This document shows positions 1-64,000 of a stretch of 64,000 bases of DNA, piece after piece. The number at the start of each line of letters is the position of its first letter. The first letter of the stretch is position 1. Source of the stretch: Candidatus Moanibacter sp. (GTDB lineage Bacteria > Verrucomicrobiota > Verrucomicrobiia > Opitutales > UBA2987); the NCBI GenBank assembly GCA_965215885.1, contig CBDCEW010000084.1, positions 1 to 64,000 on the forward strand, read 5' to 3'. The notes under the pieces were generated by a model. That model made no database searches. It was not told where the DNA came from and worked only from the letters and a program-made list of their open reading frames with translations. The translations under genes were made by a program, and so were the position numbers.

Positions 1-490
1 AGGTCATGAGTCCCCGGTTGCTGTGCGCGTTCGGGACCGATCGTTCGCACTTCGAAACGGCCCAGAACATGACCCAGTGGAATGGATCCGCTCCGGTCAC
101 GATCAACAGCGGGCAGGACAAAAGAACCGGACAACCGAAACGAATGGTCAACTGGCGGTGGGCGGCTCCTACCTTCGTGCGGCAAAGTTTCGTTGAATTT
201 GCCGAACATTCGATCCGAAACTGTGCCTGGGCAAAGGCCTTTTACCAGATCAAAAAAGAACAGGGCAAACCCCGCCAAACCATTCTTCGTGCCCTCGCTC
301 TCAAGTGGACCCGCATTCTGTTTCGCTGTTGGCAAAATAGCGAACGCTACGATGAGCAAAAGTATCTCCAATCGCTCCAACGCACCGGTTCACCGGTGTG
401 GAAAAGACTTCAGCAAGCAAATGCCAACGCCTTGTAAACACAACATGAGAAAAAACTCAAAAAATCCCTTGACGGACTACATCAGTTTTC
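1..490 (+). mobile_element. IS110-family element, 3' part and right end (duplicate of 54653..55142)
   Basis: ORF 6..437 is identical to the C-terminus of the 436-aa IS110 recombinase at 54706..56016. The right end carries TTGACG at 469..474. Confidence 0.92.
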
Positions 491-2258
491 TTATGGGGAG
501 CTGAACACTTGGTCTCTCTCTACCTTCAGTCTCAACATCGCAATTTTTCTCTGCCTCTTCTGCTTCATTGTCAGTGTTTTTATATTTGCTGGAACTCCTG
601 TTGGGTATCTCTTTGGTAGAATTCCCGCTCTTCGTGCCTACTCGGCAGATCTGCTCGGCTCGCTCCTGGGCATAATCGCATTCACGATCGCAACCTCGTT
701 CTCCGCGAACCCTCCAATCTGGTTCATGATTGGGGGATTACCGCTCTGCTGGCTGTCGCGAAAGTGGTACAGCATTGCAGCCTTTCTCGGCATTCTAATT
801 CTGAGCGCTTTTTCCATTCAGGGGACAATATACTCACCTTACAATCGCATCGATGTTAAGCATGACAATCCTGTCGCAATCACGATCAGGGTAAACCGGG
901 ATTTCCATCAATACATGCATGATTTCTCCGAGCTCCCGTTATCCAGGGAGGAGCTCTCTCAAAGCAAAGACCTCTTGGCATTCGGATTAAGACGCGTCTA
1001 CGACTTACCCTTTTTTATAAATGATGCGCGCAGAAGGGCATTAATTGTGGGAGCCGGCATCGGAAACGATGTTCAGGCGGCAATTCGAAACGATTACGCC
1101 ATGATCTATTCTGTAGATATCGACGGAGAGATCATTGCATTGGGACAATCGCTACACCCTGAACAACCTTACCAAAATTCGGAGGTAATTCCGGTGGTTA
1201 ACGATGCCAGACCTTTCTTTGAACAATACCAGGGTGAACCCTTTGACGTCGTCAGTTTCGGTTTCCTCGACTCGCATGCCATGTTTTCATCCATGTCCTC
1301 GTTGCGACTTGACAATTACGTCTACACCGAGGACAGCATTCGATCCGCCTGGGAGCTGGTTTCTGATAGGGGGCATCTCAGCATTACTATAAGCGTTTAT
1401 GCCGGTGAGTGGTTTTTCTTGCGGCTTTATACGACAATCGCGAAGGCGACCGGCATACGGCCACTACCACTTTTTCACGAGAGAGAACATTTCAGTGTAA
1501 CCTTCATCGTCCCTAAAGAGAGTGCCAAGCTCAATTACGCCCGACTGAACACCTTTCAGACGATAGAGGCGGGGAGCGAGATACCCCAGGTTCGAACCAC
1601 GAGTGATGATTGGCCCTTTCTTTACATACGTCCCGGAGTCTTCCCTTGGGGCTACCTCCTGGTACTGCTCTTCATCCTGCTCCTGGGAACGGGATTGGTC
1701 GTATTCGCGTTTGGGAAGAAAAACGTAGTCCGGGAATTTGACTCTACCCTCTTTCTTATGGGCACTTCATTTCTCCTTTTGGAGACGCGTGGCATCACCA
1801 GCTTATCCCTTCTTTTCGGATCCACATGGATTGTAAACTCCGCCGTATTTGCTGCCATCCTGACGATGGTTCTGCTGGCCAATCTGGTTGTCATGCATTT
1901 CAGTCTGAGAGATCCCACATACTGGTTCTTAGGCCTCTTCTTCGCCGTTGTTCTGGTATGCTATTTCCCGGTCAGCGAACTCAATCATTTTGAGATGCTC
2001 CCTCGAAGCATTCTCGGTGGACTTCTCATCGCTATTCCCATTTTCTTTGCCGGTATTATCGTCCCGCTCCTCCTTTCCCGTTCGGCTAACCCCACCTCAG
2101 CACTCGGATCAAACCTTCTGGGGTCCGTTTTGGGCGGCTGCCTCGAGTATCTATCGATGCTCTTCGGGCTTCAGTTCCTGGCACAACTCGCTCTGCTGAT
2201 TTACATTATCGCATTCCTGTTTTACCGGTTGAAATATCAAAGCAAAATTGATGTTTGA
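491..2258 (+). pseudogene. 3' part of an IS110-interrupted spermidine-synthase-like membrane SAM methyltransferase (open part 726..2258)
   Basis: TM segments with AYSADLLGSLLG, YSPYNRI, LIVGAG(I/T)GND, VDID, DDWPFLY and GxNLLGSVLGG motifs. The N-terminus lies on the other side of the IS110 (seen at 56355..56681 in the right copy). Confidence 0.8.
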
Positions 2259-3114
2259 GCAGATCACTATCATCGCACCGGGCCTTCTAGGCGCCTCTCT
2301 GGCACAGGCTGTTAAAGCACGCCAAATTTCTCAGCGTACCATTCTATGGGCGCGCCGCCCCGAAACACGCCTCAAATGCGCATCACAACCCTGGTGCGAT
2401 TCTGTAACCGAGACCCTTGAAGAGGCAGTTCGAGGATCCGATATCGTTGTTGTATGCACACCGGTTGAAGCCGTTCAAGGGATAGTGGCCCGCATCGCCG
2501 GTTGTGTCAAACCGGGGGCAATCGTGACCGATGTCGGTAGCACTAAGAGCCTGATTACACGCCATTGCCATGTTCTGATTCCAGGCAATGCGGCATTCGT
2601 CGGGTCGCATCCCATGGCCGGCTCCGAGAAGAGCGGTATGCAGTATGCGGATGCTGAGCTCTATCGTAAGAAGGCCTGTTTCGTAACACCTCTAGTTGAC
2701 ACCGATGAAAAGGCGGTTGAATCGCTACTGCTGTTCTGGAAAGCGCTCGATATGGAAGTCGTAACGGTGACGCCGGAGCAGCACGACGAAATCGTAGCCA
2801 ATATCAGCCATCTACCCCATGTTTTGGCCAGCGTTCTCTGTACCTACCTTGGCTCCAAAGACTCCAACTGGCGCAATTTTGCGGGAGACGGACTGCGCGA
2901 CTCGACGCGTGTTGCGGCCGCAAGCCCCAGTCTCTGGAAATGCATAATCGAACAGAATCGCGAAGAAATCGTCCGTGCCATCGGTGGGTTTGAGGATGAA
3001 CTCCAAGCCATGAAGACCGCCATCACAAATGGTCAGGTCTTTGAGATTCTCAATGTCCTCGAACACGGCAAAGCTTTCCGCGACCGCCTTCGGCTAAAAT
3101 TGGAGGGCAGCTAG
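2248..3114 (+). CDS. tyrA: Prephenate/arogenate dehydrogenase
   Basis: PGLLGASLA Rossmann motif, TDVGSTK, HPMAGSE, SHLPH, RDSTRVA. Confidence 0.93.
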   Translation: MMFEQITIIAPGLLGASLAQAVKARQISQRTILWARRPETRLKCASQPWCDSVTETLEEAVRGSDIVVVCTPVEAVQGIVARIAGCVKPGAIVTDVGSTKSLITRHCHVLIPGNAAFVGSHPMAGSEKSGMQYADAELYRKKACFVTPLVDTDEKAVESLLLFWKALDMEVVTVTPEQHDEIVANISHLPHVLASVLCTYLGSKDSNWRNFAGDGLRDSTRVAAASPSLWKCIIEQNREEIVRAIGGFEDELQAMKTAITNGQVFEILNVLEHGKAFRDRLRLKLEGS

Positions 3115-3210
3115 GAATCTGTCGGTCTCATCTGCGTCGGAATGTCGATCTGTCACCATGAATTCGTCGATATGGGGGTGTTAAGAATTCTAGGTCCGAC
3201 AGATTCCTAG
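3111..3210. repeat. ~100-bp MITE-like element with terminal inverted repeats CTAGGAATCTGTCGG...CCGACAGATTCCTAG
   Basis: Perfect 15-bp TIR overlapping the tyrA TAG stop; related copies at 51933..52032, 62343..62440 and 38419..38453. Confidence 0.85.
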
Positions 3211-3216
3211 CTTGGC

Positions 3217-4575
3217 ATGAAAGACCCTCTTCCCATACTTCCCTTCACTCGACCCGTTGCGGGAAGGGTAGGATTACCCGGTTCGAAGAGTATCACAAAT
3301 CGGGCGCTTATAATGGCGGCACTCTGCGATCATGAAGTTACCCTGCGCAACGCCCTCTTTAGCGAAGATACTGAGATTATGGTGCGGGCTCTCATCGCAT
3401 TGGGCTATGAAGTCATAGCCCAACACACCGAAAACTCAGTGCGGATTAGAGGTCAAGGTGGTAAAATTCCGAACCCCGACGCGCGTATCTTTATCGGAAA
3501 CGCGGGTACTGCTGCGAGGTTTCTGACCGCCTTTCTCTGCCTCCGGGAAGGTGGCTCTTACTTTCTCGATGGCGAAAACATTATGCGAAATCGTCCCATG
3601 AAAGGGCTCCTCGACGCCCTCATAGCTCTCGGCGCAAAGATCCAATACGAAGGCCAAACAGGGCACTTTCCGTTCACCCTCCACACTCACGGTCTCTCCG
3701 GGGGTAAGATTGAAGTGAACGCAAGTGCCAGCAGTCAGTTTCTCTCCGCTTTGCTGATGGCGGCGCCCCACGCAAAAGACCTCTTACAGATTTCACTTCG
3801 AGGCGAAACGGTATCAAAGCCCTTTGTTGAAATGACTCATCGGATGATGGAGCAATTCGGACTCCAGAGATATGTAACCGGGGAAAATGGCGGTTTTGAG
3901 ATTGAGGCCCCCTGCAATTACAATTTGGAGGGCGCAGTATATGAAATTGAGCCGGATGCGACAGCCGCCAGCTACTTTGCCATTCTTCCCCTCGTGGCGG
4001 GGGGGACCATCAGCATACGCGCCTTAAGTGAAGTTCCTCTCCAGGGAGATTCTCAATTTCTGAGTTTGCTTCGGGAAAACACAAGACTTTGCGTGGAGAG
4101 CGATTCTTCCGAGATTTCTTTTCGATTTGAAGGGGGCAGGAGATTGCCCTCAGGTCGAGACCTGCTCGATTTGGACTTCAATCCCATCTCTGACACTTTC
4201 CTTACCCTGGCAGCAGTTGCCCCGCTATTCGAAAGCAGGGTCCATATTCGAGGAATTGGCCACACGCGTAAGCAAGAGTCTGATCGCCTCGCATCGGTCG
4301 CTCACGAATTACGGCGGCTCGGACAGGGAATCGAAGAGGGAGTGGAGGATCTTCTGATCACTCCCGACCTTTCCGCTCTTCGGGAGAGAGCAGCCCGGGG
4401 AGTCACTATCGAGACATACAACGATCATCGGATAGCCATGAGTTTCGCAATCCTCGGCTGTGCCAATATCCTCGACCAGGATAATCCTTGGCTATCCATT
4501 AAGAACCCGGACTGCGTAGCAAAGACTTTCCCACGATTCTTTGACATCCTGGGCTCACTACACACCGAATCGTGA
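3217..4575 (+). CDS. aroA: 3-phosphoshikimate 1-carboxyvinyltransferase (EPSP synthase)
   Basis: LPGSKSITNRAL, GNAGTAARFL, SSQFLSALL, RKQESDR, DHRIAMSF, CVAKTFP. Confidence 0.97.
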   Translation: MKDPLPILPFTRPVAGRVGLPGSKSITNRALIMAALCDHEVTLRNALFSEDTEIMVRALIALGYEVIAQHTENSVRIRGQGGKIPNPDARIFIGNAGTAARFLTAFLCLREGGSYFLDGENIMRNRPMKGLLDALIALGAKIQYEGQTGHFPFTLHTHGLSGGKIEVNASASSQFLSALLMAAPHAKDLLQISLRGETVSKPFVEMTHRMMEQFGLQRYVTGENGGFEIEAPCNYNLEGAVYEIEPDATAASYFAILPLVAGGTISIRALSEVPLQGDSQFLSLLRENTRLCVESDSSEISFRFEGGRRLPSGRDLLDLDFNPISDTFLTLAAVAPLFESRVHIRGIGHTRKQESDRLASVAHELRRLGQGIEEGVEDLLITPDLSALRERAARGVTIETYNDHRIAMSFAILGCANILDQDNPWLSIKNPDCVAKTFPRFFDILGSLHTES

Positions 4576-4578
4576 ACA

Positions 4579-5268
4579 ATGCCGGAAGAATTCAAAATCA
4601 TCGCTATTGATGGAGGGGCCGCATCCGGTAAGTCTTCCACTGCGCGTCTCATCGCCGAACGCTTCAAATTGCTCTACGTCGATACCGGTTCCCACTATCG
4701 AGCCGTCACCTACTTCTGCCTTAATAGAGGTCTGAGTTCTGAAAACTCTGGTAAGTTGGGATCAGATTTAAACAAAATACAGATCGATACTGTCGTCCGG
4801 AGTCGAAGCGCTCGTATTCGCTTATCCGGATTTTCGCCCACCTCGCAAGAGTTGAGGAGCCCCCAGGTAAACCGGGAGGTTTCTCAATTCTCGGCCGTTC
4901 CCCAGGTAAGGCAGTTCTTGCTTGATTATCAGCGCAGCCTCGCCTCATTCGCCCGGAATCACGAATTCCACGGCATTGTTATGGAAGGCCGGGACATCGG
5001 ATCGGTCGTCTTTCCCGATGCGGACTTCAAATTCTACCTGGAAGCCGATCAAGAGACCAGAGCCCGCCGTCGTTCAAAAGAAGGCCTTCGGGATCCCATC
5101 GAAGAGCGCGACAAAACCGACTCCACGCGAAATCTGGCTCCTCTCCACTGCCCCCAGGGAGCAATACGAATCAACAATTCGAAAATACCCCTTGTAGAGG
5201 TCGTGGAGCAAATTTCTCAAATCATCGAAGGCAACCTCCACCTTCAGCCTGATTTTCTCCACCGGTGA
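4579..5268 (+). CDS. cmk: Cytidylate kinase (C-terminus altered by a 13-bp indel relative to the other copy)
   Basis: IAIDGGAASGKS P-loop, DTGSHYR, VMEGRDIGSVVFPDA. Confidence 0.95.
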   Translation: MPEEFKIIAIDGGAASGKSSTARLIAERFKLLYVDTGSHYRAVTYFCLNRGLSSENSGKLGSDLNKIQIDTVVRSRSARIRLSGFSPTSQELRSPQVNREVSQFSAVPQVRQFLLDYQRSLASFARNHEFHGIVMEGRDIGSVVFPDADFKFYLEADQETRARRRSKEGLRDPIEERDKTDSTRNLAPLHCPQGAIRINNSKIPLVEVVEQISQIIEGNLHLQPDFLHR

Positions 5269-5860
5269 AGACGTGGCTGTGAATTGCATTGTTTAGGAAC
5301 ATAACGCCAATTCATTCGATGCCATAAATCGAGCTGACGCCTCTCATATATTTTGAGTTCCTGACAATTCGAAACGGCATCTTAGAAACTACTCGATGCA
5401 CGTCGTCACTGAATTCCGGATCATATTTAAGCTCAACAATAACGGTGGATTCTTTTCTACCTCTTCGAAAACCGCACCCACCTGCTTGAACTCCGTAATA
5501 TTCGAGCCCCCAGTCGATCGTTACTCGATATCTTCCATCACGCGATACAAAATACTTTCGCCGGTAGCGAGTAACAATGGTTAAGATCTTCTTAAGGCAA
5601 ACTTCCAAAATACGAGGATCAACCTCCCCTTCCCTAAGTTTCGAGTGGAGGATAGAAGAAGATATACGCCCATCAAAGTTAAACTCCGGCAATCGGTACC
5701 TTCTCTTCGCTCCTAAAATGCTGAAGCGCATTTTTTCCTCAAGAACCGGACTCGTGATTTTTCCTCGAAGACTACCGTACCACCGAACTCGATGTTTGGC
5801 TCGATCGCAGACTCCTGCAAGGTGTTCGGTATGATTCAGAAAATCATAAGTATCTAGGTA

Positions 5861-7778
5861 GACCCCATTCGAAAAGCCTTTCGAGCGGGCGGTTTAAGGT
5901 TCTCCGCCACGGGCGGACCAGCCTATGGCTGGCAGGTTTCGGGTTTTAGGCTGCCGGCGCTGCCGATGAGCAGGTATTGAGCGGCCATCGGCGTGGCTTG
6001 CTGCACAATACGTATATTTGCCGCTGTCTGGAGGCATACTCATCCCGTGGTGCTTTTTTCTCTGAGCTTCAAAGCGGTCAGATTCAGGCTGCCTGTTCCA
6101 GTTCCTCCCCTCGGCGTTTCTTCATCAGTATGATGCGGCAGAAGTTGTAGGCCAGAACCTTCTCGGGCAGTTCATCGCCTACCGCATCGATGCCGCGGCG
6201 GCCGAGTTCGCCAAAGGCAAATCCATCTTTAATCGTGAACATCAGCGACTCCACTGCGGAGCGATCGCGGCGTGCCTCGCGATACGCCTCGCTCTCCCAG
6301 TCCTCGGGGGTGGTCAACTTCTTGCCCTTCGCCCCACTGATACTGATCTGCTTTACCCCCATGCTCAGCACCTCCTTGCGTCCCTTCGCCGAAGCATATC
6401 CGTCATCGGTGCTGACCAGTTCAGCAATGACACCGGTGCGCTTGATCGAATCGCCGATGGCCGGCGCCAGCTCAATGGAGTCTGCCGCGTTGCCTTGCGG
6501 TACGATCAGGCTGGTGACAAAACCGTTTTCGCTGCGAACCAGTTGTGGCTTGTACCCGATCACTGGATTGCGGCTGCCCTTCTTGATGTAGGCCGCCGAT
6601 CCGTCCGAGAGGCTCAGGACCTTCTGTGTGGACGGTAGCTTCTTTTCGTGAAACACCCGATCATGAGCATACTCAACAACCCGCTTGGCGTCGGCAATAT
6701 CGCCCCTGATCTGGCTCAATGCCCGCTCCAGAAGCTCCCGGCGAGTGGGAGGCAGTGAATCCATCGACAGGCCCTCTTCAAGATGGCTCAGTTCCCCCGT
6801 TAGTGAGTCGGCCGCCTTGCGGCCCCGCTTGAGCAACCGCCGGTAGTGTTTCTTCAGCTTGCCCTTCGACTTCGGTTTGCCCGCGGCCAGACAAATCTGA
6901 AACTCCAGCTTGTCCATTTCCTCCAGCCAACGCCCAACCCATCCCTTGCGAAAATCCTCCAGCCCGAAGACATGCAACTTCTGACCCAAACGATTGGCCC
7001 GCATCAAAAGACCGCTCAGAATCTTCCCATCGGTGGGCCAGCAGCTGTTTGCTTTCACCGAGGTGCTGTCGATCGTCAGCTTCCCGAAATCGTCCCATTG
7101 CTCCTGGAGGATAAACCCAATCTGTTTATCAAAGATCAACTCGCGGGTCGTATGGCTGACCAGGTTCACGTTCTCCAGAATCGTCGTCACCGCCGGCATT
7201 CTCAGTCCCCCGCTCTGCAAAAATCCGTACAAGCTCATCGACTCGCGCACAAACCGCCGTGCCGGTTTCGTGGTCAACGAACCCAGAAACCCTCGAAGCA
7301 TCACGAACACGTATACCGCATAAGCCGGCATCCGCGGCCGGCCTGCCCCAAGATTCAATTCAGCAGCCAGAATATTCTCCTCCTCGATGTCCAGCTCCGG
7401 CAGCTCCGCTGTGCGCCCTTCAAAGAACCTTCGATCTTCCAATCGAAGTTTCTTCTTCTCACGCGCATGGGCGTCCAGATCCTTCTCGATCGCCTCGATG
7501 ATTTGCGCCGCGAACCCGGCCAATTCTTGAACTTCATCCAGAAAATCACGGAAATCCGTGTCTGGAACCGGCAGAATGAGGTTGCTAAGGGGCGTCTTAT
7601 CGCTTTTGTTCTCCTCTGTCGCACATGTTGGCATGTTTAACTCATTTCTTAATCTTAAGTTGTTAAACACTAGCATGTTGCGACACTTTTTATCAAGCCG
7701 AAAAAATGATTTTTCTCAAGTTTTTCTTGCGCCTTTTGCGCCTCTTTGCGGCCAATCAGTAGCTTTTCGGATAAGGTC
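5861..7778 (-). mobile_element. ISNCY/IS5-like DDE insertion sequence, copy 1 (1918 bp)
   Basis: Ends GACCCCATTCGAAAAGC / GCTTTTCGGATAAGGTC (14/17 IR). TSD TAGGTA at 5855..5860 and 7779..7784. The empty site is visible in the duplicate at ~49270. Confidence 0.95.
6084..7634 (-). CDS. DDE transposase (ISNCY/IS5-like); start at MPTCATEE assumed
   Basis: IDSTSVKANSCWPTD, STDDGY, RSAVES motifs. Confidence 0.9.
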   Translation of the reverse strand: MPTCATEENKSDKTPLSNLILPVPDTDFRDFLDEVQELAGFAAQIIEAIEKDLDAHAREKKKLRLEDRRFFEGRTAELPELDIEEENILAAELNLGAGRPRMPAYAVYVFVMLRGFLGSLTTKPARRFVRESMSLYGFLQSGGLRMPAVTTILENVNLVSHTTRELIFDKQIGFILQEQWDDFGKLTIDSTSVKANSCWPTDGKILSGLLMRANRLGQKLHVFGLEDFRKGWVGRWLEEMDKLEFQICLAAGKPKSKGKLKKHYRRLLKRGRKAADSLTGELSHLEEGLSMDSLPPTRRELLERALSQIRGDIADAKRVVEYAHDRVFHEKKLPSTQKVLSLSDGSAAYIKKGSRNPVIGYKPQLVRSENGFVTSLIVPQGNAADSIELAPAIGDSIKRTGVIAELVSTDDGYASAKGRKEVLSMGVKQISISGAKGKKLTTPEDWESEAYREARRDRSAVESLMFTIKDGFAFGELGRRGIDAVGDELPEKVLAYNFCRIILMKKRRGEELEQAA

Positions 7779-7926
7779 TAGGTAGATGCTATTTACCCAT
7801 CGGGGTGGAAAGTTCTCAGAAAACATCGCGGGCGAGATTCTGATCATACCCTCAATCTCCCGACAGTCGCCACGGGGTATGACAAACTTCCGCTCCTCTC
7901 GAAAGCTCAACCCTTCCTCAGGCGAC

Positions 7927-10900
7927 CTAATCATCGTATTCACATCCCACATTCCACAATCGCTGCGACCCCTTTAACCCATAGTAACTCACCAAATACC
8001 CGTTTCCTTTTCCGAGGCAGGGGGAGTCATCCGACAGACGAAAATCACGCCTGCCGGGATCTAAAAAAAGTGGCGGATCGCTCGAATTATCTGGACCGGC
8101 CACTCGCTGTCCAATGTGACTGTTAGACGCCCAAATGTGAGATCCCTTTTCAATGATGACGTCGGTTCGATTGCCAAAAACGATAGAGTTAATAAGCTCT
8201 CCTTTGCTCGGACCAAATTCAAATTTCTTTCTATAAAGAGCCAAACCCCACTTATTTCGAGTCACCGTATTATTAATCATAACGGGTTCAGAAAGATCTT
8301 TGATGGCAATTCCAATATTACAGTCAAGAATCAAATTGTTGTAGACTTTGGGAAAGGATTTCTCACCGATCGAAATACCTTTATCGCCGCCACCATAGAT
8401 CCGGTTATCTCTTATAATCGCCCAAGATGAGGACAAATCGATGGCATCGTCGCGACTGTCGCGAAAGGTGCAGTTCTTAACAATACCTCCACCAAAATCT
8501 ATGTCGACAGCGTCGAGATTGCGAACGAAGCGGCAATTTGATATCGTCGGTGACGCATACTTCGAGTTGATCGCATCGTCCGCGCGGTTGTCGCGAAAGA
8601 TACACTCCTCAACCGTCCCCTCGGAGAAATAAAGGGAGACAACCCCGGTATAATCTACCCGTCCCAAAGTCGCATTACTCCCGTACTCGAAGATACAATT
8701 TTGAAATACATTCATTCCTTGCCTTTGAGTTGCCACGGCAATAACTCCCCAATATTCACCTGGGTTTTCGGACGTAAACAGGATGGGTTCTTGCGGGGTA
8801 CCTTTCGCTTCGATCAAGCCTTTCACCAATAACGAACGCCCCTCCCTGATCGCGATCACCGCTCCCGCCTCGACGATCAATTTCGTCCCTTTTTCAACCA
8901 CATAATCCTCCTCTAACACTCTTTTACCGCGACTCCACACCACAGTCTTTTGAAACTGCGCAATGCCTGGCTGCAGCTTCCCAATGCCGTCAGGTTTCCG
9001 TTCCGATAAAGTGCCCTCCGGCGTGCGAGGATGTGAAACCAATTCCATCGTTCGAGTCATACCGCTCTCTACTCTCGATCCGGAATGTGCCTGCTCGGGA
9101 GACACTCCTGAGGGCAACGGATCACCGGTGACAGAATTTCTCGCTGCCACTGATAGTACCTCCCATGCAACTGTACTCGGCAGGACCCTTTTCCCTCTGA
9201 GCGCCAATGAGAGAGTATGAATCGTCTTCTGAGGGGTATAAAGCTTCCCAGTTTCCATTGGGTACGGTGACACAAAGATCCCATTCTCAAGCGGCACCTG
9301 GTAGGGGATCCCGGAGACGCGCGATGGGAAGGACCGAGCAATTTTGAACGAAACCAGCATCTCTTCGCCATTCCCATTTGATTCGCTAATGGCCTTAAAT
9401 TGCTGACCACTCTTCGAATCGAGAACTATGAGGTCCTCAATGGATTCTAACTGTAATCCTCTAATTCCGATCCTCAGAGTTTCAACATACGGGGCTATGT
9501 GTTCGCTGCTCGTTAGTTCGATTCTACCTAATAAAGTCAACGCACCCAACAGAGATTCGGCCACGAATTCCCCTGGGCCGGATGGCTTTGCCGATACGGT
9601 TAAATCGCAGCGGTTAAACTCCGACTTCAGATATTGATCTCGCAATACCACCAACTCCTTCAGGCGCGAAATGCTTTCTTCCCACTGCTCATTACTGATA
9701 TACATCTGAACGTATGGACTATAGTGTATACGAGAGTCGGCATAAACATCCTCTTTAACCAGTTCATAAAGTTCATCTATTTTCGCCAGGATTCGGCTTC
9801 GTTCATGGCTGGAGGTTAGGAGTTCCCAGGTCCTCGAATAATACCTCTCGCGGAAATCCTCTAAATGAAACAGGCCATCCATATCATCGTTTATGGCAAG
9901 ACCAAGTGGGTAAACTTTCCAACCCAGCCTCTTTATCAGCCTGAAATCATTGCCACTTCTATACGTGGTCGGCCCCTGGTACCATGGAACGATCTGAAAC
10001 TTCCCTGAAACTGGATCAAAGATCCATCGTATATTATGCCCGGAAGGATTTAGGCGCGCCATAATGGCTGCATGCGCGCAAAACGTGAGATACTGGTCAA
10101 TGTCGAGAATCTCCTCGATCTTCTCCTTATACCCGGGTCTGCCCTTACTGAAGATTGCCCGGTATAATTCCATCAAATTCTCAAATGAGTGCCTATCCTT
10201 CCATGCCGAATACTTCTGCCAACTATCGGGATTTAAGAATCCCTTCTTCGAATCAATCGGTTTCTTCTCTCCGTAAAAGTCTCCCACCGCTCGGTTATGC
10301 TTGATAAAAAAGCGCTCTCCAGGCTGCTCAAGATACGTCTGAATACCCGCAAACCTGCCGTTGATGCGGAGATGCACCATGAACTGCGTTGGCACCAGTA
10401 ACCCGGAATCCCGCAATAATTCACTCCGCAAAACATCAATTACAGCGGTATGGTCCCGCTGATTTATGATATTAATCTCACGGAGACCGTAAAACAGGTT
10501 GTCTTTAGGAAACTTTACTCGCCAGGATTTCTTCTGAACCATAAAGTGATCCATGTTCCATCCACGAAAACGAACTTCCACGTCATAGGTTCTTCTCCCG
10601 TAAGTCAGCGCTGCAGGGACCCAAGGCCACTGTGGGCCGTCAACACCGGCAAACCTGGAAAAGTTTGTGACTTTGTTGATGTTCGGATCGATTTCCGGAA
10701 TGGCCTTGAGCAATGTCTGCATACTCAACTCGGGAATTGTTAGCTCGATCACAGGAAGCTTTGTCTTCTCAAGACTGTCACCTTGCCTATCCGGACTGGG
10801 AACTACGTTGATGGAACGTTCTGCCGGCGTAACGAATTCTTCCGCAAACGGATTGAGTGCAGAAGCCATGGTATGGTAGACCCCGCTCTTCGCCCAATCC

Positions 10901-11295
10901 GGTGCGAAGGCAGCTACGGCAAACGAAAGAAGCAACAAAGCGAAAATAGCATTCGGTGCATTGTGTAAAGCTGGTGAAGTTCCTTTCCCCTCTTTCCTGT
11001 CCTGATCCCTGGAAATCAAAAGAGCTTCGGGTCTGGAAGACCGCATTGAGAGAAATAGATTCAACGAACGAACCCACCGCCTGACAACGAACGGGGAAGA
11101 GAAAACCAGCAACGCAATTCCAAAAAAAACCAAATCCTCGGATTCGATGGCAAAATCCCGGGACAGATAGTCCTTAATACCTACCCATTCGAAATAGTCG
11201 AAGAAGAGGGCCAGGGTAATCAAAATAACCGGTAACAACAGCACCACCAAAGAGTACTTCAAAACCCGCGCTGATCCAGGATTGAGACGCATCAT
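7927..11295 (-). CDS. CotH-kinase family protein with N-terminal TM helices and a C-terminal right-handed parallel beta-helix
   Basis: VRFRG...HF...KKSWRVK, VHLRING..AG...LEQ and HNIRWIFDP.SG.F...PW CotH motifs; DDAIN/DDAID/DKGISIGE beta-helix repeats. Confidence 0.85.
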   Translation of the reverse strand: MMRLNPGSARVLKYSLVVLLLPVILITLALFFDYFEWVGIKDYLSRDFAIESEDLVFFGIALLVFSSPFVVRRWVRSLNLFLSMRSSRPEALLISRDQDRKEGKGTSPALHNAPNAIFALLLLSFAVAAFAPDWAKSGVYHTMASALNPFAEEFVTPAERSINVVPSPDRQGDSLEKTKLPVIELTIPELSMQTLLKAIPEIDPNINKVTNFSRFAGVDGPQWPWVPAALTYGRRTYDVEVRFRGWNMDHFMVQKKSWRVKFPKDNLFYGLREINIINQRDHTAVIDVLRSELLRDSGLLVPTQFMVHLRINGRFAGIQTYLEQPGERFFIKHNRAVGDFYGEKKPIDSKKGFLNPDSWQKYSAWKDRHSFENLMELYRAIFSKGRPGYKEKIEEILDIDQYLTFCAHAAIMARLNPSGHNIRWIFDPVSGKFQIVPWYQGPTTYRSGNDFRLIKRLGWKVYPLGLAINDDMDGLFHLEDFRERYYSRTWELLTSSHERSRILAKIDELYELVKEDVYADSRIHYSPYVQMYISNEQWEESISRLKELVVLRDQYLKSEFNRCDLTVSAKPSGPGEFVAESLLGALTLLGRIELTSSEHIAPYVETLRIGIRGLQLESIEDLIVLDSKSGQQFKAISESNGNGEEMLVSFKIARSFPSRVSGIPYQVPLENGIFVSPYPMETGKLYTPQKTIHTLSLALRGKRVLPSTVAWEVLSVAARNSVTGDPLPSGVSPEQAHSGSRVESGMTRTMELVSHPRTPEGTLSERKPDGIGKLQPGIAQFQKTVVWSRGKRVLEEDYVVEKGTKLIVEAGAVIAIREGRSLLVKGLIEAKGTPQEPILFTSENPGEYWGVIAVATQRQGMNVFQNCIFEYGSNATLGRVDYTGVVSLYFSEGTVEECIFRDNRADDAINSKYASPTISNCRFVRNLDAVDIDFGGGIVKNCTFRDSRDDAIDLSSSWAIIRDNRIYGGGDKGISIGEKSFPKVYNNLILDCNIGIAIKDLSEPVMINNTVTRNKWGLALYRKKFEFGPSKGELINSIVFGNRTDVIIEKGSHIWASNSHIGQRVAGPDNSSDPPLFLDPGRRDFRLSDDSPCLGKGNGYLVSYYGLKGSQRLWNVGCEYDD

Positions 11296-11337
11296 TACGG
11301 CATCTGGCAGTTCGTTATATCTCCCTCTTCGTCAGTC

Positions 11338-12033
11338 CTAATCCTCTGTAAGAAACGCCGAATCAAAAAAGGACACTCTAATTTCTGTGAACGCACTCTC
11401 CAACGCCTCTTTGCAACGCATAAGCGCATCGTAGCTTTCTACGCCTATCAGGAATACGGCTTCCATACCATCTTCGTTTTCATCGAACCGTTTTAGAGAA
11501 ACGCCTGTGCAATGAGGTCGTAGTAGCTGAGGTATCTGTTTCAAATCACTCGCCGGTAATTTTGGTGAGCAAATGCTCAAAACCTTATGCGTCGCCTCGG
11601 AACCCTTTTCATCGAACGCCTGTAATCGAATCACGAAAGCGGCGACGAGAAAGCCGACTAAAGTAAGGACCGGCCGGTTGCCGCCCAGTCCCACGCCAAA
11701 CGCGATGATCAGAAAAAGGTAGACTAATTCTTCAGGGTCTTTTATGGCCGCGCGGAACCGGACAATCGAAAGAGCGCCCACAAGCCCCAGAGAGAGAGCC
11801 AGGGATGAACTCACTACCGATATTATCAGCGTCGTAACCACACACAACAGGACGAATGACTTGGCAAATCTACGACGGTTTGATAGCGAGCGTCCATATC
11901 GTATGTAGAGCTGTCCAACCAGAGTGCTGATTACTAAAGCTATCACCAGGTTGATACAAAACTCGGGCAGAGAAATAACGGAATCTGCGCTTGGGTTTAT
12001 CCAGGTCGAGAAAATCGATCTTTCAATATTCAT
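11338..12033 (-). CDS. DUF4956 family membrane protein
   Basis: SSLALSLGLVGALSIVRFRAAIKDPEE motif; usual neighbour of VTC and CotH genes. Confidence 0.9.
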   Translation of the reverse strand: MNIERSIFSTWINPSADSVISLPEFCINLVIALVISTLVGQLYIRYGRSLSNRRRFAKSFVLLCVVTTLIISVVSSSLALSLGLVGALSIVRFRAAIKDPEELVYLFLIIAFGVGLGGNRPVLTLVGFLVAAFVIRLQAFDEKGSEATHKVLSICSPKLPASDLKQIPQLLRPHCTGVSLKRFDENEDGMEAVFLIGVESYDALMRCKEALESAFTEIRVSFFDSAFLTED

Positions 12034-12038
12034 AGCTC

Positions 12039-13956
12039 GACCCCATTCGAAAAGCCTTTCGAGCGGACGGTTTCAGGTTTTCCGCCACAGGCGGACCAGC
12101 CTATGGCTGGCAGGCGTCGGGTTTCAGGCTGCCGACGCTGCCGATGAGCAGGTATTGAGCGGCCATCGGCGTGGCTTGCTGCACAATACGCATATTTGCC
12201 GCTGTTTGGAGGCATACTCATCCCGTGGTGCTTTTTTCTCCGAGCTGCAAAGCGGTCAGATTCAGGCCGCCTGTTCCAGTTCCTCCCGTCGTCGTTTCTT
12301 CATCAGTATGATGCGGCAGAAGTTGTAGGCCAGAACCTTCTCGAGCAGTTCATCGCCTACCGCATCGATGCCGCGGCGGCCGAGTTCGCCAAAGGCAAAT
12401 CCATCTTTAATCGTGAACATCAGCGACTCCACTGCGGAGCGATTGCGGCGTGCCTCGCGATACGCCTCGCTCTCCCGGTCCTCGGGGGTGGTCAACTTCT
12501 TGCCCTTCGCCCCACTGATACTGATCTGCTTTACCCCCATGCCCAGCACCTCCTTGCGCCCCTTCGCCGAAGCATATCCGTCATCGGTGCTGATCAGTTC
12601 AGCAATGACACCGGTGCGCTTGATCGAATCGCCGATGGCCGGCGCCAGCTCAATGGAGTCTGCCGCATTGCCTTGCGGTACGATCAAGCTGGTGACAAAA
12701 CCGTTTTCGCTGCGAACCAGTTGTGGCTTGTACCCGATGACTGGATTGCGGCTGCCCTTCTTGATGTAGACCGCCGATCCGTCCGACAGGCTCAGGACCT
12801 TCTGCGTGGACGGTAGCTTCTTTTCGTGAAACACCCGATCATGAGCATACTCAACAACCCGCTTGGCGTCGGCAATATCGCGCCTGATCTGGCTCAATAC
12901 CCGCTTCAGAAGCTCCCGGCGAGTGGGAGGCAGTGAATCCATCGACAGGCCCTCTTCAAGATGGCTCAGTTCCCCCGTTAGTGAGTCGGCCGCCTTGTGG
13001 CCCCGCTTGAGCAACCGCCGGTAGTGTTTCTTCAGCTTGCCCTTCGACTTCGGTTTGCCCGCGGCCAGACAAATCTGAAACTCCAGCTTGTCCATCTCCT
13101 GCAGCCAACGCCCAACCCATCCCTTGCGAAAATCCTCCAGCCCGAATATATGCAACTTCTGACCCAAACGATTGGCCCGCATCAAAAGACCGCTCAGAAT
13201 CCTCCCATCGGTGGGCCAGCAGCTGTTTGCTTTCACCGAGGTGCTGTCGATCGTCAGCTTCCCGAAATCGTCCCATTGCTCCTGGAGGATAAACCCAATC
13301 TGTTTATCAAAGATCAGCTCGCGGGTCCTATGGCTGACCAGGTTCACGTTCTCCAGAATCGTCGTCACCGCCGGCATCCTCAGTCCCCGCCTCTGAAGAA
13401 ATCCGTACAAGCTCATCGACTCGCGCAGAAACCGCCGTGCCGGTTTCGTGGTCAACGAACCGAGAAACCCACGAATCATCACGAACACGTATACCGCATA
13501 AGCCGGCATCCGCGGCCGGCCTACCGCAAGATTCAATTCAGCAGCCAGAATATTCTCCTCCTCGATGTCCAGCTCCGGCAGCTCCGCTGTGCGCCCTTCA
13601 AAGAACCTTCGATCTTCCAATCGAAGTTTCTTCTTCTCACGCGCATGGGCGTCCAGATCCTTCTCGATCGCCTCGATGATTTGCGCCGCGAACCCGGCCA
13701 ATTCTTCAACTTCATCCAGAAAATCACGAAAATCCGTGTCTGGAACCGGCAGAATGAGGTTGCTAAGGGGCGTCTTGTCGCTTTTGTTCTCCTCTGTCGC
13801 ACATGTTGGCATGTTTAACTCATTTCTTAATCTTAAGTTGTTAAACACTAGTATGTTACGACACTTTTTATCAAGCCGAAAAACTGATTTTTCTCAAGTT
13901 TTTCTTGCGCCTTTTGCGCCTCTTTGCGGCCAATCAGTAGCTTTTCGGATAAGGTC
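12039..13956 (-). mobile_element. ISNCY/IS5-like DDE insertion sequence, copy 2 (1918 bp)
   Basis: Same IRs as copy 1; TSD TAGCTC at 12033..12038 and 13957..13962. Confidence 0.95.
12262..13812 (-). CDS. DDE transposase (ISNCY/IS5-like)
   Basis: Near-identical to 6084..7634. Confidence 0.9.
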   Translation of the reverse strand: MPTCATEENKSDKTPLSNLILPVPDTDFRDFLDEVEELAGFAAQIIEAIEKDLDAHAREKKKLRLEDRRFFEGRTAELPELDIEEENILAAELNLAVGRPRMPAYAVYVFVMIRGFLGSLTTKPARRFLRESMSLYGFLQRRGLRMPAVTTILENVNLVSHRTRELIFDKQIGFILQEQWDDFGKLTIDSTSVKANSCWPTDGRILSGLLMRANRLGQKLHIFGLEDFRKGWVGRWLQEMDKLEFQICLAAGKPKSKGKLKKHYRRLLKRGHKAADSLTGELSHLEEGLSMDSLPPTRRELLKRVLSQIRRDIADAKRVVEYAHDRVFHEKKLPSTQKVLSLSDGSAVYIKKGSRNPVIGYKPQLVRSENGFVTSLIVPQGNAADSIELAPAIGDSIKRTGVIAELISTDDGYASAKGRKEVLGMGVKQISISGAKGKKLTTPEDRESEAYREARRNRSAVESLMFTIKDGFAFGELGRRGIDAVGDELLEKVLAYNFCRIILMKKRRREELEQAA

Positions 13957-14299
13957 TAGCTCTATCTTTAAACGATTCATTTAGCAATTTTGCATCCTCA
14001 AAAAAAATGCACTGAAATCGAGCAACTTCCGAAAATGGTACGATAAAGATCAAGCCAATTATACCGGCCCCTAGTCCTGGTGGCATATCCGCTCGGGCAT
14101 GCTGCCAGCATTGCATACTTGCGGGCAAACCTCAAGAGATGTGAGCTTTGGCGCAATCTCGAGCGAAGACAGGCTGTGTTTCTCCCCGCATTCGCTACCA
14201 ATTCGTCTCCATCTTCTTAACTCCGTTTGCGCCAAAGCCGTGAAATCTTCAGGCTAGTGAAGAACCCTGCCGAATTCCCGCTTGACTTTACCGTAGGGT

Positions 14300-14917
14300 G
14301 TGAAATCGACTGGTCGCATGCATCTGGTTTGCCTGGACCTGGAAGGCGTCCTCCTTCCCGAAATCTGGATCGCGGTCGCGGAAAAGACCGGTATTGCTGA
14401 ACTCAGGCGAACCACCCGCGATGAGCCCGATTATGACAGGTTGATGCGTTTCCGGCTGGATATTCTCTCTCGTCACAACATTGGAATCGACCTGATACAA
14501 GAGGCCATCGGCTCACTGGAGCCACTCCCGGGCGCGCTGGATTTTACCCGTTGGTTAATATCGGAAACTCGACTCGTTGTTCTCTCCGATACCTTTGCGG
14601 AATTTGCCGCTCCCCTCATGAAGCAGCTGGGTTATCCAACCCTCTTCTGCCACAATCTCGTGATCGATGATTGCGGCCGAATTGTTGACTACCGGCTGCG
14701 GCAACAGGATCAGAAACGAAATGCAGTCATCGCTTTTCAAAAGTTGAACTTCGAGGTCATCGCCGCGGGAGATTCTTACAACGACCTGAGCATGCTCCAA
14801 GCCGCTGACCATAGTATTCTCTTTTGTCCTCCGGACAGGATGCAGACGGAATATCCCGACTTTCCCGTCACAACCGACCACTCCGAGCTTCGCGCACGAA
14901 TCGAAGAGCTCATCTGA
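14300..14917 (+). CDS. thrH: Bifunctional phosphoserine phosphatase/homoserine phosphotransferase (HAD)
   Basis: CLDLEGVLLPEIW, TTRDEPDYD, LSDTF, AAGDSYND. Confidence 0.93.
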   Translation: MKSTGRMHLVCLDLEGVLLPEIWIAVAEKTGIAELRRTTRDEPDYDRLMRFRLDILSRHNIGIDLIQEAIGSLEPLPGALDFTRWLISETRLVVLSDTFAEFAAPLMKQLGYPTLFCHNLVIDDCGRIVDYRLRQQDQKRNAVIAFQKLNFEVIAAGDSYNDLSMLQAADHSILFCPPDRMQTEYPDFPVTTDHSELRARIEELI

Positions 14918-15111
14918 TACCCCGCCTCCTCTCGGGATACGGAACACTCTTGTTTGAGCGTTCCATAAATCTGATATTGAGATCTCTATTTACCGTTGCC
15001 GGCTTGTTTTATCCAAGCCGATAAAGGTATCGCGCGGCGGAACGGCGGCGGGCTGAAGGGAGTCAGCTTTTTATGAGTGTCGTTCAACCCGTTCGCTTAA
15101 CTTCCTCTTTC

Positions 15112-16500
15112 TTATTGAGAGGATTTTTTGCCATAAAATCCTATTCCGATAAGAAATGCTAAGGACAATAGTGAAATGATGATGCCAATAAGAAAAACCG
15201 GCCTGTCAACCTTGAATACCACATCATGTTCACCTGCAGGTAAAAGAAGCCCTCTGAATAGGTGGTTGACTGGATACACCCGGGTAGGTTTGCCATCCAG
15301 TTGACCTTTCCAAAGAGGATAGTATGCGTCAGTCAGAACTAACACTCCGGGGTTTTTCAACTTTGCCTTGATTTGACCCTCTGGGTTGAATATACTGTAA
15401 TCACCGGGAGTTCGTGTTTTGCAGGTTTTACAGGTAATTTCTGTTCGACCACAGCCATTTTAAAGGAATCAGGTATCTGAATACTTTTTCAAAGCGGCCT
15501 ATATAAAAAATGGCACCTGCAATCAGGCAAAAACCCGCCAATTGAGAGTTTTATCGAAGAGCTCGGCCTTTATATATGGGGCACTGAATAGGGACGCCTG
15601 GTCATAGGTTCGAGTAAGAATTGCAGGATCATTAGGAGGTAAAATCTGATAAACTCGCTCGCCCCAGGCACTGGATTGATTGACCAGGTTCAACTAAAAG
15701 TGAGAATTTCCGCCTTCAGGTGGATAGCCTAGTCCGAGAAGAAACAGTAAGAAAGTCAAAATACATCCCGTAGCAATCAAGCATTTCTTGAGTTCAGCCT
15801 TCGACCAATTTTGATTTAATGCAAATGCCGTCACCAAAGCAGAACCAAGCATGTAGAAGATAAGAAATCGCTGTAAGGAAAGATCTCCCAAAGATACCAA
15901 CGGCCCCAGTAGGATCCGGCTGTGCCATCACCAAAAAAGAACGGGCAGATTGCTGTTATGAGATTTTCTGGCGGCAACGAATAGCTACAGGCGAATTCAT
16001 AATCAACTTCTCTGGATCGGTGGGAATATCTCGTGAAATAGGCTGTTGGAATGGTTTGAATGGCGGCAATTACTAGGCTGAAGATGCTGGCCAATCCCAG
16101 TTTTCCCAGATTAACGACACTTTCATGTAGGTTTGTTTTCCGGATCAGAATCCAGGCAACCCAATAAAAGAAAAGAATCAGCCCAGTAAAATATGTGTAC
16201 TGCGGATAACCAGCCAGTAGCTGTATTCCCAATAGCCCACCCGTATAAATGGCATCCTTCCAGGAATTGTTTCGCAGAGATTTGTCCCAGAAAAGCAAAA
16301 TAACCGGAATCCAGGGACAGGTATTCACAAAACCTAAGTGGCCAGCATACAGGCGAATTGTAAACACCCCTGACAATGAGAAAACTGCAGCCCCGGTAAA
16401 TGGCCCAAACCTGTGCTACAGCAGGTGGCATCAGATCGGCAAGATAAGCATTAAAGTGGTAAATTTTAGAAAAACAGATTCGCCAAATCAGAAGAACCTT
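15112..16500 (-). pseudogene. Degraded YfhO-family (GT-C-like) membrane protein, several frameshifted fragments
   Basis: Fragments show QLLAGYPQY, SLPPENLIT..P.FFG and a C-terminal LVLTDAYYP.W....DG.......N..FRG....AGEH motif; lower GC than the flanks. Confidence 0.75.
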
Positions 16501-16560
16501 TGTTGATTATCAGCGAGTTACCGAGCCGATTTTCTCCATTTTCATAACCGGATAACAAGC

Positions 16561-17082
16561 ATGAAGCTTTCATCTGAACCAGACGGATCGACGACAATAA
16601 AGCAGTGCGGTGAATCGGTCGTGGCAAATCGCACGACCCTCTTCATTTTTCTTCTTCTCGCAGCGATTGTTACTCTTTACTGGCGCACTCTGTCCTACAC
16701 TATTCATGAATTAGACGATGCGGATCAGCTTTTATATGTCAGGAATTTCTCGAGTGTGGCCGATTGTTTCGGACGCGATTTTGGATATCTCTACCGTCCG
16801 GTTAAGAATCTCTACTTTTTTCTTTTCGATCAGTGGTTTCCTGAGAATTACCTCGTGTGGCGTGCGGGAGTACTGGCAATGGTCTCTACCTTTGCCATTC
16901 TCCTCGTTCACTTTTACCGGTCGATTCTTCCTTCGCGTAAATGGGCTTTTGTGGCCGTAGCGGTGTATTTTGCGACACCCGCACATGCCTCGGCAATCTC
17001 TTGGTTGAGCACGGTGCACATGATCGTATGTGCCATTGCGCTGCTAAGCTTTATCGCCTCTGGTGCGCGTTACTTGCGCTGA
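16561..17082 (+). pseudogene. Truncated membrane glycosyltransferase-like (PMT/TMTC-type N-terminus) protein
   Basis: TM helix, LDD, YRPV and P.H..AISW pattern; ends after only 173 aa. Confidence 0.55.
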
Positions 17083-17529
17083 ATCTGATAGAGATACTTC
17101 TGCGAATCCATCCGAAGAATTCTCGCTTAATAGAAATTCGAGACAGCTATCGGCATCTCATGGTTCATCCGGTCGTTGAGCCTTAGCGAAAAGGAGGAAT
17201 CCCCAGCGTTTTGGAATCCACCTGCGTTCCCACCGGTTGCACATGTCGGATAGATTCCAGCTCAAACAGGCAAGATCCATCTTTTGAAAAATCCGCTGGG
17301 CGCTTCCGTAGTTACTTCGCGCCAGGCTTTGGACGACGGGTTGACCCGCGATGTATCTAAACAGACCCACGTTAAATCTTGCGTCATGGGTTAAGCCAGA
17401 AAAAGGTAGACTTCGGCCTCCGGGCGGCGTCAGACCGCTTCCGGAGGCCGAGGTTCACCATTGCTCGGATATGTTGAATGCCGTATTAAGTACTAAGACC
17501 CTTATAGAAAGCGGAGAAACCCAATTCTC

Positions 17530-18807
17530 ATGAGCTTGGAAACCGCATTCACCCTGGACACCTCCAGTATCAAATACGGTCCTGGAGTCACCGCGGAAGT
17601 CGGCCACGATATTGCACAGCTGAACGCGCGGCGCGTCATGGTGCTGACCGATCCGAACCTTAAAGAGAGCGAGCCCGTGACTGTCACCTTGGAGGCTTTG
17701 AAAAAGGAGGGGATAGATGGCGTCCTATACGACCAGGTTCGGGTCGAACCGACAGATGAGTCATTTAAAGAAGCGAGTAAATTTGCCGTGGACGGCAGCT
17801 TCGACGGCTTTATAACCGTCGGCGGCGGCTCGACTATGGATACGGGAAAAGCAGCCAACCTCTACTCCACCTATCCCGCGGATTTCTTCGCTTACGTCAA
17901 TCCGCCTATCGGTGACGGCCGGCCTGTTCCTGGGCCCCTCAAACCGCACATCGCGATACCGACCACCGCGGGAACGGGAAGCGAAACTACCGGAATCGCC
18001 ATCTTTGATTTTCACGACATCAAAGCTAAAACAGGAATCGCCCACCGCGCTCTTCGTCCTCGCATGGGTATAATTGACCCGCACAACATCCGGACTCTAC
18101 CCAGGATGGTAGCCGCCTGCACCGGACTGGATGTTTTGAGCCATGCCGTCGAATCCCTGACAGCTTTACCCTTTCACGAGCGCCCCGCACCCGATCATCC
18201 GGGACTGCGTCCCGCTTACCAGGGCGCAAACCCCATCAGCAGCGTATGGGCTGTGCGCGCTATCGAATTAGTCACCGATTACATCCTGCGCGCTGTCCAT
18301 GATCCCTCCGACGACGAGGCTCGAGGTCAGATGCTGCTGGCTGCCACATTCGCCGGAATCGGATTCGGTAACGCCGGTGTCCACCTGCCTCACGGAATGT
18401 CCTACCCCGTCGCCGGACTAGTCCGCGACTTCTCGCCCGACGGCTATTCTGTCGATCACCCGATTATTCCTCACGGGATGTCCGTCATTCTGAACGCCCC
18501 CGCGGTATTTCGCTTTACAGCTCCGGCGAATCCCACCGTGCACCTCGAAGCCGCCCGCCTCATGGGTGTCGACACATCAGAAGCCGAGGAAGAGCACGCC
18601 GGCAAACTCCTTGCCGGAGCCGTCGTCGATTTGATGAAAAAGCTCGAAATTCCCAACGGGCTTCAAGCAGTCGGCTACACCATGAACGATCTGGACAACC
18701 TCGTCGAAGGAACGCTGCCACAACATCGGGTGACTAAACTTTCACCAAGACCGGCCTCCGCTGAAGACCTCAAGCAACTCTTTAGAGATTCGATGAGATG
18801 CTGGTAG
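17530..18807 (+). CDS. Hydroxyacid-oxoacid transhydrogenase (iron-containing alcohol dehydrogenase family)
   Basis: VEPTD, GGGSTMDTGK, YVNPPIG.G, IPTTAGTGSE, RPAYQGANP, GVHLPHGMSYP. Confidence 0.92.
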   Translation: MSLETAFTLDTSSIKYGPGVTAEVGHDIAQLNARRVMVLTDPNLKESEPVTVTLEALKKEGIDGVLYDQVRVEPTDESFKEASKFAVDGSFDGFITVGGGSTMDTGKAANLYSTYPADFFAYVNPPIGDGRPVPGPLKPHIAIPTTAGTGSETTGIAIFDFHDIKAKTGIAHRALRPRMGIIDPHNIRTLPRMVAACTGLDVLSHAVESLTALPFHERPAPDHPGLRPAYQGANPISSVWAVRAIELVTDYILRAVHDPSDDEARGQMLLAATFAGIGFGNAGVHLPHGMSYPVAGLVRDFSPDGYSVDHPIIPHGMSVILNAPAVFRFTAPANPTVHLEAARLMGVDTSEAEEEHAGKLLAGAVVDLMKKLEIPNGLQAVGYTMNDLDNLVEGTLPQHRVTKLSPRPASAEDLKQLFRDSMRCW

Positions 18808-18857
18808 GTGAAATCCTTGTGATTACAAAAGTACGTCGTCCCGAGCCCTGCGAGGAT

Positions 18858-18922
18858 CGAAAAGCTTCCGCTTTCCGCTACATTCCGAATCCAAGTGTGT
18901 AGCGGAAAGCGGAAGCTTTTCG
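18858..18922. repeat. Perfect 25-bp inverted repeat (GTAG-type REP doublet/REPIN) between convergent genes
   Basis: CGAAAAGCTTCCGCTTTCCGCTACA -15 nt- TGTAGCGGAAAGCGGAAGCTTTTCG; each arm is GTAG plus an internal hairpin. Confidence 0.8.
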
Positions 18923-19082
18923 TCCGGTCGCTGCCGCAAGTTTCAACCCGGATTGATCAGGCGACATCCCGCGCCCCGGGGGCCCGACTGACCTGAAACT
19001 TCAATGTGGGTGCGGGTTTCCGGGCGATGGCGGCCGAAATTTTCAGTCCTTTCGAGGGCGGAATTTGCCGATCCAGGAGTAC

Positions 19083-22000
19083 CTATCCGCGCGCCTCTCC
19101 GATCTTCGCTCTCCTGGATGAAGGTTGCTCTACTGCTCCCTGCTCGACCTCAAGGTGGTAGCCGAAACCGTAAATGCGCGAGAGCGCAATCTTGATATCT
19201 TCCAGAATCAGGTAATTGATCGGAACCAGGAGGAGCGTAATAAAAGTGGCGAAGAGGACGCCGAATCCTAACGACACTGCCATCGGGATGAGAAACTGAG
19301 CCTGTGTGAGCTTTTCGAATATCAAGGGAGTGAGCCCACAAAACGTCGTCAGCGACGTCAGAAGTATCGGCCTGAAGCGAACCACTCCCGCTGTCCGCAC
19401 CGCATCGATGAGAGTCATTCCCTTGCCCCGCTGCCGATTCACATAGTGGACCAGCACCAGACTATCATTTACCACCACCCCGGTCAAAGCGAGCATTCCG
19501 AAGAGACTCATCTGGCTGAGCGGTTTTCCCACGATCATATGTCCCAGGACCGCTCCCACGAGGCCGAACGGAATGACAAACATCACGATTAAGGGTTGTA
19601 CATACGACCGAAAGGGAATAGCCATGATACCGTAAATCGCAAAGAGCGTGAAATAGAGGCCGGAAACTAAAGAACTCGAGGATTCCCTCTCCTCCCGCGC
19701 CTCCCCCTGAAGGGACCAGTTTACCCCGGGGTGGGCCGCCACCAATCCCGGAAGAAATCTCGCCAGATCGCTCTGAATGCCCGGCAGATCGACTTTCTCC
19801 TTGTTGGCATCGGCGCGAATATTGATCGTCCGATTGCGATCAACGCGTAGGATATTGGAAAAACTCCGGCCCATTTCCGCATCGGCCACGGATGAAAAAG
19901 GCACCTCCACTCCGTCTGGTGTTCTGATTTTCATCGTTTCCAAGCTTCCGAGAGACTTGCGCTCCTCCATGGGATAGCGGACCATGACGCGAACATCGTC
20001 CCGGCCCCTGGGGATACGCTGTGCCTCCTGTCCAAAAAAAGCATACCGCACTTGCCGGGCCAGATCGGCCATGGTCAGACCGAGTAGCTCCGCCTCCGGC
20101 TTGATGCTCAGCTTTACCTCCTGCTTGCCATCTTCGTAGGTGTCAGTGATGTCGAAGACCTCCGGATACTCGTTAAGCCTATCCTTTACCTCGTCAGCCA
20201 ATACCGAAAGGACCTCGAAATCCGGACCGGTCAGCTGAACATCGATCGGATCTCCCCGACGTCCGATCTCCGCGCGAAAATTCAACTCCTGAGCTCCTGC
20301 AATCGGCCCGATCATCTTTCTCCATTCACCTACCAGTTCATTGCTGGTCACGTCCTGTTTACGATCTTCCGGTGCCACGATTTCAAACGTGACCTCTCCG
20401 ATGTGCGACTGGCCGCCCCTCGTTGGTCCCGATCCCCCATATACGCTGAGGATGTTCTCGATCACACTCTCGCCGGTTTCAGGGTCTCTGTACTTCTCCC
20501 GCAATCGTTCCGCGGCACTCTCAATTTTCTCGGTACGGGATGCTGTAATATCGAAAGGCGTCCCCAGCGGCATCAGGAGATAGGCCCGGGCGCTCTCACT
20601 CTGAATGCGCGGAAATGAAACAAAGCGTACACGGCCGCCCATGATCATCCCGGCCATGAGAATAAAAATGCCGACAAAAGAGGCCAAAGTCAGATAGCGC
20701 CGGTTGAGAGCGAAAGCGAGCACCGGCCGGTAGCACGTATCAATCAGATACTCCAACCCGTTTGCGAACCACCTCTGTAAACCGGTCCATCCTCCCGCCT
20801 TCGAAGCCTCATTCCCGAGCGTTCTCATGTGTTTCAAGTGAGCGGGAAGGACAAGCTTCGATTCAACCAGGGAAAAGAAGAGAACCGGGATGACAATGAG
20901 CGGAATCTGCATGATGAACGCTCCCCGCCTGCCCTCGATCATCAGCAGCGGGAGGAATGCCACCATCGTTGTCACAACCCCGAAAATGACAGGCACTGCT
21001 ACGGCCTTTGTTCCCTCGATCGATGCCTCCAGAGGCGCACGCCCCTCCTCCATGTAACGGTATACGTTCTCTCCCGTCACAATCGCATCATCCACAACGA
21101 TCCCGAGAACCATGATAAAGGCGAAGAGACTGATGATATTTATGGTGATGCCGAGGTAAGGCATCGTCGATATCGCTCCGAGAAAGGCGACGGGGATGCC
21201 CACGCACACCCAAAAGGAGACGACCGGCCTCAGAAACAGGGTCAGGATCAAAGCCACTAGGAAGAATCCCATCGTGGCGCTATCGCGAAGAGTCGAGAGA
21301 CGCGCCTTCACGATTTCCGATCGATCTCTCCAATAAGAGAGTTCGACTCCCGACGGCATTCGCTCCTGCGCCTGTTTGATATATCCGCGCACCGCCTCAG
21401 AGATTTCAATCGCATTCTGCCCACCCACACGGTAAACTTGAACTACGACGGCGGGCTCCCCATTATAGCGAATAAAGAGGGGGTCCTCCTCAAATTCGTC
21501 CTTCACCTGCGCGATTTCTCCCAAAGTGATGTGGGTGCCGTCATCCCGGGCCAGCACAACAATCTTTTCAAAATCCTCTCGCACATAGGCTCGTCCCTTC
21601 GTCCGCAAGAGAATATCGCCGGCATCGGAACGGATGACGCCCGCCGGAAGATCGAGAGAAGTCCGACGAATCGCCTGGGAGATGCTAGTAAAAGTGAGTC
21701 CATACTGACGGAGCGTGCTCTCCGAGATTTCGATCCCAATCTCATAAGGGCGAATGCCCCCGAGAACGACTTGCGTTACACTGGGAAGATTTGCGATTTC
21801 ATCCCGCACCTGTTCTCCCAGGGCATGTAAATCGTGTTCGGACAGTTGGCCGGCGATCGTTACTTTTATTACATCCCGCCGCCTCTGCCTCAATTGGATT
21901 CGCGGCCGCTCAATTTCTTCGGGAAATGTGTTGATGGCATCGACCCGATTCTTAACGTCGTCAAGCAGCTCGCGGGGTTCGTACCCATCATCAACCTCGA

Positions 22001-22274
22001 TACTGACCCGCCCAGACCCCTCCGAGGAGGTCGAAGTAATCTCCTTGATTCCCTCCAGGTCCTGGATCGCCTCCTCAATGCGAACGACGACCGATTCCTC
22101 CACTTCCGCCGGTGTGGCGCCGCGATGTTGCACATTCACGGTAATCATATCGGGTGCGATGTCCGGGAAGACCTCGACTGGAATCTTGTAGGCCAACGCG
22201 TACACGCCCATCGCCACCATCGCTGCCAGCAGCAGGTTAGCCGCCACAGAATTTCTTGCAAACCATGCAATCAT
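19083..22274 (-). CDS. RND efflux permease, AcrB/AcrD/AcrF family
   Basis: 1063 aa; GIVVDDAIV, GVVVNDSLV, RFRPILLTSLTT. Confidence 0.96.
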   Translation of the reverse strand: MIAWFARNSVAANLLLAAMVAMGVYALAYKIPVEVFPDIAPDMITVNVQHRGATPAEVEESVVVRIEEAIQDLEGIKEITSTSSEGSGRVSIEVDDGYEPRELLDDVKNRVDAINTFPEEIERPRIQLRQRRRDVIKVTIAGQLSEHDLHALGEQVRDEIANLPSVTQVVLGGIRPYEIGIEISESTLRQYGLTFTSISQAIRRTSLDLPAGVIRSDAGDILLRTKGRAYVREDFEKIVVLARDDGTHITLGEIAQVKDEFEEDPLFIRYNGEPAVVVQVYRVGGQNAIEISEAVRGYIKQAQERMPSGVELSYWRDRSEIVKARLSTLRDSATMGFFLVALILTLFLRPVVSFWVCVGIPVAFLGAISTMPYLGITINIISLFAFIMVLGIVVDDAIVTGENVYRYMEEGRAPLEASIEGTKAVAVPVIFGVVTTMVAFLPLLMIEGRRGAFIMQIPLIVIPVLFFSLVESKLVLPAHLKHMRTLGNEASKAGGWTGLQRWFANGLEYLIDTCYRPVLAFALNRRYLTLASFVGIFILMAGMIMGGRVRFVSFPRIQSESARAYLLMPLGTPFDITASRTEKIESAAERLREKYRDPETGESVIENILSVYGGSGPTRGGQSHIGEVTFEIVAPEDRKQDVTSNELVGEWRKMIGPIAGAQELNFRAEIGRRGDPIDVQLTGPDFEVLSVLADEVKDRLNEYPEVFDITDTYEDGKQEVKLSIKPEAELLGLTMADLARQVRYAFFGQEAQRIPRGRDDVRVMVRYPMEERKSLGSLETMKIRTPDGVEVPFSSVADAEMGRSFSNILRVDRNRTINIRADANKEKVDLPGIQSDLARFLPGLVAAHPGVNWSLQGEAREERESSSSLVSGLYFTLFAIYGIMAIPFRSYVQPLIVMFVIPFGLVGAVLGHMIVGKPLSQMSLFGMLALTGVVVNDSLVLVHYVNRQRGKGMTLIDAVRTAGVVRFRPILLTSLTTFCGLTPLIFEKLTQAQFLIPMAVSLGFGVLFATFITLLLVPINYLILEDIKIALSRIYGFGYHLEVEQGAVEQPSSRRAKIGEARG

Positions 22275-23665
22275 CGCGACTCCTCTTTCCTCTCGAGCTC
22301 TGAAGCGCCCTTTCTCCGACTCGGACTCGAAGCGGATCTGTCCTCCTTTCCTACGGGGAATTCCGTCGCACCGGGTCTTACTCGATCCCCACTCCGTTTC
22401 GCCTCACCCGCACGTTGGCGCCGCATCCCCTTTTTTCGCCCAGTCATGTTTCCGCCCTCTCCGCCACGCATTGCCATTTCTTCCGGGGGGTGGGCCTCAC
22501 CCAGAATCCTCGGCATAACCGGCGCGCCGTCGGTCGCAAATGCCACCGGGGTCAGGCAAAGCACTTCGCCTTCCTCTAGACCGTCTCGAATTATCACGTT
22601 ATCTCGATCGCTCCAAAGGATGGAGAGCGTTCGGCGCCTCAGCTTGTTCTCCCCGTCGATCAACAATACTTCATTCCCATTGCGCACCGCCGAGCGGGGC
22701 ACCACGATAACACCCTCGAGCATCTCGCCCTCGACATTCGCTTCCACATACATCCCGACTTTCAGCGGCGGCTTTCCGGTCGCTCCCCTGCCATAGGGAT
22801 CATCAACCTGGGCAACGACGAAAAGCTGCCTGCTGCGCACGTCGATGGCTCCCTCCGTCCGGACGATTCGCCCCCGCCAGTGATTCTCCTTTCCGCCGAA
22901 TCCGGAGACCAGCGAGACCGGGGGTGCGGGCTGATCCGATTCCCCTCCCTCGCCACGATACAGTTCCGGCAGTTTCACAAAGCCGACTTCGGTGCTCGTC
23001 AGGGGAAGGCGAATTTCAGCATAATCGACTGCGTAGATTCGCGCCAACACCGTCCCGGGCGTTACATATTGGCCCACATCAACCCGCTTATCCAGAATCC
23101 TCCCGGCATATGGGGCTCTGATTCTAGCCCGCTCAAGATCGCGCTTCGCCTCCTCCACCCTCGCGGCCGCCGACGCCGCCACCGCTCTCGCTTCCGCCAT
23201 CTGAGGCAATCGGAGCACCAGGGAACCGGCCGCATCGCCGTCTCCGAGCTTCTCCCAATCCCTGCGGGCCTGCTCCGCGCGCGCTTCCTCTTCCTCCAGT
23301 CGCAACTGCGCCTGTGCGAGAATCGCCTCTGCCACCGTCAGCGAGGTCCGATAGTCACTCTCCTCGATTTGCAGAAGGGTCTCGCGCGCTTCAAAAAATC
23401 CCCCATCACGGAAAACCGGCGACACGCTCACTACTCGGCCCGAAACCTCCGGTATCAAGGTGCTTTCGGTGCGCGCCTGTACGGTCCCTTGCGTGCGAAT
23501 TACAACCTGATAGTCCTGGCGCTTCAACCTCACGCCTTCCACTCGCGTGATCGCTGGCGGAGGTTTACGCCTCGATGGTGTCGGCTTGGTTGAAACGAGA
23601 TACACAGCGACACTCGCGAATATCCCGAGAACGAAGAGCGGAAGAAGATAGCGCAGGAAATTCAT
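22271..23665 (-). CDS. RND efflux periplasmic adaptor (MFP)
   Basis: N-terminal TM, lipoyl-like EVSGRV and IRAPYAG segments, coiled coil. Confidence 0.93.
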   Translation of the reverse strand: MNFLRYLLPLFVLGIFASVAVYLVSTKPTPSRRKPPPAITRVEGVRLKRQDYQVVIRTQGTVQARTESTLIPEVSGRVVSVSPVFRDGGFFEARETLLQIEESDYRTSLTVAEAILAQAQLRLEEEEARAEQARRDWEKLGDGDAAGSLVLRLPQMAEARAVAASAAARVEEAKRDLERARIRAPYAGRILDKRVDVGQYVTPGTVLARIYAVDYAEIRLPLTSTEVGFVKLPELYRGEGGESDQPAPPVSLVSGFGGKENHWRGRIVRTEGAIDVRSRQLFVVAQVDDPYGRGATGKPPLKVGMYVEANVEGEMLEGVIVVPRSAVRNGNEVLLIDGENKLRRRTLSILWSDRDNVIIRDGLEEGEVLCLTPVAFATDGAPVMPRILGEAHPPEEMAMRGGEGGNMTGRKKGMRRQRAGEAKRSGDRVRPGATEFPVGKEDRSASSPSRRKGASELERKEESR

Positions 23666-23677
23666 AGGATTTGGCTG

Positions 23678-25177
23678 CTATCCCGAGTTCGGTGCGGAAA
23701 CGTCCGTCTCCTCAGTTGCTTCGGTAACAGTTTTCTCCCCCTCAGTTTCCCCCGACTCTGTTCTCAAGAGGCCCTCCGCTTTGGCGCCGACGCTTCCAAA
23801 ATCGCCGCCTAAAGCAAGATACAGGTCAACCCGATTCTGCAAGCGCTGGTTACTGATCTGAAGAAGCGAACGCTTTGAATCAAACGATCGGCGCTGAGAT
23901 TCCAAAACGGTTATGATGTCGTTTAGCCCCTTACCGTATTGATCCCATGCCAACTCCTCAGCACCGATCGATTCGTCCACCGCCCTCTTGAGAGCCGATT
24001 CCTGAACCGTGAGATACGCCTCCGCGGCCAATGCGGTCTCGACCTCGCGGAAGGCCGTCAGGACCTGTTGTGAGTAGGTCGCCCACGCGCGCTCATGCTC
24101 CGCTTGCGATCGTTTCATGTTCGCTTTCAGCCGACGGCCCTGAAATATCGGTTGCGTGATTCCACTGGCAAGGCTCCAGACCTTGAAATCTGTATTTAGA
24201 AGTTCGCCGAATTCATCCGTGCTCGTACCGCCGCTTGAGGTCAGTCGAATCGCCGGCAGGCGCGCTTTTTTCGCTTCACCGACCCGTTGCTCCGCCGCCG
24301 CCAGGCGTTTCTCTGCTGCCAGTATATCCGGTCGTCGGGAGACGAGTCCAGACGGTAATCCTGCAGGTATTCTCTTCCCGATCACCGGCAACGCCACCGA
24401 AATTCCTAAATCGTAAGAGGGATATCGACCTAAAAGCACTTCCAGGCCCCTCACCGCCACGTCTCTCTGCCTGCGCCGTGACGCCAAATTGCTCTGCGCG
24501 TTCGCAACATTCGCCCGGGTCAGGCGCAAATCGAGCGCGCGCGTTATTCCCGCGCGGAACCGCTGCTCGACCGTTCCAAGGTTCGCTTCAAAACTCCTGA
24601 CCGTCTCCTCGGCTAGGTCGACCTGCAACTCCGCCTCGATCGCGTTGAACCAGGCCTGCGTAGTTTGCGCGGCGAGAGAGAGACGGGCTGCTCGATAGTC
24701 TTCTTCGGCCGCTTGCCAATCCGCTATGGCGGCGCGATGCCGATTCCGCAGCTTTCCCCACAGATCGATTTCCCAGCTCAGATCGAGTGAAAGATTGAAA
24801 TTATTGCTTCGGCTGCTCGTAATGGCAAATCCACCCGTGCCCGTCCGCTGCCGCCTCGAATTGTTTTGTCCGGCCGAAATCTGTGGCCAGCGGTCCGCGC
24901 CTCCAATGACCGCTGTAGCTCGGGCAGATTCCAGGCGCGCCGCCGTAGCCAGCAGGTTGAAGTTGTGGGTAAGCGCCTCTCCGATGATCCCCTCCAGTCG
25001 ATTGTCAGAGAAATCGCCGATCCAACCATCCTCGAATGCATTATCGGGGCCTTCTCTCTGAGCAGTCCAATTGGCCGGCGGTTTAATGGAAAGCTTATGC
25101 GACTGATCCGGCGGCGGCGTAGCACAGCCGAATATGAAAACGGTCCCCGCCAGCAATGCTATTCCTCCTACCCTCAT
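23678..25177 (-). CDS. TolC/NodT-family outer-membrane efflux lipoprotein
   Basis: Lipobox FGC, SWEIDLWG, RRPDILAAE, LYLALGG. Confidence 0.94.
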   Translation of the reverse strand: MRVGGIALLAGTVFIFGCATPPPDQSHKLSIKPPANWTAQREGPDNAFEDGWIGDFSDNRLEGIIGEALTHNFNLLATAARLESARATAVIGGADRWPQISAGQNNSRRQRTGTGGFAITSSRSNNFNLSLDLSWEIDLWGKLRNRHRAAIADWQAAEEDYRAARLSLAAQTTQAWFNAIEAELQVDLAEETVRSFEANLGTVEQRFRAGITRALDLRLTRANVANAQSNLASRRRQRDVAVRGLEVLLGRYPSYDLGISVALPVIGKRIPAGLPSGLVSRRPDILAAEKRLAAAEQRVGEAKKARLPAIRLTSSGGTSTDEFGELLNTDFKVWSLASGITQPIFQGRRLKANMKRSQAEHERAWATYSQQVLTAFREVETALAAEAYLTVQESALKRAVDESIGAEELAWDQYGKGLNDIITVLESQRRSFDSKRSLLQISNQRLQNRVDLYLALGGDFGSVGAKAEGLLRTESGETEGEKTVTEATEETDVSAPNSG

Positions 25178-25836
25178 TCGCCTCTCCCCAGTGCTACAGC
25201 AGCTTCCTCCTCATTCGCCGAAGAACGGAATCCGGCACAGACGAATTCAATCAGCCTGCTGATCATCCCTTCAATGTCGTCCGCGTCGCAATATGTCGCC
25301 GATGATTGCCTGATTCTCTCGCGCTGCGACATCGACGCCAGCATCAGCGAAAGCGCGAAATGATATCGCCAATGAACCTCTTCCGGCGACAGCTCCGGAA
25401 GGCTCCCCCTCAGCGCCGCGATAAACGTCGTATGAATCTCTTTAAAATACTCCTCATACACATTGCCCATCAAACCTGGCAATTCCGAAAAGGCGCGTCC
25501 TAATAATAGCATGAATACTGAATCCGGTCTTCCTCCCGGTGCCCCCGTCTGAAAAAAGGGTCGCAGGAAAGCTTCGAATATTCGTTCTAACCGCAACGGT
25601 GATCCCTTCGCCTCCTCTTGGAAATGCCTCAACAGGGAAAAGCGCTCTTTGTTCATCGGTACTATCCGCCGCCGCATCAGTTCCTTCAAGAGCCCCTCCT
25701 TCGACCCGAAATGATAATTTATCGATGCCACATTTACCCTCGCCTTCTCCGTTATCTGTCGTACAGAGGCCGTTTCATAGCCATGTTTCGAGAAGAGCTC
25801 TTCCGCCACCGAGATTATTCGTTCTCTTGTCTCCAT
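25174..25836 (-). CDS. TetR/AcrR-family regulator (PsrA/CecR-like)
   Basis: HTH ..VRQIT..A.VNVASINYHFGSKEGL; first gene of the efflux operon. Confidence 0.93.
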   Translation of the reverse strand: METRERIISVAEELFSKHGYETASVRQITEKARVNVASINYHFGSKEGLLKELMRRRIVPMNKERFSLLRHFQEEAKGSPLRLERIFEAFLRPFFQTGAPGGRPDSVFMLLLGRAFSELPGLMGNVYEEYFKEIHTTFIAALRGSLPELSPEEVHWRYHFALSLMLASMSQRERIRQSSATYCDADDIEGMISRLIEFVCAGFRSSANEEEAAVALGRGE

Positions 25837-25852
25837 CTCAATTCCCTTTAAA

Positions 25853-25893
25853 TTAAAACAAGCATTTTAAACAACTGTTTCAAAATCTGTCAA
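25853..25893 (-). promoter_or_regulatory. Sigma70 promoter TTGACA-N18-TAAAAT with overlapping palindromic operators
   Basis: -35 at 25888..25893 and -10 at 25864..25869. Palindromes AAACA-AC-TGTTT (25869..25880) and TTAAAA-N6-TTTTAA (25853..25870). Confidence 0.7.
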
Positions 25894-26013
25894 AAATAAG
25901 TTTCCCATGAGCTGACAATTGAATCTTATCTGGTATCTGTTTAGCGTGATTAAGGCAAAGTCCGACAGGCTGCTAACCTGGAAATCTCGTGAGACTTCCC
26001 GGGCGGCCGTCAA

Positions 26014-26466
26014 TTGCGGGCAGGGCCAGGTAGTATGATTCGACAAACAAAACAGCGGCAAACGGGTTTTCTTTCCATCCTACTCACCGTGAGTATACAC
26101 TTGTCGGGCTGCGCGACGCCGGAACCGAAGGCCGTCCCCGAAATCGAATCGAAGGGATCGGTTCGAGAGATCGACGGCTTTCGTTTTTATGAAGAGGCTG
26201 AACCAAATAGACCCTACACGGTTCTTGGGTATATTGAGATAGAGAGCCTCGCTTCGCGGAGCAAAGAGAGTGTTCTGAAAGATATGAAGACGAGAAGCGT
26301 TTCCATGGGGGGCAATGCAATTATGGATATAAGCAGGGATACACTCCTCGAAACTACTCGCCCGGCAGCATCGTATGATCTCGGAATGCGGGAAATCGAA
26401 GATTTCGCGGCCAATACAATAGTCGAGCGCTACCGCTGGAGGGCCACCGTCATACTGCTGCGTTAG
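26014..26466 (+). CDS. Hypothetical lipoprotein (YbjQ-like fold possible; start may be 26035)
   Basis: LSGC lipobox; P.RPY.VLG.I and A..MGGNAI patterns. Confidence 0.65.
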   Translation: MRAGPGSMIRQTKQRQTGFLSILLTVSIHLSGCATPEPKAVPEIESKGSVREIDGFRFYEEAEPNRPYTVLGYIEIESLASRSKESVLKDMKTRSVSMGGNAIMDISRDTLLETTRPAASYDLGMREIEDFAANTIVERYRWRATVILLR

Positions 26467-26629
26467 ATCTGGCATCCCGGGAACTTTGAAAAGAGAAAGG
26501 TTTCGCCATTCCATTATTCTATCATTCAGAGTGTTTCTCAGATCGGTCAGATCAGTCAGATCAGTCTGAGAACGAACTTGGAGTACTTAGGCCAGGGAAT
26601 AAACGATTAAGCGATTCCTCCTACCGGCC

Positions 26630-28735
26630 ATGAATGAGATAAAGCTGCGCTTCCTCCTTGCGGGTCTGACACTCCTGTCTCTGCCCGACCTCTGGGCCGG
26701 CCCAGCGAAAGACCACCCAGTGGAGGCGCAACTGGTTTCGGAGGTGCGTTCAATCCAGGCGGGTACTCCCTTCACAATTGCCCTGCGGTTTCGAATGGAA
26801 CCGCACTGGCATACCTATTGGAAAAATCCCGGTGACGCCGGATTGCCTACGACTCTGGAGTGGGAGCTTCCAGAAGGTTTCAAGGCAGGGCCTATTCAGT
26901 GGCCGTTACCAATGATTTTTGAACTGAGTGGTCTCACCAATTACGGCTATGAGAATGAAGTCTTTCATCTCGTCACAGTTACGCCTCCTCATGAACTCCG
27001 CGAAAGGGAAAACATCACCCTAATTGCTCATGCCACCTGGCTGATGTGCGAAGAAGTCTGCATTCCCGGTAAAGCGGAACTTTCGCTGGTTCTTCCAGTA
27101 GCAGGAAATACTCCTGAATGGAACGAAGTTTGGCGACCCCACTTTGAGGTTACGCGTAAGAGGTTACCCCGCTCATCCGATCTTTGGGATGTGCGGGCCC
27201 ATCTGGACGGCGATGAGGTCACTCTCAAGATTGATCACACGGGAGAGTCAATGGCCTCTCCGGAGGAGGTATACTTTTTCTCCAGTGATGCTCAAATAGA
27301 TCCGAATGCTTCGCAGAAACTGGAGCGGGCCGAGACCGGCTATCTTCTGACACTCAAAAGATCCGCATTCGCGGAATTGGGTGAATCTTTACCCGGTGTC
27401 CTCTTTGGCCGGGAGGGATGGCACACAGGGGGGGAACTCTCAGGAATTGCGATAAACCCTCCTCTCCTTCACGGTCCCATTCCAGATATTGGGGACGTTT
27501 CCGCTGCGCCGGTAAAGACACCGCCGAAGCCGATGAGCGCAAAGCTGGCGCTGATTCTCTTACTCGCTCTGGCTGGAGGTGCTATCCTCAACCTCATGCC
27601 CTGCGTTTTTCCGGTGCTGGGTCTCAAAGTCATGGGATTCGTAAGCCAGGCAGGCGAGTCTCGCTCCAGGGTGACGTTGCATGGATTAGTTTATACACTC
27701 GGTATCCTCGTATCATTTTGGATTCTTGCCGTAATCCTGATGGTCTTGAGAAAGAGCGGCGAAGAACTCGGGTGGGGATTTCAGCTCCAATCTCCAACTT
27801 TTGTCTTTTTCCTGGCCATTCTGCTCTTCGCCTTCGCCTTAAACCTGAGCGGCCTCTTTGAAATCGGGGCTTCATTGACTTCCCTTGGGGGAAATCTCAT
27901 GCGAGGGGAAGGGTTTAACAGTTCGTTTTTCACCGGGGTCCTGGCTACGGTCGTCGCCACTCCCTGCGCTGCTCCTTTTCTTGCTCCCGCTCTGGGGGCC
28001 GCCCTCACTCTTGACGCCGGACCTTCCCTCGCCGTTTTCACCTTCATCGGTCTCGGCTTGTCTCTGCCTTACCTCACACTTTCAGCATTCCCTGACATCG
28101 TTAAGGTGTTACCGAAACCCGGTCCCTGGATGGAGAGTATAAAGCAGGTTCTGGCATTTCCGCTTTACGCTAGTGTCGGGTATCTTCTCTGGGTATTGGA
28201 CGGTCAACTTGAGGAATATGGATTACTCTACGCAATTTTCGCCCTTATTCTTCTCGCCTTGGCTGGTTGGATCTACGGTCGCTGGTCAACTCCCGCCCAA
28301 TCCGTCCGGAAACGTCGCCTCACCCAAGTGGGCGCCCTCCTTCTAACGATTTATGGGATATATCTCGGCTATCCGGAATCGGGCCCGGCTCCCATAGAAT
28401 GGGAAAAGTGGTCTCCCGAAAGAGTCACCCAACTACGCGCCGAGGGAATACCCGTCTATGTCGACTTCACCGCCCGCTGGTGTCCGACCTGTCAGACAAA
28501 TAAAAAACTCGTTTTTTCTTCCAAGGACGTGCTCAGGGCCTTCTCTGAAAATAGAGTCTCTATGCTTAAAGCCGATTGGACCAACCGGGATCCCAGAATA
28601 ACGCAGACCCTTGCCGCCTTCGGGCGATCCGCCATTCCCTTCAACATTATCTACCTTCCCGGTCGAAATGATCCGGTCATTCTTCCCGAACTACTCACCC
28701 CCGGTATTGTCCTCGAGGCGATCGACGGAATCTAG
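26630..28735 (+). CDS. dsbD: Thiol:disulfide interchange protein, DsbD family
   Basis: WHTYWKNPGD, CEEVC, LNLMPCVFP, ATPCAAP, DFTARWCPTC. Confidence 0.93.
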   Translation: MNEIKLRFLLAGLTLLSLPDLWAGPAKDHPVEAQLVSEVRSIQAGTPFTIALRFRMEPHWHTYWKNPGDAGLPTTLEWELPEGFKAGPIQWPLPMIFELSGLTNYGYENEVFHLVTVTPPHELRERENITLIAHATWLMCEEVCIPGKAELSLVLPVAGNTPEWNEVWRPHFEVTRKRLPRSSDLWDVRAHLDGDEVTLKIDHTGESMASPEEVYFFSSDAQIDPNASQKLERAETGYLLTLKRSAFAELGESLPGVLFGREGWHTGGELSGIAINPPLLHGPIPDIGDVSAAPVKTPPKPMSAKLALILLLALAGGAILNLMPCVFPVLGLKVMGFVSQAGESRSRVTLHGLVYTLGILVSFWILAVILMVLRKSGEELGWGFQLQSPTFVFFLAILLFAFALNLSGLFEIGASLTSLGGNLMRGEGFNSSFFTGVLATVVATPCAAPFLAPALGAALTLDAGPSLAVFTFIGLGLSLPYLTLSAFPDIVKVLPKPGPWMESIKQVLAFPLYASVGYLLWVLDGQLEEYGLLYAIFALILLALAGWIYGRWSTPAQSVRKRRLTQVGALLLTIYGIYLGYPESGPAPIEWEKWSPERVTQLRAEGIPVYVDFTARWCPTCQTNKKLVFSSKDVLRAFSENRVSMLKADWTNRDPRITQTLAAFGRSAIPFNIIYLPGRNDPVILPELLTPGIVLEAIDGI

Positions 28736-28778
28736 CAGCCTGTCGGGCTTGTTCGGCTTCTTTTCATCAGGCTGCTAG
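28732..28778. repeat. Short element with 11-bp IR CTAGCAGCCTG/CAGGCTGCTAG overlapping the dsbD stop (MITE relic or terminator)
   Basis: Its left end CTAGCAGCCTGTCGG resembles the CTAGGAATCTGTCGG MITE ends. Confidence 0.55.
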
Positions 28779-28909
28779 CCCGGATTACCTTCCGCTTCCA
28801 AATGGTCGCGACCGCGCTCCTTGGTCAATTGTAAAAGGATCAGATGCACTTTCATAGTGCCCTACCTATGCCACGGCGAAACGTCATTTACAATAGCATT
28901 CTCTTTAGA

Positions 28910-29145
28910 CCTCGGAATACTCCGAGATCGGTTCCCCGTTGAAGCGCAGAACGAGGCCCTTGTCTCCCCCGACGTTCCACAGCATGGCCAACGTGCCTCC
29001 ATCCTCTCGGAAGAGGAGATCGTACCAATGGACCTGCTCCACGAAACCGGCCGTCGGTCCCGCGTAAGTGTCGTAATCATCGATGCCCTCCGCGGCGCCC
29101 CGTCCCGTGGAGCAACTGTGCAGGCCGGCACGACGAGGCTTACGA
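28910..29145 (-). pseudogene. Fragment of an aldose-1-epimerase/DUF4432-like gene
   Basis: Hand translation gives VAPRD / AAEGIDDYDTYAGPTAGFVEQVHWYDLL...GGTLAMLWN..GDKGLVLRFN with one frameshift; not in the ORF track in this frame. Confidence 0.5.
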
Positions 29146-29623
29146 CAAAGAGCAAATCTGGTAGCCGCGTCGGCAACGAAGGGGCACTGCCCAAACTTCC
29201 GACCAACGACTTCGATTGTGACTACGACGTTCGAGTGGAATCTGAACCGGGTTTTAATCGAAATTCGTAGTCGTAATCGTAGTCGAATGTCGGTCGATTA
29301 CGATTATGGCCCGGCCAAAGGTGCACTCCTCATCAAGACAAAACAGAGCACCGCCCGGAGCTTTCGGTCATACTTCTGTATGCCTGTTTGCACCGGCCGG
29401 CAACTTCTTTCTGTCCTGGCCAGGCCACATCTCGCATCCCGAAACCTGCATCCCCATCCCGTAGCCCGACGACTTCGTCGTTCGGGTAATCACGTGCAAG
29501 TAGATTACCTGTCCCCAATTCCTTGACCATGACCACAGCTCATCGGTTGCTACCCCTCCCCCTTTCGCGTGTTTAGCGTACACCGTCCGTAGCTTTTGCG
29601 AAGGAGGGGGCAATTCCCCATCC

Positions 29624-30029
29624 GAGCAATAATTAGGGACAGGCAATTTATAAAAAAGATGCAACAATTGTGATTTCTATGAGAAAATACAGGTTAACAA
29701 TGTAGTTAGTCGTAGTGCTGTATACCATTCGGCCCCGGCTCGGTATACCGGACCTTGGCCGCGGTTCGTCTGTCTTCGTCCCTAAGCGTCGCCAAATGGG
29801 ATACAAGCAGACGGTAAACGGAGCAATAATTAGGGACAGGCAATCTATAAAATCTATAATAAAGATAGTGCAGCAATTGTGATTTCTATGAGAAAATACA
29901 GGTTAACAATGTAGTTAGTCGTAGTGCTGTATACCATTCGGCCCCGGCTCGGCATACCTCCCATTCACCGTGACTCGTCTGTCTTCGTCCCTAAGCGTCG
30001 CGAATTGGGATACAAGCAGACGGTAAACG
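29624..30029. repeat. Tandem direct duplication of a ~200-bp non-coding unit (29624..29820, 29821..30029)
   Basis: Long identical blocks interrupted by short divergent windows. Confidence 0.9.
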
Positions 30030-30047
30030 GTGAGAAGCAATCGTTAA

Positions 30048-30827
30048 CTATTCCGATCCTCCATCCCGCTCAATGGACAAGAGATCAGCCCTGAATTTTC
30101 CCCAATTCACTTTGCCCACCATCCGCACCGGAATTCTGTACTTGTCATTCGATACCCAGACTTTGAGGAATGCTCTACCTTTCTTCCGGAATACTTCACT
30201 CACCCTTGAGAGATTCGGCCGCACCAAAAGCGTTTCGAATTTACCCGCTTTCAAGTCGAGAACAGGACCCGCCACGACTTCCAGATCCGCGTAACCATGG
30301 CTTTTCCCATCCGTTAAAAGGAGCGAGAAACTTCTCCCGGCTGCCAGCCCAAGGGTACGCGCGGCAAAGATTCCGGAAAGCGGGTCGAGTGCCTTTCCGG
30401 GCAGGGCAATGGTGGTGCGCTTTTTCCCATCGATACTATAGAGTGCATGATTTTTCTCCCAATCAAATGTGACTTCCGCGTCTCGTGTGCGCTTCCTGTG
30501 CACCTGCCTTTTTCGAAAGAGCATCGAGTAGCTGAGAGACAAATCCGCAAAACTGGTAAATCGGTCACGAACTCTGAAGAATGCATCGGCAAAACTATTG
30601 GTGCTCACGGAGAAGATGAACTGGTAAGCGGGCTTTCCGCCGAGTTCGACAATATCTCCCACTTCCAACACCGCGGTGCCGACATTAAACACCCCCCAGC
30701 TGAGTCTATAGGTCAGCTTTTCGCCGGGAAAAATCGGAGGTTCACTCTCTCTTTCGACGCCAAACGCGACTTCACAAAAGAAGAGAGAAAGGGTCAGCCA
30801 GCCAGCTGCATTCCAGGAGAGCCTCAT
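30048..30827 (-). CDS. DUF3108-domain exported protein
   Basis: [20 protein letters not shown]....R, VWVSND..RIPV. Confidence 0.8.
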
Positions 30828-33286
30828 TCATTCACGGCGAGCGGCTTCAACTTCCAAATCTCATCAGCATATTCTCGAATCGTGCGATCAGATGAGAATT
30901 TTCCCACGCGTGCGGTGTTGAGAATGGCCATGCGTGCCCATCGCTCACGGTCACGATAGGCGCGATCGACTCCGAGTTGAGTTTCGCAATAAGACTCGTA
31001 ATCGGCCAGGACCAGATAGGGGTCCCCTCCATCGAGGAGGTTGAAACGTATCGATTCGAAAGCCGACGGCTCCTCGGGCGCGAAATAGTCCGAGCCGATC
31101 CAATCCACGACCGAATGCAATTCCTCATGCCCATAATAGAGCTCTGAAGGAGAGTACCCCTGCTGCCGCTGCGCTTCAACTTCCCCAGCGGTCTTTCCGA
31201 AGATGAAAATATTCTCATCGCCGACTTCTTCCCTGATTTCGACATTGGCACCATCGAGCGTGCCAATGGTTACGGCACCGTTCAAGGCGAGTTTCATATT
31301 ACCGGTCCCGGATGCCTCCTTTCCCGCTGTCGAAATCTGTTCAGAAACGTCCGCTGCCGGGATAATGCGTTCGGCAAGGGTCACTCCATAGTTAGGCAAA
31401 AAGGCGACTTTTATCTTACCGTTGATTCGCGAATCCTGGTTAACCTTAGCAGCTACAGCGTTGATCGCATGAATGATCGATTTCGCCATCTCATAACCCG
31501 GCGCCGACTTTGCCGCGAAGATAAAGACACGGGGATGAATGTCATAGTCCCGATCGTGAAGCAGTCGCCGATAGAGGGTGAGAATATGCAACAGATTCAA
31601 ATGCTGCCGCTTATACTCATGAAGCCGCTTTATCTGCACGTCGAATATGGCCGTGGGATCAACCTCCACACCGCAGAGCTCCCTAATCAATATCGCGAGG
31701 GCTCGCTTGTTCTCCAACTTCACGTTCAGAAATCGATCCTGAAATTCAGAATCTTCGCAGAATTCCTCCAATTGCCTCAGCCGATTCAAATCAGCCGGCC
31801 AGTCCATCCCAATCTTATCATCGATAAGCGCAGAGAGTCTGGGATTGCACAATTTGAGCCACCGCCGTGGGGTGATGCCGTTCGTCTTGTTATTGAAACG
31901 CCCGGGATAGAGTTCGTGAAAACTCGGGAAAAGGCGTGATTTGAGCAGCTCAGTGTGCAAAGCGGCTACCCCGTTTACGGAATGACTGCCAACTACGGCC
32001 AGATTGGCCATTCGAATCTTTTTCGGATCGCCCTCTTCGAATATGGAGAGTTTGGCCCTCCGATCTGTGTCGCCAGGCCATTTTTTCTCTACTTCCTCAT
32101 CAAGAAATCGCCGATTTATTTCATCAATAATCTGCAAGTGTCGGGGCAACACTCTGCCAAAAAGGTGCACACTCCAGGTTTCGAGAGCTTCCGGTAGAGT
32201 CGTGTGATTTGTGTAGGCAAAGACCTCTCGGCAGATTTTCCAGGCACGCTCCCATTCCAGCCCTTCTTCATCGTAGAGGATGCGCATCAATTCGACTATG
32301 GCGATAGAGGGGTGGGTATCGTTCAACTGAACGGTCACCTTTTCGGGAAGTGTTTCCCATGATCCGTTGTTTTTTCTAAACCTCCGCAGTATGTCTCGCA
32401 GGGAACAGGAGACAAAGAAGTACTGCTGCACCAACCTGAGCTCCTTTCCGCTCTCCCTATTGTCGTTAGGATAGAGCACCTTGGAGATCGTTTCGCCCAA
32501 GGCCTTTTCACGCACCGCCTCCACGTAACCCCCTTCGTTGAAGACTTGCAGGTCGAATTCCTCAGAGGCTTTAGATTCCCATAGGCGCAAAAAGTTCACC
32601 GTGTTGGCGCCGTATCCAACGATCGGTAGATCCCACGGTACACCGACAAACTTCCGTGTGTTGACCCAGGCGGGTTGGCATTCGCCCCTGTCATCAAACC
32701 GGTCGACCACCTTTCCGTACATCTGCACTTCGAGGGCGTACTGGGGCCGCACTACCTCCCACGGATTATCGTACTGCAGCCAATTATCCGGATGTTCAAC
32801 CTGCTTCCCATTTACGAATTCCTGCCGGAAGAGCCCGAATTCGTAACGAATGCCGTAGCCAACCGCCGGGTAATTCAATGTCGCCAGAGAGTCGAGAAAA
32901 CAGGCCGCGAGGCGACCGAGTCCACCATTACCGAGCCCCATGTCTACTTCTTCGTCCGCCAGATCGCCGATACTGTGACCCAGATCCGAGAGCGCCTTCC
33001 GTGCGACATCGTATAGTCCGGAATTATGCAGGTTACTCTCAAGCAAGCGGCCCATCATATATTCAAGTGAGAAATAATAGAGCCGGCGGGTGTTCTTGCG
33101 GTTGTGCGCGCCCTGAGTCGCAATAAATCGCTCCAGCATTCGATCTCTCACCGCCATACAGGTCGATATCCACCAATCCCTCTGCCGGGCGGTATGCGTA
33201 TCCCTTGCAAAGGTGAATTTCAGGTGGTTCAGAATCGAAGTCTTGAGCCCATCTCCATCATTCCCAATATTAAAACGGTAGGCCAT
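30824..33286 (-). CDS. glgP: Glycogen/starch/alpha-glucan phosphorylase
   Basis: [42 protein letters not shown]. Confidence 0.98.
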
Positions 33287-33292
33287 CGGTAT

Positions 33293-35215
33293 TCACTTGC
33301 CGAACCGTTTCTCAAGGTCGGTCCGTGATATTTCGAACAATGTGGGGTATCCATGCGGATCAGTTAAAGGATTATCGCATTTCAGGAGATCCCTCGCCAG
33401 CGCCCTCATTTCTTCTTTCGTGGGTGCAGGTGAGACCCGTGCCGCAAGAGAAGCGGCCCTTCGCGCAATCTCCTCATAAGCGATATCGGATCGATCGGGG
33501 TGAAGTCCGCGCTCGCGAATAAGGCCGATTAGGTCGCGTAAAAAGTCCTCTCCCTGAGCGGGGTCGAGCCAATCCGGTAGCGCTTCCACTCGAAAGAAAT
33601 TTCGCCCGAACGGTTCGATGTCGAAACCTTTGCTTTCGAGAAATTGCGCATGCTCGACCAGTGTTGCGGCAAGCCGGGGATCCAGTTCCAGGGGAATAGG
33701 AAACAACAGCTTCTGCCGATTACTCTGCACACCTTTGAGACGTTCCAGGATGTTCTCAAAGAAGATGCGTTCCAATGCCCCACGCCTGTGCAGGAGAAGA
33801 ATTCCAGCCCCCGTCTCAAATATCGCATAGGCCTCGTGGGCAACTCCAAGATAACGCCAATCCGGCCCACCGGCAAGAGAAGGCGGCCGTAATGCACTCC
33901 GAGCCCGCCCCGTTACTTCCCCGGATAAGGGCGCTCGGGGCTCTTCCCTCCGAGGTGGATATGCCACAATCTCTTCGCCTTTGCGACTTTCCGTTTGCGC
34001 CGCTGAAGGAGGTTTATGGATCAATCCTTTGGTCAAGGGAGAAAACACGGGAACAGGAGGGGATGACGGATTCGTTTCCGCAAAAGTCGGGCTCCCCGAG
34101 GCTTCGCGAAGCCGTTCAAGCACACTGCTGATTATGAAATGCCGGACTTTGCCTTCCTCGCGGAATCGAATCTCCCTCTTGGCGGGATGCACATTAACGT
34201 CCAAACCCCCTGGATCTGACCGTAAGAACAGAAAACAGAGAGGATAGCGTCCTTTGGGGACGTATGTATGATAAGCTTCTATTAGGGCAAAATTGATCGT
34301 CTTACTATCGACTGGTCTCACATTTACATAGGTGACCATTTCCTGGCGAGTGGACCGCCCTACACCCGGTTTCCCTATCAGTCCCCTGAGACTGAAGTCC
34401 CCCTCTTCAGCATTAATTTCAATCAGGTCTCTTGTCACCTGTTGCCCAAATATCTCCGAAATCCGGTCTCTTAACCGAGTGCACACGGGAGACATGAAAA
34501 CGGTGCGTCCATTTTCCAGTAGCGTGAAGGAGGTCGAGGGGTTGGCGACCGCGTAGAGGCGAGCCAGGTGAATGATGTGAGCAGCTTCCGTGTTATCGGT
34601 CTTTAGGAACTTTCGCCGCACCGGCACCGAATTAAACAGATGTGCCACTTCTATGCTTGTACCGGTCGGCATACCGCACTCTTTGCTGTGTATATACTTG
34701 CCACCGTTTACCAGGACCTCGGTCCCATGGTCGAACCCCTCGCTACGCGAACGCAGGGTGAATCGGGATACACTGGCCACCGAGGACAATGCTTCTCCCC
34801 GGAAACCAAATGTAGAGATCGCGGCAAGATCGCTTGCTTCTCTAATCTTGCTCGTCGCGTGGCGCTCCAGTGCCATCAGTCCGTCGTCGGGACTCATGCC
34901 ACAGCCGTTGTCATCTACCCTCATGTAACTCTTCCCACCATTTCGAAATTCGATTTCGATGCGCGTGGCTCCCGCATCGAGACTATTTTCGACCAGTTCC
35001 TTGATTACCGCCACGGGACGTTCGATAACTTCGCCGGCCGCTATCTGGTTAGCGACTCGATCCGGTAAGATGCGAATCGTCGAAAGGCTGTCTGCAGCGA
35101 CTCGGGAGCCCGTCGCCTCTTGTTCTTCGAATCCTCTTGGCGAAGGTTTGACGTTGAAGGCAGCCGACCCTCGTTTTCGCGGAGCTTTTTCAGAAGTATT
35201 AGATTTTACCGGCAT
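33293..35215 (-). CDS. mutL: DNA mismatch repair endonuclease MutL
   Basis: NQIAAGEVIERP, KELVENSLDA, GFRGEAL, DVNVHPAK, C-terminal PHG.PT. Confidence 0.97.
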   Translation of the reverse strand: MPVKSNTSEKAPRKRGSAAFNVKPSPRGFEEQEATGSRVAADSLSTIRILPDRVANQIAAGEVIERPVAVIKELVENSLDAGATRIEIEFRNGGKSYMRVDDNGCGMSPDDGLMALERHATSKIREASDLAAISTFGFRGEALSSVASVSRFTLRSRSEGFDHGTEVLVNGGKYIHSKECGMPTGTSIEVAHLFNSVPVRRKFLKTDNTEAAHIIHLARLYAVANPSTSFTLLENGRTVFMSPVCTRLRDRISEIFGQQVTRDLIEINAEEGDFSLRGLIGKPGVGRSTRQEMVTYVNVRPVDSKTINFALIEAYHTYVPKGRYPLCFLFLRSDPGGLDVNVHPAKREIRFREEGKVRHFIISSVLERLREASGSPTFAETNPSSPPVPVFSPLTKGLIHKPPSAAQTESRKGEEIVAYPPRREEPRAPLSGEVTGRARSALRPPSLAGGPDWRYLGVAHEAYAIFETGAGILLLHRRGALERIFFENILERLKGVQSNRQKLLFPIPLELDPRLAATLVEHAQFLESKGFDIEPFGRNFFRVEALPDWLDPAQGEDFLRDLIGLIRERGLHPDRSDIAYEEIARRAASLAARVSPAPTKEEMRALARDLLKCDNPLTDPHGYPTLFEISRTDLEKRFGK

Positions 35216-35376
35216 CGATTCGTTTTAAGTAGAATACTTTTCGATCTATCTGTCATGAAAATTCGATAATTCCCCGTCGTGCGGTAGCACTGCTCTTGCA
35301 TTATGGATCTGTCTGAACAGAATATACTCCGAATCCGTGCATCCGCATTCTTAATTCCCGAAATTTCTCATTTCCG

Positions 35377-37380
35377 ATGGCGAACCGACTGGCCCAAGAG
35401 AAGAGTCTTTATCTGCGACAGCACGCAGAGAATCCTGTCGATTGGAACCCGTGGGGAGAAGAAGCTCTGCAAAAAGCCGCCGCGGAGGATAAGCCCATAC
35501 TCGTTTCTATCGGATACAGCTCCTGCCATTGGTGCCATGTCATGGCGCACGAGTCTTTCGAGAGCGAATACACGGCAAAACTCATGAATGAGCATTTTGT
35601 CTGTATAAAAGTCGACCGTGAAGAGCGGCCTGATATCGACCAGATCTATATGGAAGCCGTTCAGATGCTCAATGGCAACGGGGGTTGGCCCTTGAACGTA
35701 TTCTGCTTGCCTGATGGTAGGCCTTTTGCCGGGGGGACCTATTTCCCGCCCGAAGATCGTGGGCAGGGTTTGATTCCTTGGCCACAATTGATCGTTCGAA
35801 TTTCCGATCATTATAAACAAAACAAGGACGACTTATTGGAGAATGCCGATGCCATTATAAAGAATCTCGCTGCGGGAAACGTACTCGCGCAAGACCCCGC
35901 TAAGAAGCTGGAGAACGAACAGCTGCTCGAAGCCGCCCATCGCCTCTGTCAACAGCACGATGACGAATTCGGCGGTTTCGGAAACGCCCCGAAGTTTCCC
36001 CCTTCGATGACCTTGAGTTTCCTCCTGGAAGTGAGAAACAGCGCTGCCGTCGATGAGCGAAATCCTGATTTTGCAGGCCGCATCGATGGAGTCGTCAACA
36101 CCACCCTCATGGGAATGGCCCACGGTGGGATGTTCGACCAGATTGGGGGTGGATTCGCCCGCTACAGCGTCGATAAATACTGGCTCATCCCACACTTCGA
36201 GAAAATGCTATACGATAACGCCCAACTTATCGAGATCTATACCAAGGGTTGGCTTCGCTACCGGAACCCGCTTTATCGGTTGGTCGTTATTGAGACTATC
36301 GATTGGCTGGTGCGTGATATGCTCGCTCCCAATGACGGCTACTATTCTTCTCTCGATGCCGACAGCGAAGGGGTGGAAGGTAAGTTCTATGTTTGGCGAA
36401 TTGGGGAAGTTAAGGAGATTCTCGGAGGCGAAAACGCTGACGAATTTTGTAACGCCTACTCTATTACGGAAAAGGGAAATTTTGAAAATGGCACATCGAA
36501 TCCAGCTCTCTCGCTCACCGATATCAATCAGAGGGAGGCCCTGAAACCCCAGCGGGAAAAGATGCTGGCCGCTCGCAACGAACGGATCCCTCCCAGCAAG
36601 GATTCCAAGCAACTCACTTCCTGGAATAGTCTACTTATAAAAGGATTGGCCGAGGCCGGCTTCTACCTTGGGAAAAGGAGTTGGCTGGAGGCGGCTCGGA
36701 GTGCGGCGGATTGGATATGGCAGGAACTTCGGTGCGGCGAGAACCGCCTCCAGGCCGTCTTCTACGGTGATGAAGCGCGATTCAACGGATACCTGAGCGA
36801 CTACGCGTATTACGCCGAGGCCCTCCTCTCTCTCGCCGCCAAGATCGACTGGATCGAACCTCTTGCCAGCGCTCGCTATATCGATCGAGCCCGGACCATC
36901 GTAGACGCTGTTATCGAACATTTCGAGGATGTCGATTCTCCGGGGTTTTATTTCGTCAGTGACGATCACGAATGTCTCGTCGCTCGAAAGAAGGAGTGGT
37001 TCGACAATGCTATCCCCGCAGGAAACTCCAGCCTCATCCACTGTTTCGGGTGCCTCTACGCTCTCACTGCTGATGAGAAGTATCGCCGCCCTTTCGACGA
37101 ACTGCGGCAGGCTTATCCGGTCCTGGCCGAACGCGCGCCATCCGCTATTTCTCACGCTCTCGCCGGATTTGCAAGCGACGCCATAGGCACAGTTGTCATC
37201 AAAATCAAGGGAGTGGATGATCTCGATCCCCTACAACGGGCGTTGAGTGAAAAACCGTGGAGGAGGGTTTATTTGCTCGTGATCGAAGATCCGGTTCAAC
37301 CTCCCGGTTACCAACTCTGTGTCGGCACCCAATGCCTCGAACCCACCGAGGACTCGGACGAACTTATAAGCAGAATATAG
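35377..37380 (+). CDS. Thioredoxin-domain protein, YyaL/SPATA20 (DUF255) family
   Basis: [40 protein letters not shown]. Confidence 0.93.
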
Positions 37381-37449
37381 CTTCGGCGGCGCTCCGGTGC
37401 CAGGATTTCTTCCCCTGCCCGTTCATCCCCCCCCATTGTTCCTGAGATC

Positions 37450-37490
37450 GGGTCTATGTTCGTATTTCGGCGAAATACGAACATAGACCC
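37450..37490. repeat. Perfect palindrome with 20-bp arms and a 1-nt centre
   Basis: GGGTCTATGTTCGTATTTCG-G-CGAAATACGAACATAGACCC. Confidence 0.85.
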
Positions 37491-37709
37491 AGTGATCAGT
37501 CTGGAATTGCCAAGATTCATTTTTTTTACCCTACGGAAGCCTATCGAAATTCCGTGGTACCAAAGTCCGGCAGATTCAATGCGAAAAAAGGGTTGATCGA
37601 GGTATATTGGGGCTATAAGAATCTCTCCTCTTTCCCACCTATGGGCATAGGGCATGTTGGGGAAGCTTCACGACAAAAATTGCTCAAAAATTAAAACAAG
37701 GAAAATGAG

Positions 37710-38150
37710 ATGGCTAAGATTATTCCAATGATAAGCTCAGGAACCGCAGGCCCGTTGGGCGTCCGTCACCTTCCCAGACTATGGTTGAAGGTGTCGCTCG
37801 ATATTACCGGTCAACTGCACGACGACTATCCTGCCATCGGTGCCGGATTTGACCAGATGGTCCTCGACGGTATCGGCATCGATAAAGATGCATTCGTCGC
37901 TTACATGAATGAAAATAAACCCTCCTATTGCCAACTGGAAGGCTGGATTCTGGAGCAGAAAGGGGGTTCGCTCGATGCGGCAGCAGTCAGCGAGTTAAAC
38001 GCAGCCATCACAGGCTACATTCATGATGACGGCACCCGCGCCGAGATTCTCGGTGTCGCGGGCCGTAGTGATGATGGTTCGGTAAAGGATGCCGTCAAAC
38101 TCAACAGCCTCGATGATTGGGCCGCGTTTCATAAGGAAAACATAGCCTGA
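37710..38150 (+). CDS. DUF5069-like protein
   Basis: GPLGV.HLPRLW.K, YP...GFD, C-terminal LDDW; good RBS (AAGGAAA). Confidence 0.7.
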   Translation: MAKIIPMISSGTAGPLGVRHLPRLWLKVSLDITGQLHDDYPAIGAGFDQMVLDGIGIDKDAFVAYMNENKPSYCQLEGWILEQKGGSLDAAAVSELNAAITGYIHDDGTRAEILGVAGRSDDGSVKDAVKLNSLDDWAAFHKENIA

Positions 38151-38173
38151 GATTTGGATCTGGAAGTGACTTT

Positions 38174-38209
38174 AACCCGGTTTCCTCCCTTGGGAAACCG
38201 GGTTTTTTT
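38174..38209 (+). terminator. Rho-independent terminator
   Basis: AACCCGGTTTCC-loop-GGAAACCGGGTT followed by a T run. Confidence 0.85.
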
Positions 38210-38418
38210 CGCCGCCGCAGGGTCCATCCGGGGCTGTCCGCTCCAGATTCCTGAATACGCATAAATCCGTGTAAGCCGAAGCGGTGAAACAAGTGGGCTA
38301 ATGATGTTGGAGCACCAAGAGAATACCGAGCTATACTTGCGTATCTAATCACAATTCTATTCCGTTATAAGAGTAAGACCAGACCTGGGAGCCTTATAGT
38401 TCCTGGAATCAAAAAAAT

Positions 38419-38453
38419 GAATCTGTCGGACCCTAAGTCTGACAGGTTCCTAA
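38419..38453. repeat. Internally deleted or degenerate copy of the GAATCTGTCGGA MITE
   Basis: GAATCTGTCGGACCCTAAGTCTGACAGGTTCCTAA, i.e. two fused TIRs. Confidence 0.65.
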
Positions 38454-38462
38454 GGGGATATA

Positions 38463-40313
38463 TTGGCAGTGAGATATCGAGAAATCCACTCGGCTTACAG
38501 TTGGCGGCTTAAGAACGACCCGGAGGCCCTGTGGCCGCTCATATCAGATACTAATCGTTTTAACCAGGATGCGGGTCTTCCGTCCATGATCACCGACGGA
38601 ATGGATCCCGAAGAACCCAACGTGCGGCTCATGCATCAACGATATTGCGGACTAACGATACGCTGGCGAGAGTTTCCCTTCGACTGGATAAGACCCAATC
38701 GCTTCGGAGTAGCGAGGAAATATCTCAATGGTCCTATAGAAAGCCTTCGCATGCTGGCATACTTGGAGCCGATACCGTCCGGCGGCACCCACTTTCAATA
38801 TGATGTGTGGATCCTGCCGAGAAACATTCTCGGATGGCTAATGACAATGCTGTATTCAGGCCTCATCAACCGAAGAAACTTCGAACGCATCTTTCTCCGT
38901 TACGACAATCTGTTAACGGATGAGAGAGGTAAGTTTCCCCTTCCCATCACCTCATCCAAAGCAGTCTCGAGAAGGCAATCCCGTCGCATCCTTGAAATTG
39001 GGAATACATTGGAAGGGATCCAGGGACTGCCCTCCCATCTGGTAAGGCGTTTAACCGACTTGGTTGCCAAGGCCGATGACTTTACCCTGATCCGCATCCG
39101 CCCCTACGCGATAGCAGACGTCTGGAATGCTTCTCGCTCCATCATTCTTGAGCTCTTCCTTCACGCAACTCGTCAGGGACTGCTCAAGTTCAGTTGGGAA
39201 GTCCTCTGCCCCTTGTGCCGCGGGGCAAAAGAAAAAGCAAGCCGCCTCGAAGTGCTGAAAACCGATGTCCATTGTGACTCCTGCAATATCAGCTTTCGAG
39301 CGAATTTTGACCAATCGGTTGAACTGGTCTTTTCTCCCAATCCCGCCGTACGCAATCTCGAATTTCATGAATTCTGTGTCGGAGGCCCTCAGGTTACTCC
39401 ACATATCATTGCGAAGAAAACGGTTGGAAGCGGAGAGTCCTACCTGTGGCAACTCCAAATTGAACCGGGTCGATACCGGCTCCGAGTCGAACAAAAGTTG
39501 GGCGGGTTGCTCATAGGCGCCAGCAGCCAGGGTCAGGCCTCTATCGAGATCGTCCACTCTTCCGATCCGTGGCCTGAAGGGGAAGTTACCCTGCATCCCA
39601 CCTGTGAGATTACTCTCCGTAATTCCACCGAATTTAACGAACTCTTCCTCCTTGAAAGGATGGTTTGGATGGATGACGCCGTGACTGCGGCCGAAGTAAC
39701 GGCCAGGCAGACTTTCCGCGATCTTTTTTCGAGTGACGCGCTGCGCCAGGGAGAACAGATATCGGTGGGCACGCTGACGCTTGCCTTCACCGATCTGAGA
39801 GGTTCAACTCGCCTCTATGAAGATATCGGAGACGCTCCTGCCTTCGGCCTCGTGATGAGCCACTTTGATGTCCTCAAGGCATGCGTTCGAAAATACGAAG
39901 GCGCCCTAATAAAGACGATGGGCGACGCTATTATGGCCGCATTTATCGAACCGGTTAACGCTCTAAAGGCTCTCCTCGAAGCCCAACGGAAACTCGCCCA
40001 AGAATCCGGCCACCGTCGTCCCCTTGCTCTTAAAGTGGGTATCAACACCGGCCCGTGCATAGCCATCACGCAGGACGAACGGCTCGACTACTTTGGGACA
40101 ACGGTTAACCTTACCGCAAGGCTTGAATGCCTGTCACAGGGTGACGACATCGTCGTTTCGGCATCCTTTGCCAAGGACCCGGCGATCGAAAGCTACCTGC
40201 AAGAGAACAAGGAGAAATTTCACATTGAACGCGACTCTTCACGGGTAAAGGGTATAACAGGCGGCCCCGTCGCTTTTCTCCGAATAAAGCAACCTTTACC
40301 GACAGGTTGCTAG
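38463..40313 (+). CDS. Adenylate/guanylate cyclase (class III) with SRPBCC-like and DUF5939-like N-terminal domains
   Basis: FTDLRGST, IKTMGDAIMA, LDYFG.TVN..ARLE; CP.C...C..C motif. Confidence 0.88.
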   Translation: MAVRYREIHSAYSWRLKNDPEALWPLISDTNRFNQDAGLPSMITDGMDPEEPNVRLMHQRYCGLTIRWREFPFDWIRPNRFGVARKYLNGPIESLRMLAYLEPIPSGGTHFQYDVWILPRNILGWLMTMLYSGLINRRNFERIFLRYDNLLTDERGKFPLPITSSKAVSRRQSRRILEIGNTLEGIQGLPSHLVRRLTDLVAKADDFTLIRIRPYAIADVWNASRSIILELFLHATRQGLLKFSWEVLCPLCRGAKEKASRLEVLKTDVHCDSCNISFRANFDQSVELVFSPNPAVRNLEFHEFCVGGPQVTPHIIAKKTVGSGESYLWQLQIEPGRYRLRVEQKLGGLLIGASSQGQASIEIVHSSDPWPEGEVTLHPTCEITLRNSTEFNELFLLERMVWMDDAVTAAEVTARQTFRDLFSSDALRQGEQISVGTLTLAFTDLRGSTRLYEDIGDAPAFGLVMSHFDVLKACVRKYEGALIKTMGDAIMAAFIEPVNALKALLEAQRKLAQESGHRRPLALKVGINTGPCIAITQDERLDYFGTTVNLTARLECLSQGDDIVVSASFAKDPAIESYLQENKEKFHIERDSSRVKGITGGPVAFLRIKQPLPTGC

Positions 40314-40316
40314 TCC

Positions 40317-41729
40317 CTACTTCAACAATCGGCGCCACCGCGCGATCTGTTTACGCACTTCACGGGGCCCGGGCATTCCGGTTTGCTCACGCTTTTTAAG
40401 AGACTGCGTCGCGTCAAAGACCGACTTCCAATCGCTCCCCAGTTTCTTGTGCATCTCCCGAACCATTCCATCGTCGAGTTCGGTAAGCGCCACGCCGCGC
40501 TCTTCCGCCAGCGCGACAAGACGACCCACGCATTGATGGGCCTCCCTGAATGACACCTTCCGCTCAACGAGATAATCGACGAGGTCGGTAGCGAGCAGAT
40601 TCGGATCGGAAACCGCCGCTCTGCAGTTATCCTCATTAAACAAAATCTCTTTCACCACGGCTGCGAGAACATCAAGACACGATAATGTCTGATCGAAGGA
40701 GTCAAAGACGGGAGGTTTATCCTCCTGCAGGTCCCGGTTGTAAGTGAGGGGCAGCCCCTTCACGAGCGAGAGTAGCGTTTGAAGATTTCCCTGGAGTCGT
40801 GCTGCCTTGCCCCGGATCAATTCAAGCGAATCGGGATTCTTCTTCTGTGGCATGATGCTCGAGCCTGTGGAAAATGCATCAGGCAGGACGATGAATCCAA
40901 ACTCGTCGCTGCTCCACAGTATGAGATCTTCCGCAACCCGGGATAAATGGGTTCCACAGAGCGCGCAGGCGCTCGCGAACTCGATATAAAGGTCTCGGTC
41001 GGCCACGGCGTCCATGCTGTTTCGGGTCAGCTGCGGACGACCTTTTCTGTCAACAAAGCCCAATTCCACGGCCAGAAATTCCCTATCGATCGGCAAGGTT
41101 GTTCCAGCGAGGGCGCCGGACCCAAGCGGACAGACGTTTGCATTATCACGAACAGCAGAAAACCGTTCGCGATCACGCTGAAACATCTCGACATAGGCCA
41201 GGAGATGGTGCGCCGCGGATACCGGCTGCGCCCTCTGTAAATGCGTGTAGCCAGGAAGTGGGAGTCCCCGATATTTGTCCGCCTGGTCGATAAGGCCACC
41301 GAGGAGCGCTCGCAGCGCCTCCACCAATTCCGCACAACTCCACCTAAAAAACAGCCGCATATCGGTCACGACCTGGTCGTTACGGCTTCTCCCCGCGTGC
41401 AGTTTCGCCGCTGCCGGAACGCGACGCGTGAGGGCAAACTCAATATTCATATGAATGTCTTCCAGTTCCGCCTTCCATCGGAAGCGTCCGCTCTCAATCT
41501 GCACCAGGATAGCATCCAGCCCGCGATGAATCGCAGTGCGCTCCTTTGCCGTCAAAAGGCCGACCCTGCACAACATGGAGGCATGTGCTCTGCTCACCGC
41601 TACGTCGAAACAGGCAAGTCGCGCATCAAAGGAAATCGACTCACCAAACCCTACCATAAGCGAGTCCGCTCGACCCTTAAATCGCCCGCCCCATATCGCT
41701 TGCTTACTCTTCGGCATTTGGCCGCACAA
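40317..41729 (-). CDS. argH: Argininosuccinate lyase (start may be 41717)
   Basis: [36 protein letters not shown]. Confidence 0.97.
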
Positions 41730-41783
41730 TCACATCCTTCTATTTTGAAGGCAAGCACTTTGGGCGTTAGAGAAGCGGGCTAG

Positions 41784-43678
41784 CAGGGTAAAAGGATTCC
41801 AGGAAGCAACTAGCTGATAAGCAAGAAGATAAAAAAAGAGCTAAACAAACCCGAGGGAATCAGTCATGTTAAGATGGGATGAAAGACAAAAAATCTTACC
41901 AACTGAATCCTTCGATAGATCGTTTAACTCTGCGTCTGGTCCTGCCCGAAGAGCAGGAGCGATTCAATGATCTATTGAAACAACATCATTATTTACACAG
42001 TGCGGGCAGCGCAGGAGAGACCCTGCGCTATGTGGCGCAGATCGACGGGCAATGGATGGGCCTGCTCTTGTGGGGGGCCGCATCCTACCGGCTGAAGGAT
42101 CGAGACGAATGGATCGGGTGGGACGGGGCGCAACGGCATGCACGATTGAAACTGGTAGTACAGAACCGGCGTTTTCTGATTTTGCCCGGGGTGGATCTTG
42201 CAAATTTGGCCTCCAAGACGTTGGGTATGTGCCTGAGAGTCTTAGCCGATCACTGGCAGGAGGCTTTTGGCTATCGTCCCTTAGTAGCGGAAACGTTCGT
42301 GGACCCACAGATTCACCGGGGCACTTGCTACGAAGCGAGCGGGTGGACGCCCTTGGGCTTGAGCGCGGGATATGGCCGCCAACGCGAAGATTTCTATCAA
42401 CGCCATGAGCGTCCCAAGCAGATCTGGGTCAAACCCCTCAAGGCTAATGCCCTTGAGCTTTTGCGCGCTTCAGGGCCATTGCCCGCGGCACAGAGCCAGG
42501 CGCTCAATGAAACCGATAACTCCCATGCGGTCTGCCTCAAAGTGGAACAGATGAGCAGCCTGTGGGAACGCTTCAATCAGATAGAAGACTTCCGTCGTAA
42601 AGCGGGCCTTAGATATCGGCTCGCCACGGTCCTGAGCATGATTGTGCTCGGCACGATGTGCGGCAAACAGACCCTCAAGGGCATCGTGCGCCTGGCCCAT
42701 CATCTCAATCAAGCCCAATTGCGCGCCTTACGCTCCTGGAAAAACCCCAAAACAGGCCGCTATAAGGCCCCTTGCTATGATGTCTTCTATCGGGTCTTGC
42801 AAAACGTAAAGGCCGAGCTCTTCGATAAAACCCTCACCGAATTCATCTGCTTACAAGACGGCTGTTTGCCCCGCGATATTGCCGTCGACGGCAAGACCCT
42901 CAAAGGCACAAACACCGAAGAATCAAAGGCTCTGCACCTGGTGGCCGCAGTCGATCACCAAAGCGCTCAAACCTTAGCCCAAGTCGCTACCGCCGATAAA
43001 TCCAACGCGATCACCGCCGCCCAGACTCTCTTGCGAAAGATGCCCATTTTGGACGGCTCCACCTTCACCTTCGACGCCATGCATAATCAAAAAGAAACTG
43101 CCCACATCGTCGTCGAAGAACTCAGTGCTGACTATGTTATTCAAATTAAAGACAATCAGCCCAACATGCATCAATACGCTCAGAATCTCTTCAGCTCCAC
43201 CCCCTTTTTCTCCACCAAACCGTGGACAATGACCATGGGCGACTCGAAATACGTCAAATAGCAACCCATTCTCTAAGCGCTCCCTCTGCCGGCCTGCCCC
43301 ATGCCCGCCAGTTCGCCTGTGTGCAACGCACCTTCCATTATCCAAACAAAGCTGAACCTTCCTCTGAACGCTCTTACTACGTAAGCAGTCTCGATCCCGC
43401 CGATTTGAGCCCTCAACAGTTCCTCTCGAAAATTCGCAACCATTGGTCGATCGAAAATAAAAATCATTACCCCAAGGGATCGCTTCTTCGATGAAGATCG
43501 ATGTATGATCCGTAATCATAACGCAGCCAGAATTCTTGCTGCATGCAGGCAACTGGTTCTCAGCCTCAAGTCTTCCATGGGCGCTGAATCCACTCCCGCA
43601 CTCTGTGATGATTTCGTCTTTAACTTACATAAGGCCATCAATATCATCACCTAATGCTCCGAGAATCAAAATACCGTG
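41784..43678 (+). mobile_element. ISAs1-family element with a DUF4338 (DruA-like) N-terminal fusion
   Basis: Ends CAGGGTAAAAGGATTC / GAATCAAAATACCGTG (imperfect IR); no TSD visible. Confidence 0.85.
41879..43654 (+). pseudogene. DUF4338-ISAs1 transposase in three frames (41879..~43205, ~43205..~43472, ~43472..43654)
   Basis: HHYL, RD.WIGW, ETFVD and GTCY.A.GW (DUF4338); AVDGKTL, FDAMH, HGRLE.R, HWSIEN and FDED (ISAs1). Confidence 0.85.
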
Positions 43679-43915
43679 GGAGTGTTGGTTCTGACTGACG
43701 CATACTATCCTCTTTGGAAAGGTCAACTGGATGGCAAACCTACCCGGGTGTATCCAGTCAACCACCTATTCAGAGGGCTTCTTTTACCTGCAGGTGAACA
43801 TGATGTGGTATTCAAGGTTGACAGGCCGGTTTTTCTTATTGGCATCATCATTTCACTATTGTCCTTAGCATTTCTTATCGGAATAGGATTTTATGGCAAA
43901 AAATCCTCTCAATAA
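43679..43915 (+). pseudogene. YfhO C-terminal fragment, truncated by the ISAs1 end
   Basis: Same protein fragment as 15112..15348. Confidence 0.8.
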
Positions 43916-44109
43916 GAAAGCGGAAGTTAAGCGAACGGGTTGAACGACACTCATAAAAAGCTGACTCCCTTCAGCCCGCCGCCGTTCCGCCGCGCGATAC
44001 CTTTATCGGCTTGGATAAAACAAGCCGGCAACGGTAAATAGAGATCTCAATATCAGATTTATGGAACGCTCAAACAAGAGTGTTCCGTATCCCGAGAGGA
44101 GGCGGGGTA

Positions 44110-44727
44110 TCAGATGAGCTCTTCGATTCGTGCGCGAAGCTCGGAGTGGTCGGTTGTGACGGGAAAGTCGGGATATTCCGTCTGCATCCTGTCCGGAGGA
44201 CAAAAGAGAATACTATGGTCAGCGGCTTGGAGCATGCTCAGGTCGTTGTAAGAATCTCCCGCGGCGATGACCTCGAAGTTCAACTTTTGAAAAGCGATGA
44301 CTGCATTTCGTTTCTGATCCTGTTGCCGCAGCCGGTAGTCAACAATTCGGCCGCAATCATCGATCACGAGATTGTGGCAGAAGAGGGTTGGATAACCCAG
44401 CTGCTTCATGAGGGGAGCGGCAAATTCCGCAAAGGTATCGGAGAGAACAACGAGTCGAGTTTCCGATATTAACCAACGGGTAAAATCCAGCGCGCCCGGG
44501 AGTGGCTCCAGTGAGCCGATGACCTCTTGTATCAGGTCGATTCCAATGTTGTGACGAGAGAGAATATCCAGCCGGAAACGCATCAACCTGTCATAATCGG
44601 GCTCATCGCGGGTGGTTCGCCTGAGTTCAGCAATACCGGTCTTTTCCGCGACCGCGATCCAGATTTCGGGAAGGAGGACGCCTTCCAGGTCCAGGCAAAC
44701 CAGATGCATGCGACCAGTCGATTTCAC
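44110..44727 (-). CDS. thrH: Phosphoserine phosphatase/homoserine phosphotransferase, copy 2
   Basis: One aa difference from 14300..14917. Confidence 0.93.
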   Translation of the reverse strand: MKSTGRMHLVCLDLEGVLLPEIWIAVAEKTGIAELRRTTRDEPDYDRLMRFRLDILSRHNIGIDLIQEVIGSLEPLPGALDFTRWLISETRLVVLSDTFAEFAAPLMKQLGYPTLFCHNLVIDDCGRIVDYRLRQQDQKRNAVIAFQKLNFEVIAAGDSYNDLSMLQAADHSILFCPPDRMQTEYPDFPVTTDHSELRARIEELI

Positions 44728-45047
44728 ACCCTACGGTAAAGTCAAGCGGGAATTCGGCAGGGTTCTTCACTAGCCTGAAGATTTCACGGCTTTGGCGCAA
44801 ACGGAGTTAAGAAGATGGAGACGAATTGGTAGCGAATGCGGGGAGAAACACAGCCTGTCTTCGCTCGAGATTGCGCCAAAGCTCACATCTCTTGAGGTTT
44901 GCCCGCAAGTATGCAATGCTGGCAGCATGCCCGAGCGGATATGCCACCAGGACTAGGGGCCGGTATAATTGGCTTGATCTTTATCGTACCATTTTCGGAA
45001 GTTGCTCGATTTCAGTGCATTTTTTTTGAGGATGCAAAATTGAATAA

Positions 45048-45716
45048 ATGAATCGTCTTAAAAGCGCAGATTCCGTTATTTCTCTGCCCGAGTTTTGTAT
45101 CAACCTGGTGATAGCTTTAGTAATCAGCACTCTGGTTGGACAGCTCTACATACGATATGGACGCTCGCTATCAAACCGTCGTAGATTTGCCAAGTCATTC
45201 GTCCTGTTGTGTGTGGTTACGACGCTGATAATATCGGTAGTGAGTTCATCCCTGGCTCTCTCTCTGGGGCTTGTGGGCGCTCTTTCGATTGTCCGGTTCC
45301 GCGCGGCCATAAAAGACCCTGAAGAATTAGTCTACCTTTTTCTGATCATCGCGTTTGGCGTGGGACTGGGCGGCAACCGGCCGGTCCTTACTTTAGTCGG
45401 CTTTCTCGTCGCCGCTTTCGTGATTCGATTACAGGCGTTCGATGAAAAGGGTTCCGAGGCGACGCATAAGGTTTTGAGCATTTGCTCACCAAAATTACCG
45501 GCGAGTGATTTGAAACAGATACCTCAGCTACTACGACCTCATTGCACAGGCGTTTCTCTAAAACGGTTCGATGAAAACGAAGATGGTATGGAAGCCGTAT
45601 TCCTGATAGGCGTAGAAAGCTGCGATGCGCTTATGAGTTGCAAAGAGGCGTTGGAGAGTGCGTTCACAGAAATTAGAGTGTCCTTTTTTGATTCGGCGTT
45701 TCTTACAGAGGATTAG
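45048..45716 (+). CDS. DUF4956 family protein, copy 2 (different N-terminus because of a ~50-bp deletion)
   Basis: GLVGALSIVRFR motif. Confidence 0.88.
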   Translation: MNRLKSADSVISLPEFCINLVIALVISTLVGQLYIRYGRSLSNRRRFAKSFVLLCVVTTLIISVVSSSLALSLGLVGALSIVRFRAAIKDPEELVYLFLIIAFGVGLGGNRPVLTLVGFLVAAFVIRLQAFDEKGSEATHKVLSICSPKLPASDLKQIPQLLRPHCTGVSLKRFDENEDGMEAVFLIGVESCDALMSCKEALESAFTEIRVSFFDSAFLTED

Positions 45717-45758
45717 GACTGACGAAGAGGGAGATATAACGAACTGCCAGATGCCGTA

Positions 45759-48700
45759 ATGATGCGTCTCAATCCTGGATCAGCGCGGGTTTTGAAGTAC
45801 TCTTTGGTGGTGCTGTTGTTACCGGTTATTTTGATTACCCTGGCCCTCTTCTTCGACTATTTCGAATGGGTAGGTATTAAGGACTATCTGTCCCGGGATT
45901 TTGCCATCGAATCCGAGGATTTGGTTTTTTTTGGAATTGCGTTGCTGGTTTTCTCTTCCCCGTTCGTTGTCAGGCGGTGGGTTCGTTCGTTGAATCTATT
46001 TCTCTCAATGCGGTCTTCCAGACCCGAAGCTCTTTTGATTTCCAGGGATCAGGACAGGAAAGAGGGGAAAGGAACTTCACCAGCTTTACACAATGCACCG
46101 AATGCTATTTTCGCTTTGTTGCTTCTTTCGTTTGCCGTAGCTGCCTTCGCACCGGATTGGGCGAAGAGCGGGGTCTACCATACCATGGCTTCTGCACTCA
46201 ATCCGTTTGCGGAAGAATTCGTTACGCCGGCAGAACGTTCCATCAACGTAGTTCCCAGTCCGGATAGGCAAGGTGACAGTCTTGAGAAGACAAAGCTTCC
46301 TGTGATCGAGCTAACAATTCCCGAGTTGAGTATGCAGACATTGCTCAAGGCCATTCCGGAAATCGATCCGAACATCAACAAAGTCACAAACTTTTCCAGG
46401 TTTGCCGGTGTTGACGGCCCACAGTGGCCTTGGGTCCCCGCAGCGCTGACTTACGGGAGAAGAACCTATGACGTGGAAGTTCGTTTTCGTGGATGGAACA
46501 TGGATCACTTTATGGTTCAGAAGAAATCCTGGCGAGTAAAGTTTCCTAAAGACAACCTGTTTTACGGTCTCCGTGAGATTAATATCATAAATCAGCGGGA
46601 CCATACCGCTGTAATTGATGTTTTGCGGAGTGAATTATTGCGGGATTCCGGGTTACTGGTGCCAACGCAGTTCATGGTGCATCTCCGCATCAACGGCAGG
46701 TTTGCGGGTATTCAGACGTATCTTGAGCAGCCTGGAGAGCGCTTTTTTATCAAGCATAACCGAGCGGTGGGAGACTTTTACGGAGAGAAGAAACCGATTG
46801 ATTCGAAGAAGGGATTCTTAAATCCCGATAGTTGGCAGAAGTATTCGGCATGGAAGGATAGGCACTCATTTGAGAATTTGATGGAATTATACCGGGCAAT
46901 CTTCAGTAAGGGCAGACCCGGGTATAAGGAGAAGATCGAGGAGATTCTCGACATTGACCAGTATCTCACGTTTTGCGCGCATGCAGCCATTATGGCGCGC
47001 CTAAATCATTCCGGGCATAATATACGATGGATCTTTGATCCAGTTTCAGGGAAGTTTCAGATCGTTCCATGGTACCAGGGGCCGACCACGTATAGAAGTG
47101 GCAATGATTTCAGGCTGATAAAGAGGCTGGGTTGGAAAGTTTACCCACTTGGTCTTGCCATAAACGATGATATGGATGGCCTGTTTCATTTAGAGGATTT
47201 CCGCGAGAGGTATTATTCGAGGACCTGGGAACTCCTAACCTCCAGCCATGAACGAAGCCGAATCCTGGCGAAAATAGATGAACTTTATGAACTGGTTAAA
47301 GAGGATGTTTATGCCGACTCTCGTATACACTATAGTCCATACGTTCAGATGTATATCAGTAATGAGCAGTGGGAAGAAAGCATTTCGCGCCTGAAGGAGT
47401 TGGTGGTATTGCGAGATCAATATCTGAAGTCGGAGTTTAACCGCTGCGATTTAACCGTATCGGCAAAGCCATCCGGCCCAAGGGAATTCGTGGCCGAATC
47501 TCTGTTGGGTGCGTTGACTTTATTAGGTAGAATCGAACTAGCGAGCAGCGAACACATAGCCCCGTATGTTGAAACTCTGAGGATCGGAATTAGAGGATTA
47601 CAGTTAGAATCCATTGAGGACCTCATAGTTCTCGATTCGAAGAGTGGTCAGCAATTTAAGGCCATTAGCGAATCAAATGGGAATGGCGAAGAGATGCTGG
47701 TTTCGTTCAAAATTGCTCGGTCCTTCCCATCGCGCGTCTCCGGGATCCCCTACCAGGTGCCGCTTGAGAATGGGATCTTTGTGTCACCGTACCCAATGGA
47801 AACTGGGAAGCTTTATACCCCTCAGAAGACGATTCATACTCTCTCATTGGCGCTCAGAGGGAAAAGGGTCCTGCCGAGTACAGTTGCATGGGAGGTACTA
47901 TCAGTGGCAGCGAGAAATTCTGTCACCGGTGATCCGTTGCCCTCAGGAGTGTCTCCCGAGCAGGCACATTCCGGATCGAGAGTAGAGAGCGGTATGACTC
48001 GAACGATGGAATTGGTTTCACATCCTCGCACGCCGGAGGGCACTTTATCGGAACGGAAACCTGACGGCATTGGGAAGCTGCAGCCAGGCATTGCGCAGTT
48101 TCAAAAGACTGTGGTGTGGAGTCGCGGTAAAAGAGTGTTAGAGGAGGATTATGTGGTTGAAAAAGGGACGAAATTGATCGTCGAGGCGGGAGCGGTGATC
48201 GCGATCAGGGAGGGGCGTTCGTTATTGGTGAAAGGCTTGATCGAAGCGAAAGGTACCCCGCAAGAACCCATCCTGTTTACGTCCGAAAACCCAGGTGAAT
48301 ATTGGGGAGTTATTGCCGTGGCAACTCAAAGGCAAGGAATGAATGTATTTCAAAATTGTATCTTCGAGTACGGGAGTAATGCGACTTTGGGACGGGTAGA
48401 TTATACCGGGGTTGTCTCCCTTTATTTCTCCGAGGGGACGGTTGAGGAGTGTATCTTTCGCGACAACCGCGCGGACGATGCGATCAACTCGAAGTATGCG
48501 TCACCGACGATATCAAATTGCCGCTTCGTTCGCAATCTCGACGCTGTCGACATAGATTTTGGTGGAGGTATTGTTAAGAACTGCACCTTTCGCGACAGTC
48601 GCGACGATGCCATCGATTTGTCCTCATCTTGGGCGATTATAAGAGATAACCGGATCTATGGTGGCGGCGATAAAGGTATTTCGATCGGTGAGAAATCCTT

Positions 48701-49127
48701 TCCCAAAGTCTACAACAATTTGATTCTTGACTGTAATATTGGAATTGCCATCAAAGATCTTTCTGAACCCGTTATGATTAATAATACGGTGACTCGAAAT
48801 AAGTGGGGTTTGGCTCTTTATAGAAAGAAATTTGAATTTGGTCCGAGCAAAGGAGAGCTTATTAACTCTATCGTTTTTGGCAATCGAACCGACGTCATCA
48901 TTGAAAAGGGATCTCACATTTGGGCGTCTAACAGTCACATTGGACAGCGAGTGGCCGGTCCAGATAATTCGAGCGATCCGCCACTTTTTTTAGATCCCGG
49001 CAGGCGTGATTTTCGTCTGTCGGATGACTCCCCCTGCCTCGGAAAAGGAAACGGGTATTTGGTGAGTTACTATGGGGTAAAGGGGTCGCAGCGATTGTGG
49101 AATGTGGGATGTGAATACGATGATTAG
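45759..49127 (+). CDS. CotH kinase / beta-helix protein, copy 2
   Basis: Four aa differences from 7927..11295. Confidence 0.85.
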   Translation: MMRLNPGSARVLKYSLVVLLLPVILITLALFFDYFEWVGIKDYLSRDFAIESEDLVFFGIALLVFSSPFVVRRWVRSLNLFLSMRSSRPEALLISRDQDRKEGKGTSPALHNAPNAIFALLLLSFAVAAFAPDWAKSGVYHTMASALNPFAEEFVTPAERSINVVPSPDRQGDSLEKTKLPVIELTIPELSMQTLLKAIPEIDPNINKVTNFSRFAGVDGPQWPWVPAALTYGRRTYDVEVRFRGWNMDHFMVQKKSWRVKFPKDNLFYGLREINIINQRDHTAVIDVLRSELLRDSGLLVPTQFMVHLRINGRFAGIQTYLEQPGERFFIKHNRAVGDFYGEKKPIDSKKGFLNPDSWQKYSAWKDRHSFENLMELYRAIFSKGRPGYKEKIEEILDIDQYLTFCAHAAIMARLNHSGHNIRWIFDPVSGKFQIVPWYQGPTTYRSGNDFRLIKRLGWKVYPLGLAINDDMDGLFHLEDFRERYYSRTWELLTSSHERSRILAKIDELYELVKEDVYADSRIHYSPYVQMYISNEQWEESISRLKELVVLRDQYLKSEFNRCDLTVSAKPSGPREFVAESLLGALTLLGRIELASSEHIAPYVETLRIGIRGLQLESIEDLIVLDSKSGQQFKAISESNGNGEEMLVSFKIARSFPSRVSGIPYQVPLENGIFVSPYPMETGKLYTPQKTIHTLSLALRGKRVLPSTVAWEVLSVAARNSVTGDPLPSGVSPEQAHSGSRVESGMTRTMELVSHPRTPEGTLSERKPDGIGKLQPGIAQFQKTVVWSRGKRVLEEDYVVEKGTKLIVEAGAVIAIREGRSLLVKGLIEAKGTPQEPILFTSENPGEYWGVIAVATQRQGMNVFQNCIFEYGSNATLGRVDYTGVVSLYFSEGTVEECIFRDNRADDAINSKYASPTISNCRFVRNLDAVDIDFGGGIVKNCTFRDSRDDAIDLSSSWAIIRDNRIYGGGDKGISIGEKSFPKVYNNLILDCNIGIAIKDLSEPVMINNTVTRNKWGLALYRKKFEFGPSKGELINSIVFGNRTDVIIEKGSHIWASNSHIGQRVAGPDNSSDPPLFLDPGRRDFRLSDDSPCLGKGNGYLVSYYGVKGSQRLWNVGCEYDD

Positions 49128-49818
49128 GTCGCCTGAGGAAGGGTTGAGCTTTCGAGAGGAGCGGAAGTTTGTCATACCCCGTGGCGACTGTCGGGAGATT
49201 GAGGGTATGATCAGAATCTCGCCCGCGATGTTTTCTGAGAACTTTCCACCCCGATGGGTAAATAGCATCTACCTAGATACTTATGATTTTCTGAATCATA
49301 CCGAACACCTTGCAGGAGTCTGCGATCGAGCCAAACATCGAGTTCGGTGGTACGGTAGTCTTCGAGGAAAAATCACGAGTCCGGTTCTTGAGGAAAAAAT
49401 GCGCTTCAGCATTTTAGGAGCGAAGAGAAGGTACCGATTGCCGGAGTTTAACTTTGATGGGCGTATATCTTCTTCTATCCTCCACTCGAAACTTAGGGAA
49501 GGGGAGGTTGATCCTCGTATTTTGGAAGTTTGCCTTAAGAAGATCTTAACCATTGTTACTCGCTACCGGCGAAAGTATTTTGTATCGCGTGATGGAAGAT
49601 ATCGAGTAACGATCGACTGGGGGCTCGAATATTACGGAGTTCAAGCAGGTGGGTGCGGTTTTCGAAGAGGTAGAAAAGAATCCACCGTTATTGTTGAGCT
49701 TAAATATGATCCGGAATTCAGTGACGACGTGCATCGAGTAGTTTCTAAGATGCCGTTTCGAATTGTCAGGAACTCAAAATATATGAGAGGCGTCAGCTCG
49801 ATTTATGGCATCGAATGA
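49120..49818 (+). CDS. VTC (polyphosphate polymerase) domain protein, intact
   Basis: REERKF, VNSIYLD, R.KHRVRWYG, RVTID, VELKY, SKY..G. Confidence 0.88.
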   Translation: MIRSPEEGLSFREERKFVIPRGDCREIEGMIRISPAMFSENFPPRWVNSIYLDTYDFLNHTEHLAGVCDRAKHRVRWYGSLRGKITSPVLEEKMRFSILGAKRRYRLPEFNFDGRISSSILHSKLREGEVDPRILEVCLKKILTIVTRYRRKYFVSRDGRYRVTIDWGLEYYGVQAGGCGFRRGRKESTVIVELKYDPEFSDDVHRVVSKMPFRIVRNSKYMRGVSSIYGIE

Positions 49819-49877
49819 ATTGGCGTTATGTTCCTAAACAATGCAATTCACAGCCACGTCTTCACCGGTGGAGAAAA

Positions 49878-50564
49878 TCAGGCTGAAGGTGGAGGTTGCC
49901 TTCCCTGGTTGCCTTCGATGATTTGAGAAATTTGCTCCACGACCTCTACAAGGGGTATTTTCGAATTGTTGATTCGTATTGCTCCCTGGGGGCAGTGGAG
50001 AGGAGCCAGATTTCGCGTGGAGTCGGTTTTGTCGCGCTCTTCGATGGGATCCCGAAGGCCTTCTTTTGAACGACGGCGGGCTCTGGTCTCTTGATCGGCT
50101 TCCAGGTAGAATTTGAAGTCCGCATCGGGAAAGACGACCGATCCGATGTCCCGGCCTTCCATAACAATGCCGTGGAATTCGTGATTCCGGGCGAATGAGG
50201 CGAGGCTGCGCTGATAATCAAGCAAGAACTGCCTTACCTGGGGAACGGCCGAGAATTGAGAAACCTCCCGGTTTACCTGGGGGCTCCTCAACTCTTGCGA
50301 GGTGGGCGAAAATCCGGATAAGCGAATACGAGCGCTTCGACTCCGGACGACAGTATCGATCTGTATTTTGTTTAAATCTGATCCCAACTTACCAGAGTTT
50401 TCAGAACTCAGACCTCTATTAAGGCAGAAGTAGGTGACGGCTCGATAGTGGGAACCGGTATCGACGTAGAGCAATTTGAAGCGTTCGGCGATGAGGCGCG
50501 CAGTGGAAGACTTACCGGATGCGGCCCCTCCATCAATAGCGATGATTTTGAATTCTTCCGGCAT
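49878..50564 (-). CDS. cmk: Cytidylate kinase, copy 2
   Basis: As 4579..5268. Confidence 0.95.
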   Translation of the reverse strand: MPEEFKIIAIDGGAASGKSSTARLIAERFKLLYVDTGSHYRAVTYFCLNRGLSSENSGKLGSDLNKIQIDTVVRSRSARIRLSGFSPTSQELRSPQVNREVSQFSAVPQVRQFLLDYQRSLASFARNHEFHGIVMEGRDIGSVVFPDADFKFYLEADQETRARRRSKEGLRDPIEERDKTDSTRNLAPLHCPQGAIRINNSKIPLVEVVEQISQIIEGNQGRQPPPSA

Positions 50565-50567
50565 TGT

Positions 50568-51926
50568 TCACGATTCGGTGTGTAGTGAGCCCAGGATGTC
50601 AAAGAATCGTGGGAAAGTCTTTGCTACGCAGTCCGGGTTCTTAATGGATAGCCAAGGATTATCCTGGTCGAGGATATTGGCACAGCCGAGGATTGCGAAA
50701 CTCATGGCTATCCGATGATCGTTGTATGTCTCGATAGTGACTCCCCGGGCTGCTCTCTCCCGAAGAGCGGAAAGGTCGGGAGTGATCAGAAGATCCTCCA
50801 CTCCCTCTTCGATTCCCTGTCCGAGCCGCCGTAATTCGTGAGCGACCGATGCGAGGCGATCAGACTCTTGCTTACGCGTGTGGCCAATTCCTCGAATATG
50901 GACCCTGCTTTCGAATAGCGGGGCAACTGCTGCCAGGGTAAGGAAAGTGTCAGAGATGGGATTGAAGTCCAAATCGAGCAGGTCTCGACCTGAGGGCAAT
51001 CTCCTGCCCCCTTCAAATCGAAAAGAAATCTCGGAAGAATCGCTCTCCACGCAAAGTCTTGTGTTTTCCCGAAGCAAACTCAGAAATTGAGAATCTCCCT
51101 GGAGAGGAACTTCACTTAAGGCGCGTATGCTGATGGTCCCCCCCGCCACGAGGGGAAGAATGGCAAAGTAGCTGGCGGCTGTCGCATCCGGCTCAATTTC
51201 ATATACTGCGCCCTCCAAATTGTAATTGCAGGGGGCCTCAATCTCAAAACCGCCATTTTCCCCGGTTACATATCTCTGGAGTCCGAATTGCTCCATCATC
51301 CGATGAGTCATTTCAACAAAGGGCTTTGATACCGTTTCGCCTCGAAGTGAAATCTGTAAGAGGTCTTTTGCGTGGGGCGCCGCCATCAGCAAAGCGGAGA
51401 GAAACTGACTGCTGGCACTTGCGTTCACTTCAATCTTACCCCCGGAGAGACCGTGAGTGTGGAGGGTGAACGGAAAGTGCCCTGTTTGGCCTTCGTATTG
51501 GATCTTTGCGCCGAGAGCTATGAGGGCGTCGAGGAGCCCTTTCATGGGACGATTTCGCATAATGTTTTCGCCATCGAGAAAGTAAGAGCCACCTTCCCGG
51601 AGGCAGAGAAAGGCGGTCAGAAACCTCGCAGCAGTACCCGCGTTTCCGATAAAGATACGCGCGTCGGGGTTCGGAATTTTACCACCTTGACCTCTAATCC
51701 GCACTGAGTTTTCGGTGTGTTGGGCTATGACTTCATAGCCCAATGCGATGAGAGCCCGCACCATAATCTCAGTATCTTCGCTAAAGAGGGCGTTGCGCAG
51801 GGTAACTTCATGATCGCAGAGTGCCGCCATTATAAGCGCCCGATTTGTGATACTCTTCGAACCGGGTAATCCTACCCTTCCCGCAACGGGTCGAGTGAAG
51901 GGAAGTATGGGAAGAGGGTCTTTCAT
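50568..51926 (-). CDS. aroA: EPSP synthase, copy 2
   Basis: Same protein as 3217..4575. Confidence 0.97.
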   Translation of the reverse strand: MKDPLPILPFTRPVAGRVGLPGSKSITNRALIMAALCDHEVTLRNALFSEDTEIMVRALIALGYEVIAQHTENSVRIRGQGGKIPNPDARIFIGNAGTAARFLTAFLCLREGGSYFLDGENIMRNRPMKGLLDALIALGAKIQYEGQTGHFPFTLHTHGLSGGKIEVNASASSQFLSALLMAAPHAKDLLQISLRGETVSKPFVEMTHRMMEQFGLQRYVTGENGGFEIEAPCNYNLEGAVYEIEPDATAASYFAILPLVAGGTISIRALSEVPLQGDSQFLSLLRENTRLCVESDSSEISFRFEGGRRLPSGRDLLDLDFNPISDTFLTLAAVAPLFESRVHIRGIGHTRKQESDRLASVAHELRRLGQGIEEGVEDLLITPDLSALRERAARGVTIETYNDHRIAMSFAILGCANILDQDNPWLSIKNPDCVAKTFPRFFDILGSLHTES

Positions 51927-51932
51927 GCCAAG

Positions 51933-52032
51933 CTAGGAATCTGTCGGACCTAGAATTCTTAACACCCCCATATCGACGAATTCATGGTGACAGATCGACA
52001 TTCCGACGCAGATGAGACCGACAGATTCCTAG
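51933..52032. repeat. ~100-bp MITE-like element (duplicate of 3111..3210)
   Basis: CTAGGAATCTGTCGG TIRs. Confidence 0.85.
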
Positions 52033-52895
52033 CTGCCCTCCAATTTTAGCCGAAGGCGGTCGCGGAAAGCTTTGCCGTGTTCGAGGACATTGAGAATCTC
52101 AAAGACCTGACCATTTGTGATGGCGGTCTTCATGGCTTGGAGTTCATCCTCAAACCCACCGATGGCACGGACGATTTCTTCGCGATTCTGTTCGATTATG
52201 CATTTCCAGAGACTGGGGCTTGCGGCCGCAACACGCGTCGAGTCGCGCAGTCCGTCTCCCGCAAAATTGCGCCAGTTGGAGTCTTTGGAGCCAAGGTAGG
52301 TACAGAGAACGCTGGCCAAAACATGGGGTAGATGGCTGATATTGGCTACGATTTCGTCGTGCTGCTCCGGCGTCACCGTTACGACTTCCATATCGAGCGC
52401 TTTCCAGAACAGCAGTAGCGATTCAACCGCCTTTTCATCGGTGTCAACTAGAGGTGTTACGAAACAGGCCTTCTTACGATAGAGCTCAGCATCCGCATAC
52501 TGCATACCGCTCTTCTCGGAGCCGGCCATGGGATGCGACCCGACGAATGCCGCATTGCCTGGAATCAGAACATGGCAATGGCGTGTAATCAGGCTCTTAG
52601 TGCTACCGACATCGGTCACGATTGCCCCCGGTTTGACACAACCGGCGATGCGGGCCACTATCCCTTGAACGGCTTCAACCGGTGTGCATACAACAACGAT
52701 ATCGGATCCTCGAACTGCCTCTTCAAGGGTCTCGGTTACAGAATCGCACCAGGGTTGTGATGCGCATTTGAGGCGTGTTTCGGGGCGGCGCGCCCATAGA
52801 ATGGTACGCTGAGAAATTTGGCGTGCTTTAACAGCCTGTGCCAGAGAGGCGCCTAGAAGGCCCGGTGCGATGATAGTGATCTGCTCAAACATCAA
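52029..52895 (-). CDS. tyrA: Prephenate/arogenate dehydrogenase, copy 2
   Basis: Same protein as 2248..3114. Confidence 0.93.
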   Translation of the reverse strand: MMFEQITIIAPGLLGASLAQAVKARQISQRTILWARRPETRLKCASQPWCDSVTETLEEAVRGSDIVVVCTPVEAVQGIVARIAGCVKPGAIVTDVGSTKSLITRHCHVLIPGNAAFVGSHPMAGSEKSGMQYADAELYRKKACFVTPLVDTDEKAVESLLLFWKALDMEVVTVTPEQHDEIVANISHLPHVLASVLCTYLGSKDSNWRNFAGDGLRDSTRVAAASPSLWKCIIEQNREEIVRAIGGFEDELQAMKTAITNGQVFEILNVLEHGKAFRDRLRLKLEGS

Positions 52896-54705
52896 TTTTG
52901 CTTTGATATTTCAACCGGTAAAACAGGAATGCGATAATGTAAATCAGCAGAGCGAGTTGTGCCAGGAACTGAAGCCCGAAGAGCATCGATAGATACTCGA
53001 GGCAGCCGCCCAAAACGGACCCCAGAAGGTTTGATCCGAGTGCTGAGGTGGGGTTAGCCGAACGGGAAAGGAGGATCGGGACGATAATACCGGCAAAGAA
53101 AATGGGAATAGCGATGAGAAGTCCACCGAGAATGCTTCGAGGGAGCATCTCAAAATGATTGAGTTCGCTGACCGGGAAATAGCATACCAGAACAACGGCG
53201 AAGAAGAGGCCTAAGAACCAGTATGTGGGATCTCTCAGACTGAAATGCATGACAACCAGATTGGCCAGCAGAACCATCGTCAGGATGGCAGCAAATACGG
53301 CGGAGTTTACAATCCATGTGGATCCGAAAAGAAGGGATAAGCTGGTGATGCCACGCGTCTCCAAAAGGAGAAATGAAGTGCCCATAAGAAAGAGGGTAGA
53401 GTCAAATTCCCGGACTACGTTTTTCTTCCCAAACGCGAATACGACCAATCCCGTTCCCAGGAGCAGGATGAAGAGCAGTACCAGGAGGTAGCCCCAAGGG
53501 AAGACTCCGGGACGTATGTAAAGAAAGGGCCAATCATCACTCGTGGTTCGAACCTGGGGTATCTCGCTCCCCGCCTCTATCGTCTGAAAGGTGTTCAGTC
53601 GGGCGTAATTGAGCTTGGCACTCTCTTTAGGGACGATGAAGGTTACACTGAAATGTTCTCTCTCGTGAAAAAGTGGTAGTGGCCGTATGCCGGTCGCCTT
53701 CGCGATTGTCGTATAAAGCCGCAAGAAAAACCACTCACCGGCATAAACGCTTATAGTAATGCTGAGATGCCCCCTATCAGAAACCAGCTCCCAGGCGGAT
53801 CGAATGCTGTCCTCGGTGTAGACGTAATTGTCAAGTCGCAACGAGGACATGGATGAAAACATGGCATGCGAGTCGAGGAAACCGAAACTGACGACGTCAA
53901 AGGGTTCACCCTGGTATTGTTCAAAGAAAGGTCTGGCATCGTTAACCACCGGAATTACCTCCGAATTTTGGTAAGGTTGTTCAGGGTGTAGCGATTGTCC
54001 CAATGCAATGATCTCTCCGTCGATATCTACAGAATAGATCATGGCGTAATCGTTTCGAATTGCCGCCTGAACATCGTTTCCGGTGCCGGCTCCCACAATT
54101 AATGCCCTTCTGCGCGCATCATTTATAAAAAAGGGTAAGTCGTAGACGCGTCTTAATCCGAATGCCAAGAGGTCTTTGCTTTGAGAGAGCTCCTCCCTGG
54201 ATAACGGGAGCTCGGAGAAATCATGCATGTATTGATGGAAATCCCGGTTTACCCTGATCGTGATTGCGACAGGATTGTCATGCTTAACATCGATGCGATT
54301 GTAAGGTGAGTATATTGCCCCCTGAATGGAAAAAGCGCTCAGAATTAGAATGCCGAGAAAGGCTGCAATGCTGTACCACTTTCGCGACAGCCAGCAGAAC
54401 GGTAATCCCCCAATCATGAACCAGATTGGAGGGTTCGCGGAGAACGAGGTTGCGATCGTGAATGCGATTATGCCCAGGAGCGAGCCGAGCAGATCTGCCG
54501 AGTAGGCACGAAGAGTGGGAATTCTACCAAAGAGATACCCAACAGGAGTTCCAGCAAATATAAAAACACTGACAATGAAGCAGAAGAGGCAGAGAAAAAT
54601 TGCGATGTTGAGACTGAAGGTAGAGAGAGACCAAGTGTTCAGCTCCCCATAAGAAAACTGAGGTAGTCCGTCAAGGGATTTTTTGAGTTTTTTCTCATGT
54701 TGTGT

Positions 54706-56016
54706 TTACAAGGCGTTGGCATTTGCTTGCTGAAGTCTTTTCCACACCGGTGAACCGGTGCGTTGGAGCGATTGGAGATACTTTTGCTCATCGTAGCGTT
54801 CGCTATTTTGCCAACAGCGAAACAGAATGCGGGTCCACTTGAGAGCGAGGGCACGAAGAATGGTTTGGCGGGGTTTGCCCTGTTCTTTTTTGATCTGGTA
54901 AAAGGCCTTTGCCCAGGCACAGTTTCGGATCGAATGTTCGGCAAATTCAACGAAACTTTGCCGCACGAAGGTAGGAGCCGCCCACCGCCAGTTGACCATT
55001 CGTTTCGGTTGTCCGGTTCTTTTGTCCTGCCCGCTGTTGATCGTGACCGGAGCGGATCCATTCCACTGGGTCATGTTCTGGGCCGTTTCGAAGTGCGAAC
55101 GATCGGTCCCGAACGCGCACAGCAACCGGGGACTCATGACCTCGCCGGCTCCGGGAATGCCACTGAACACGGCTGCATCGGGATGGCTTCTGAATAGCTC
55201 CCTGATACGCTTCTCATACGCTTTGATCTGCGGGCACAGGGTCAAAAGCTGTCCGGCCAACGTCTGTGCTTTTCTGCTGGATGCTTCAATGATGGCTGCA
55301 TCTTCGGTCAAGGCTCGTGCGTTACCGATCAATTCGAGACGCTCCTGGATTTTGGCGTCACTGCGACAGTTGTGCTTATAGAAGAACTTTCGCAAGACAC
55401 CCTCCGATGCTCTGTGCAGCTTCTTGAGGGTCGGCCAACGCAATATAAAGTGCAGGCACAGGCCACTGCCTAGATCATCGAACAATTTCAAGACCAAAGG
55501 GTTATATTGCTTCAGACAACTGCCCAACTGCTGTTCGAGGCTGGTAGCCTGATCGACGAATCCACGGCGGTCCTCGCACAACAGGTTCAGCTCCCGTGTT
55601 TGGGCCGTGTCAGGTATGAAACATTTGGTAAAAAGCTCGGGATGTTTGAGGAAAAACTCCGCGTGTATTTGCGCATCGACCGGGTCGCTCTTGGCCCCTG
55701 ATGGATACAGCGCCCGGCGATAATCCTTCGCCCTGGCCGCATGCACTGGATAGATATCGACAAACTCCAAGCCCATCAGAAAGTTGATCAACCCTCCTCG
55801 CTTCTGGTCCACCACCATGGCCATGCGCTTGCCCACGCTGGCATACTTTTCTCTCATCTCTACGGCAAATTCGTGCAAGCTGACCGCATCCTGCGCCACC
55901 TGTCGATGGGTCCCTTTTCCCGTTTCGCTCTCTATGATCCACAGATCGTTTTTCTGATCCGCCCAATCAATTCCTATCACCACACTATATCGATTTGTTT
56001 TTTCCCTTTTCTGCAT
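54706..56016 (-). CDS. IS110-family recombinase (DEDD RuvC-like domain plus Tnp domain)
   Basis: GIDWAD, KSDPVDA, GIPGAG, GSAP.T.NSG, ALALKW.RILFRCW; RBS AAAGGA. Confidence 0.95.
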   Translation of the reverse strand: MQKREKTNRYSVVIGIDWADQKNDLWIIESETGKGTHRQVAQDAVSLHEFAVEMREKYASVGKRMAMVVDQKRGGLINFLMGLEFVDIYPVHAARAKDYRRALYPSGAKSDPVDAQIHAEFFLKHPELFTKCFIPDTAQTRELNLLCEDRRGFVDQATSLEQQLGSCLKQYNPLVLKLFDDLGSGLCLHFILRWPTLKKLHRASEGVLRKFFYKHNCRSDAKIQERLELIGNARALTEDAAIIEASSRKAQTLAGQLLTLCPQIKAYEKRIRELFRSHPDAAVFSGIPGAGEVMSPRLLCAFGTDRSHFETAQNMTQWNGSAPVTINSGQDKRTGQPKRMVNWRWAAPTFVRQSFVEFAEHSIRNCAWAKAFYQIKKEQGKPRQTILRALALKWTRILFRCWQNSERYDEQKYLQSLQRTGSPVWKRLQQANANAL

Positions 56017-56044
56017 CCCTTTGTTCCTTTAGTTTGTCTTTTTG

Positions 56045-56343
56045 CTTTTTTCAAAGGCACTGGATGTCCAGGCGAAGTCCTTATAGTTGGATCCTGTTAT
56101 GAGGATGTAAACTGAGTGTTCGTTTTCGGTCATCCAGGCAGGCCGTCCACTCGAAATTCTGTCGGAAGTCCTCTTCGGACTGATTCCTAAGTTCGTAGTG
56201 GACGGCTGCCTTTGAATATTTTCACCCTTAGCCAAACAAACTCTTTGACCCATCGCCAACCACTGATCGGCCAAGTTATTCACAAAGGGGCCTCGCCGAG
56301 TTTTTCCTGCGGCTCCACTCGGTCCCTTGGATGAATAACCTGG
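56045..56343 (-). ncRNA. Putative IS110 bridge RNA (5' hairpin, target-binding loop, donor-binding loop)
   Basis: Nested stems with two internal loops whose strands match the MITE TIR and the IS junction (see findings). Confidence 0.85.
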
Positions 56344-56347
56344 AGCT

Positions 56348-56353
56348 ACTATA
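56348..56353 (-). promoter_or_regulatory. -10 box TATAGT of a circle-junction promoter (the -35 TTGACG is at 54669..54674)
   Basis: Joining the right end to the left end gives TTGACG-N17-TATAGT. Confidence 0.85.
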
Positions 56354-56813
56354 AGTAAACTGAGGTGTCTGGAAACTTGAGGTGCACCAGTCCAAATTTC
56401 TGGGAAAATGCAAAAGGGATGCCGACCAAGAATAGAGAAGGGAGAGTAAGATGCACGAGCCCGCTAAATCGTTTTCCCAACGCGACTCCAATCCCCATTC
56501 CCAGAAAAGCGCCGATTAATACAATGTTGTTGAAGTAGGCGAATATCCTGATCTGGGTTGTGCTCCAGCGGATTATTGCCAGCTCAAGGGCTAATATTCC
56601 GAAGGTCGCCAATCCAATTTTGAAAGCGACTGGTCCGCCTTTCTCAGCCCACCCCGTCTCCTTTAGCAGGTTCAAGCGCATTTTGAGAGCGAGAGTTCTC
56701 TTCTCGTAGAAAAACCTTTACCCTTCATCAGCTGTAGGAGTAAACTGGGAGTGAATCTTCTCTAGGTGCCTGTCGGCGAAGTGAGAAAGTCTCTTAGGAT
56801 CGTTTGTAGATTC

Positions 56814-56933
56814 ATGAAAAATCAGCCTGACGGTAAAGAGAGCGCGAGAGCACGCCGACATTTAATGATCTTATACGGATTTATGGCCCTGTTTATTGGG
56901 CTCCCATTCGTCCTCTTTTTCATCTTCCTCTAA
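56814..56933 (+). CDS. Small (39 aa) single-TM protein
   Basis: MKNQPDGKESARARRHLMILYGFMALFIGLPFVLFFIFL; below the ORF-track length cutoff. Confidence 0.5.
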   Translation: MKNQPDGKESARARRHLMILYGFMALFIGLPFVLFFIFL

Positions 56934-57056
56934 CCGGGAGTGTTACTTATTAATAAAAAAACCCCGTGGTTAAATATTAAGCCTGGCGTTCTCGGATTCA
57001 TTATTTTTTGAGATTAGTTTAATGATCAGGTTCAGTCAGTTTCCGGAAGTGTAGTC

Positions 57057-58067
57057 ATGACCAAGACTATCTTAATAATCCGGGTGTTCTTTTTTATGCT
57101 CTGCATTTTCGGGAGTTGGTTGGTCTGGTACTCCAATAAGGACTGGGAACAGTATCTTTGGCTTAACCTGTTTATGGGCGCGAGTCTGGGAGCCTTCGTC
57201 ATCCTCGTCGATATCTTTCTAAAAGGTTTTTCTTTGAGGGGGTTAACGGCGCTAACCTTTGGATTGTTTGTCGGGTGGCTTATCGCCTACTTTATTTCGG
57301 AGTCGCCTCTTTTTGAAAGTGGGGAGCCCCAAACTCTATTTATGGTCCGGTTGGCCCTTTTTGTGATCATGATGTATCTCGGGGCCGTTATCGCCTTGAG
57401 AGGGCGCGACGAGTTTAATCTGGTTATCCCGTATATCCGATTTGTCCCCCACGGGGTTGATGTGCCTTTAGTGGTGGTCGACACAAGCGCCCTTATCGAT
57501 GGGCGCATTTACGGTATTTGTGCGACCAAGTTTATGGGATACGCTCTCGTAATTCCACGATTTGTCCTCGACGAGTTGCAAGCTATCGCGGATTCGCCTG
57601 ATCCTCAACGCCAGGCCAGAGGCCGTAAAGGTCTTGAAGTCTTAAATGAGTTAAACCAGGTCGTGAACCTTGATATTCGCATCCACGAGAGCGATCTGAG
57701 CAGCCACCAGAATGTCGATTCCAAGATTATCTTTCTGGCCGAGTCACTCAAAGCAAAGATTATCTCGACAGACTTTAACCTGGCGCAGATGGCGGAGTTT
57801 CAGGGTGTCGAATGGTTGAATATCAATGCCTTGGCGAAAGCATTGAATCCGGAACTGATCATCGGTGAGACGTTGGAGGTGGAACTCGTCAAAACCGGCA
57901 AAGAGGCCGGACAGGCGTTGGGTTTCTTGAACGACGGATCGATGGTCGTAGTAAACGATGGTAAGAAATTCCTCGGGAGAAAGGTGCGCATCGAAGTCCA
58001 GAGCGTTCTCCCGTCGGCGGGAGGTAAGATGGTGTTTGCCAAGATTCTCGAACCTATCGGGGACTAG
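57057..58067 (+). CDS. PIN/TRAM-domain membrane protein (YacL-like)
   Basis: DTSALIDGRI, P.FVL.ELQ..ADS, RGR.GL, GKE.GQ..G.L.DG.MVVV. Confidence 0.93.
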   Translation: MTKTILIIRVFFFMLCIFGSWLVWYSNKDWEQYLWLNLFMGASLGAFVILVDIFLKGFSLRGLTALTFGLFVGWLIAYFISESPLFESGEPQTLFMVRLALFVIMMYLGAVIALRGRDEFNLVIPYIRFVPHGVDVPLVVVDTSALIDGRIYGICATKFMGYALVIPRFVLDELQAIADSPDPQRQARGRKGLEVLNELNQVVNLDIRIHESDLSSHQNVDSKIIFLAESLKAKIISTDFNLAQMAEFQGVEWLNINALAKALNPELIIGETLEVELVKTGKEAGQALGFLNDGSMVVVNDGKKFLGRKVRIEVQSVLPSAGGKMVFAKILEPIGD

Positions 58068-58315
58068 CAGCCTTATAGTCGGACTTTTATGTCTCTTTCG
58101 GAAGCATTTCCCTTTATTTTCCGGAAAATTATCCGAAGATATAAGAAACTTATGAGGTGTGATATAACTTTTGATGTCAAAATTTGCATAAAAAGGCGTC
58201 TATACCGGTTTTTTTTCTTGGCAAAGAATGAAAAGTACGCTTATCTGGGAGGCCCCCTATAATTGGGGGACTATATCTTGAATCAGAAACATATAAAAAT
58301 AGAGGAGAATATAAT

Positions 58316-58663
58316 ATGAATTATAAGACTACGAAAAAAGGGTTTACCCTTGTGGAAATCATGATCGTGGTAGTCATTATCGGGCTACTGGCGGCAATGG
58401 CAATTCCGGCCTTCAACAAAGTTCGAGCTACCTCACAGGATAAGGCAGTAACGAATAACTTGCGGCAATTTGCCTCCGCAGCTCAGCAGTATATGTTGGA
58501 CGAGGGGGTAGCGAGTGTTTCGTCGACGAATATTGTGGGCGTTGGGTTGCATATCAGCGTTCTTGACCAGGTTGCGGATGAGACCTATGTGCTGACGGTG
58601 GCAACCAATACGACTCGAATATCTACTACTGTAAATACTCGCACGATCAATTACGATTTCTAA
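58316..58663 (+). CDS. Type IV pilin / prepilin-type protein
   Basis: [25 protein letters not shown]; strong RBS AGAGGAGA. Confidence 0.93.
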
Positions 58664-58682
58664 TTAGATTCGAGCATTTTCG

Positions 58683-58719
58683 GGCCGCCTTCTTCTGTTG
58701 AGGAAGGCGGCCTTTTTTT
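58683..58719 (+). terminator. Rho-independent terminator after the pilin
   Basis: GGCCGCCTTC...GAAGGCGGCC followed by T7. Confidence 0.88.
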
Positions 58720-58853
58720 GTTCGGCTTTGCCGGAGCCCGCATTCCCTCATTGGGTAAGCTTTAGGGACTGCCGGCAGCCGCAATTCGACCGATACGCGA
58801 CTGCGGAATTGATGAGAAAAGCGAGCTAAGGCATCGTGTAAACAAGCTGGAAG

Positions 58854-60794
58854 ATGCGTCTTCGTCTATTACTGCTCGTATTTAACACGGTACTTGCGTT
58901 GGGCTTCAGTTGTGTGCTGGTGGATCCGTTGTGGGCGGAACTGATGATCGTGTATGGGGGCTACCCCATTATATTTGTAACTTTCCTGATATTCGTTTGG
59001 TCGCTGGCAAGGTTGTTTCAGGGGGAAGTCCGAAGTGTCCGATTTTCGCGAAACAGTGTCGTCTTTCTGGTAACGATTGTGGGTTCCTCTTCGCTACTGC
59101 TGTTACACGAGCCTTTCGATTTTAAAATTGTCATGGATGAACTGGTGCTTCTTGGCATTTCCATGAAGATGCACTTTGAGAAGATCGTTGCGGTAGCAGT
59201 CAGATCAAATGACTACTTTGGAAGTTTTGAGCTAATTGGGGGATATCTGGACAAACGTCCTTTTTTTCATCCCTTCCTCCTCTCTTTGGTGCATACACTT
59301 ACAGGGTATAGACCGGAGAACGCATTTGTTCTGAACGGGGCGCTGACCTTTGTGCTTCTCGTCCTGGTCTATTCATACGGGCGGAAGCTCGTTGATGCAT
59401 CTGTTGGAATCCTGGCGGTGCTTTTGATTGCGAGCGTGCCCTTAGTCGGACAGAATGCGACGGGCGGACATTTTGAGATATTGAACCTCGTCATGATCGT
59501 CGCAGCGATGCTGTTATCTTGTCGGTATTTGGAGCAACCTGATGAGCGCTCTCTTGCTTCACTCTGCTATTGCGGACTGCTCTTGGCCCAGACGCGATAT
59601 GAGTCGGTCGTATTCGTATTATCGATCGGCGCGGTTGTGCTGATAGGTTGGGTCAGAGCAGGGAAACCGATTCTCTCGTGGCCAACCGTGTTCGCGCCTT
59701 TGTTGCTGGTTGGATATCCCCTTCATTTTCGAGTGACGATGTCGAGGCCCGACTTTTCCCAGCTCGCTGGTAAGGGACTTGAAAATGCATTCAGCCTGGA
59801 GTACGTGGGATACAATCTCGTGCGTGCCGTTAATTACCTGTTTCACATGGGACAGGTCCTCTCCAATTCAATATTTCTGTCTCTCTTGGGAGTAATCGGC
59901 CTTATCATTTTTCTTGGATTTGTCTGCTGGCGATGGCGAGAGGTATGGGAGAAGAAAACCGCGCATCTTGTGCTCTTTATTTTCACGGTCGGAGTTATGC
60001 TTTCTTTTGCACTGACAATGGGTTATCACTGGGGGCAATATGACGATCCTATAGCCAGTCGTTTTAGCCTGTCTTTGGCACTTGTTTTTGTGTTTGTTTG
60101 CCCCGTTGCGCTGAGAATTGTGCCGGGACCGTACCTTCTTTCAGTACTGGTCTTGTTCGGTTACAATATCTGGTTTTTCATTTGGGATCTCGAACCTCTC
60201 GAAGTTGTAACGATGGGCGTGAGGCTGATTCTCGTCTTCATTATCGCCTGCGCGCTGACCTTGATTTGGCTGCTCAAAGGTAAGAATATGGTGAATTTCA
60301 TGATAGCGGCCACCTTGGTGTTCATCGTTTTTATGACCATTCCCGTCCTCGCCAATCATCGCTACTCCCAGATTTCGACGCCCGCCACTGAAGTGCGGAT
60401 GATGCGGGAATTTTTTAAGGAGAATCCAAGGAGAGATTACTTCTTTACCTCCAGGAGCGCTTTAGTGGCGAGCACGCATCTCGTCTCTTCGGCGACGATA
60501 CGCAAGGTTCGCGAGAATCCCGAGACGATCGCCGAGCATATTCTGCACCGAAACTACAATGCGATATATGCCTTTCAGCTGGTCGATGTCCATCCGGATA
60601 CCGGGGAGCTTCATATCGTCGATAAATACGATCTTGGCCCTCGATTCGTTTACGAAACGGTAATCGAACGCAGGCTGGTACCCTTACAGCTCGCGCGCAT
60701 CGTGCGTATCGTCGCTGTGAAATCGCCGGAAGAGGGTGGCGAGAACACACTCGAAGCCGATTCGGAATCTTCCCAGTCAGCGGCGCTGGAATGA
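58854..60794 (+). CDS. Polytopic membrane glycosyltransferase (GT-C, ArnT/PMT-like)
   Basis: Many TM helices; MDE, DKRPFF.P and QTRYES motifs. Confidence 0.7.
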   Translation: MRLRLLLLVFNTVLALGFSCVLVDPLWAELMIVYGGYPIIFVTFLIFVWSLARLFQGEVRSVRFSRNSVVFLVTIVGSSSLLLLHEPFDFKIVMDELVLLGISMKMHFEKIVAVAVRSNDYFGSFELIGGYLDKRPFFHPFLLSLVHTLTGYRPENAFVLNGALTFVLLVLVYSYGRKLVDASVGILAVLLIASVPLVGQNATGGHFEILNLVMIVAAMLLSCRYLEQPDERSLASLCYCGLLLAQTRYESVVFVLSIGAVVLIGWVRAGKPILSWPTVFAPLLLVGYPLHFRVTMSRPDFSQLAGKGLENAFSLEYVGYNLVRAVNYLFHMGQVLSNSIFLSLLGVIGLIIFLGFVCWRWREVWEKKTAHLVLFIFTVGVMLSFALTMGYHWGQYDDPIASRFSLSLALVFVFVCPVALRIVPGPYLLSVLVLFGYNIWFFIWDLEPLEVVTMGVRLILVFIIACALTLIWLLKGKNMVNFMIAATLVFIVFMTIPVLANHRYSQISTPATEVRMMREFFKENPRRDYFFTSRSALVASTHLVSSATIRKVRENPETIAEHILHRNYNAIYAFQLVDVHPDTGELHIVDKYDLGPRFVYETVIERRLVPLQLARIVRIVAVKSPEEGGENTLEADSESSQSAALE

Positions 60795-60834
60795 ATTTCA
60801 AAAAGACACAGTTTTTCTGTACAGCGATACTCGG

Positions 60835-61045
60835 CGGGTCAGCCTTTGTCTCGAAGAAGACGGATTTCTCTCTTCCTCTCAGCTCGAATTGGCGTGAGAA
60901 TTTTTCCTCTTGGGTGTCGAAGTTTCCAGCTTCAACTTTATTATGATCAGGAGTTATGATTATCGGACGATCTTTCTTCTCTTCACCCTACCCTACCTCT
61001 TTGATATGGCGAAAGTTCCGGAGGCAGCCAAATCGCTTCTAAGGA
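60835..61045 (+). pseudogene. Diverged fragment paralogous to 61890..62095
   Basis: Shares TGGCGTGAGAATT..TTCCTCTTGGGTGTCG and GATTATCGGAC.AT.TTTCTTCTCTT blocks; frameshifted. Confidence 0.75.
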
Positions 61046-61055
61046 ATTCTTCCCG

Positions 61056-62345
61056 ATGGAAAGAGCAGGTGTGAATCATAGAAGGATACAATTTGTCTGT
61101 ATGGCGCTGTTGGTTGGCAGCCTCCTGTTTTATGTCACTCTGTATCCTCCCGCCTGGAGGCTTTTCATTGGCCCATATTACATGGGGTATCCATTTCTGG
61201 ATCTGCATGGCGTCCTCTCCTATGCCGAAGGGTATAATCGGGGTTGGAACTTAAGGACATTGGAGTCCAACCCCTTGGACTTTTTGAAAAGGGGAAATAC
61301 GGCATATCCCAATCTGTGGTATTCTCTCCCCGGAGCGTTAGGATTTACGCGTCAACATGAAATCCCTTTGGCTCTTATGATTGTCGTGGGATTTCTCTCC
61401 TTCCTCCTCTTTTTTCTCTACCCCCGTTCGTGGAAGGATGTCTTAATCGGTTTTCTTGTTATTTGCTCACCGGGAGCACTCCTGGCAATGGAGCGTGGCA
61501 ATAACGATCTCGTGATTTTTTTGTTGCTCGCCATCGTCCCGCTCTGCTTCGAGTGGCGGTCGCGTGTGGGATTTCCATTGGCGTGGACAGTGCTGCTGTT
61601 TGCCACAGCCCTCAAGTACTATCCGATTACCGGATATATTCTCTTTGTGAGGAATATAAAGCAGCTGCGCCTACTGTTTTGGTATGCATTTGCGGCCTTC
61701 TTCGCGGTTTCGGCCTATTTCGCAGTCAATGTGGAGGATTTTCTTCAGGTTCCCCGGAATCTTCGGGCCTACACAGATCCCATCGACGTTTTCACTTTCG
61801 GAGCAAAGGGCTTCTTTTATTTTATCAGTTATGACAGAGAATACCTTGGAGTCTCCGTCCTTCTCGGCTTTCTGGCTATCTTGGGTGGGGCCGCCTTTTT
61901 CGCGAAAAAGACCGATTCTTCACTTCTACCGAGCTCTCAATGGCGTGAGAATTATTTCCTCTTGGGTGTCGCTATCTCGGCTTTCGCATTTTTTTTGATC
62001 AGCAGTTACGATTATCGGACCATTTTTCTTCTCTTTACGTTCCCTTACCTCCTTGAATTGGGAAAAGACTCAGGGGAAGCCAATCGTCTCAGGATAGCGG
62101 CGCGGGTTCTCACAGCGCTTCTGATTATCGTGATGTGGATCGAAACGGTCTACTTTTTTGTGGTCTTAGACCCGGTTCAACGCCAGTGGCATGCGGTAGG
62201 GGTCGGGTACGTGGTACTCATCAAGCACGGTTTGGCGTGGATTGTGATGGCAATGCTGGTAGGGTTGGCTTTCCTGCTTCTGAAGCCGAGTGTAGCGAGA
62301 CTTTGGGCATCTCTTCCACCATTGATAAAAGAGAAATCGGGATAG
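61056..62345 (+). CDS. Membrane glycosyltransferase-like protein (GT87/DUF2029-like)
   Basis: PF.DL, YP..W, ERGNNDL, LKYYP, YDYR.IFL. Confidence 0.7.
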   Translation: MERAGVNHRRIQFVCMALLVGSLLFYVTLYPPAWRLFIGPYYMGYPFLDLHGVLSYAEGYNRGWNLRTLESNPLDFLKRGNTAYPNLWYSLPGALGFTRQHEIPLALMIVVGFLSFLLFFLYPRSWKDVLIGFLVICSPGALLAMERGNNDLVIFLLLAIVPLCFEWRSRVGFPLAWTVLLFATALKYYPITGYILFVRNIKQLRLLFWYAFAAFFAVSAYFAVNVEDFLQVPRNLRAYTDPIDVFTFGAKGFFYFISYDREYLGVSVLLGFLAILGGAAFFAKKTDSSLLPSSQWRENYFLLGVAISAFAFFLISSYDYRTIFLLFTFPYLLELGKDSGEANRLRIAARVLTALLIIVMWIETVYFFVVLDPVQRQWHAVGVGYVVLIKHGLAWIVMAMLVGLAFLLLKPSVARLWASLPPLIKEKSG

Positions 62346-62440
62346 GAATCTGTCGGCCGAATCCGCGTCGGAATGTCGATCTGTCACCATAAAATCCGCT
62401 TCCCGGTGATGTTGGGAATTCTAAGTCCGACAGATTCCTA
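62343..62440. repeat. ~100-bp MITE-like element
   Basis: TAGGAATCTGTCGG...CCGACAGATTCCTA, with the internal GCGTCGGAATGTCGATCTGTCACCAT shared with 3111..3210. Confidence 0.88.
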
Positions 62441-62517
62441 ACCTGTGAATTTCACCGAGATTTCCGGATCAATGGGAGGCAGCGCACGAAACTCATCGTG
62501 AGTAAAAGGAAGGTAGC

Positions 62518-64000
62518 GTGTCATCTGATAAAGAGTATACCTCGCCGTTAGACAAAGCGTGGTTTTGTCTGTGCAAAGAAGCGTATAACGTAATGGTGAC
62601 TTCGCTTGGCCTTTGCCTGATATACTGCTACTTGCTCTGGCTTCCCTATGCCTCCTTTCTTTTGCAAAGCGGTGCTTACAGTGAGGTGCCAAAACAGTAT
62701 GGATTTTCAGTTTTCGAACTCTCTCCATGGAAGTATTGGGGACACGCGCTTCTAGTTATTGGATGTCTATCGGGAGTTGCCCTTGTCTTTAGGCGATACG
62801 TAAGGATCTTCCTTTGCATTCACCTGATGATTTTCTCGGGACTGATCGTATCGGTCCCCTTTTCTTTGAGTGCGGATCATAAGATCGCTTGCGTTCTGAT
62901 GTTGTGGCTCCTGCTGCTTCCAACCGGATTCGATGCCCGGGGCTACTATACCGGCCTCGCCGTTTTTGGTCTCAGGTTTCAGCTCGGGCTCATTTATTTC
63001 TGTGGCACTCTCTATAAACTGTTCGATCCGTCTTGGGTGACCGGAAATGCCCTCTTAGTAGGGCTACTTAACATGGTATCCGCCTCTTCGCTCGGTCTCG
63101 CATTCGGGCTACATGTGCCACCCTACATACACGGGATTTTAACCTATCTGTCGTTGGCGGTCGAAATGCTGGCCCTTCCGTTAATTCTCATTCCCGTTGG
63201 ATCCAGTTGGATTCGGCGAGCTCTCTTCTGCACGCTGGGCCTCTTCCATTTGGGGACATTCTTTCTCTTCGATCTGGGGATGTTTCCCTTCATCATGATT
63301 ACTTATCTTTTCTCTCTTCTTGAAACCGATGATTTCAGAATCTTTCAAAGAAAGACTTAGCGCCTGCCTCAAATCGCCCGCTGACAGTCTACGCCAAGGG
63401 GGCGCTGCGCTACTGCTTATTCTCACAGTTTACGCAGCATCTGTGGAGACTCTTCTGCAGCCACTCGGGTGGGAGATGGAGATTCTAAATCCCGTTGTGC
63501 GCCCATTGTCACAGCTTCTCGGCTTTAATCAGAATTGGGCGATGTTTACGCGTGGAAAAATTGAACCGCTGGCTACCGATGAATTGAGGTTGGATTCCGC
63601 CAGGCTTCGCCTCATGACAGCATTTGTGGTGGACGATAAAGGAGAGTTACGCGACCCCTTTACCTTTGAAATTGTAAGTTTCTCAGAGGCTTTCCAACAC
63701 TACGTAGATAGTCCTCGATTTATTCGTGCCTTATTGTTCGAAGTCGACGATCGTCATGAGGAGGGTCGACTGAATACGGTCTTAACCGTCGCGAATGCTG
63801 TCGCCGCAGGTTTTAAGAGAAGAATCGGTGAGGTGAAAGAGGTCGTCTACTACACCTATCGGTATGATCTACCCGTTGATGGGGAAGAGGCGTTATTCGA
63901 ACATTTTTATGAAATGCCGGTGATACTGAGAGAGTGGGGACGCGTACGATTTGTTCAAGGAAAGCCGGTGGAATTGACAAAGGCGTGGGGGGAGGCGGCA
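62518..64000 (+). pseudogene. HTTM-domain membrane protein, frameshifted near 63345; the second frame is open to the window end
   Basis: RFQLGLIY...YKL...W..G.AL and HLG......LGMFP motifs; the downstream frame has NQNWAMF. Confidence 0.65.

Follow-up and report, generated by a model that had tools for sequence, protein, structure and literature searches.

We analyzed a 64,000-nt stretch of DNA from Candidatus Moanibacter sp. (contig CBDCEW010000084.1, assembly GCA_965215885.1; the whole stretch is called the window below), in which an IS110-family element splits a gene for a membrane protein with a spermidine-synthase-like/class I SAM-dependent methyltransferase domain (assigned from the annotation of homologues). 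The features are listed below in the direction of transcription.

56356..56681, minus strand: 5' part of the host gene (codons 1-109), 107 of 108 residues identical to the intact homologue P0001
56348..56366, minus strand: left junction, with the left-donor-like arm of the host (56366-56356), the CT core (56355-56354) and the left end of the element
54652..56355, minus strand: IS110-family element of 1,702 bp, or 1,704 bp when the repeated CT core is counted at both ends
56050..56230 (ends approximate), minus strand: predicted bridge RNA, a two-loop fold with target-binding and donor-binding loops
56182..56189, minus strand: left target guide, matching positions 1-8 of the site used by six of the nine on-target copies
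56157..56166, minus strand: right target guide (56166-56159), complementary to the core and right target of the on-target copies, followed by the predicted AA handshake (56158-56157)
56107..56116, minus strand: left donor guide, matching the host left flank at 10/10 and the element's own right end at 9/10 (mismatch at position 7)
56078..56087, minus strand: right donor guide (56087-56080), 8/8 complementary to the core and left end, followed by the predicted GA handshake (56079-56078)
54706..56016, minus strand: gene for the 436-aa IS110 recombinase, which scores above cut-off for both PF01548 and PF02371
54669..54674, minus strand: -35-like hexamer of the right end, 17 nt from the -10-like hexamer in the circular form
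54646..54664, minus strand: right junction, with the left-donor arm of the element (54664-54654), the CT core (54653-54652) and the right-donor-like arm of the host
54622..54630, minus strand: short TC run, where the frame changes and the host gene lacks 2 nt relative to the intact allele
52885..54651, minus strand: 3' part of the host gene, 98% identical to the 698-aa P0001

Sequence features place the element in the IS110 group of the IS110 family, with a predicted bridge RNA at its left end. Ten full copies, each 1,704 nt including CT at both ends, were found in the assembly, the nine others sharing the same end positions at 99.8-99.9% identity (assembly comparison), and all ten PF01548 matches in the assembly are full copies of this 1,702-bp element. 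Comparison of the ten copies fixed the core as CT, at 56355-56354 and 54653-54652. No terminal inverted repeat appeared among the 25 longest repeats listed. The recombinase has both the DEDD RuvC-like and the Tnp domains (PF01548, PF02371), and its match to NF033542 (119 bits) was under the cut-off of 140. Four residues (D17, D111, D114 and S328) were invariant in all 12 aligned recombinase sequences, and position 70 was D in six and E in six; together with D70, they are likely the catalytic residues, by analogy to IS621 and from conservation in homologues. The two-loop fold of the left end had a z score of -6.24, none of 200 shuffles being equally stable, and the predicted RNA, which may be expressed, had no Rfam match at E 0.1. 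The handshake role of the AA and GA bases is predicted by analogy with the system described in PMC11208158. In the circular form, the joined ends would make a promoter-like pair of hexamers with 17-nt spacing, a candidate junction promoter; the circle joint was not found in the contigs of four public runs, and such contigs cannot show its absence. A 211-nt internal fragment of the recombinase gene is also present on another contig (C99, 54428-54638).

Nine of the ten full copies lie in a repeat that is spelled by the target guides, and only the copy in the window (the odd copy) lies elsewhere. Over 14 positions, the flanks of six copies matched the target guides exactly and those of the remaining three had one mismatch, at position 1; some of the nine have common flanking repeat sequence and may not be fully independent. 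Since nine of ten copies sit in the guide-encoded repeat, both the guides and the core are validated in this genome. This usual target is an abundant palindromic repeat, with 164 perfect and 191 one-mismatch 14-mers among the empty sites. Pairs of it, about 97 nt apart and in inverted orientation, were observed at window positions 3112-3209, 51934-52031 and 62343-62440, and an empty perfect target lies less than 3 kb from the odd insertion.

The preliminary description of this locus had pointed to two nearly identical 16-mers at the junctions of the odd copy, and we found them at 56351-56366 and 54649-54664, 1,702 nt apart (family D7) and identical at 15 of 16 positions. It had further claimed that the host site mimics the donor and is unlike the target, which agrees with our comparison: over 14 positions the pre-insertion site had eight mismatches to the target, two to the element's own donor and one to the donor guides, and the left junction is a full match to both donor guides. 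With the right flank in the host, the right donor guide forms six Watson-Crick pairs, one G:U wobble and one mismatch. When the 14-mer implied by the donor guides was searched at 743,633 CT positions on both strands, no other site outside the copies was within one mismatch and 11 were within two; over 17 positions the host site had two mismatches and the next best site three (6.36 Mb). Thus, the odd copy occupies the best donor-guide match in the assembly while 164 perfect targets stay empty, and this is no coincidence.

The left half of the 16-mer is the element's own right end and the right half its own left end. Because all ten copies have the same right and left ends, the shared 16-mer is not a duplication. 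Comparison with the right ends of other copies, which had been proposed as a check, showed that the nine others carry both halves, and the approximately 16-bp duplication of unrelated sequence that would have spoken for a target-site duplication was absent from them, only the 2-bp CT being repeated in all nine. A target-site duplication of about 16 bp was therefore rejected. The odd copy alone differs from the other nine at element position 33 (window 56323), where all four public runs have the other letter; this could be a mistake of the assembly, or a change private to the odd copy that is masked where contigs were collapsed.

At the single A/T difference between the 16-mers (56356 versus 54654), the A is the host's base and the donor base is T, because T precedes the core on both sides of the nine other copies. 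The host codon, previously left as TAC or TTC (Y/F), is thus TAC (Tyr), and Y is also what two other comparisons gave. First, the intact 698-aa homologue P0001, 98% identical to the host protein, has Tyr at the insertion codon. Second, in a run from another study (X7) an empty-site contig skips exactly 1,702 nt and keeps the A; with a depth of 2 and 27 letters on its short side, it falls below our caution limit and is taken as support, not proof. TTC (Phe) was accordingly rejected as the host allele of this strain group, and Phe was found at the insertion codon in P0124, a more distant member of the cluster. The empty contig has one further difference that is common to run X5, which suggests that the strain in X7 never had the insertion, rather than having lost it by excision. 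The host left flank had no match among metagenome contigs when searched as DNA, and a near-identical host gene was not found among 40 other genomes (best 57%).

Two further runs contain the insertion, and either may be the source sample of the assembly. A 7,108-nt contig of run X4 spans the right junction without gaps, and X4 crosses both junctions with the letters of the window. Run X3 crosses the left junction (depth 10.9); the left-junction contigs of X3 and X4 reach 30 letters into the element, one fewer than our bridging rule requires. No contig of run X5 crossed either junction. At position 7 (56356), X3 reads G, compared with A in the window, X4 and the empty allele, a difference that could have arisen later, in a gene already dead, or could mark another allele. 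These contigs also bear on the idea that the junctions reflect a true duplication of about 16 bp or an assembly artefact. The contig of the window does have a long inverted near-duplicate and scattered single-base differences, but the nine other copies repeat only CT and share both 16-mer halves as their own ends, and public contigs from separate assemblies, possibly of the source sample itself, cross one or both junctions. We therefore regard this reading as scarcely credible. The near-duplicate (window 1-15348 versus 55142-43679, 99.6-99.8% identity) starts at the contig end within the IS110 copy and carries the same right junction; the two versions are set apart by single-base changes, an indel of 13 nt and DDE-transposase insertions that are not the same in both. 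It probably represents two strain haplotypes or a misassembly.

The position of the A/T difference deserves a correction. It had been placed in the 2-bp core and considered informative about core-mismatch tolerance; however, CT is intact in both partners, and the difference is the base just 5' of the core, position 7 in IS621 numbering. The case is therefore uninformative on core-mismatch tolerance, the mismatch being at a tolerant position outside the core. In the accessible part of Durrant et al. (PMC11208160), position 7 is the most mismatch-tolerant donor position. The left donor guide (56116-56107) does carry an A at the differing position, as had been noticed. Of 21 distinct guide-donor pairs from related elements (33-46% protein identity), 16 have a mismatch at position 7 and 16 have one at position 8, positions 1-3 being fixed by the search motif and hence uninformative; the guide letter at position 7 is A in ten of the 21 pairs listed. 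With a position-7 mismatch in so many related pairs, the idea that the left donor guide was copied from the host site was dropped. The T of the element at positions 6-7 fits the predicted AA handshake of the target loop. The A in the guide is thus a habit of the clade rather than a particular fit to the host site, and the case tells nothing about core mismatches. In the related loci (L005-L164), which have a conserved right-end plus left-end motif, the left donor guide is often unpaired at positions 7 and 8, a pattern that suggests a shorter functional left donor guide in this clade.

The locus is informative about the crossover position, as had been anticipated, since the crossover is bounded to positions 8-12 in the odd copy and to 7-9 in the on-target copies, the two intervals overlapping at the CT core. 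At the informative position, all ten copies have the host's letter in the left junction and the donor's letter in the right one; this is position 6 in the nine copies (their empty alleles being inferred from the repeat consensus) and position 7 in the odd copy. For IS621, cleavage occurs after position 9 on the top strands and between 9* and 10* on the bottom ones (PMC11208158, in the parts available); we take the bottom cut as lying between top-strand positions 5 and 6, so that positions 6-7 would be a possible heteroduplex. The pattern in all ten copies is the top-strand pattern and is in line with a report, as far as its available text goes, that integration proceeds mainly via the top strand (bioRxiv 10.1101/2025.10.25.684509). 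It could equally arise if intact ends were selected for. The uniform top-strand inheritance at positions 6-7 may offer a natural readout on whether bottom strands are exchanged at all in vivo.

Taken together, donor-donor recombination through two donor-binding loops is the best explanation of the odd copy, and we hold it to be quite probable, in keeping with the natural off-target insertion at a donor-like site, splitting a membrane SAM-dependent methyltransferase-like gene, that the preliminary description had proposed. The element would move as a circle (or by strand transfer), its joined ends forming the donor site, and the bridge RNA would normally pair this donor with the repeated palindromic target. 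Here, the partner would be a chromosomal site that by chance is almost identical to the donor; two recombinase dimers, with donor-binding loops from separate bridge RNAs, would bind the real donor and the look-alike, the top strands would be exchanged at the common CT core, and the outcome would be the element inside the host gene with a donor-like site at each end. This route accounts for all the features of the odd copy. There is one event, however, and such a complex is invisible in sequence. There are precedents in the accessible parts of several reports: donor-donor recombination was shown in vitro for IS621 (PMC11208158), and donor-donor insertion was observed at low frequency in E. coli (PMC11208160), at 4 of 168 sites and in 11 of 5,183 reads on re-analysis (bioRxiv 10.64898/2026.08.31.748434), and dominates for IS622 in human cells (bioRxiv 10.1101/2025.05.14.653916).

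A variant that also depends on the donor guide is that a donor loop, perhaps as part of a mixed complex, recognized just one arm of the host site, most likely the left (10/10), the likeness of the right arm being incidental or merely helpful. According to the available part of the same re-analysis (bioRxiv 10.64898/2026.08.31.748434), a single half-site is enough for IS621 to recombine in vitro, and half-matches to the donor outnumber full LD+RD sites in E. coli (71 versus 4 of 168); the product of a route via one donor arm would also be the same. However, the host site resembles the donor in both arms, no full match elsewhere in the genome is as good, and sites matching the left arm only are expected to be far commoner; we judge this variant unlikely. 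It is less plausible still, indeed very improbable, that host-mediated recombination joined the circle and the look-alike through microhomology, without the recombinase. The two partners do have 16 bp in common with one mismatch; however, the crossover fell in the shorter 5-bp block that contains the CT core and not in the 10-bp block. Bacteria recombine very inefficiently over a stretch as short as 16 bp.

Another possibility is that the target loop of a different IS110 element, then present in the same cell or its community, specified the site and was paired with the donor loop of this one. Co-expressed bridge RNAs cross-react in IS621, according to the accessible text of bioRxiv 10.64898/2026.04.29.721476, relatives at 70-79% protein identity exist, and a diverged remnant of a related left end is present near 7714-7785 of G000 contig C6 (76.7% identity over 73 nt). 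Since all ten PF01548 matches are this element, no other target loop is at hand in the assembly, which is 90% complete with 5.5% contamination and could thus lack another IS110; moreover, a foreign target equal to this donor at 12 of 14 positions was absent from 59 related elements. We consider such a foreign target extremely unlikely, and donor-donor recombination remains the reading that we prefer.

For the host gene, the claim that the insertion knocked it out is likely to be right, although the gene also carries a 2-nt frameshift, which may have come before or after the insertion. The frameshift lies approximately 25 nt downstream of the insertion and is also found in the second assembled copy and, without gaps, in run X4. 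The empty allele has 2,095 nt compared with the 2,097 required for P0001, so removal of the element does not restore the gene, the joined halves being 2 nt short. The simplest reading is that the frameshift represents decay after insertion. Homologues of the product carry PF01564 or PF13649, P0001 itself had no Pfam match, and the match to NCBIfam PRK00811 was weak and far under the cut-off. The stop of the host gene overlaps the start of a prephenate dehydrogenase gene, which is followed by aroA and cmk; because the element has the same direction as these genes, read-through from it may avoid polarity. The host flank and the left end of the element also form a weak promoter-like site directed toward the bridge RNA (window 56375-56348; 9/12, 16-nt spacer), and the number of such sites in the region is not above chance.

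To our observation, natural insertion at donor-like sites is rare. With an end-motif screen, both ends could be assigned in 59 of the 160 related loci, and the 101 others were set aside; none of the 59 (53 distinct site sets) had a donor-like insertion; their sites had 6-12 mismatches to the donor over 12 non-core positions, compared with two for the odd copy. A 14-mer direct-repeat screen of 125 of the 160 loci was rejected as too noisy (seven loci at two mismatches versus 2.4 in shuffled sequence), and its sole exact match was a 48-nt flanking repeat. Boundary walking was unreliable in multi-copy groups, and a single-protein search of the genome contigs did not find the recombinase locus.

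The element resembles IS621 in several respects, as described in the accessible parts of PMC11208160 and PMC11208158: the DEDD and Tnp domains, a non-coding left end with a (here predicted) two-loop RNA, the CT core, a promoter-like motif at the junction, palindromic repeat targets, the tolerant donor position 7, and rare donor-like insertions in experiments. In contrast with IS621 as described there, both the recombinase (436 aa) and the right guides (8 nt) are longer, the wild type itself has a guide-donor mismatch at position 7, where target and donor both have T, and the donor-like insertion is natural and chromosomal. IS622 (ISCro4) likewise inserts in human cells at donor-resembling sites, which is explained by two donor-binding loops; however, in the available text (bioRxiv 10.1101/2025.05.14.653916) that system is engineered, with one target per genome and 91.3% donor-like insertions, whereas here one of ten copies is donor-like in the presence of 164 perfect empty targets. 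The half-match and LD+RD off-targets of IS621 are also donor-guide-dependent insertions outside the target (bioRxiv 10.64898/2026.08.31.748434, accessible part). In the parts of the literature available to us, which may list further cases in supplements, natural chromosomal donor-like insertions were not found, the cases being from the laboratory only, and the accessible part of the ISPpu9 paper (PMC12288879) has nothing on donor-like sites. Thus, the odd copy is a natural chromosomal example of a route known from laboratory work and not a new mechanism.

With regard to the reverse reaction, the donor loop alone supports excision in the available parts of PMC13626964 and of the donor-guide half-match work on IS621, and donor-only excision was also described in expanded natural IS110 loci, where two-armed donor matches are essentially absent at internal boundaries (bioRxiv 10.64898/2026.08.14.744561, accessible part). 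The odd copy, whose left junction is a full donor match, might excise more readily. That it is excised by the donor loop only, free of an insertion bias, and so acts as a reversible switch or a hyperactive circle source appears rather doubtful to us; if true, its two donor-like sites in direct orientation would make a reversible switch of the host gene or a source of circles. An IS110 element inside a host gene is reportedly also the situation of IS492 in Pseudoalteromonas atlantica, where the flanking context is said to favour precise excision, perhaps, and phase variation has reportedly been shown. Unlike that case, the host gene here has a second lesion, the 2-nt frameshift.

Donor-like off-targets are a main specificity problem of bridge-recombinase editing, and this locus indicates that the same route is at work in a wild bacterium with wild-type RNA, where its product can persist in the population and can disrupt a coding gene even though the element usually targets repeats between genes. 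The donor, the nine used targets and the one donor-like site provide a natural substrate set on which donor-loop-only insertion and excision and the role of position 7 could be tested. Finally, high-copy DDE_Tnp_1 insertion sequences were observed elsewhere in the window (5860-7781, 12033-13959 and 41784-43678), and the region 41879-43261 encodes an N-terminal DruA-like domain (PF14236) fused to a transposase.

Follow-up and report, generated by a model that had tools for sequence, protein, structure and literature searches.

The left end of an IS110-group element from Candidatus Moanibacter sp. very probably encodes a bridge RNA with a target loop and a donor loop, and the copy analysed here is probably an off-target insertion. 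This copy lies in the window, by which we mean the whole 64,000-nt stretch of DNA that was analysed (contig CBDCEW010000084.1, positions 1 to 64,000; features in Table 1). Three sets of observations carry this reading: the anatomy of the RNA, the covariation of its helices across distant homologues, and the matches between its guide strands and the DNA that flanks the insertions. An IS110 element whose left end encodes a bispecific bridge RNA had been proposed from the letters of the window alone (hereafter, the original prediction), and the Pfam domains of the recombinase, the fold of the left end and the guide matches bear this out. The element belongs to the bridge-RNA systems published in 2024 and is not a new kind.

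The element and its left-end RNA

On the minus strand, the element consists of a left end of 337 nt, an open reading frame for a recombinase of 436 aa and a right end of 52 nt. The source genome (6.36 Mb in 105 contigs, 90% complete) holds 10 full copies, along with a partial copy at the contig start and two small fragments. The limits of the element are those of the stretch common to the 9 other full copies (query positions 46–1749), whose flanks diverge exactly there; within it, each of the 9 differs from the window copy by 1–3 bases. Comparison of the flanks places CT at both junctions in 10/10 full copies. The termini thus show a long left end, a short right end and CT at the boundaries, with neither terminal inverted repeats nor a target duplication. 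The IS1111-group layout, with the RNA placed in a long right end and with long subterminal inverted repeats, was not found in this element, which has its RNA in the left end. No joined right-end/left-end form, whether circle or tandem, was found in the assembly.

The recombinase matches the Pfam families DEDD_Tnp_IS110 (PF01548, 1.2e-17) and Transposase_20 (PF02371, 2.3e-09), and therefore has the RuvC-like DEDD domain and the Tnp domain with a conserved serine that mark bridge recombinases of the IS110 group. In an alignment of 40 homologues, D17, D111, D114 and S328 are invariant, and position 70 is D in 7/40 (the focal recombinase included) and E in 33/40. Among solved structures, only the transposases of ISCro4 (9t56) and IS621 (8wt6) are matched, and weakly so (E ~1e-4, 24 bits, residues 251–413); ISCro4 is the best of these (E 8.8e-05), with its SG motif aligned to S328. 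The protein collection contains 1588 homologues of the recombinase, the closest at 79, 79, 70 and 59% identity. Relatives were not found in genome contigs with the single recombinase as the query; a profile of 40 homologues led to 160 loci, at 35–46% protein identity, from Verrucomicrobiota, Acidobacteriota, Cyanobacteria and other phyla.

Table 1. Features of the element, its left-end RNA and the interrupted gene, in window coordinates.
Feature	Position	Strand	Basis or remark
IS110-family element	54652..56355	minus	1704 nt if the CT core is counted at both boundaries, 1702 nt if it is counted once
Recombinase gene, 436 aa	54706..56016	minus	Pfam and homologue alignment
5′ hairpin of the left end, arms CCAGGTTATTCA / TGAATAACTTGG	56271..56343	minus	fold
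Bridge RNA core: closing helix around two arms	56050..56216	minus	fold, model R1, covariation
Closing stem TTCAAAGGCA / TGCCTTTGAA	56207..56216 with 56050..56059	minus	fold
Arm 1, target-binding	56142..56206	minus	fold
Arm 2, donor-binding	56060..56137	minus	fold
Left target guide CTTAGGAATC	56182..56191	minus	sense of the target left half plus core C
Right target guide TCCGACAGA	56158..56166	minus	reverse complement of T-CT-GTCGGA
Left donor guide CTCAGTTTAC	56107..56116	minus	match to the right end
Right donor guide ACTATAAG	56080..56087	minus	reverse complement of CTTATAGT
TTGACG, −35-like hexamer in the right end	54669..54674	minus	sequence; followed by 15 nt and the CT core
TATAGT, −10-like hexamer at the start of the left end	56348..56353	minus	sequence
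Left flank of the window copy, CTCAGTTTA	56356..56364	minus	native gene sequence mimicking the left donor half
Right flank of the window copy, TATGGG	54646..54651	minus	4/6 to TATAGT; 2/6 to the right target guide (GTCGGA)
Interrupted gene, N-terminal part	56349..56681	minus	frame runs into the element and stops; aligns with P0121 residues 1–109
Interrupted gene, C-terminal part	52885..54651	minus	98% identical to P0121

The original prediction had drawn a 5′ hairpin followed by a closing stem around two arms with internal loops, and each of these stems and loop strands is present on the minus strand where it had been placed. An unconstrained fold of 56017..56354 returns the same helices at −113.4 kcal/mol, with a z-score of −4.62 and none of 100 shuffles equally stable. 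This single-sequence fold pairs a few loop bases, which the family consensus leaves unpaired. At position 56323 the window copy has an A where the 9 other copies have a pair-closing G, and the energy of the 5′ hairpin is −46.4 kcal/mol with A versus −53.6 kcal/mol with G. A search of 54000..57000 against Rfam 15, with E up to 10, found no relevant family, only a chance match on the opposite strand and outside the element (E 5.6). Among four sequencing runs, all consisting of contigs, two metatranscriptome libraries from one study have contigs that cover the left end, over 56067..56300 in X17 and over 56061..56355 in X18, with depths of 21.5 and 13.7 against 5.9 and 2.6–4.3, respectively, over the 5′ part of the gene; we do not count these depths as expression, because depths cannot rank gene parts and DNA may be present.

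The RNA recurs well beyond this genome. A covariance model of the focal 167-nt core alone, with its loops left unpaired (R1), matches a two-arm RNA 5′ of the recombinase gene at 114 of the 160 distant loci. Full-length matches on the coding strand just 5′ of the gene occur in 61/80 loci (E ≤ 6e-4) and in 53/80 loci (E ≤ 1.5e-4), and many of the loci without a match end short upstream. For covariation, we used an alignment of 100 hits from 99 loci (one locus appears twice; 97 rows are distinct). In these 100 hits, 94.0% of alignment cells are paired versus 66.8% after shuffling, both sides change in compensatory fashion in 44 of 47 base pairs, and the covariation score is 0.621 versus at most 0.108 with slid partners, figures that are biased toward the model structure to which the alignment was fitted, a bias that the slid controls and an RNAalifold consensus lessen and do not remove.

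Five of the six helices appear in the consensus that RNAalifold derives on its own from the same alignment; the one it lacks is the target arm's apical hairpin. The loop strands had been expected to stay open in a consensus fold, and the guide strands are indeed unpaired there except for one invariant A–U. A covarying closing helix of 9 bp encloses both arms. The left-end RNA is thus a structured one with a variable first loop and a conserved second loop: the first differs from element to element, and the second is nearly constant among homologues (...CTCAG... and ...CTATAAGG...). The same pattern is described for IS621 orthologues in passages of Durrant et al. 2024 (PMC11208160). A separate model of the 5′ hairpin (R2) gave matches at about 12 of 99 homologue loci, all of them weak (33.6 bits at best), and family-wide conservation of the hairpin was not seen with it.

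Guide loops, insertion sites and core

Arm 1 had been read as spelling CTTAGGAA-TC-TGTCGGA. This reading agrees with the flanks of 9 of the 10 genomic copies and fails for the flanks of the window copy itself. The 9 canonical copies read ...(c/t)(t/c/a)AGGAAT-CT|TATAGT... on the left and ...CTCAGTTTT-CT|GTCGG(A/T) on the right, with AGGAATC before TTATAGT and CTGTCGG after the right end in 9/9. The arm-1 strands CTTAGGAATC and TCCGACAGA (the reverse complement of TCTGTCGGA) spell exactly this canonical site, the target predicted from arm 1 for these copies being xxxAGGAAT-CT-GTCGGA. Because nine independent insertions carry the arm-1 site, the blind prediction of the target is borne out. The target loop is therefore complementary to both halves of the site and overlaps the core, with the exception of the window copy, whose flanks match the target guides at only 4/9 positions on the left and 2/6 on the right.

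Empty sites with the 13-mer AGGAATCTGTCGG number 256 in the genome, versus about 0.2 expected by our estimate from genome size, and this target 13-mer often lies within palindromic units, for example CTAGGAATCTGTCGGAC...GTCCGACAGATTCCTAG. The element therefore targets a REP-like repeat. Tobes and Pareja are said to have reported in 2006 that IS110 elements target REP-like repeats, and ISPpu9 of Pseudomonas putida reportedly inserts into repeated palindromic intergenic sequences. Such targeting by another IS110 element is also described in a preprint abstract, in which ISPpu10 inserts into repeated palindromic intergenic sequences (one of the abstracts 10.1101/2025.10.25.684509 and 10.64898/2026.03.19.712850). 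The likeness of our element to ISPpu10 and ISPpu9 lies in the multi-copy repeat target, here often palindromic.

Homologues show the same correspondence between guide and flank. We located their ends by motifs (TTATAG on the left, the first CTCAG after the stop codon on the right) and excluded the focal row, one duplicate hit and identical guide pairs, which reduced 98 rows to 86; these 86 unique guide pairs gave 51 scorable flank comparisons on the left and 57 on the right. The left target guide agrees with the flank of its own element at 6.92 of 10 positions and with those of other elements at 4.03; for the right target guide the corresponding values are 4.70 of 6 and 1.69. None of 2,000 permutations reaches the left or the right value, so that loops and insertion sites do covary, as the original prediction needed them to.

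Arm 2 had been read as the element's own junction, and its strands do correspond to CTCAGTTTTC of the right end and CTTATAGT of the left end. The left donor guide CTCAGTTTAC agrees with CTCAGTTTTC at 9/10 positions; at position 9, where the guide has A and the element's own donor T, the two do not pair. Among homologues, positions 6–8 of this guide match at a rate of about 0.8 and positions 9–10 at about 0.4. The right donor guide corresponds to the first bases of the left end, C-TTATAGT, and CTATAAG is near-invariant across homologues. Beyond TTATAG, no covariation of the right donor guide was found in the homologues, in which it matches its own end at 1.22 and the ends of others at 1.32. The donor loop thus matches both ends through CTCAGTTT and CTTATAGT, with positions 9–10 and the bases beyond TTATAG carrying no pairing signal in the family.

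One further base of the target loop follows the donor. In 68 of 74 homologues, the base of the target-loop 3′ strand that comes after the core complement can pair with the last left-half base of the donor (59 A:T and 9 T:A); it has no such pairing with the corresponding base of the target itself (the L074 group is an example). The nine T:A cases may go back to a small number of independent events. This base resembles the handshake guides described for IS621 in Hiraizumi et al. 2026, a study of the IS621 bridge recombinase and its RNA (PMC13626964).

When the two ends are joined, TTGACG in the right end stands 17 nt from TATAGT at the start of the left end. TTGACN is found at the equivalent place in 67/80 homologue right ends, and TATAGT in 53/75 homologue left ends, of which TATAG is present by construction, as the ends were located with TTATAG. 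We regard the joined hexamers as a putative promoter by analogy with the IS621 junction promoter, which is described as having its −35 in the right end and its −10 in the left end (PMC13626964).

Two readings other than ours bear on these data. The folded left end might be a mere 5′ untranslated leader, a promoter or regulatory structure of the recombinase gene with no guide role; it does lie directly 5′ of the start codon, nothing resembling a terminator comes after the closing stem and no Rfam 15 model matches it, but its loop strands track their own insertion flanks across dozens of homologues and spell the sites of 9/9 canonical copies, and we hold this reading to be extremely improbable. 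The other concerns the core and the length of the site, which the original prediction had given as a TC-like core within about 17 bp (8+2+7), longer than the 14 bp of IS621. TC and CT are indistinguishable in the focal element, as TCT stands at both of its junctions; moreover, the loop strands, of 10 and 9 nt, end exactly on TC and GA, and one of the nine canonical copies (L008) matches all 17 positions. The homologues decide otherwise. Multi-copy homologues have the left junction ...C|TTATAG, with a target-specific base (often C) before the CT, and the right junction ...(T/A)CT|, in which the base before CT derives from the donor; xCT is present in 67/80 located right ends. What the left and right junctions share is CT, the only dinucleotide common to target and donor, and the predicted core of the whole family is therefore CT, as in IS621 (PMC13626964).

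The predicted length shrinks as well. Among homologues, the left guide matches at rates of 0.35 at position 1, 0.22 at position 2, 0.55 at position 3 and 0.69–0.96 at positions 4–10, and the right half at 0.74–0.96 at positions 1–5 and 0.30 at position 6; the two outermost positions of the left target guide (LTG) and the outermost RT position match flanks at chance level. In the nine occupied sites, AGGAAT-CT-GTCGG is invariant, the following A is kept in 7/9, and the three outer left positions agree with the guide in 2, 2 and 6 of these sites. Empty matches to the full 17-mer number 6, versus the 256 empty 13-mers. With the outer positions at chance and only AGGAAT-CT-GTCGG invariant, the effective recognition site is predicted to be about 13–14 bp, not 17, and a TC core in a 17-bp site longer than that of IS621 is very unlikely. 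Native IS621 has a nine-base LTG, a 4-base RTG and 11 target positions according to passages of Durrant et al. 2024 (PMC11208160), where longer RTGs in other orthologues are also already published; its native site is shorter than the one here, and its 14-nt working window is no shorter. The original prediction had drawn a possible use as a programmable tool from a longer site; the present results do not point to a recognition site longer or better than known ones.

Taken with the IS621 analogy, these features suggest how the element would move. In the circularised element, the right end, with its −35 TTGACG, and the left end, with its −10 TATAGT, would be joined across the CT core, and the junction promoter formed in this way would transcribe the left end. 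The RNA would fold into a 5′ hairpin and then a closing helix holding two arms, each with an internal loop. In the target loop, the 5′ strand would carry the sense of the target left half and the 3′ strand would be complementary to CT and the right half; the donor loop would apply the same scheme to the joined ends, CTCAGTTT-T-CT-TATAGT. Bound to this RNA, the 436-aa DEDD/serine recombinase would cleave and exchange strands at the CT core, and the element would be inserted into xxxAGGAAT-CT-GTCGG(A), the REP-like repeat with hundreds of genomic copies.

A copy inside a coding gene

The window copy interrupts a gene for a membrane methyltransferase or spermidine-synthase-like protein. Its flanks are ...ccagacACCTCAGTTTA-CT|TATAGT... 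and ...CTCAGTTTT-CT|TATGGGgagctg, which give the site ACCTCAGTTTA-CT-TATGGG, a mimic of the donor site and not the usual target. The left flank, CTCAGTTTAC, matches the left donor guide at 10/10 positions, CT is kept, and the right donor half is matched at 4/6. Five other CTCAGTTTAC sites exist in the genome, all of them empty, and CTCAGTTTNCTTAT is unique in the genome apart from the element's own junction in the window copy.

The orthologue P0121 (698 aa, 98% identical) is uninterrupted and reads KFPDTSVYLWGAEHLVSL (also given as KFPDTSVYLWGAEHLVSLSTFSL) across the site, which in the gene itself is ACCTCAGTTTACTTATGGG. Joined through CT, the left and right flanks encode the same residues as P0121 as far as HLVSL, which marks the insertion as precise and the donor-like bases as coding sequence native to the gene. 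We had also considered that these bases were a footprint belonging to the insert, with removal of 16 nt restoring the frame, an idea ruled out by the P0121 reading TSVYLWGAEHLVSL. The halves of the gene are out of frame because of a separate lesion alone, at 54622..54630, where (TC)4T is two bases short of P0121's VSLSTF and shifts the frame.

Further observations concern the surroundings of this copy. The N-terminal open reading frame of the interrupted gene, used as a query, was not found in 30 related genomes. In the run X2, a contig of depth 2 connects 54648 with 56351, as expected of an empty site; this is a hint only, given that the contig's shorter side of 27 letters falls below the 31-letter rule. 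The window copy stands at the outer end of a large inverted duplication, the other arm of which starts the contig and ends in the same junction.

Most likely, the window copy is an off-target insertion in which the circular donor recombined with a genomic mimic of the donor that a donor-binding loop had recognised: ACCTCAGTTTA-CT-TATGGG would have paired with the donor loop instead of the target loop. This route is argued from one insertion and from analogy. Low-frequency IS621 insertions at donor-resembling sites appear in passages of Durrant et al. 2024 (PMC11208160); parts of a preprint by Xie et al. 2026 (10.64898/2026.08.31.748434) class insertions as LD+RD, LD-only and RD-only and propose DBL–DBL recognition; and half-match boundaries in natural expanded IS110 loci are described in parts of another 2026 preprint (10.64898/2026.08.14.744561). 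As donor-like and half-match insertions have already been described, the phenomenon is known, and the window copy would be a natural, fixed chromosomal instance of it.

The donor-like flank could also have arisen without donor-loop pairing, as a coincidence after unguided or relaxed insertion, or through homologous recombination or rearrangement linked to the inverted duplication. We are dealing with a single event, and chance does supply such sequences: about 12 CTCAGTTTAC sites are expected in 6.4 Mb by our estimate, and 5 empty ones exist. Yet a random CT site would match the nine bases before the core at a rate of only about 4e-6 (again our estimate), the CT and 4/6 bases of the right half are kept as well, and CTCAGTTTNCTTAT occurs nowhere else in the genome save at the element's own junction. 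Likewise, the copy ends an inverted duplication that shares its junction, so the region has been rearranged, but the junctions are precise, the flanks with CT translate into the orthologue's protein, and there is no homology beyond about 16 bp to drive homologous recombination. On balance, we consider coincidence or rearrangement rather unlikely and prefer off-target insertion guided by the donor loop.

Comparison with known bridge systems

The IS621 bridge recombinase system is said to have been described by Hiraizumi et al. in 2024, and the ISCro4 (IS622) bridge recombinase was reportedly used in human cells by Perry et al. in 2025. Our element shares with IS621 of E. coli a long left end with an RNA gene, a DEDD/Tnp recombinase, a short right end and CT boundaries, and its RNA has the same order of 5′ hairpin, target loop and donor loop. 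In both, the left guides read like the top strand and the right guides are its complement, with an overlap of each with the core; the first loop varies and the second is conserved; and the targets are REP-like. The −35 in the right end and the −10 in the left end of IS621 have putative counterparts at the same places in our element. In both, too, one base of the target loop would pair with the donor strand only after exchange, in the fashion of a handshake guide.

Several differences set the element apart. The recombinase has 436 aa, whereas the chains in the solved entries have 328 and 341 residues, and the similarity to them is faint (24 bits) and limited to the C-terminal domain; even ISCro4 (9t56), the best solved-structure match, is distant. 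The second acidic residue of the focal copy is D and not E as in IS621, and the right target guide pairs with CT and 5–6 further bases, compared with a 4-base RTG. A closing helix surrounds both arms here, whereas the passages on IS621 in PMC11208160 describe three successive stem-loops. The IS1111 group (seekRNA or right-end bridge RNA) has the same recombinase family and guide logic, but it carries its RNA in the right end, which is long, and has long subterminal inverted repeats, as described in PMC11208160, unlike the 52-nt right end and left-end RNA found here.

We consider it evenly balanced whether the element stands for an uncharacterised, widespread bridge clade (marked by a recombinase of ~430 aa, a closing helix that ties the arms together, a right target guide that is long in its native form and a donor-covarying handshake-like base) with the window copy as a natural, donor-loop-guided insertion into a coding gene. 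For annotation, an anonymous 300-nt fold becomes a readable guide RNA that would explain the positions of all 10 copies. A distant and well-populated clade appears to obey the rules of IS621, with a CT core, overlapping guides, a variable target loop and a conserved donor loop, and the covariance model, together with an alignment of some 100 natural RNAs and the target sites paired with them, could guide the choice of orthologues. The interest of the element lies in this generalisation of the IS621 rules at clade level, in the closing-helix variant and in the natural donor-mimic insertion, which disrupts a gene and bears on the off-target behaviour of bridge editors. If the donor-loop reading is true, the donor-match and half-match off-targeting of IS621 in the laboratory would also reshape genomes in the wild.

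A large inverted duplication in the window

The window contains a large inverted duplication, whose arms span 1..15348 and 43679..55142 and align in three blocks, each at an identity within 99.6–99.8%. Two 1.93-kb elements, 97% alike and each encoding a DDE_Tnp_1 transposase, lie in the left arm and are absent from the right arm. Either a genuine segmental duplication or an assembly artefact could account for this arrangement.

Duplicated blocks and DDE_Tnp_1 elements in the window
Feature	Window coordinates	Reverse-complement match	Encoded product
Duplicated block	1-5862	49268-55142	
Duplicated block	7771-11992	45062-49284	
Duplicated block	13967-15348	43679-45062	
1.93-kb element	5855..7781		530-aa transposase, 6084..7676, minus strand
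1.93-kb element	12033..13959		530-aa transposase, 12262..13854, minus strand

The contig start falls within a second IS110 copy, whose right junction is identical to that of the window copy and whose left donor half carries a single change (A at 481 versus C at 54662). The methyltransferase or spermidine-synthase-like gene split by the window copy has a further lesion: at the (TC)n run at 54622..54630, it is two bases short of what the protein of its 98%-identical uninterrupted orthologue requires, and no difference is listed at this position in the other arm of the duplication.

Fragments and a related element

Two small pieces lie elsewhere in the source genome: 210 nt of the recombinase gene, 97% identical (C99:54428-54638), and a 72-nt stretch that is 77% like the 5′ hairpin region of the IS110 element (C6:7714-7785). 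Each may be a remnant of the present element or of a relative.

A related element, present at four loci of one Verrucomicrobiae genome (L016–L018 and L036), has the predicted target GGCCGTCC-CT-CCGGGA. The target sequence is in turn a repeat that forms a hairpin, and more copies of this repeat adjoin the insertion.

The target repeat across the genome

Genome-wide, AGGAATCTGTCGG occurs at 256 unoccupied sites, for example on contigs C24 and C18 of the source genome, and one-mismatch versions that keep the CT core add 161 further sites. The sequence often lies within a palindromic unit, CTAGGAATCTGTCGGAC-n-GTCCGACAGATTCCTAG being one example. These repeats are a REP-like family that serves as the landing pad for the IS110 element.

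Follow-up and report, generated by a model that had tools for sequence, protein, structure and literature searches.

What does the IS110-group element in this stretch of DNA aim at, and what chose the site in which it sits? The window, as we call the whole stretch of 64,000 nucleotides analysed here, holds one full copy of the element inside a host gene, whereas the original prediction had proposed that the target loop of its bridge RNA is programmed against the terminal repeats of a resident MITE family. The genome holding the window is termed G000, and a relative of the same family but another genus G006.

The ends of the element were set by nine other full copies in G000 (99.8-99.9% identity). 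By a PF02371 search the window element is the sole IS110 type of this genome, with ten full copies, one truncated copy at the start of the window and one internal fragment. The names of proteins homologous to those encoded nearby suggest that the host belongs to the Verrucomicrobiota. The encoded protein contains the domains PF01548 (E 1.2e-17) and, at its C-terminus, PF02371 (E 2.3e-9), and a profile search matched it to IS621 (8wt6) and ISCro4 (9t56). D17, D111, D114 and S328 were invariant across 22 homologues, most of which have E at the position of D70, and the SG motif at S328 aligns with that of IS621. The score against NF033542 (119.2 bits, E 2.1e-34) lies below the curated cut-off of 140, a shortfall that may be read as divergence of the recombinase. 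The non-coding ends measure 339 bp on the left and 54 bp on the right; with guides upstream of the gene and so short a right end, membership of the IS1111 group was ruled out. Judged by its sequence, the window element is an IS621-type, IS110-group bridge recombinase element. At position 33 of the left end (window 56323) the window copy departs from the base common to the other nine; X1, X4 and X5 contigs carry that common base, so the difference may be an assembly error. In these last two runs, X4 and X5, assembly gave a contig of 1716 nt that extends beyond the element by seven letters on the left and five on the right, as expected if the copies there have identical flanks, and an X10 contig bears the flank of the C96 copy.

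The left end folds as a two-loop structure (fold z = -6.7), for which an Rfam search gave no match, and the target loop of the predicted bridge RNA reads AGGAAT-CT-GTCGG (Table 1). When the element ends were joined in silico, TTGACG and TATAGT were separated by 17 bases, so that a circle junction would be predicted to form a promoter with a -35/-10 spacing of 17 bp. The joint of right end to left end was found in none of the contigs of the runs searched, contigs only being covered, and a contig from an RNA library that covers 56067-56300 is an assembled contig and cannot show expression. At the right junction of the window copy (54641..54674, minus strand) 17 bp separate the -35 box from a weak -10 (TATGGG), together a possible hybrid promoter that would point into the downstream tyrA/aroA-like genes.

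Table 1 Coordinates of the element, its predicted RNA, the host gene and the repeat units in the window
Feature	Position	Strand	Support or remark
IS110-group element, 1704 bp, CT at both ends	54652..56355	-	nine other full copies, empty allele
Second, truncated element copy at the start of the contig	1..491	+	host right flank as in the full copy; inverted duplication
Bridge recombinase, 436 aa (D17, D70, D111, D114; S328)	54706..56016	-	domain and profile matches
Predicted bridge RNA, target-binding loop then donor-binding loop	56060..56210	-	in the 339-bp left non-coding end
Left target guide TTAGGAATC	56182..56190	-	fits left flank in 9/9 copies
Right target guide TCCGACAG, complement of CT-GTCGGA	56159..56166	-	guide-target matching
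Left donor guide CTCAGTTTAC	56107..56116	-	mismatch to the element's own end at position 7; full match to the host site in the window
Right donor guide ACTATAAG, complement of CT-TATAGT; then handshake base G	56080..56087	-	
-35 box TTGACG near the right end	54669..54674	-	predicted partner TATAGT of the left end (56348-56353)
Interrupted host gene, 5' part, codons 1-110	56356..56681	-	P0001 99% identical, intact
Interrupted host gene, 3' part, codons 111-698	52885..54651	-	2-nt loss near 54621
Left half of donor-like host site, 9/9 to left donor guide	56356..56364	-	native host codons (P0001)
Right half of donor-like host site, TATGG, 4/5 to right donor	54647..54651	-	
Free target repeat unit, TA-flanked, holds perfect 16-mer 62426..62441	62343..62440	.	
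Free target repeat unit, CTAG on both sides, between tyrA-like and aroA-like genes	51934..52031	.	
Copy of the 51934..52031 unit in the duplicate arm, free	3112..3209	.	
Short degenerate hairpin of the target repeat family, about 31-bp class	38416..38452	.	

The targets named by the original prediction were found in the window. The perfect 16-mer is present on the minus strand as claimed, arms lie at the MITE ends (3112/3195, 51934/52017 and 62343/62426), the degenerate form announced near 38419..38453 corresponds to a degenerate short pair at 38416/38438, and all listed sites are free of IS110. The MITEs given as 3111..3210 and 51933..52032 are both present, but they represent one locus seen twice and not two, since 1..5862 is an inverted duplicate of 49268..55142. 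The left TAG of the third unit is the stop codon of the ORF at 61056..62345. A search of the window for arms with up to three mismatches gave 12 matches against 2.0 expected, a number reached in none of 100 shuffles; the match at 56175 is the guide loop. Over the whole of G000, the perfect 16-mer stands free at 39 places (0.003 expected) and AGGAATCTGTCGG at 256 (0.2 expected).

The flanks of the other full copies agree with these sites: in all nine a duplicated CT is preceded by AGGAAT and followed by GTCGG. The original prediction for such flanks, TAGGAA-TC and TC-TGTCGGA, passes this test, but its core TC is wrong. From the nine copies alone the core could be TC or CT, because a T precedes it in target and donor alike; CT is settled by the window copy together with the homologues. 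A perfect 16-mer is no requirement, being present at just one of the nine occupied sites (C88). Position 1 is T in six of the nine and C in three, a C there being expected to pair with the guide by wobble, and GTCGG is followed by A in seven. The copies in C59 and C25 have a common right flank of 200 nt and those in C59 and C104:326019 have similar left flanks, so the independent events may number seven or eight. At position 6, 97% of the free sites in G000 have A (256 vs 7), and a test for a preference there has no power (P = 0.79).

This position is informative in G006, where 23 copies of an element with 79% protein identity were found. Its left guide, TTAGGAGGC, has GG in place of AT, and every copy with an intact left end (20/20) lies in CTAGGAG, the next base being T in 17, G in two and C in one; the left end is missing in three, and the right flank is GTCGG in 21 of the 23. 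Free sites in G006 comprise 591 AGGAAT, 237 AGGAGT and 89 other AGGAG, giving a preference with P = 4e-11 (about 2e-9 by hand, with all AGGAG sites counted). Indifference to position 6 is therefore excluded in this genome, all 20 copies lying in AGGAG despite the commoner AGGAAT. In G006 the handshake base is A and fits the T at position 7; the G of G000 makes a G-T wobble there. Between the two elements, a two-base change of the guide thus goes with a move from one variant of a single repeat family to the other. One IS110 copy in G006 (L032, G006:C1:1020400-1023500) is interrupted by about 560 bp with a 153-aa gene of the IS200-type Y1_Tnp kind.

Covariation of guides and targets was assessed on 69 loci, 42 of which passed the automatic end finder and 28 of which were non-redundant and kept; these homologues span 35-100% identity, their guides were anchored on a conserved ACGAA motif, and 10,000 shuffles were made. 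The right guides matched their own targets at 137 of 140 positions (shuffled 52, maximum 80) and the left guides at 160 of 196 (shuffled 91, maximum 116), and pairing of the handshake base with target position 7 held in 26 of the 28 homologues (shuffled 11, maximum 19). Among 24 homologues, compensatory changes were seen at 14 of 17 target-loop pairs; RNAalifold did not recover the donor stem from the alignment of these 24. The predicted guides thus covary with the targets across the family, and the proposal that a bridge RNA directs the element to the repeat ends stands on the nine other copies, on the joint change of guide and target in G006 and on this family-wide covariation. The T at position 7 common to target and donor occurs in 4 of 28 homologues. 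Distant homologues retain the CT-TATAG donor but aim at other sequences, and the exact arm pattern, IS1182-type as set out below, occurred in none of 81 distant loci. Four distant homologues from Verrucomicrobiae (L123, L139, L143 and L059) are aimed at TCGTC-CT-CG low-complexity repeats. Close homologues of the element were limited to one clear carrier, G006, and one marginal match among 40 relatives; one 42% locus in metagenome contigs and one weak viral match were the others. A third close element (P0124, 70% identity, 49 members) is known from protein alone.

Choice of target might also need the hairpin of the repeat, besides or instead of RNA pairing, as in ISPpu10, which according to the accessible text of 10.64898/2026.03.19.712850 uses a target stem-loop. 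A partner arm does lie downstream of 6 of 9 occupied sites in G000 and 18 of 23 in G006, but it is absent from the other three and five. Occupied sites fold with -10.5 to -19.7 kcal/mol, like free sites (median -16.5), so a hairpin requirement was not supported; moreover, a single guided base separates two equally paired variants in G006. We consider a role of the hairpin quite unlikely and retain selection of the repeat ends by the predicted guides.

The window copy does not follow this pattern. Its flanks fit the target guides at only 4 of 12 positions and the donor guides at 13 of 15 (9/9 left, 4/6 right), the guide lengths for the latter score having been chosen after the window site was known. 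Among 743,373 CT sites scored, no other exceeded 12 save the copy's own left junction (15), and in a 7+5 frame the window site reached 11 of 12 and the next best 10. The interrupted gene encodes a 698-aa membrane protein, homologues of which have a spermidine-synthase-like or SAM-methyltransferase domain. The intact allele P0001 is uninterrupted through codons 110 and 111, a WG motif near the insertion site is given by 96 of 120 homologues, and the window query found the gene in none of eight other genomes of the family. The empty allele is seen in X4 and X5 contigs, which come from two other studies and are exactly 1702 bases shorter at the site; X5 contigs have AG at the 2-nt loss near 54621. 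Position 7 is the host's A at the left junction and the element's T at the right. Since it stays with its own side, the crossover is placed in the five bases that hold the core and not in the longer left homology. Among the 33 copies of the two genomes this is the one donor-like insertion, a single event that was likely guided by the donor loop, either by two donor loops (DBL-DBL) or by a left half-match.

Recombination at microhomology, an off-target of the target loop or an assembly error could have produced the window copy with no part for the donor loop. The element's right end and the host site have 10 bp in common, the assembly is IS-rich with 5.5% contamination and an inverted duplication, and X1, which may itself be the source sample, covers the left junction with 30 letters, one below the bridging rule, and so does not bridge it in the formal sense. 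On the other hand, since position 7 keeps to its own side at both junctions, the crossover falls outside the 10-bp stretch; the poor fit of the target guides speaks against an off-target; and a 7.1-kb X1 contig spans the right junction, with the empty allele exact. Such origins are in our estimate improbable, and guidance by the donor loop is preferred. It would be a further step, tentative and on balance doubtful, to regard the donor loop as a second aiming device in nature through which IS110 elements regularly enter genes. In that case some host sequences would outrank the true donor, the left guide mismatching the element's own end at position 7 in both G000 and G006. Copies with two donor-like junctions, in line with a host promoter, could then be easily excised sources, and together with the two-base retargeting this would provide a natural setting in which to probe the rules of bridge-recombinase specificity.

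What the repeat is follows from comparison with IS1182 elements. One complete element of 1.6 kb on viral contigs (L082/L089) combines these ends with an IS1182-family transposase (L089 against NF033551: 367 bits, cut-off 270). Seven plasmid loci with related IS1182-like transposases, one of them annotated ISAzo2-like, have matching or near-matching ends after CTAG, and an IS1182 C-terminal remnant in G006 continues into a right end built like a major paired-arm repeat class of G000. Because these three agree, the arms are identified as IS1182-type ends. Like the ISAzo2-like members of that family they have the form (C)TAG-[C/G]AG[C/T]CTGTCGG; unlike the full elements, G000 holds only short non-coding derivatives. 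A sister arm type, TAGCAGCCTGTCGG, has 39 exact copies in G000 and equals the ends of ISAzo2-like IS1182 elements; it is used by none of the nine on-target copies.

G000 contains 150 paired units of 25-130 bp, with size classes near 31, 84 and 92-93, and about a third of the arms (90/255) are unpaired. TA stands on both sides of 53 of the 150 paired units and a 4-nt direct repeat flanks 13 of them; no empty site was found. The empty site of an IS1182 copy was likewise sought, to size the duplication, and the search returned the record itself alone. Median pair identity was 0.49 among 103 units of 90-96 bp, with diverged interiors. The target repeat family is old and mosaic, and certain paired units may be bare right ends and not two-ended MITEs. 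NF033551 had no match above cut-off in G000 (90% complete) or G006, and searches with PF05598, NF033551 and tblastn gave partial matches only, without arms. Eight arm pairs 0.5-4 kb apart in G000 were considered for an autonomous partner and rejected, as they enclose host genes, IS110 or a 1.9-kb IS. The repeat gave no match to plasmids, and across 400 genomes of the phylum its arm was multi-copy only in G194 (14) and G280 (10). The label MITE is therefore largely apt for units that are short, non-coding and multicopy with IS1182-type ends, with the reservation that they are old, mosaic and without a full transposase.

That the repeat is instead of the REP/REPIN type, spread by a RAYT, is highly improbable and already largely refuted: its copies are hundreds, diverged, intergenic, hairpin-forming and mosaic, G000 has 29 Y1_Tnp matches, and IS621, ISPpu9 and ISPa11 are known to target REPs (available parts of PMC12288879, PMC11208160 and PMC11187229), yet none of the 20 Y1_Tnp loci examined (of the 29 matches) is flanked by arms on both sides, three having one arm within 1.5 kb, and the arms equal IS1182 ends, one of them on the IS1182 remnant in G006. 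Many Y1_Tnp (RAYT-like) proteins of 330-440 aa occur with none of the studied arms nearby, in C36, C44, C59, C88, C89, C103, C104 and G006.

The IS1182-type arms avoid genes. Only 19 of 256 lie inside ORFs of at least 200 aa, where 74% of random positions fall. In 54 of the 164 arms with a TAG, this triplet serves as a stop codon (background 1.6%). The original prediction had described the element as a parasite of a parasite that uses the repeat as a safe harbour. Since the arms avoid genes, this is supported as a pattern, and the mostly intergenic, IS1182-type arms fit it; the window copy breaks the rule. A benefit of such a harbour to fitness would be a plausible corollary.

Taken together, the IS1182-derived repeat ends that hold the nine other copies were very probably selected by the predicted bridge RNA, and the site of the window copy was likely chosen by the donor loop. 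This account starts from features observed directly, namely the element ends, the CT core, the flanks of all copies, the guide-target matches, the covariation and the empty allele, and takes the circle, the junction promoter and the target-loop pairing from IS621. By analogy, the element would excise as a circle, the joined ends of which would form a promoter, and the target loop would pair with TAGGAAT-CT-GTCGG. This site takes in the TA flank together with 12 bases at the start of the inverted arm; by recombining at CT, the element would come to lie within the arm and break it. Such insertions would mostly fall in intergenic sequence, in some cases directly after a stop codon. For the window copy, the circle was likely paired with host sequence by two donor loops or through a donor half-match; to the left donor guide this host sequence is a better fit than the end of the element itself.

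Each step has a known counterpart, and the mechanism is already known. As in the IS110-group bridge recombinases IS621 and ISCro4 (IS622; PMC11208160 and PMC11208158, insofar as accessible; PDB 8wt6, 9t56), a long left non-coding end, a two-loop RNA, a CT core and a 7+2+5 target are present, together with a handshake base, a junction promoter (predicted here) and a repeated intergenic target. Unlike these, the window element belongs to a distant 436-aa clade (profile E 1.8e-13 to IS621), has Asp at the second catalytic position, targets an IS1182-type end and not a REP, and shares T at position 7 between target and donor. Entry into the terminal inverted repeat of another mobile element has a further parallel. 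Partridge and Hall are said to have reported in 2003 that IS4321 and IS5075 insert at a fixed base in the Tn21 terminal inverted repeat. Those elements are of the IS1111 group with the RNA downstream, in contrast to the IS110-group element described here, which targets non-autonomous remnants.

Donor-donor or half-match insertion at donor-like sites is described in the accessible text of 10.1101/2025.05.14.653916 and 10.64898/2026.08.31.748434; in the laboratory set of the latter, as far as available, 4 of 168 sites were LD+RD and 21 LD-only. The readable part of a natural survey (10.64898/2026.08.14.744561) gives one-sided donor matches in expanded elements and complete donor pairs as essentially absent. 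Unlike the laboratory DBL-DBL events, the window case is natural, with an empty allele and a broken host gene. Natural reprogramming, in which related elements have changed guides and targets, is described for ISEc11/ISXne4 in the part of PMC11187229 that was accessible; the pair of G000 and G006 differs from it in shifting between variants of one repeat family by two bases. The literature on these mechanisms that was consulted, in part, includes PMC13626964 and describes donor-donor recombination both in vitro and in editing. No IS110 aimed at IS1182 ends was found in the published literature, and bioRxiv supplements may list such sites; the term IS1182 is absent from the readable part of the PMC11208160 supplements. 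Three features appear to be undescribed: the target family, the pair of elements retargeted by two bases, and a near-complete donor-like insertion that is natural and has a known empty allele.

These genomes present a readable natural system with one recombinase clade, two guides two bases apart and 29 on-target insertions with both flanks, to which hundreds of free sites per variant and one likely donor-guided off-target with an empty allele are added. The rules at positions 6 and 7, wobble tolerance, handshake pairing and off-targeting by the donor loop are testable with natural sequences, and such rules are practical questions for genome editing with bridge recombinases. Here an RNA-guided element lives on the remains of an IS family of which no full copy was found in the genome.

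Other features of the window concern its assembly and further mobile elements. An inverted duplication of about 11.5 kb, 99.6-99.8% identical, relates 1..15348 to 43679..55142 and may be either real or two co-assembled strains. It starts inside IS110 and ends at an ISAs1-type element end, with two 1.9-kb IS copies in one arm only; as the far boundary is an ISAs1-type end, IS110 was not supported as its cause. The two copies (5859..7780 and 12033..13959) are of a 1.92-kb IS whose best NCBIfam match is ISNCY_1 (257 bits, below cut-off) and which occurs in near-identical copies at more than 80 places in G000. The ISAs1-type element at 41783..43678 is multi-copy, and in its 460-aa ORF a DDE part is fused to an N-terminal Druantia DruA domain (PF14236, 1e-25). 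Finally, 37083..41783 matches the start of contig C50 at 99.7%, likewise ending at the ISAs1-type element.
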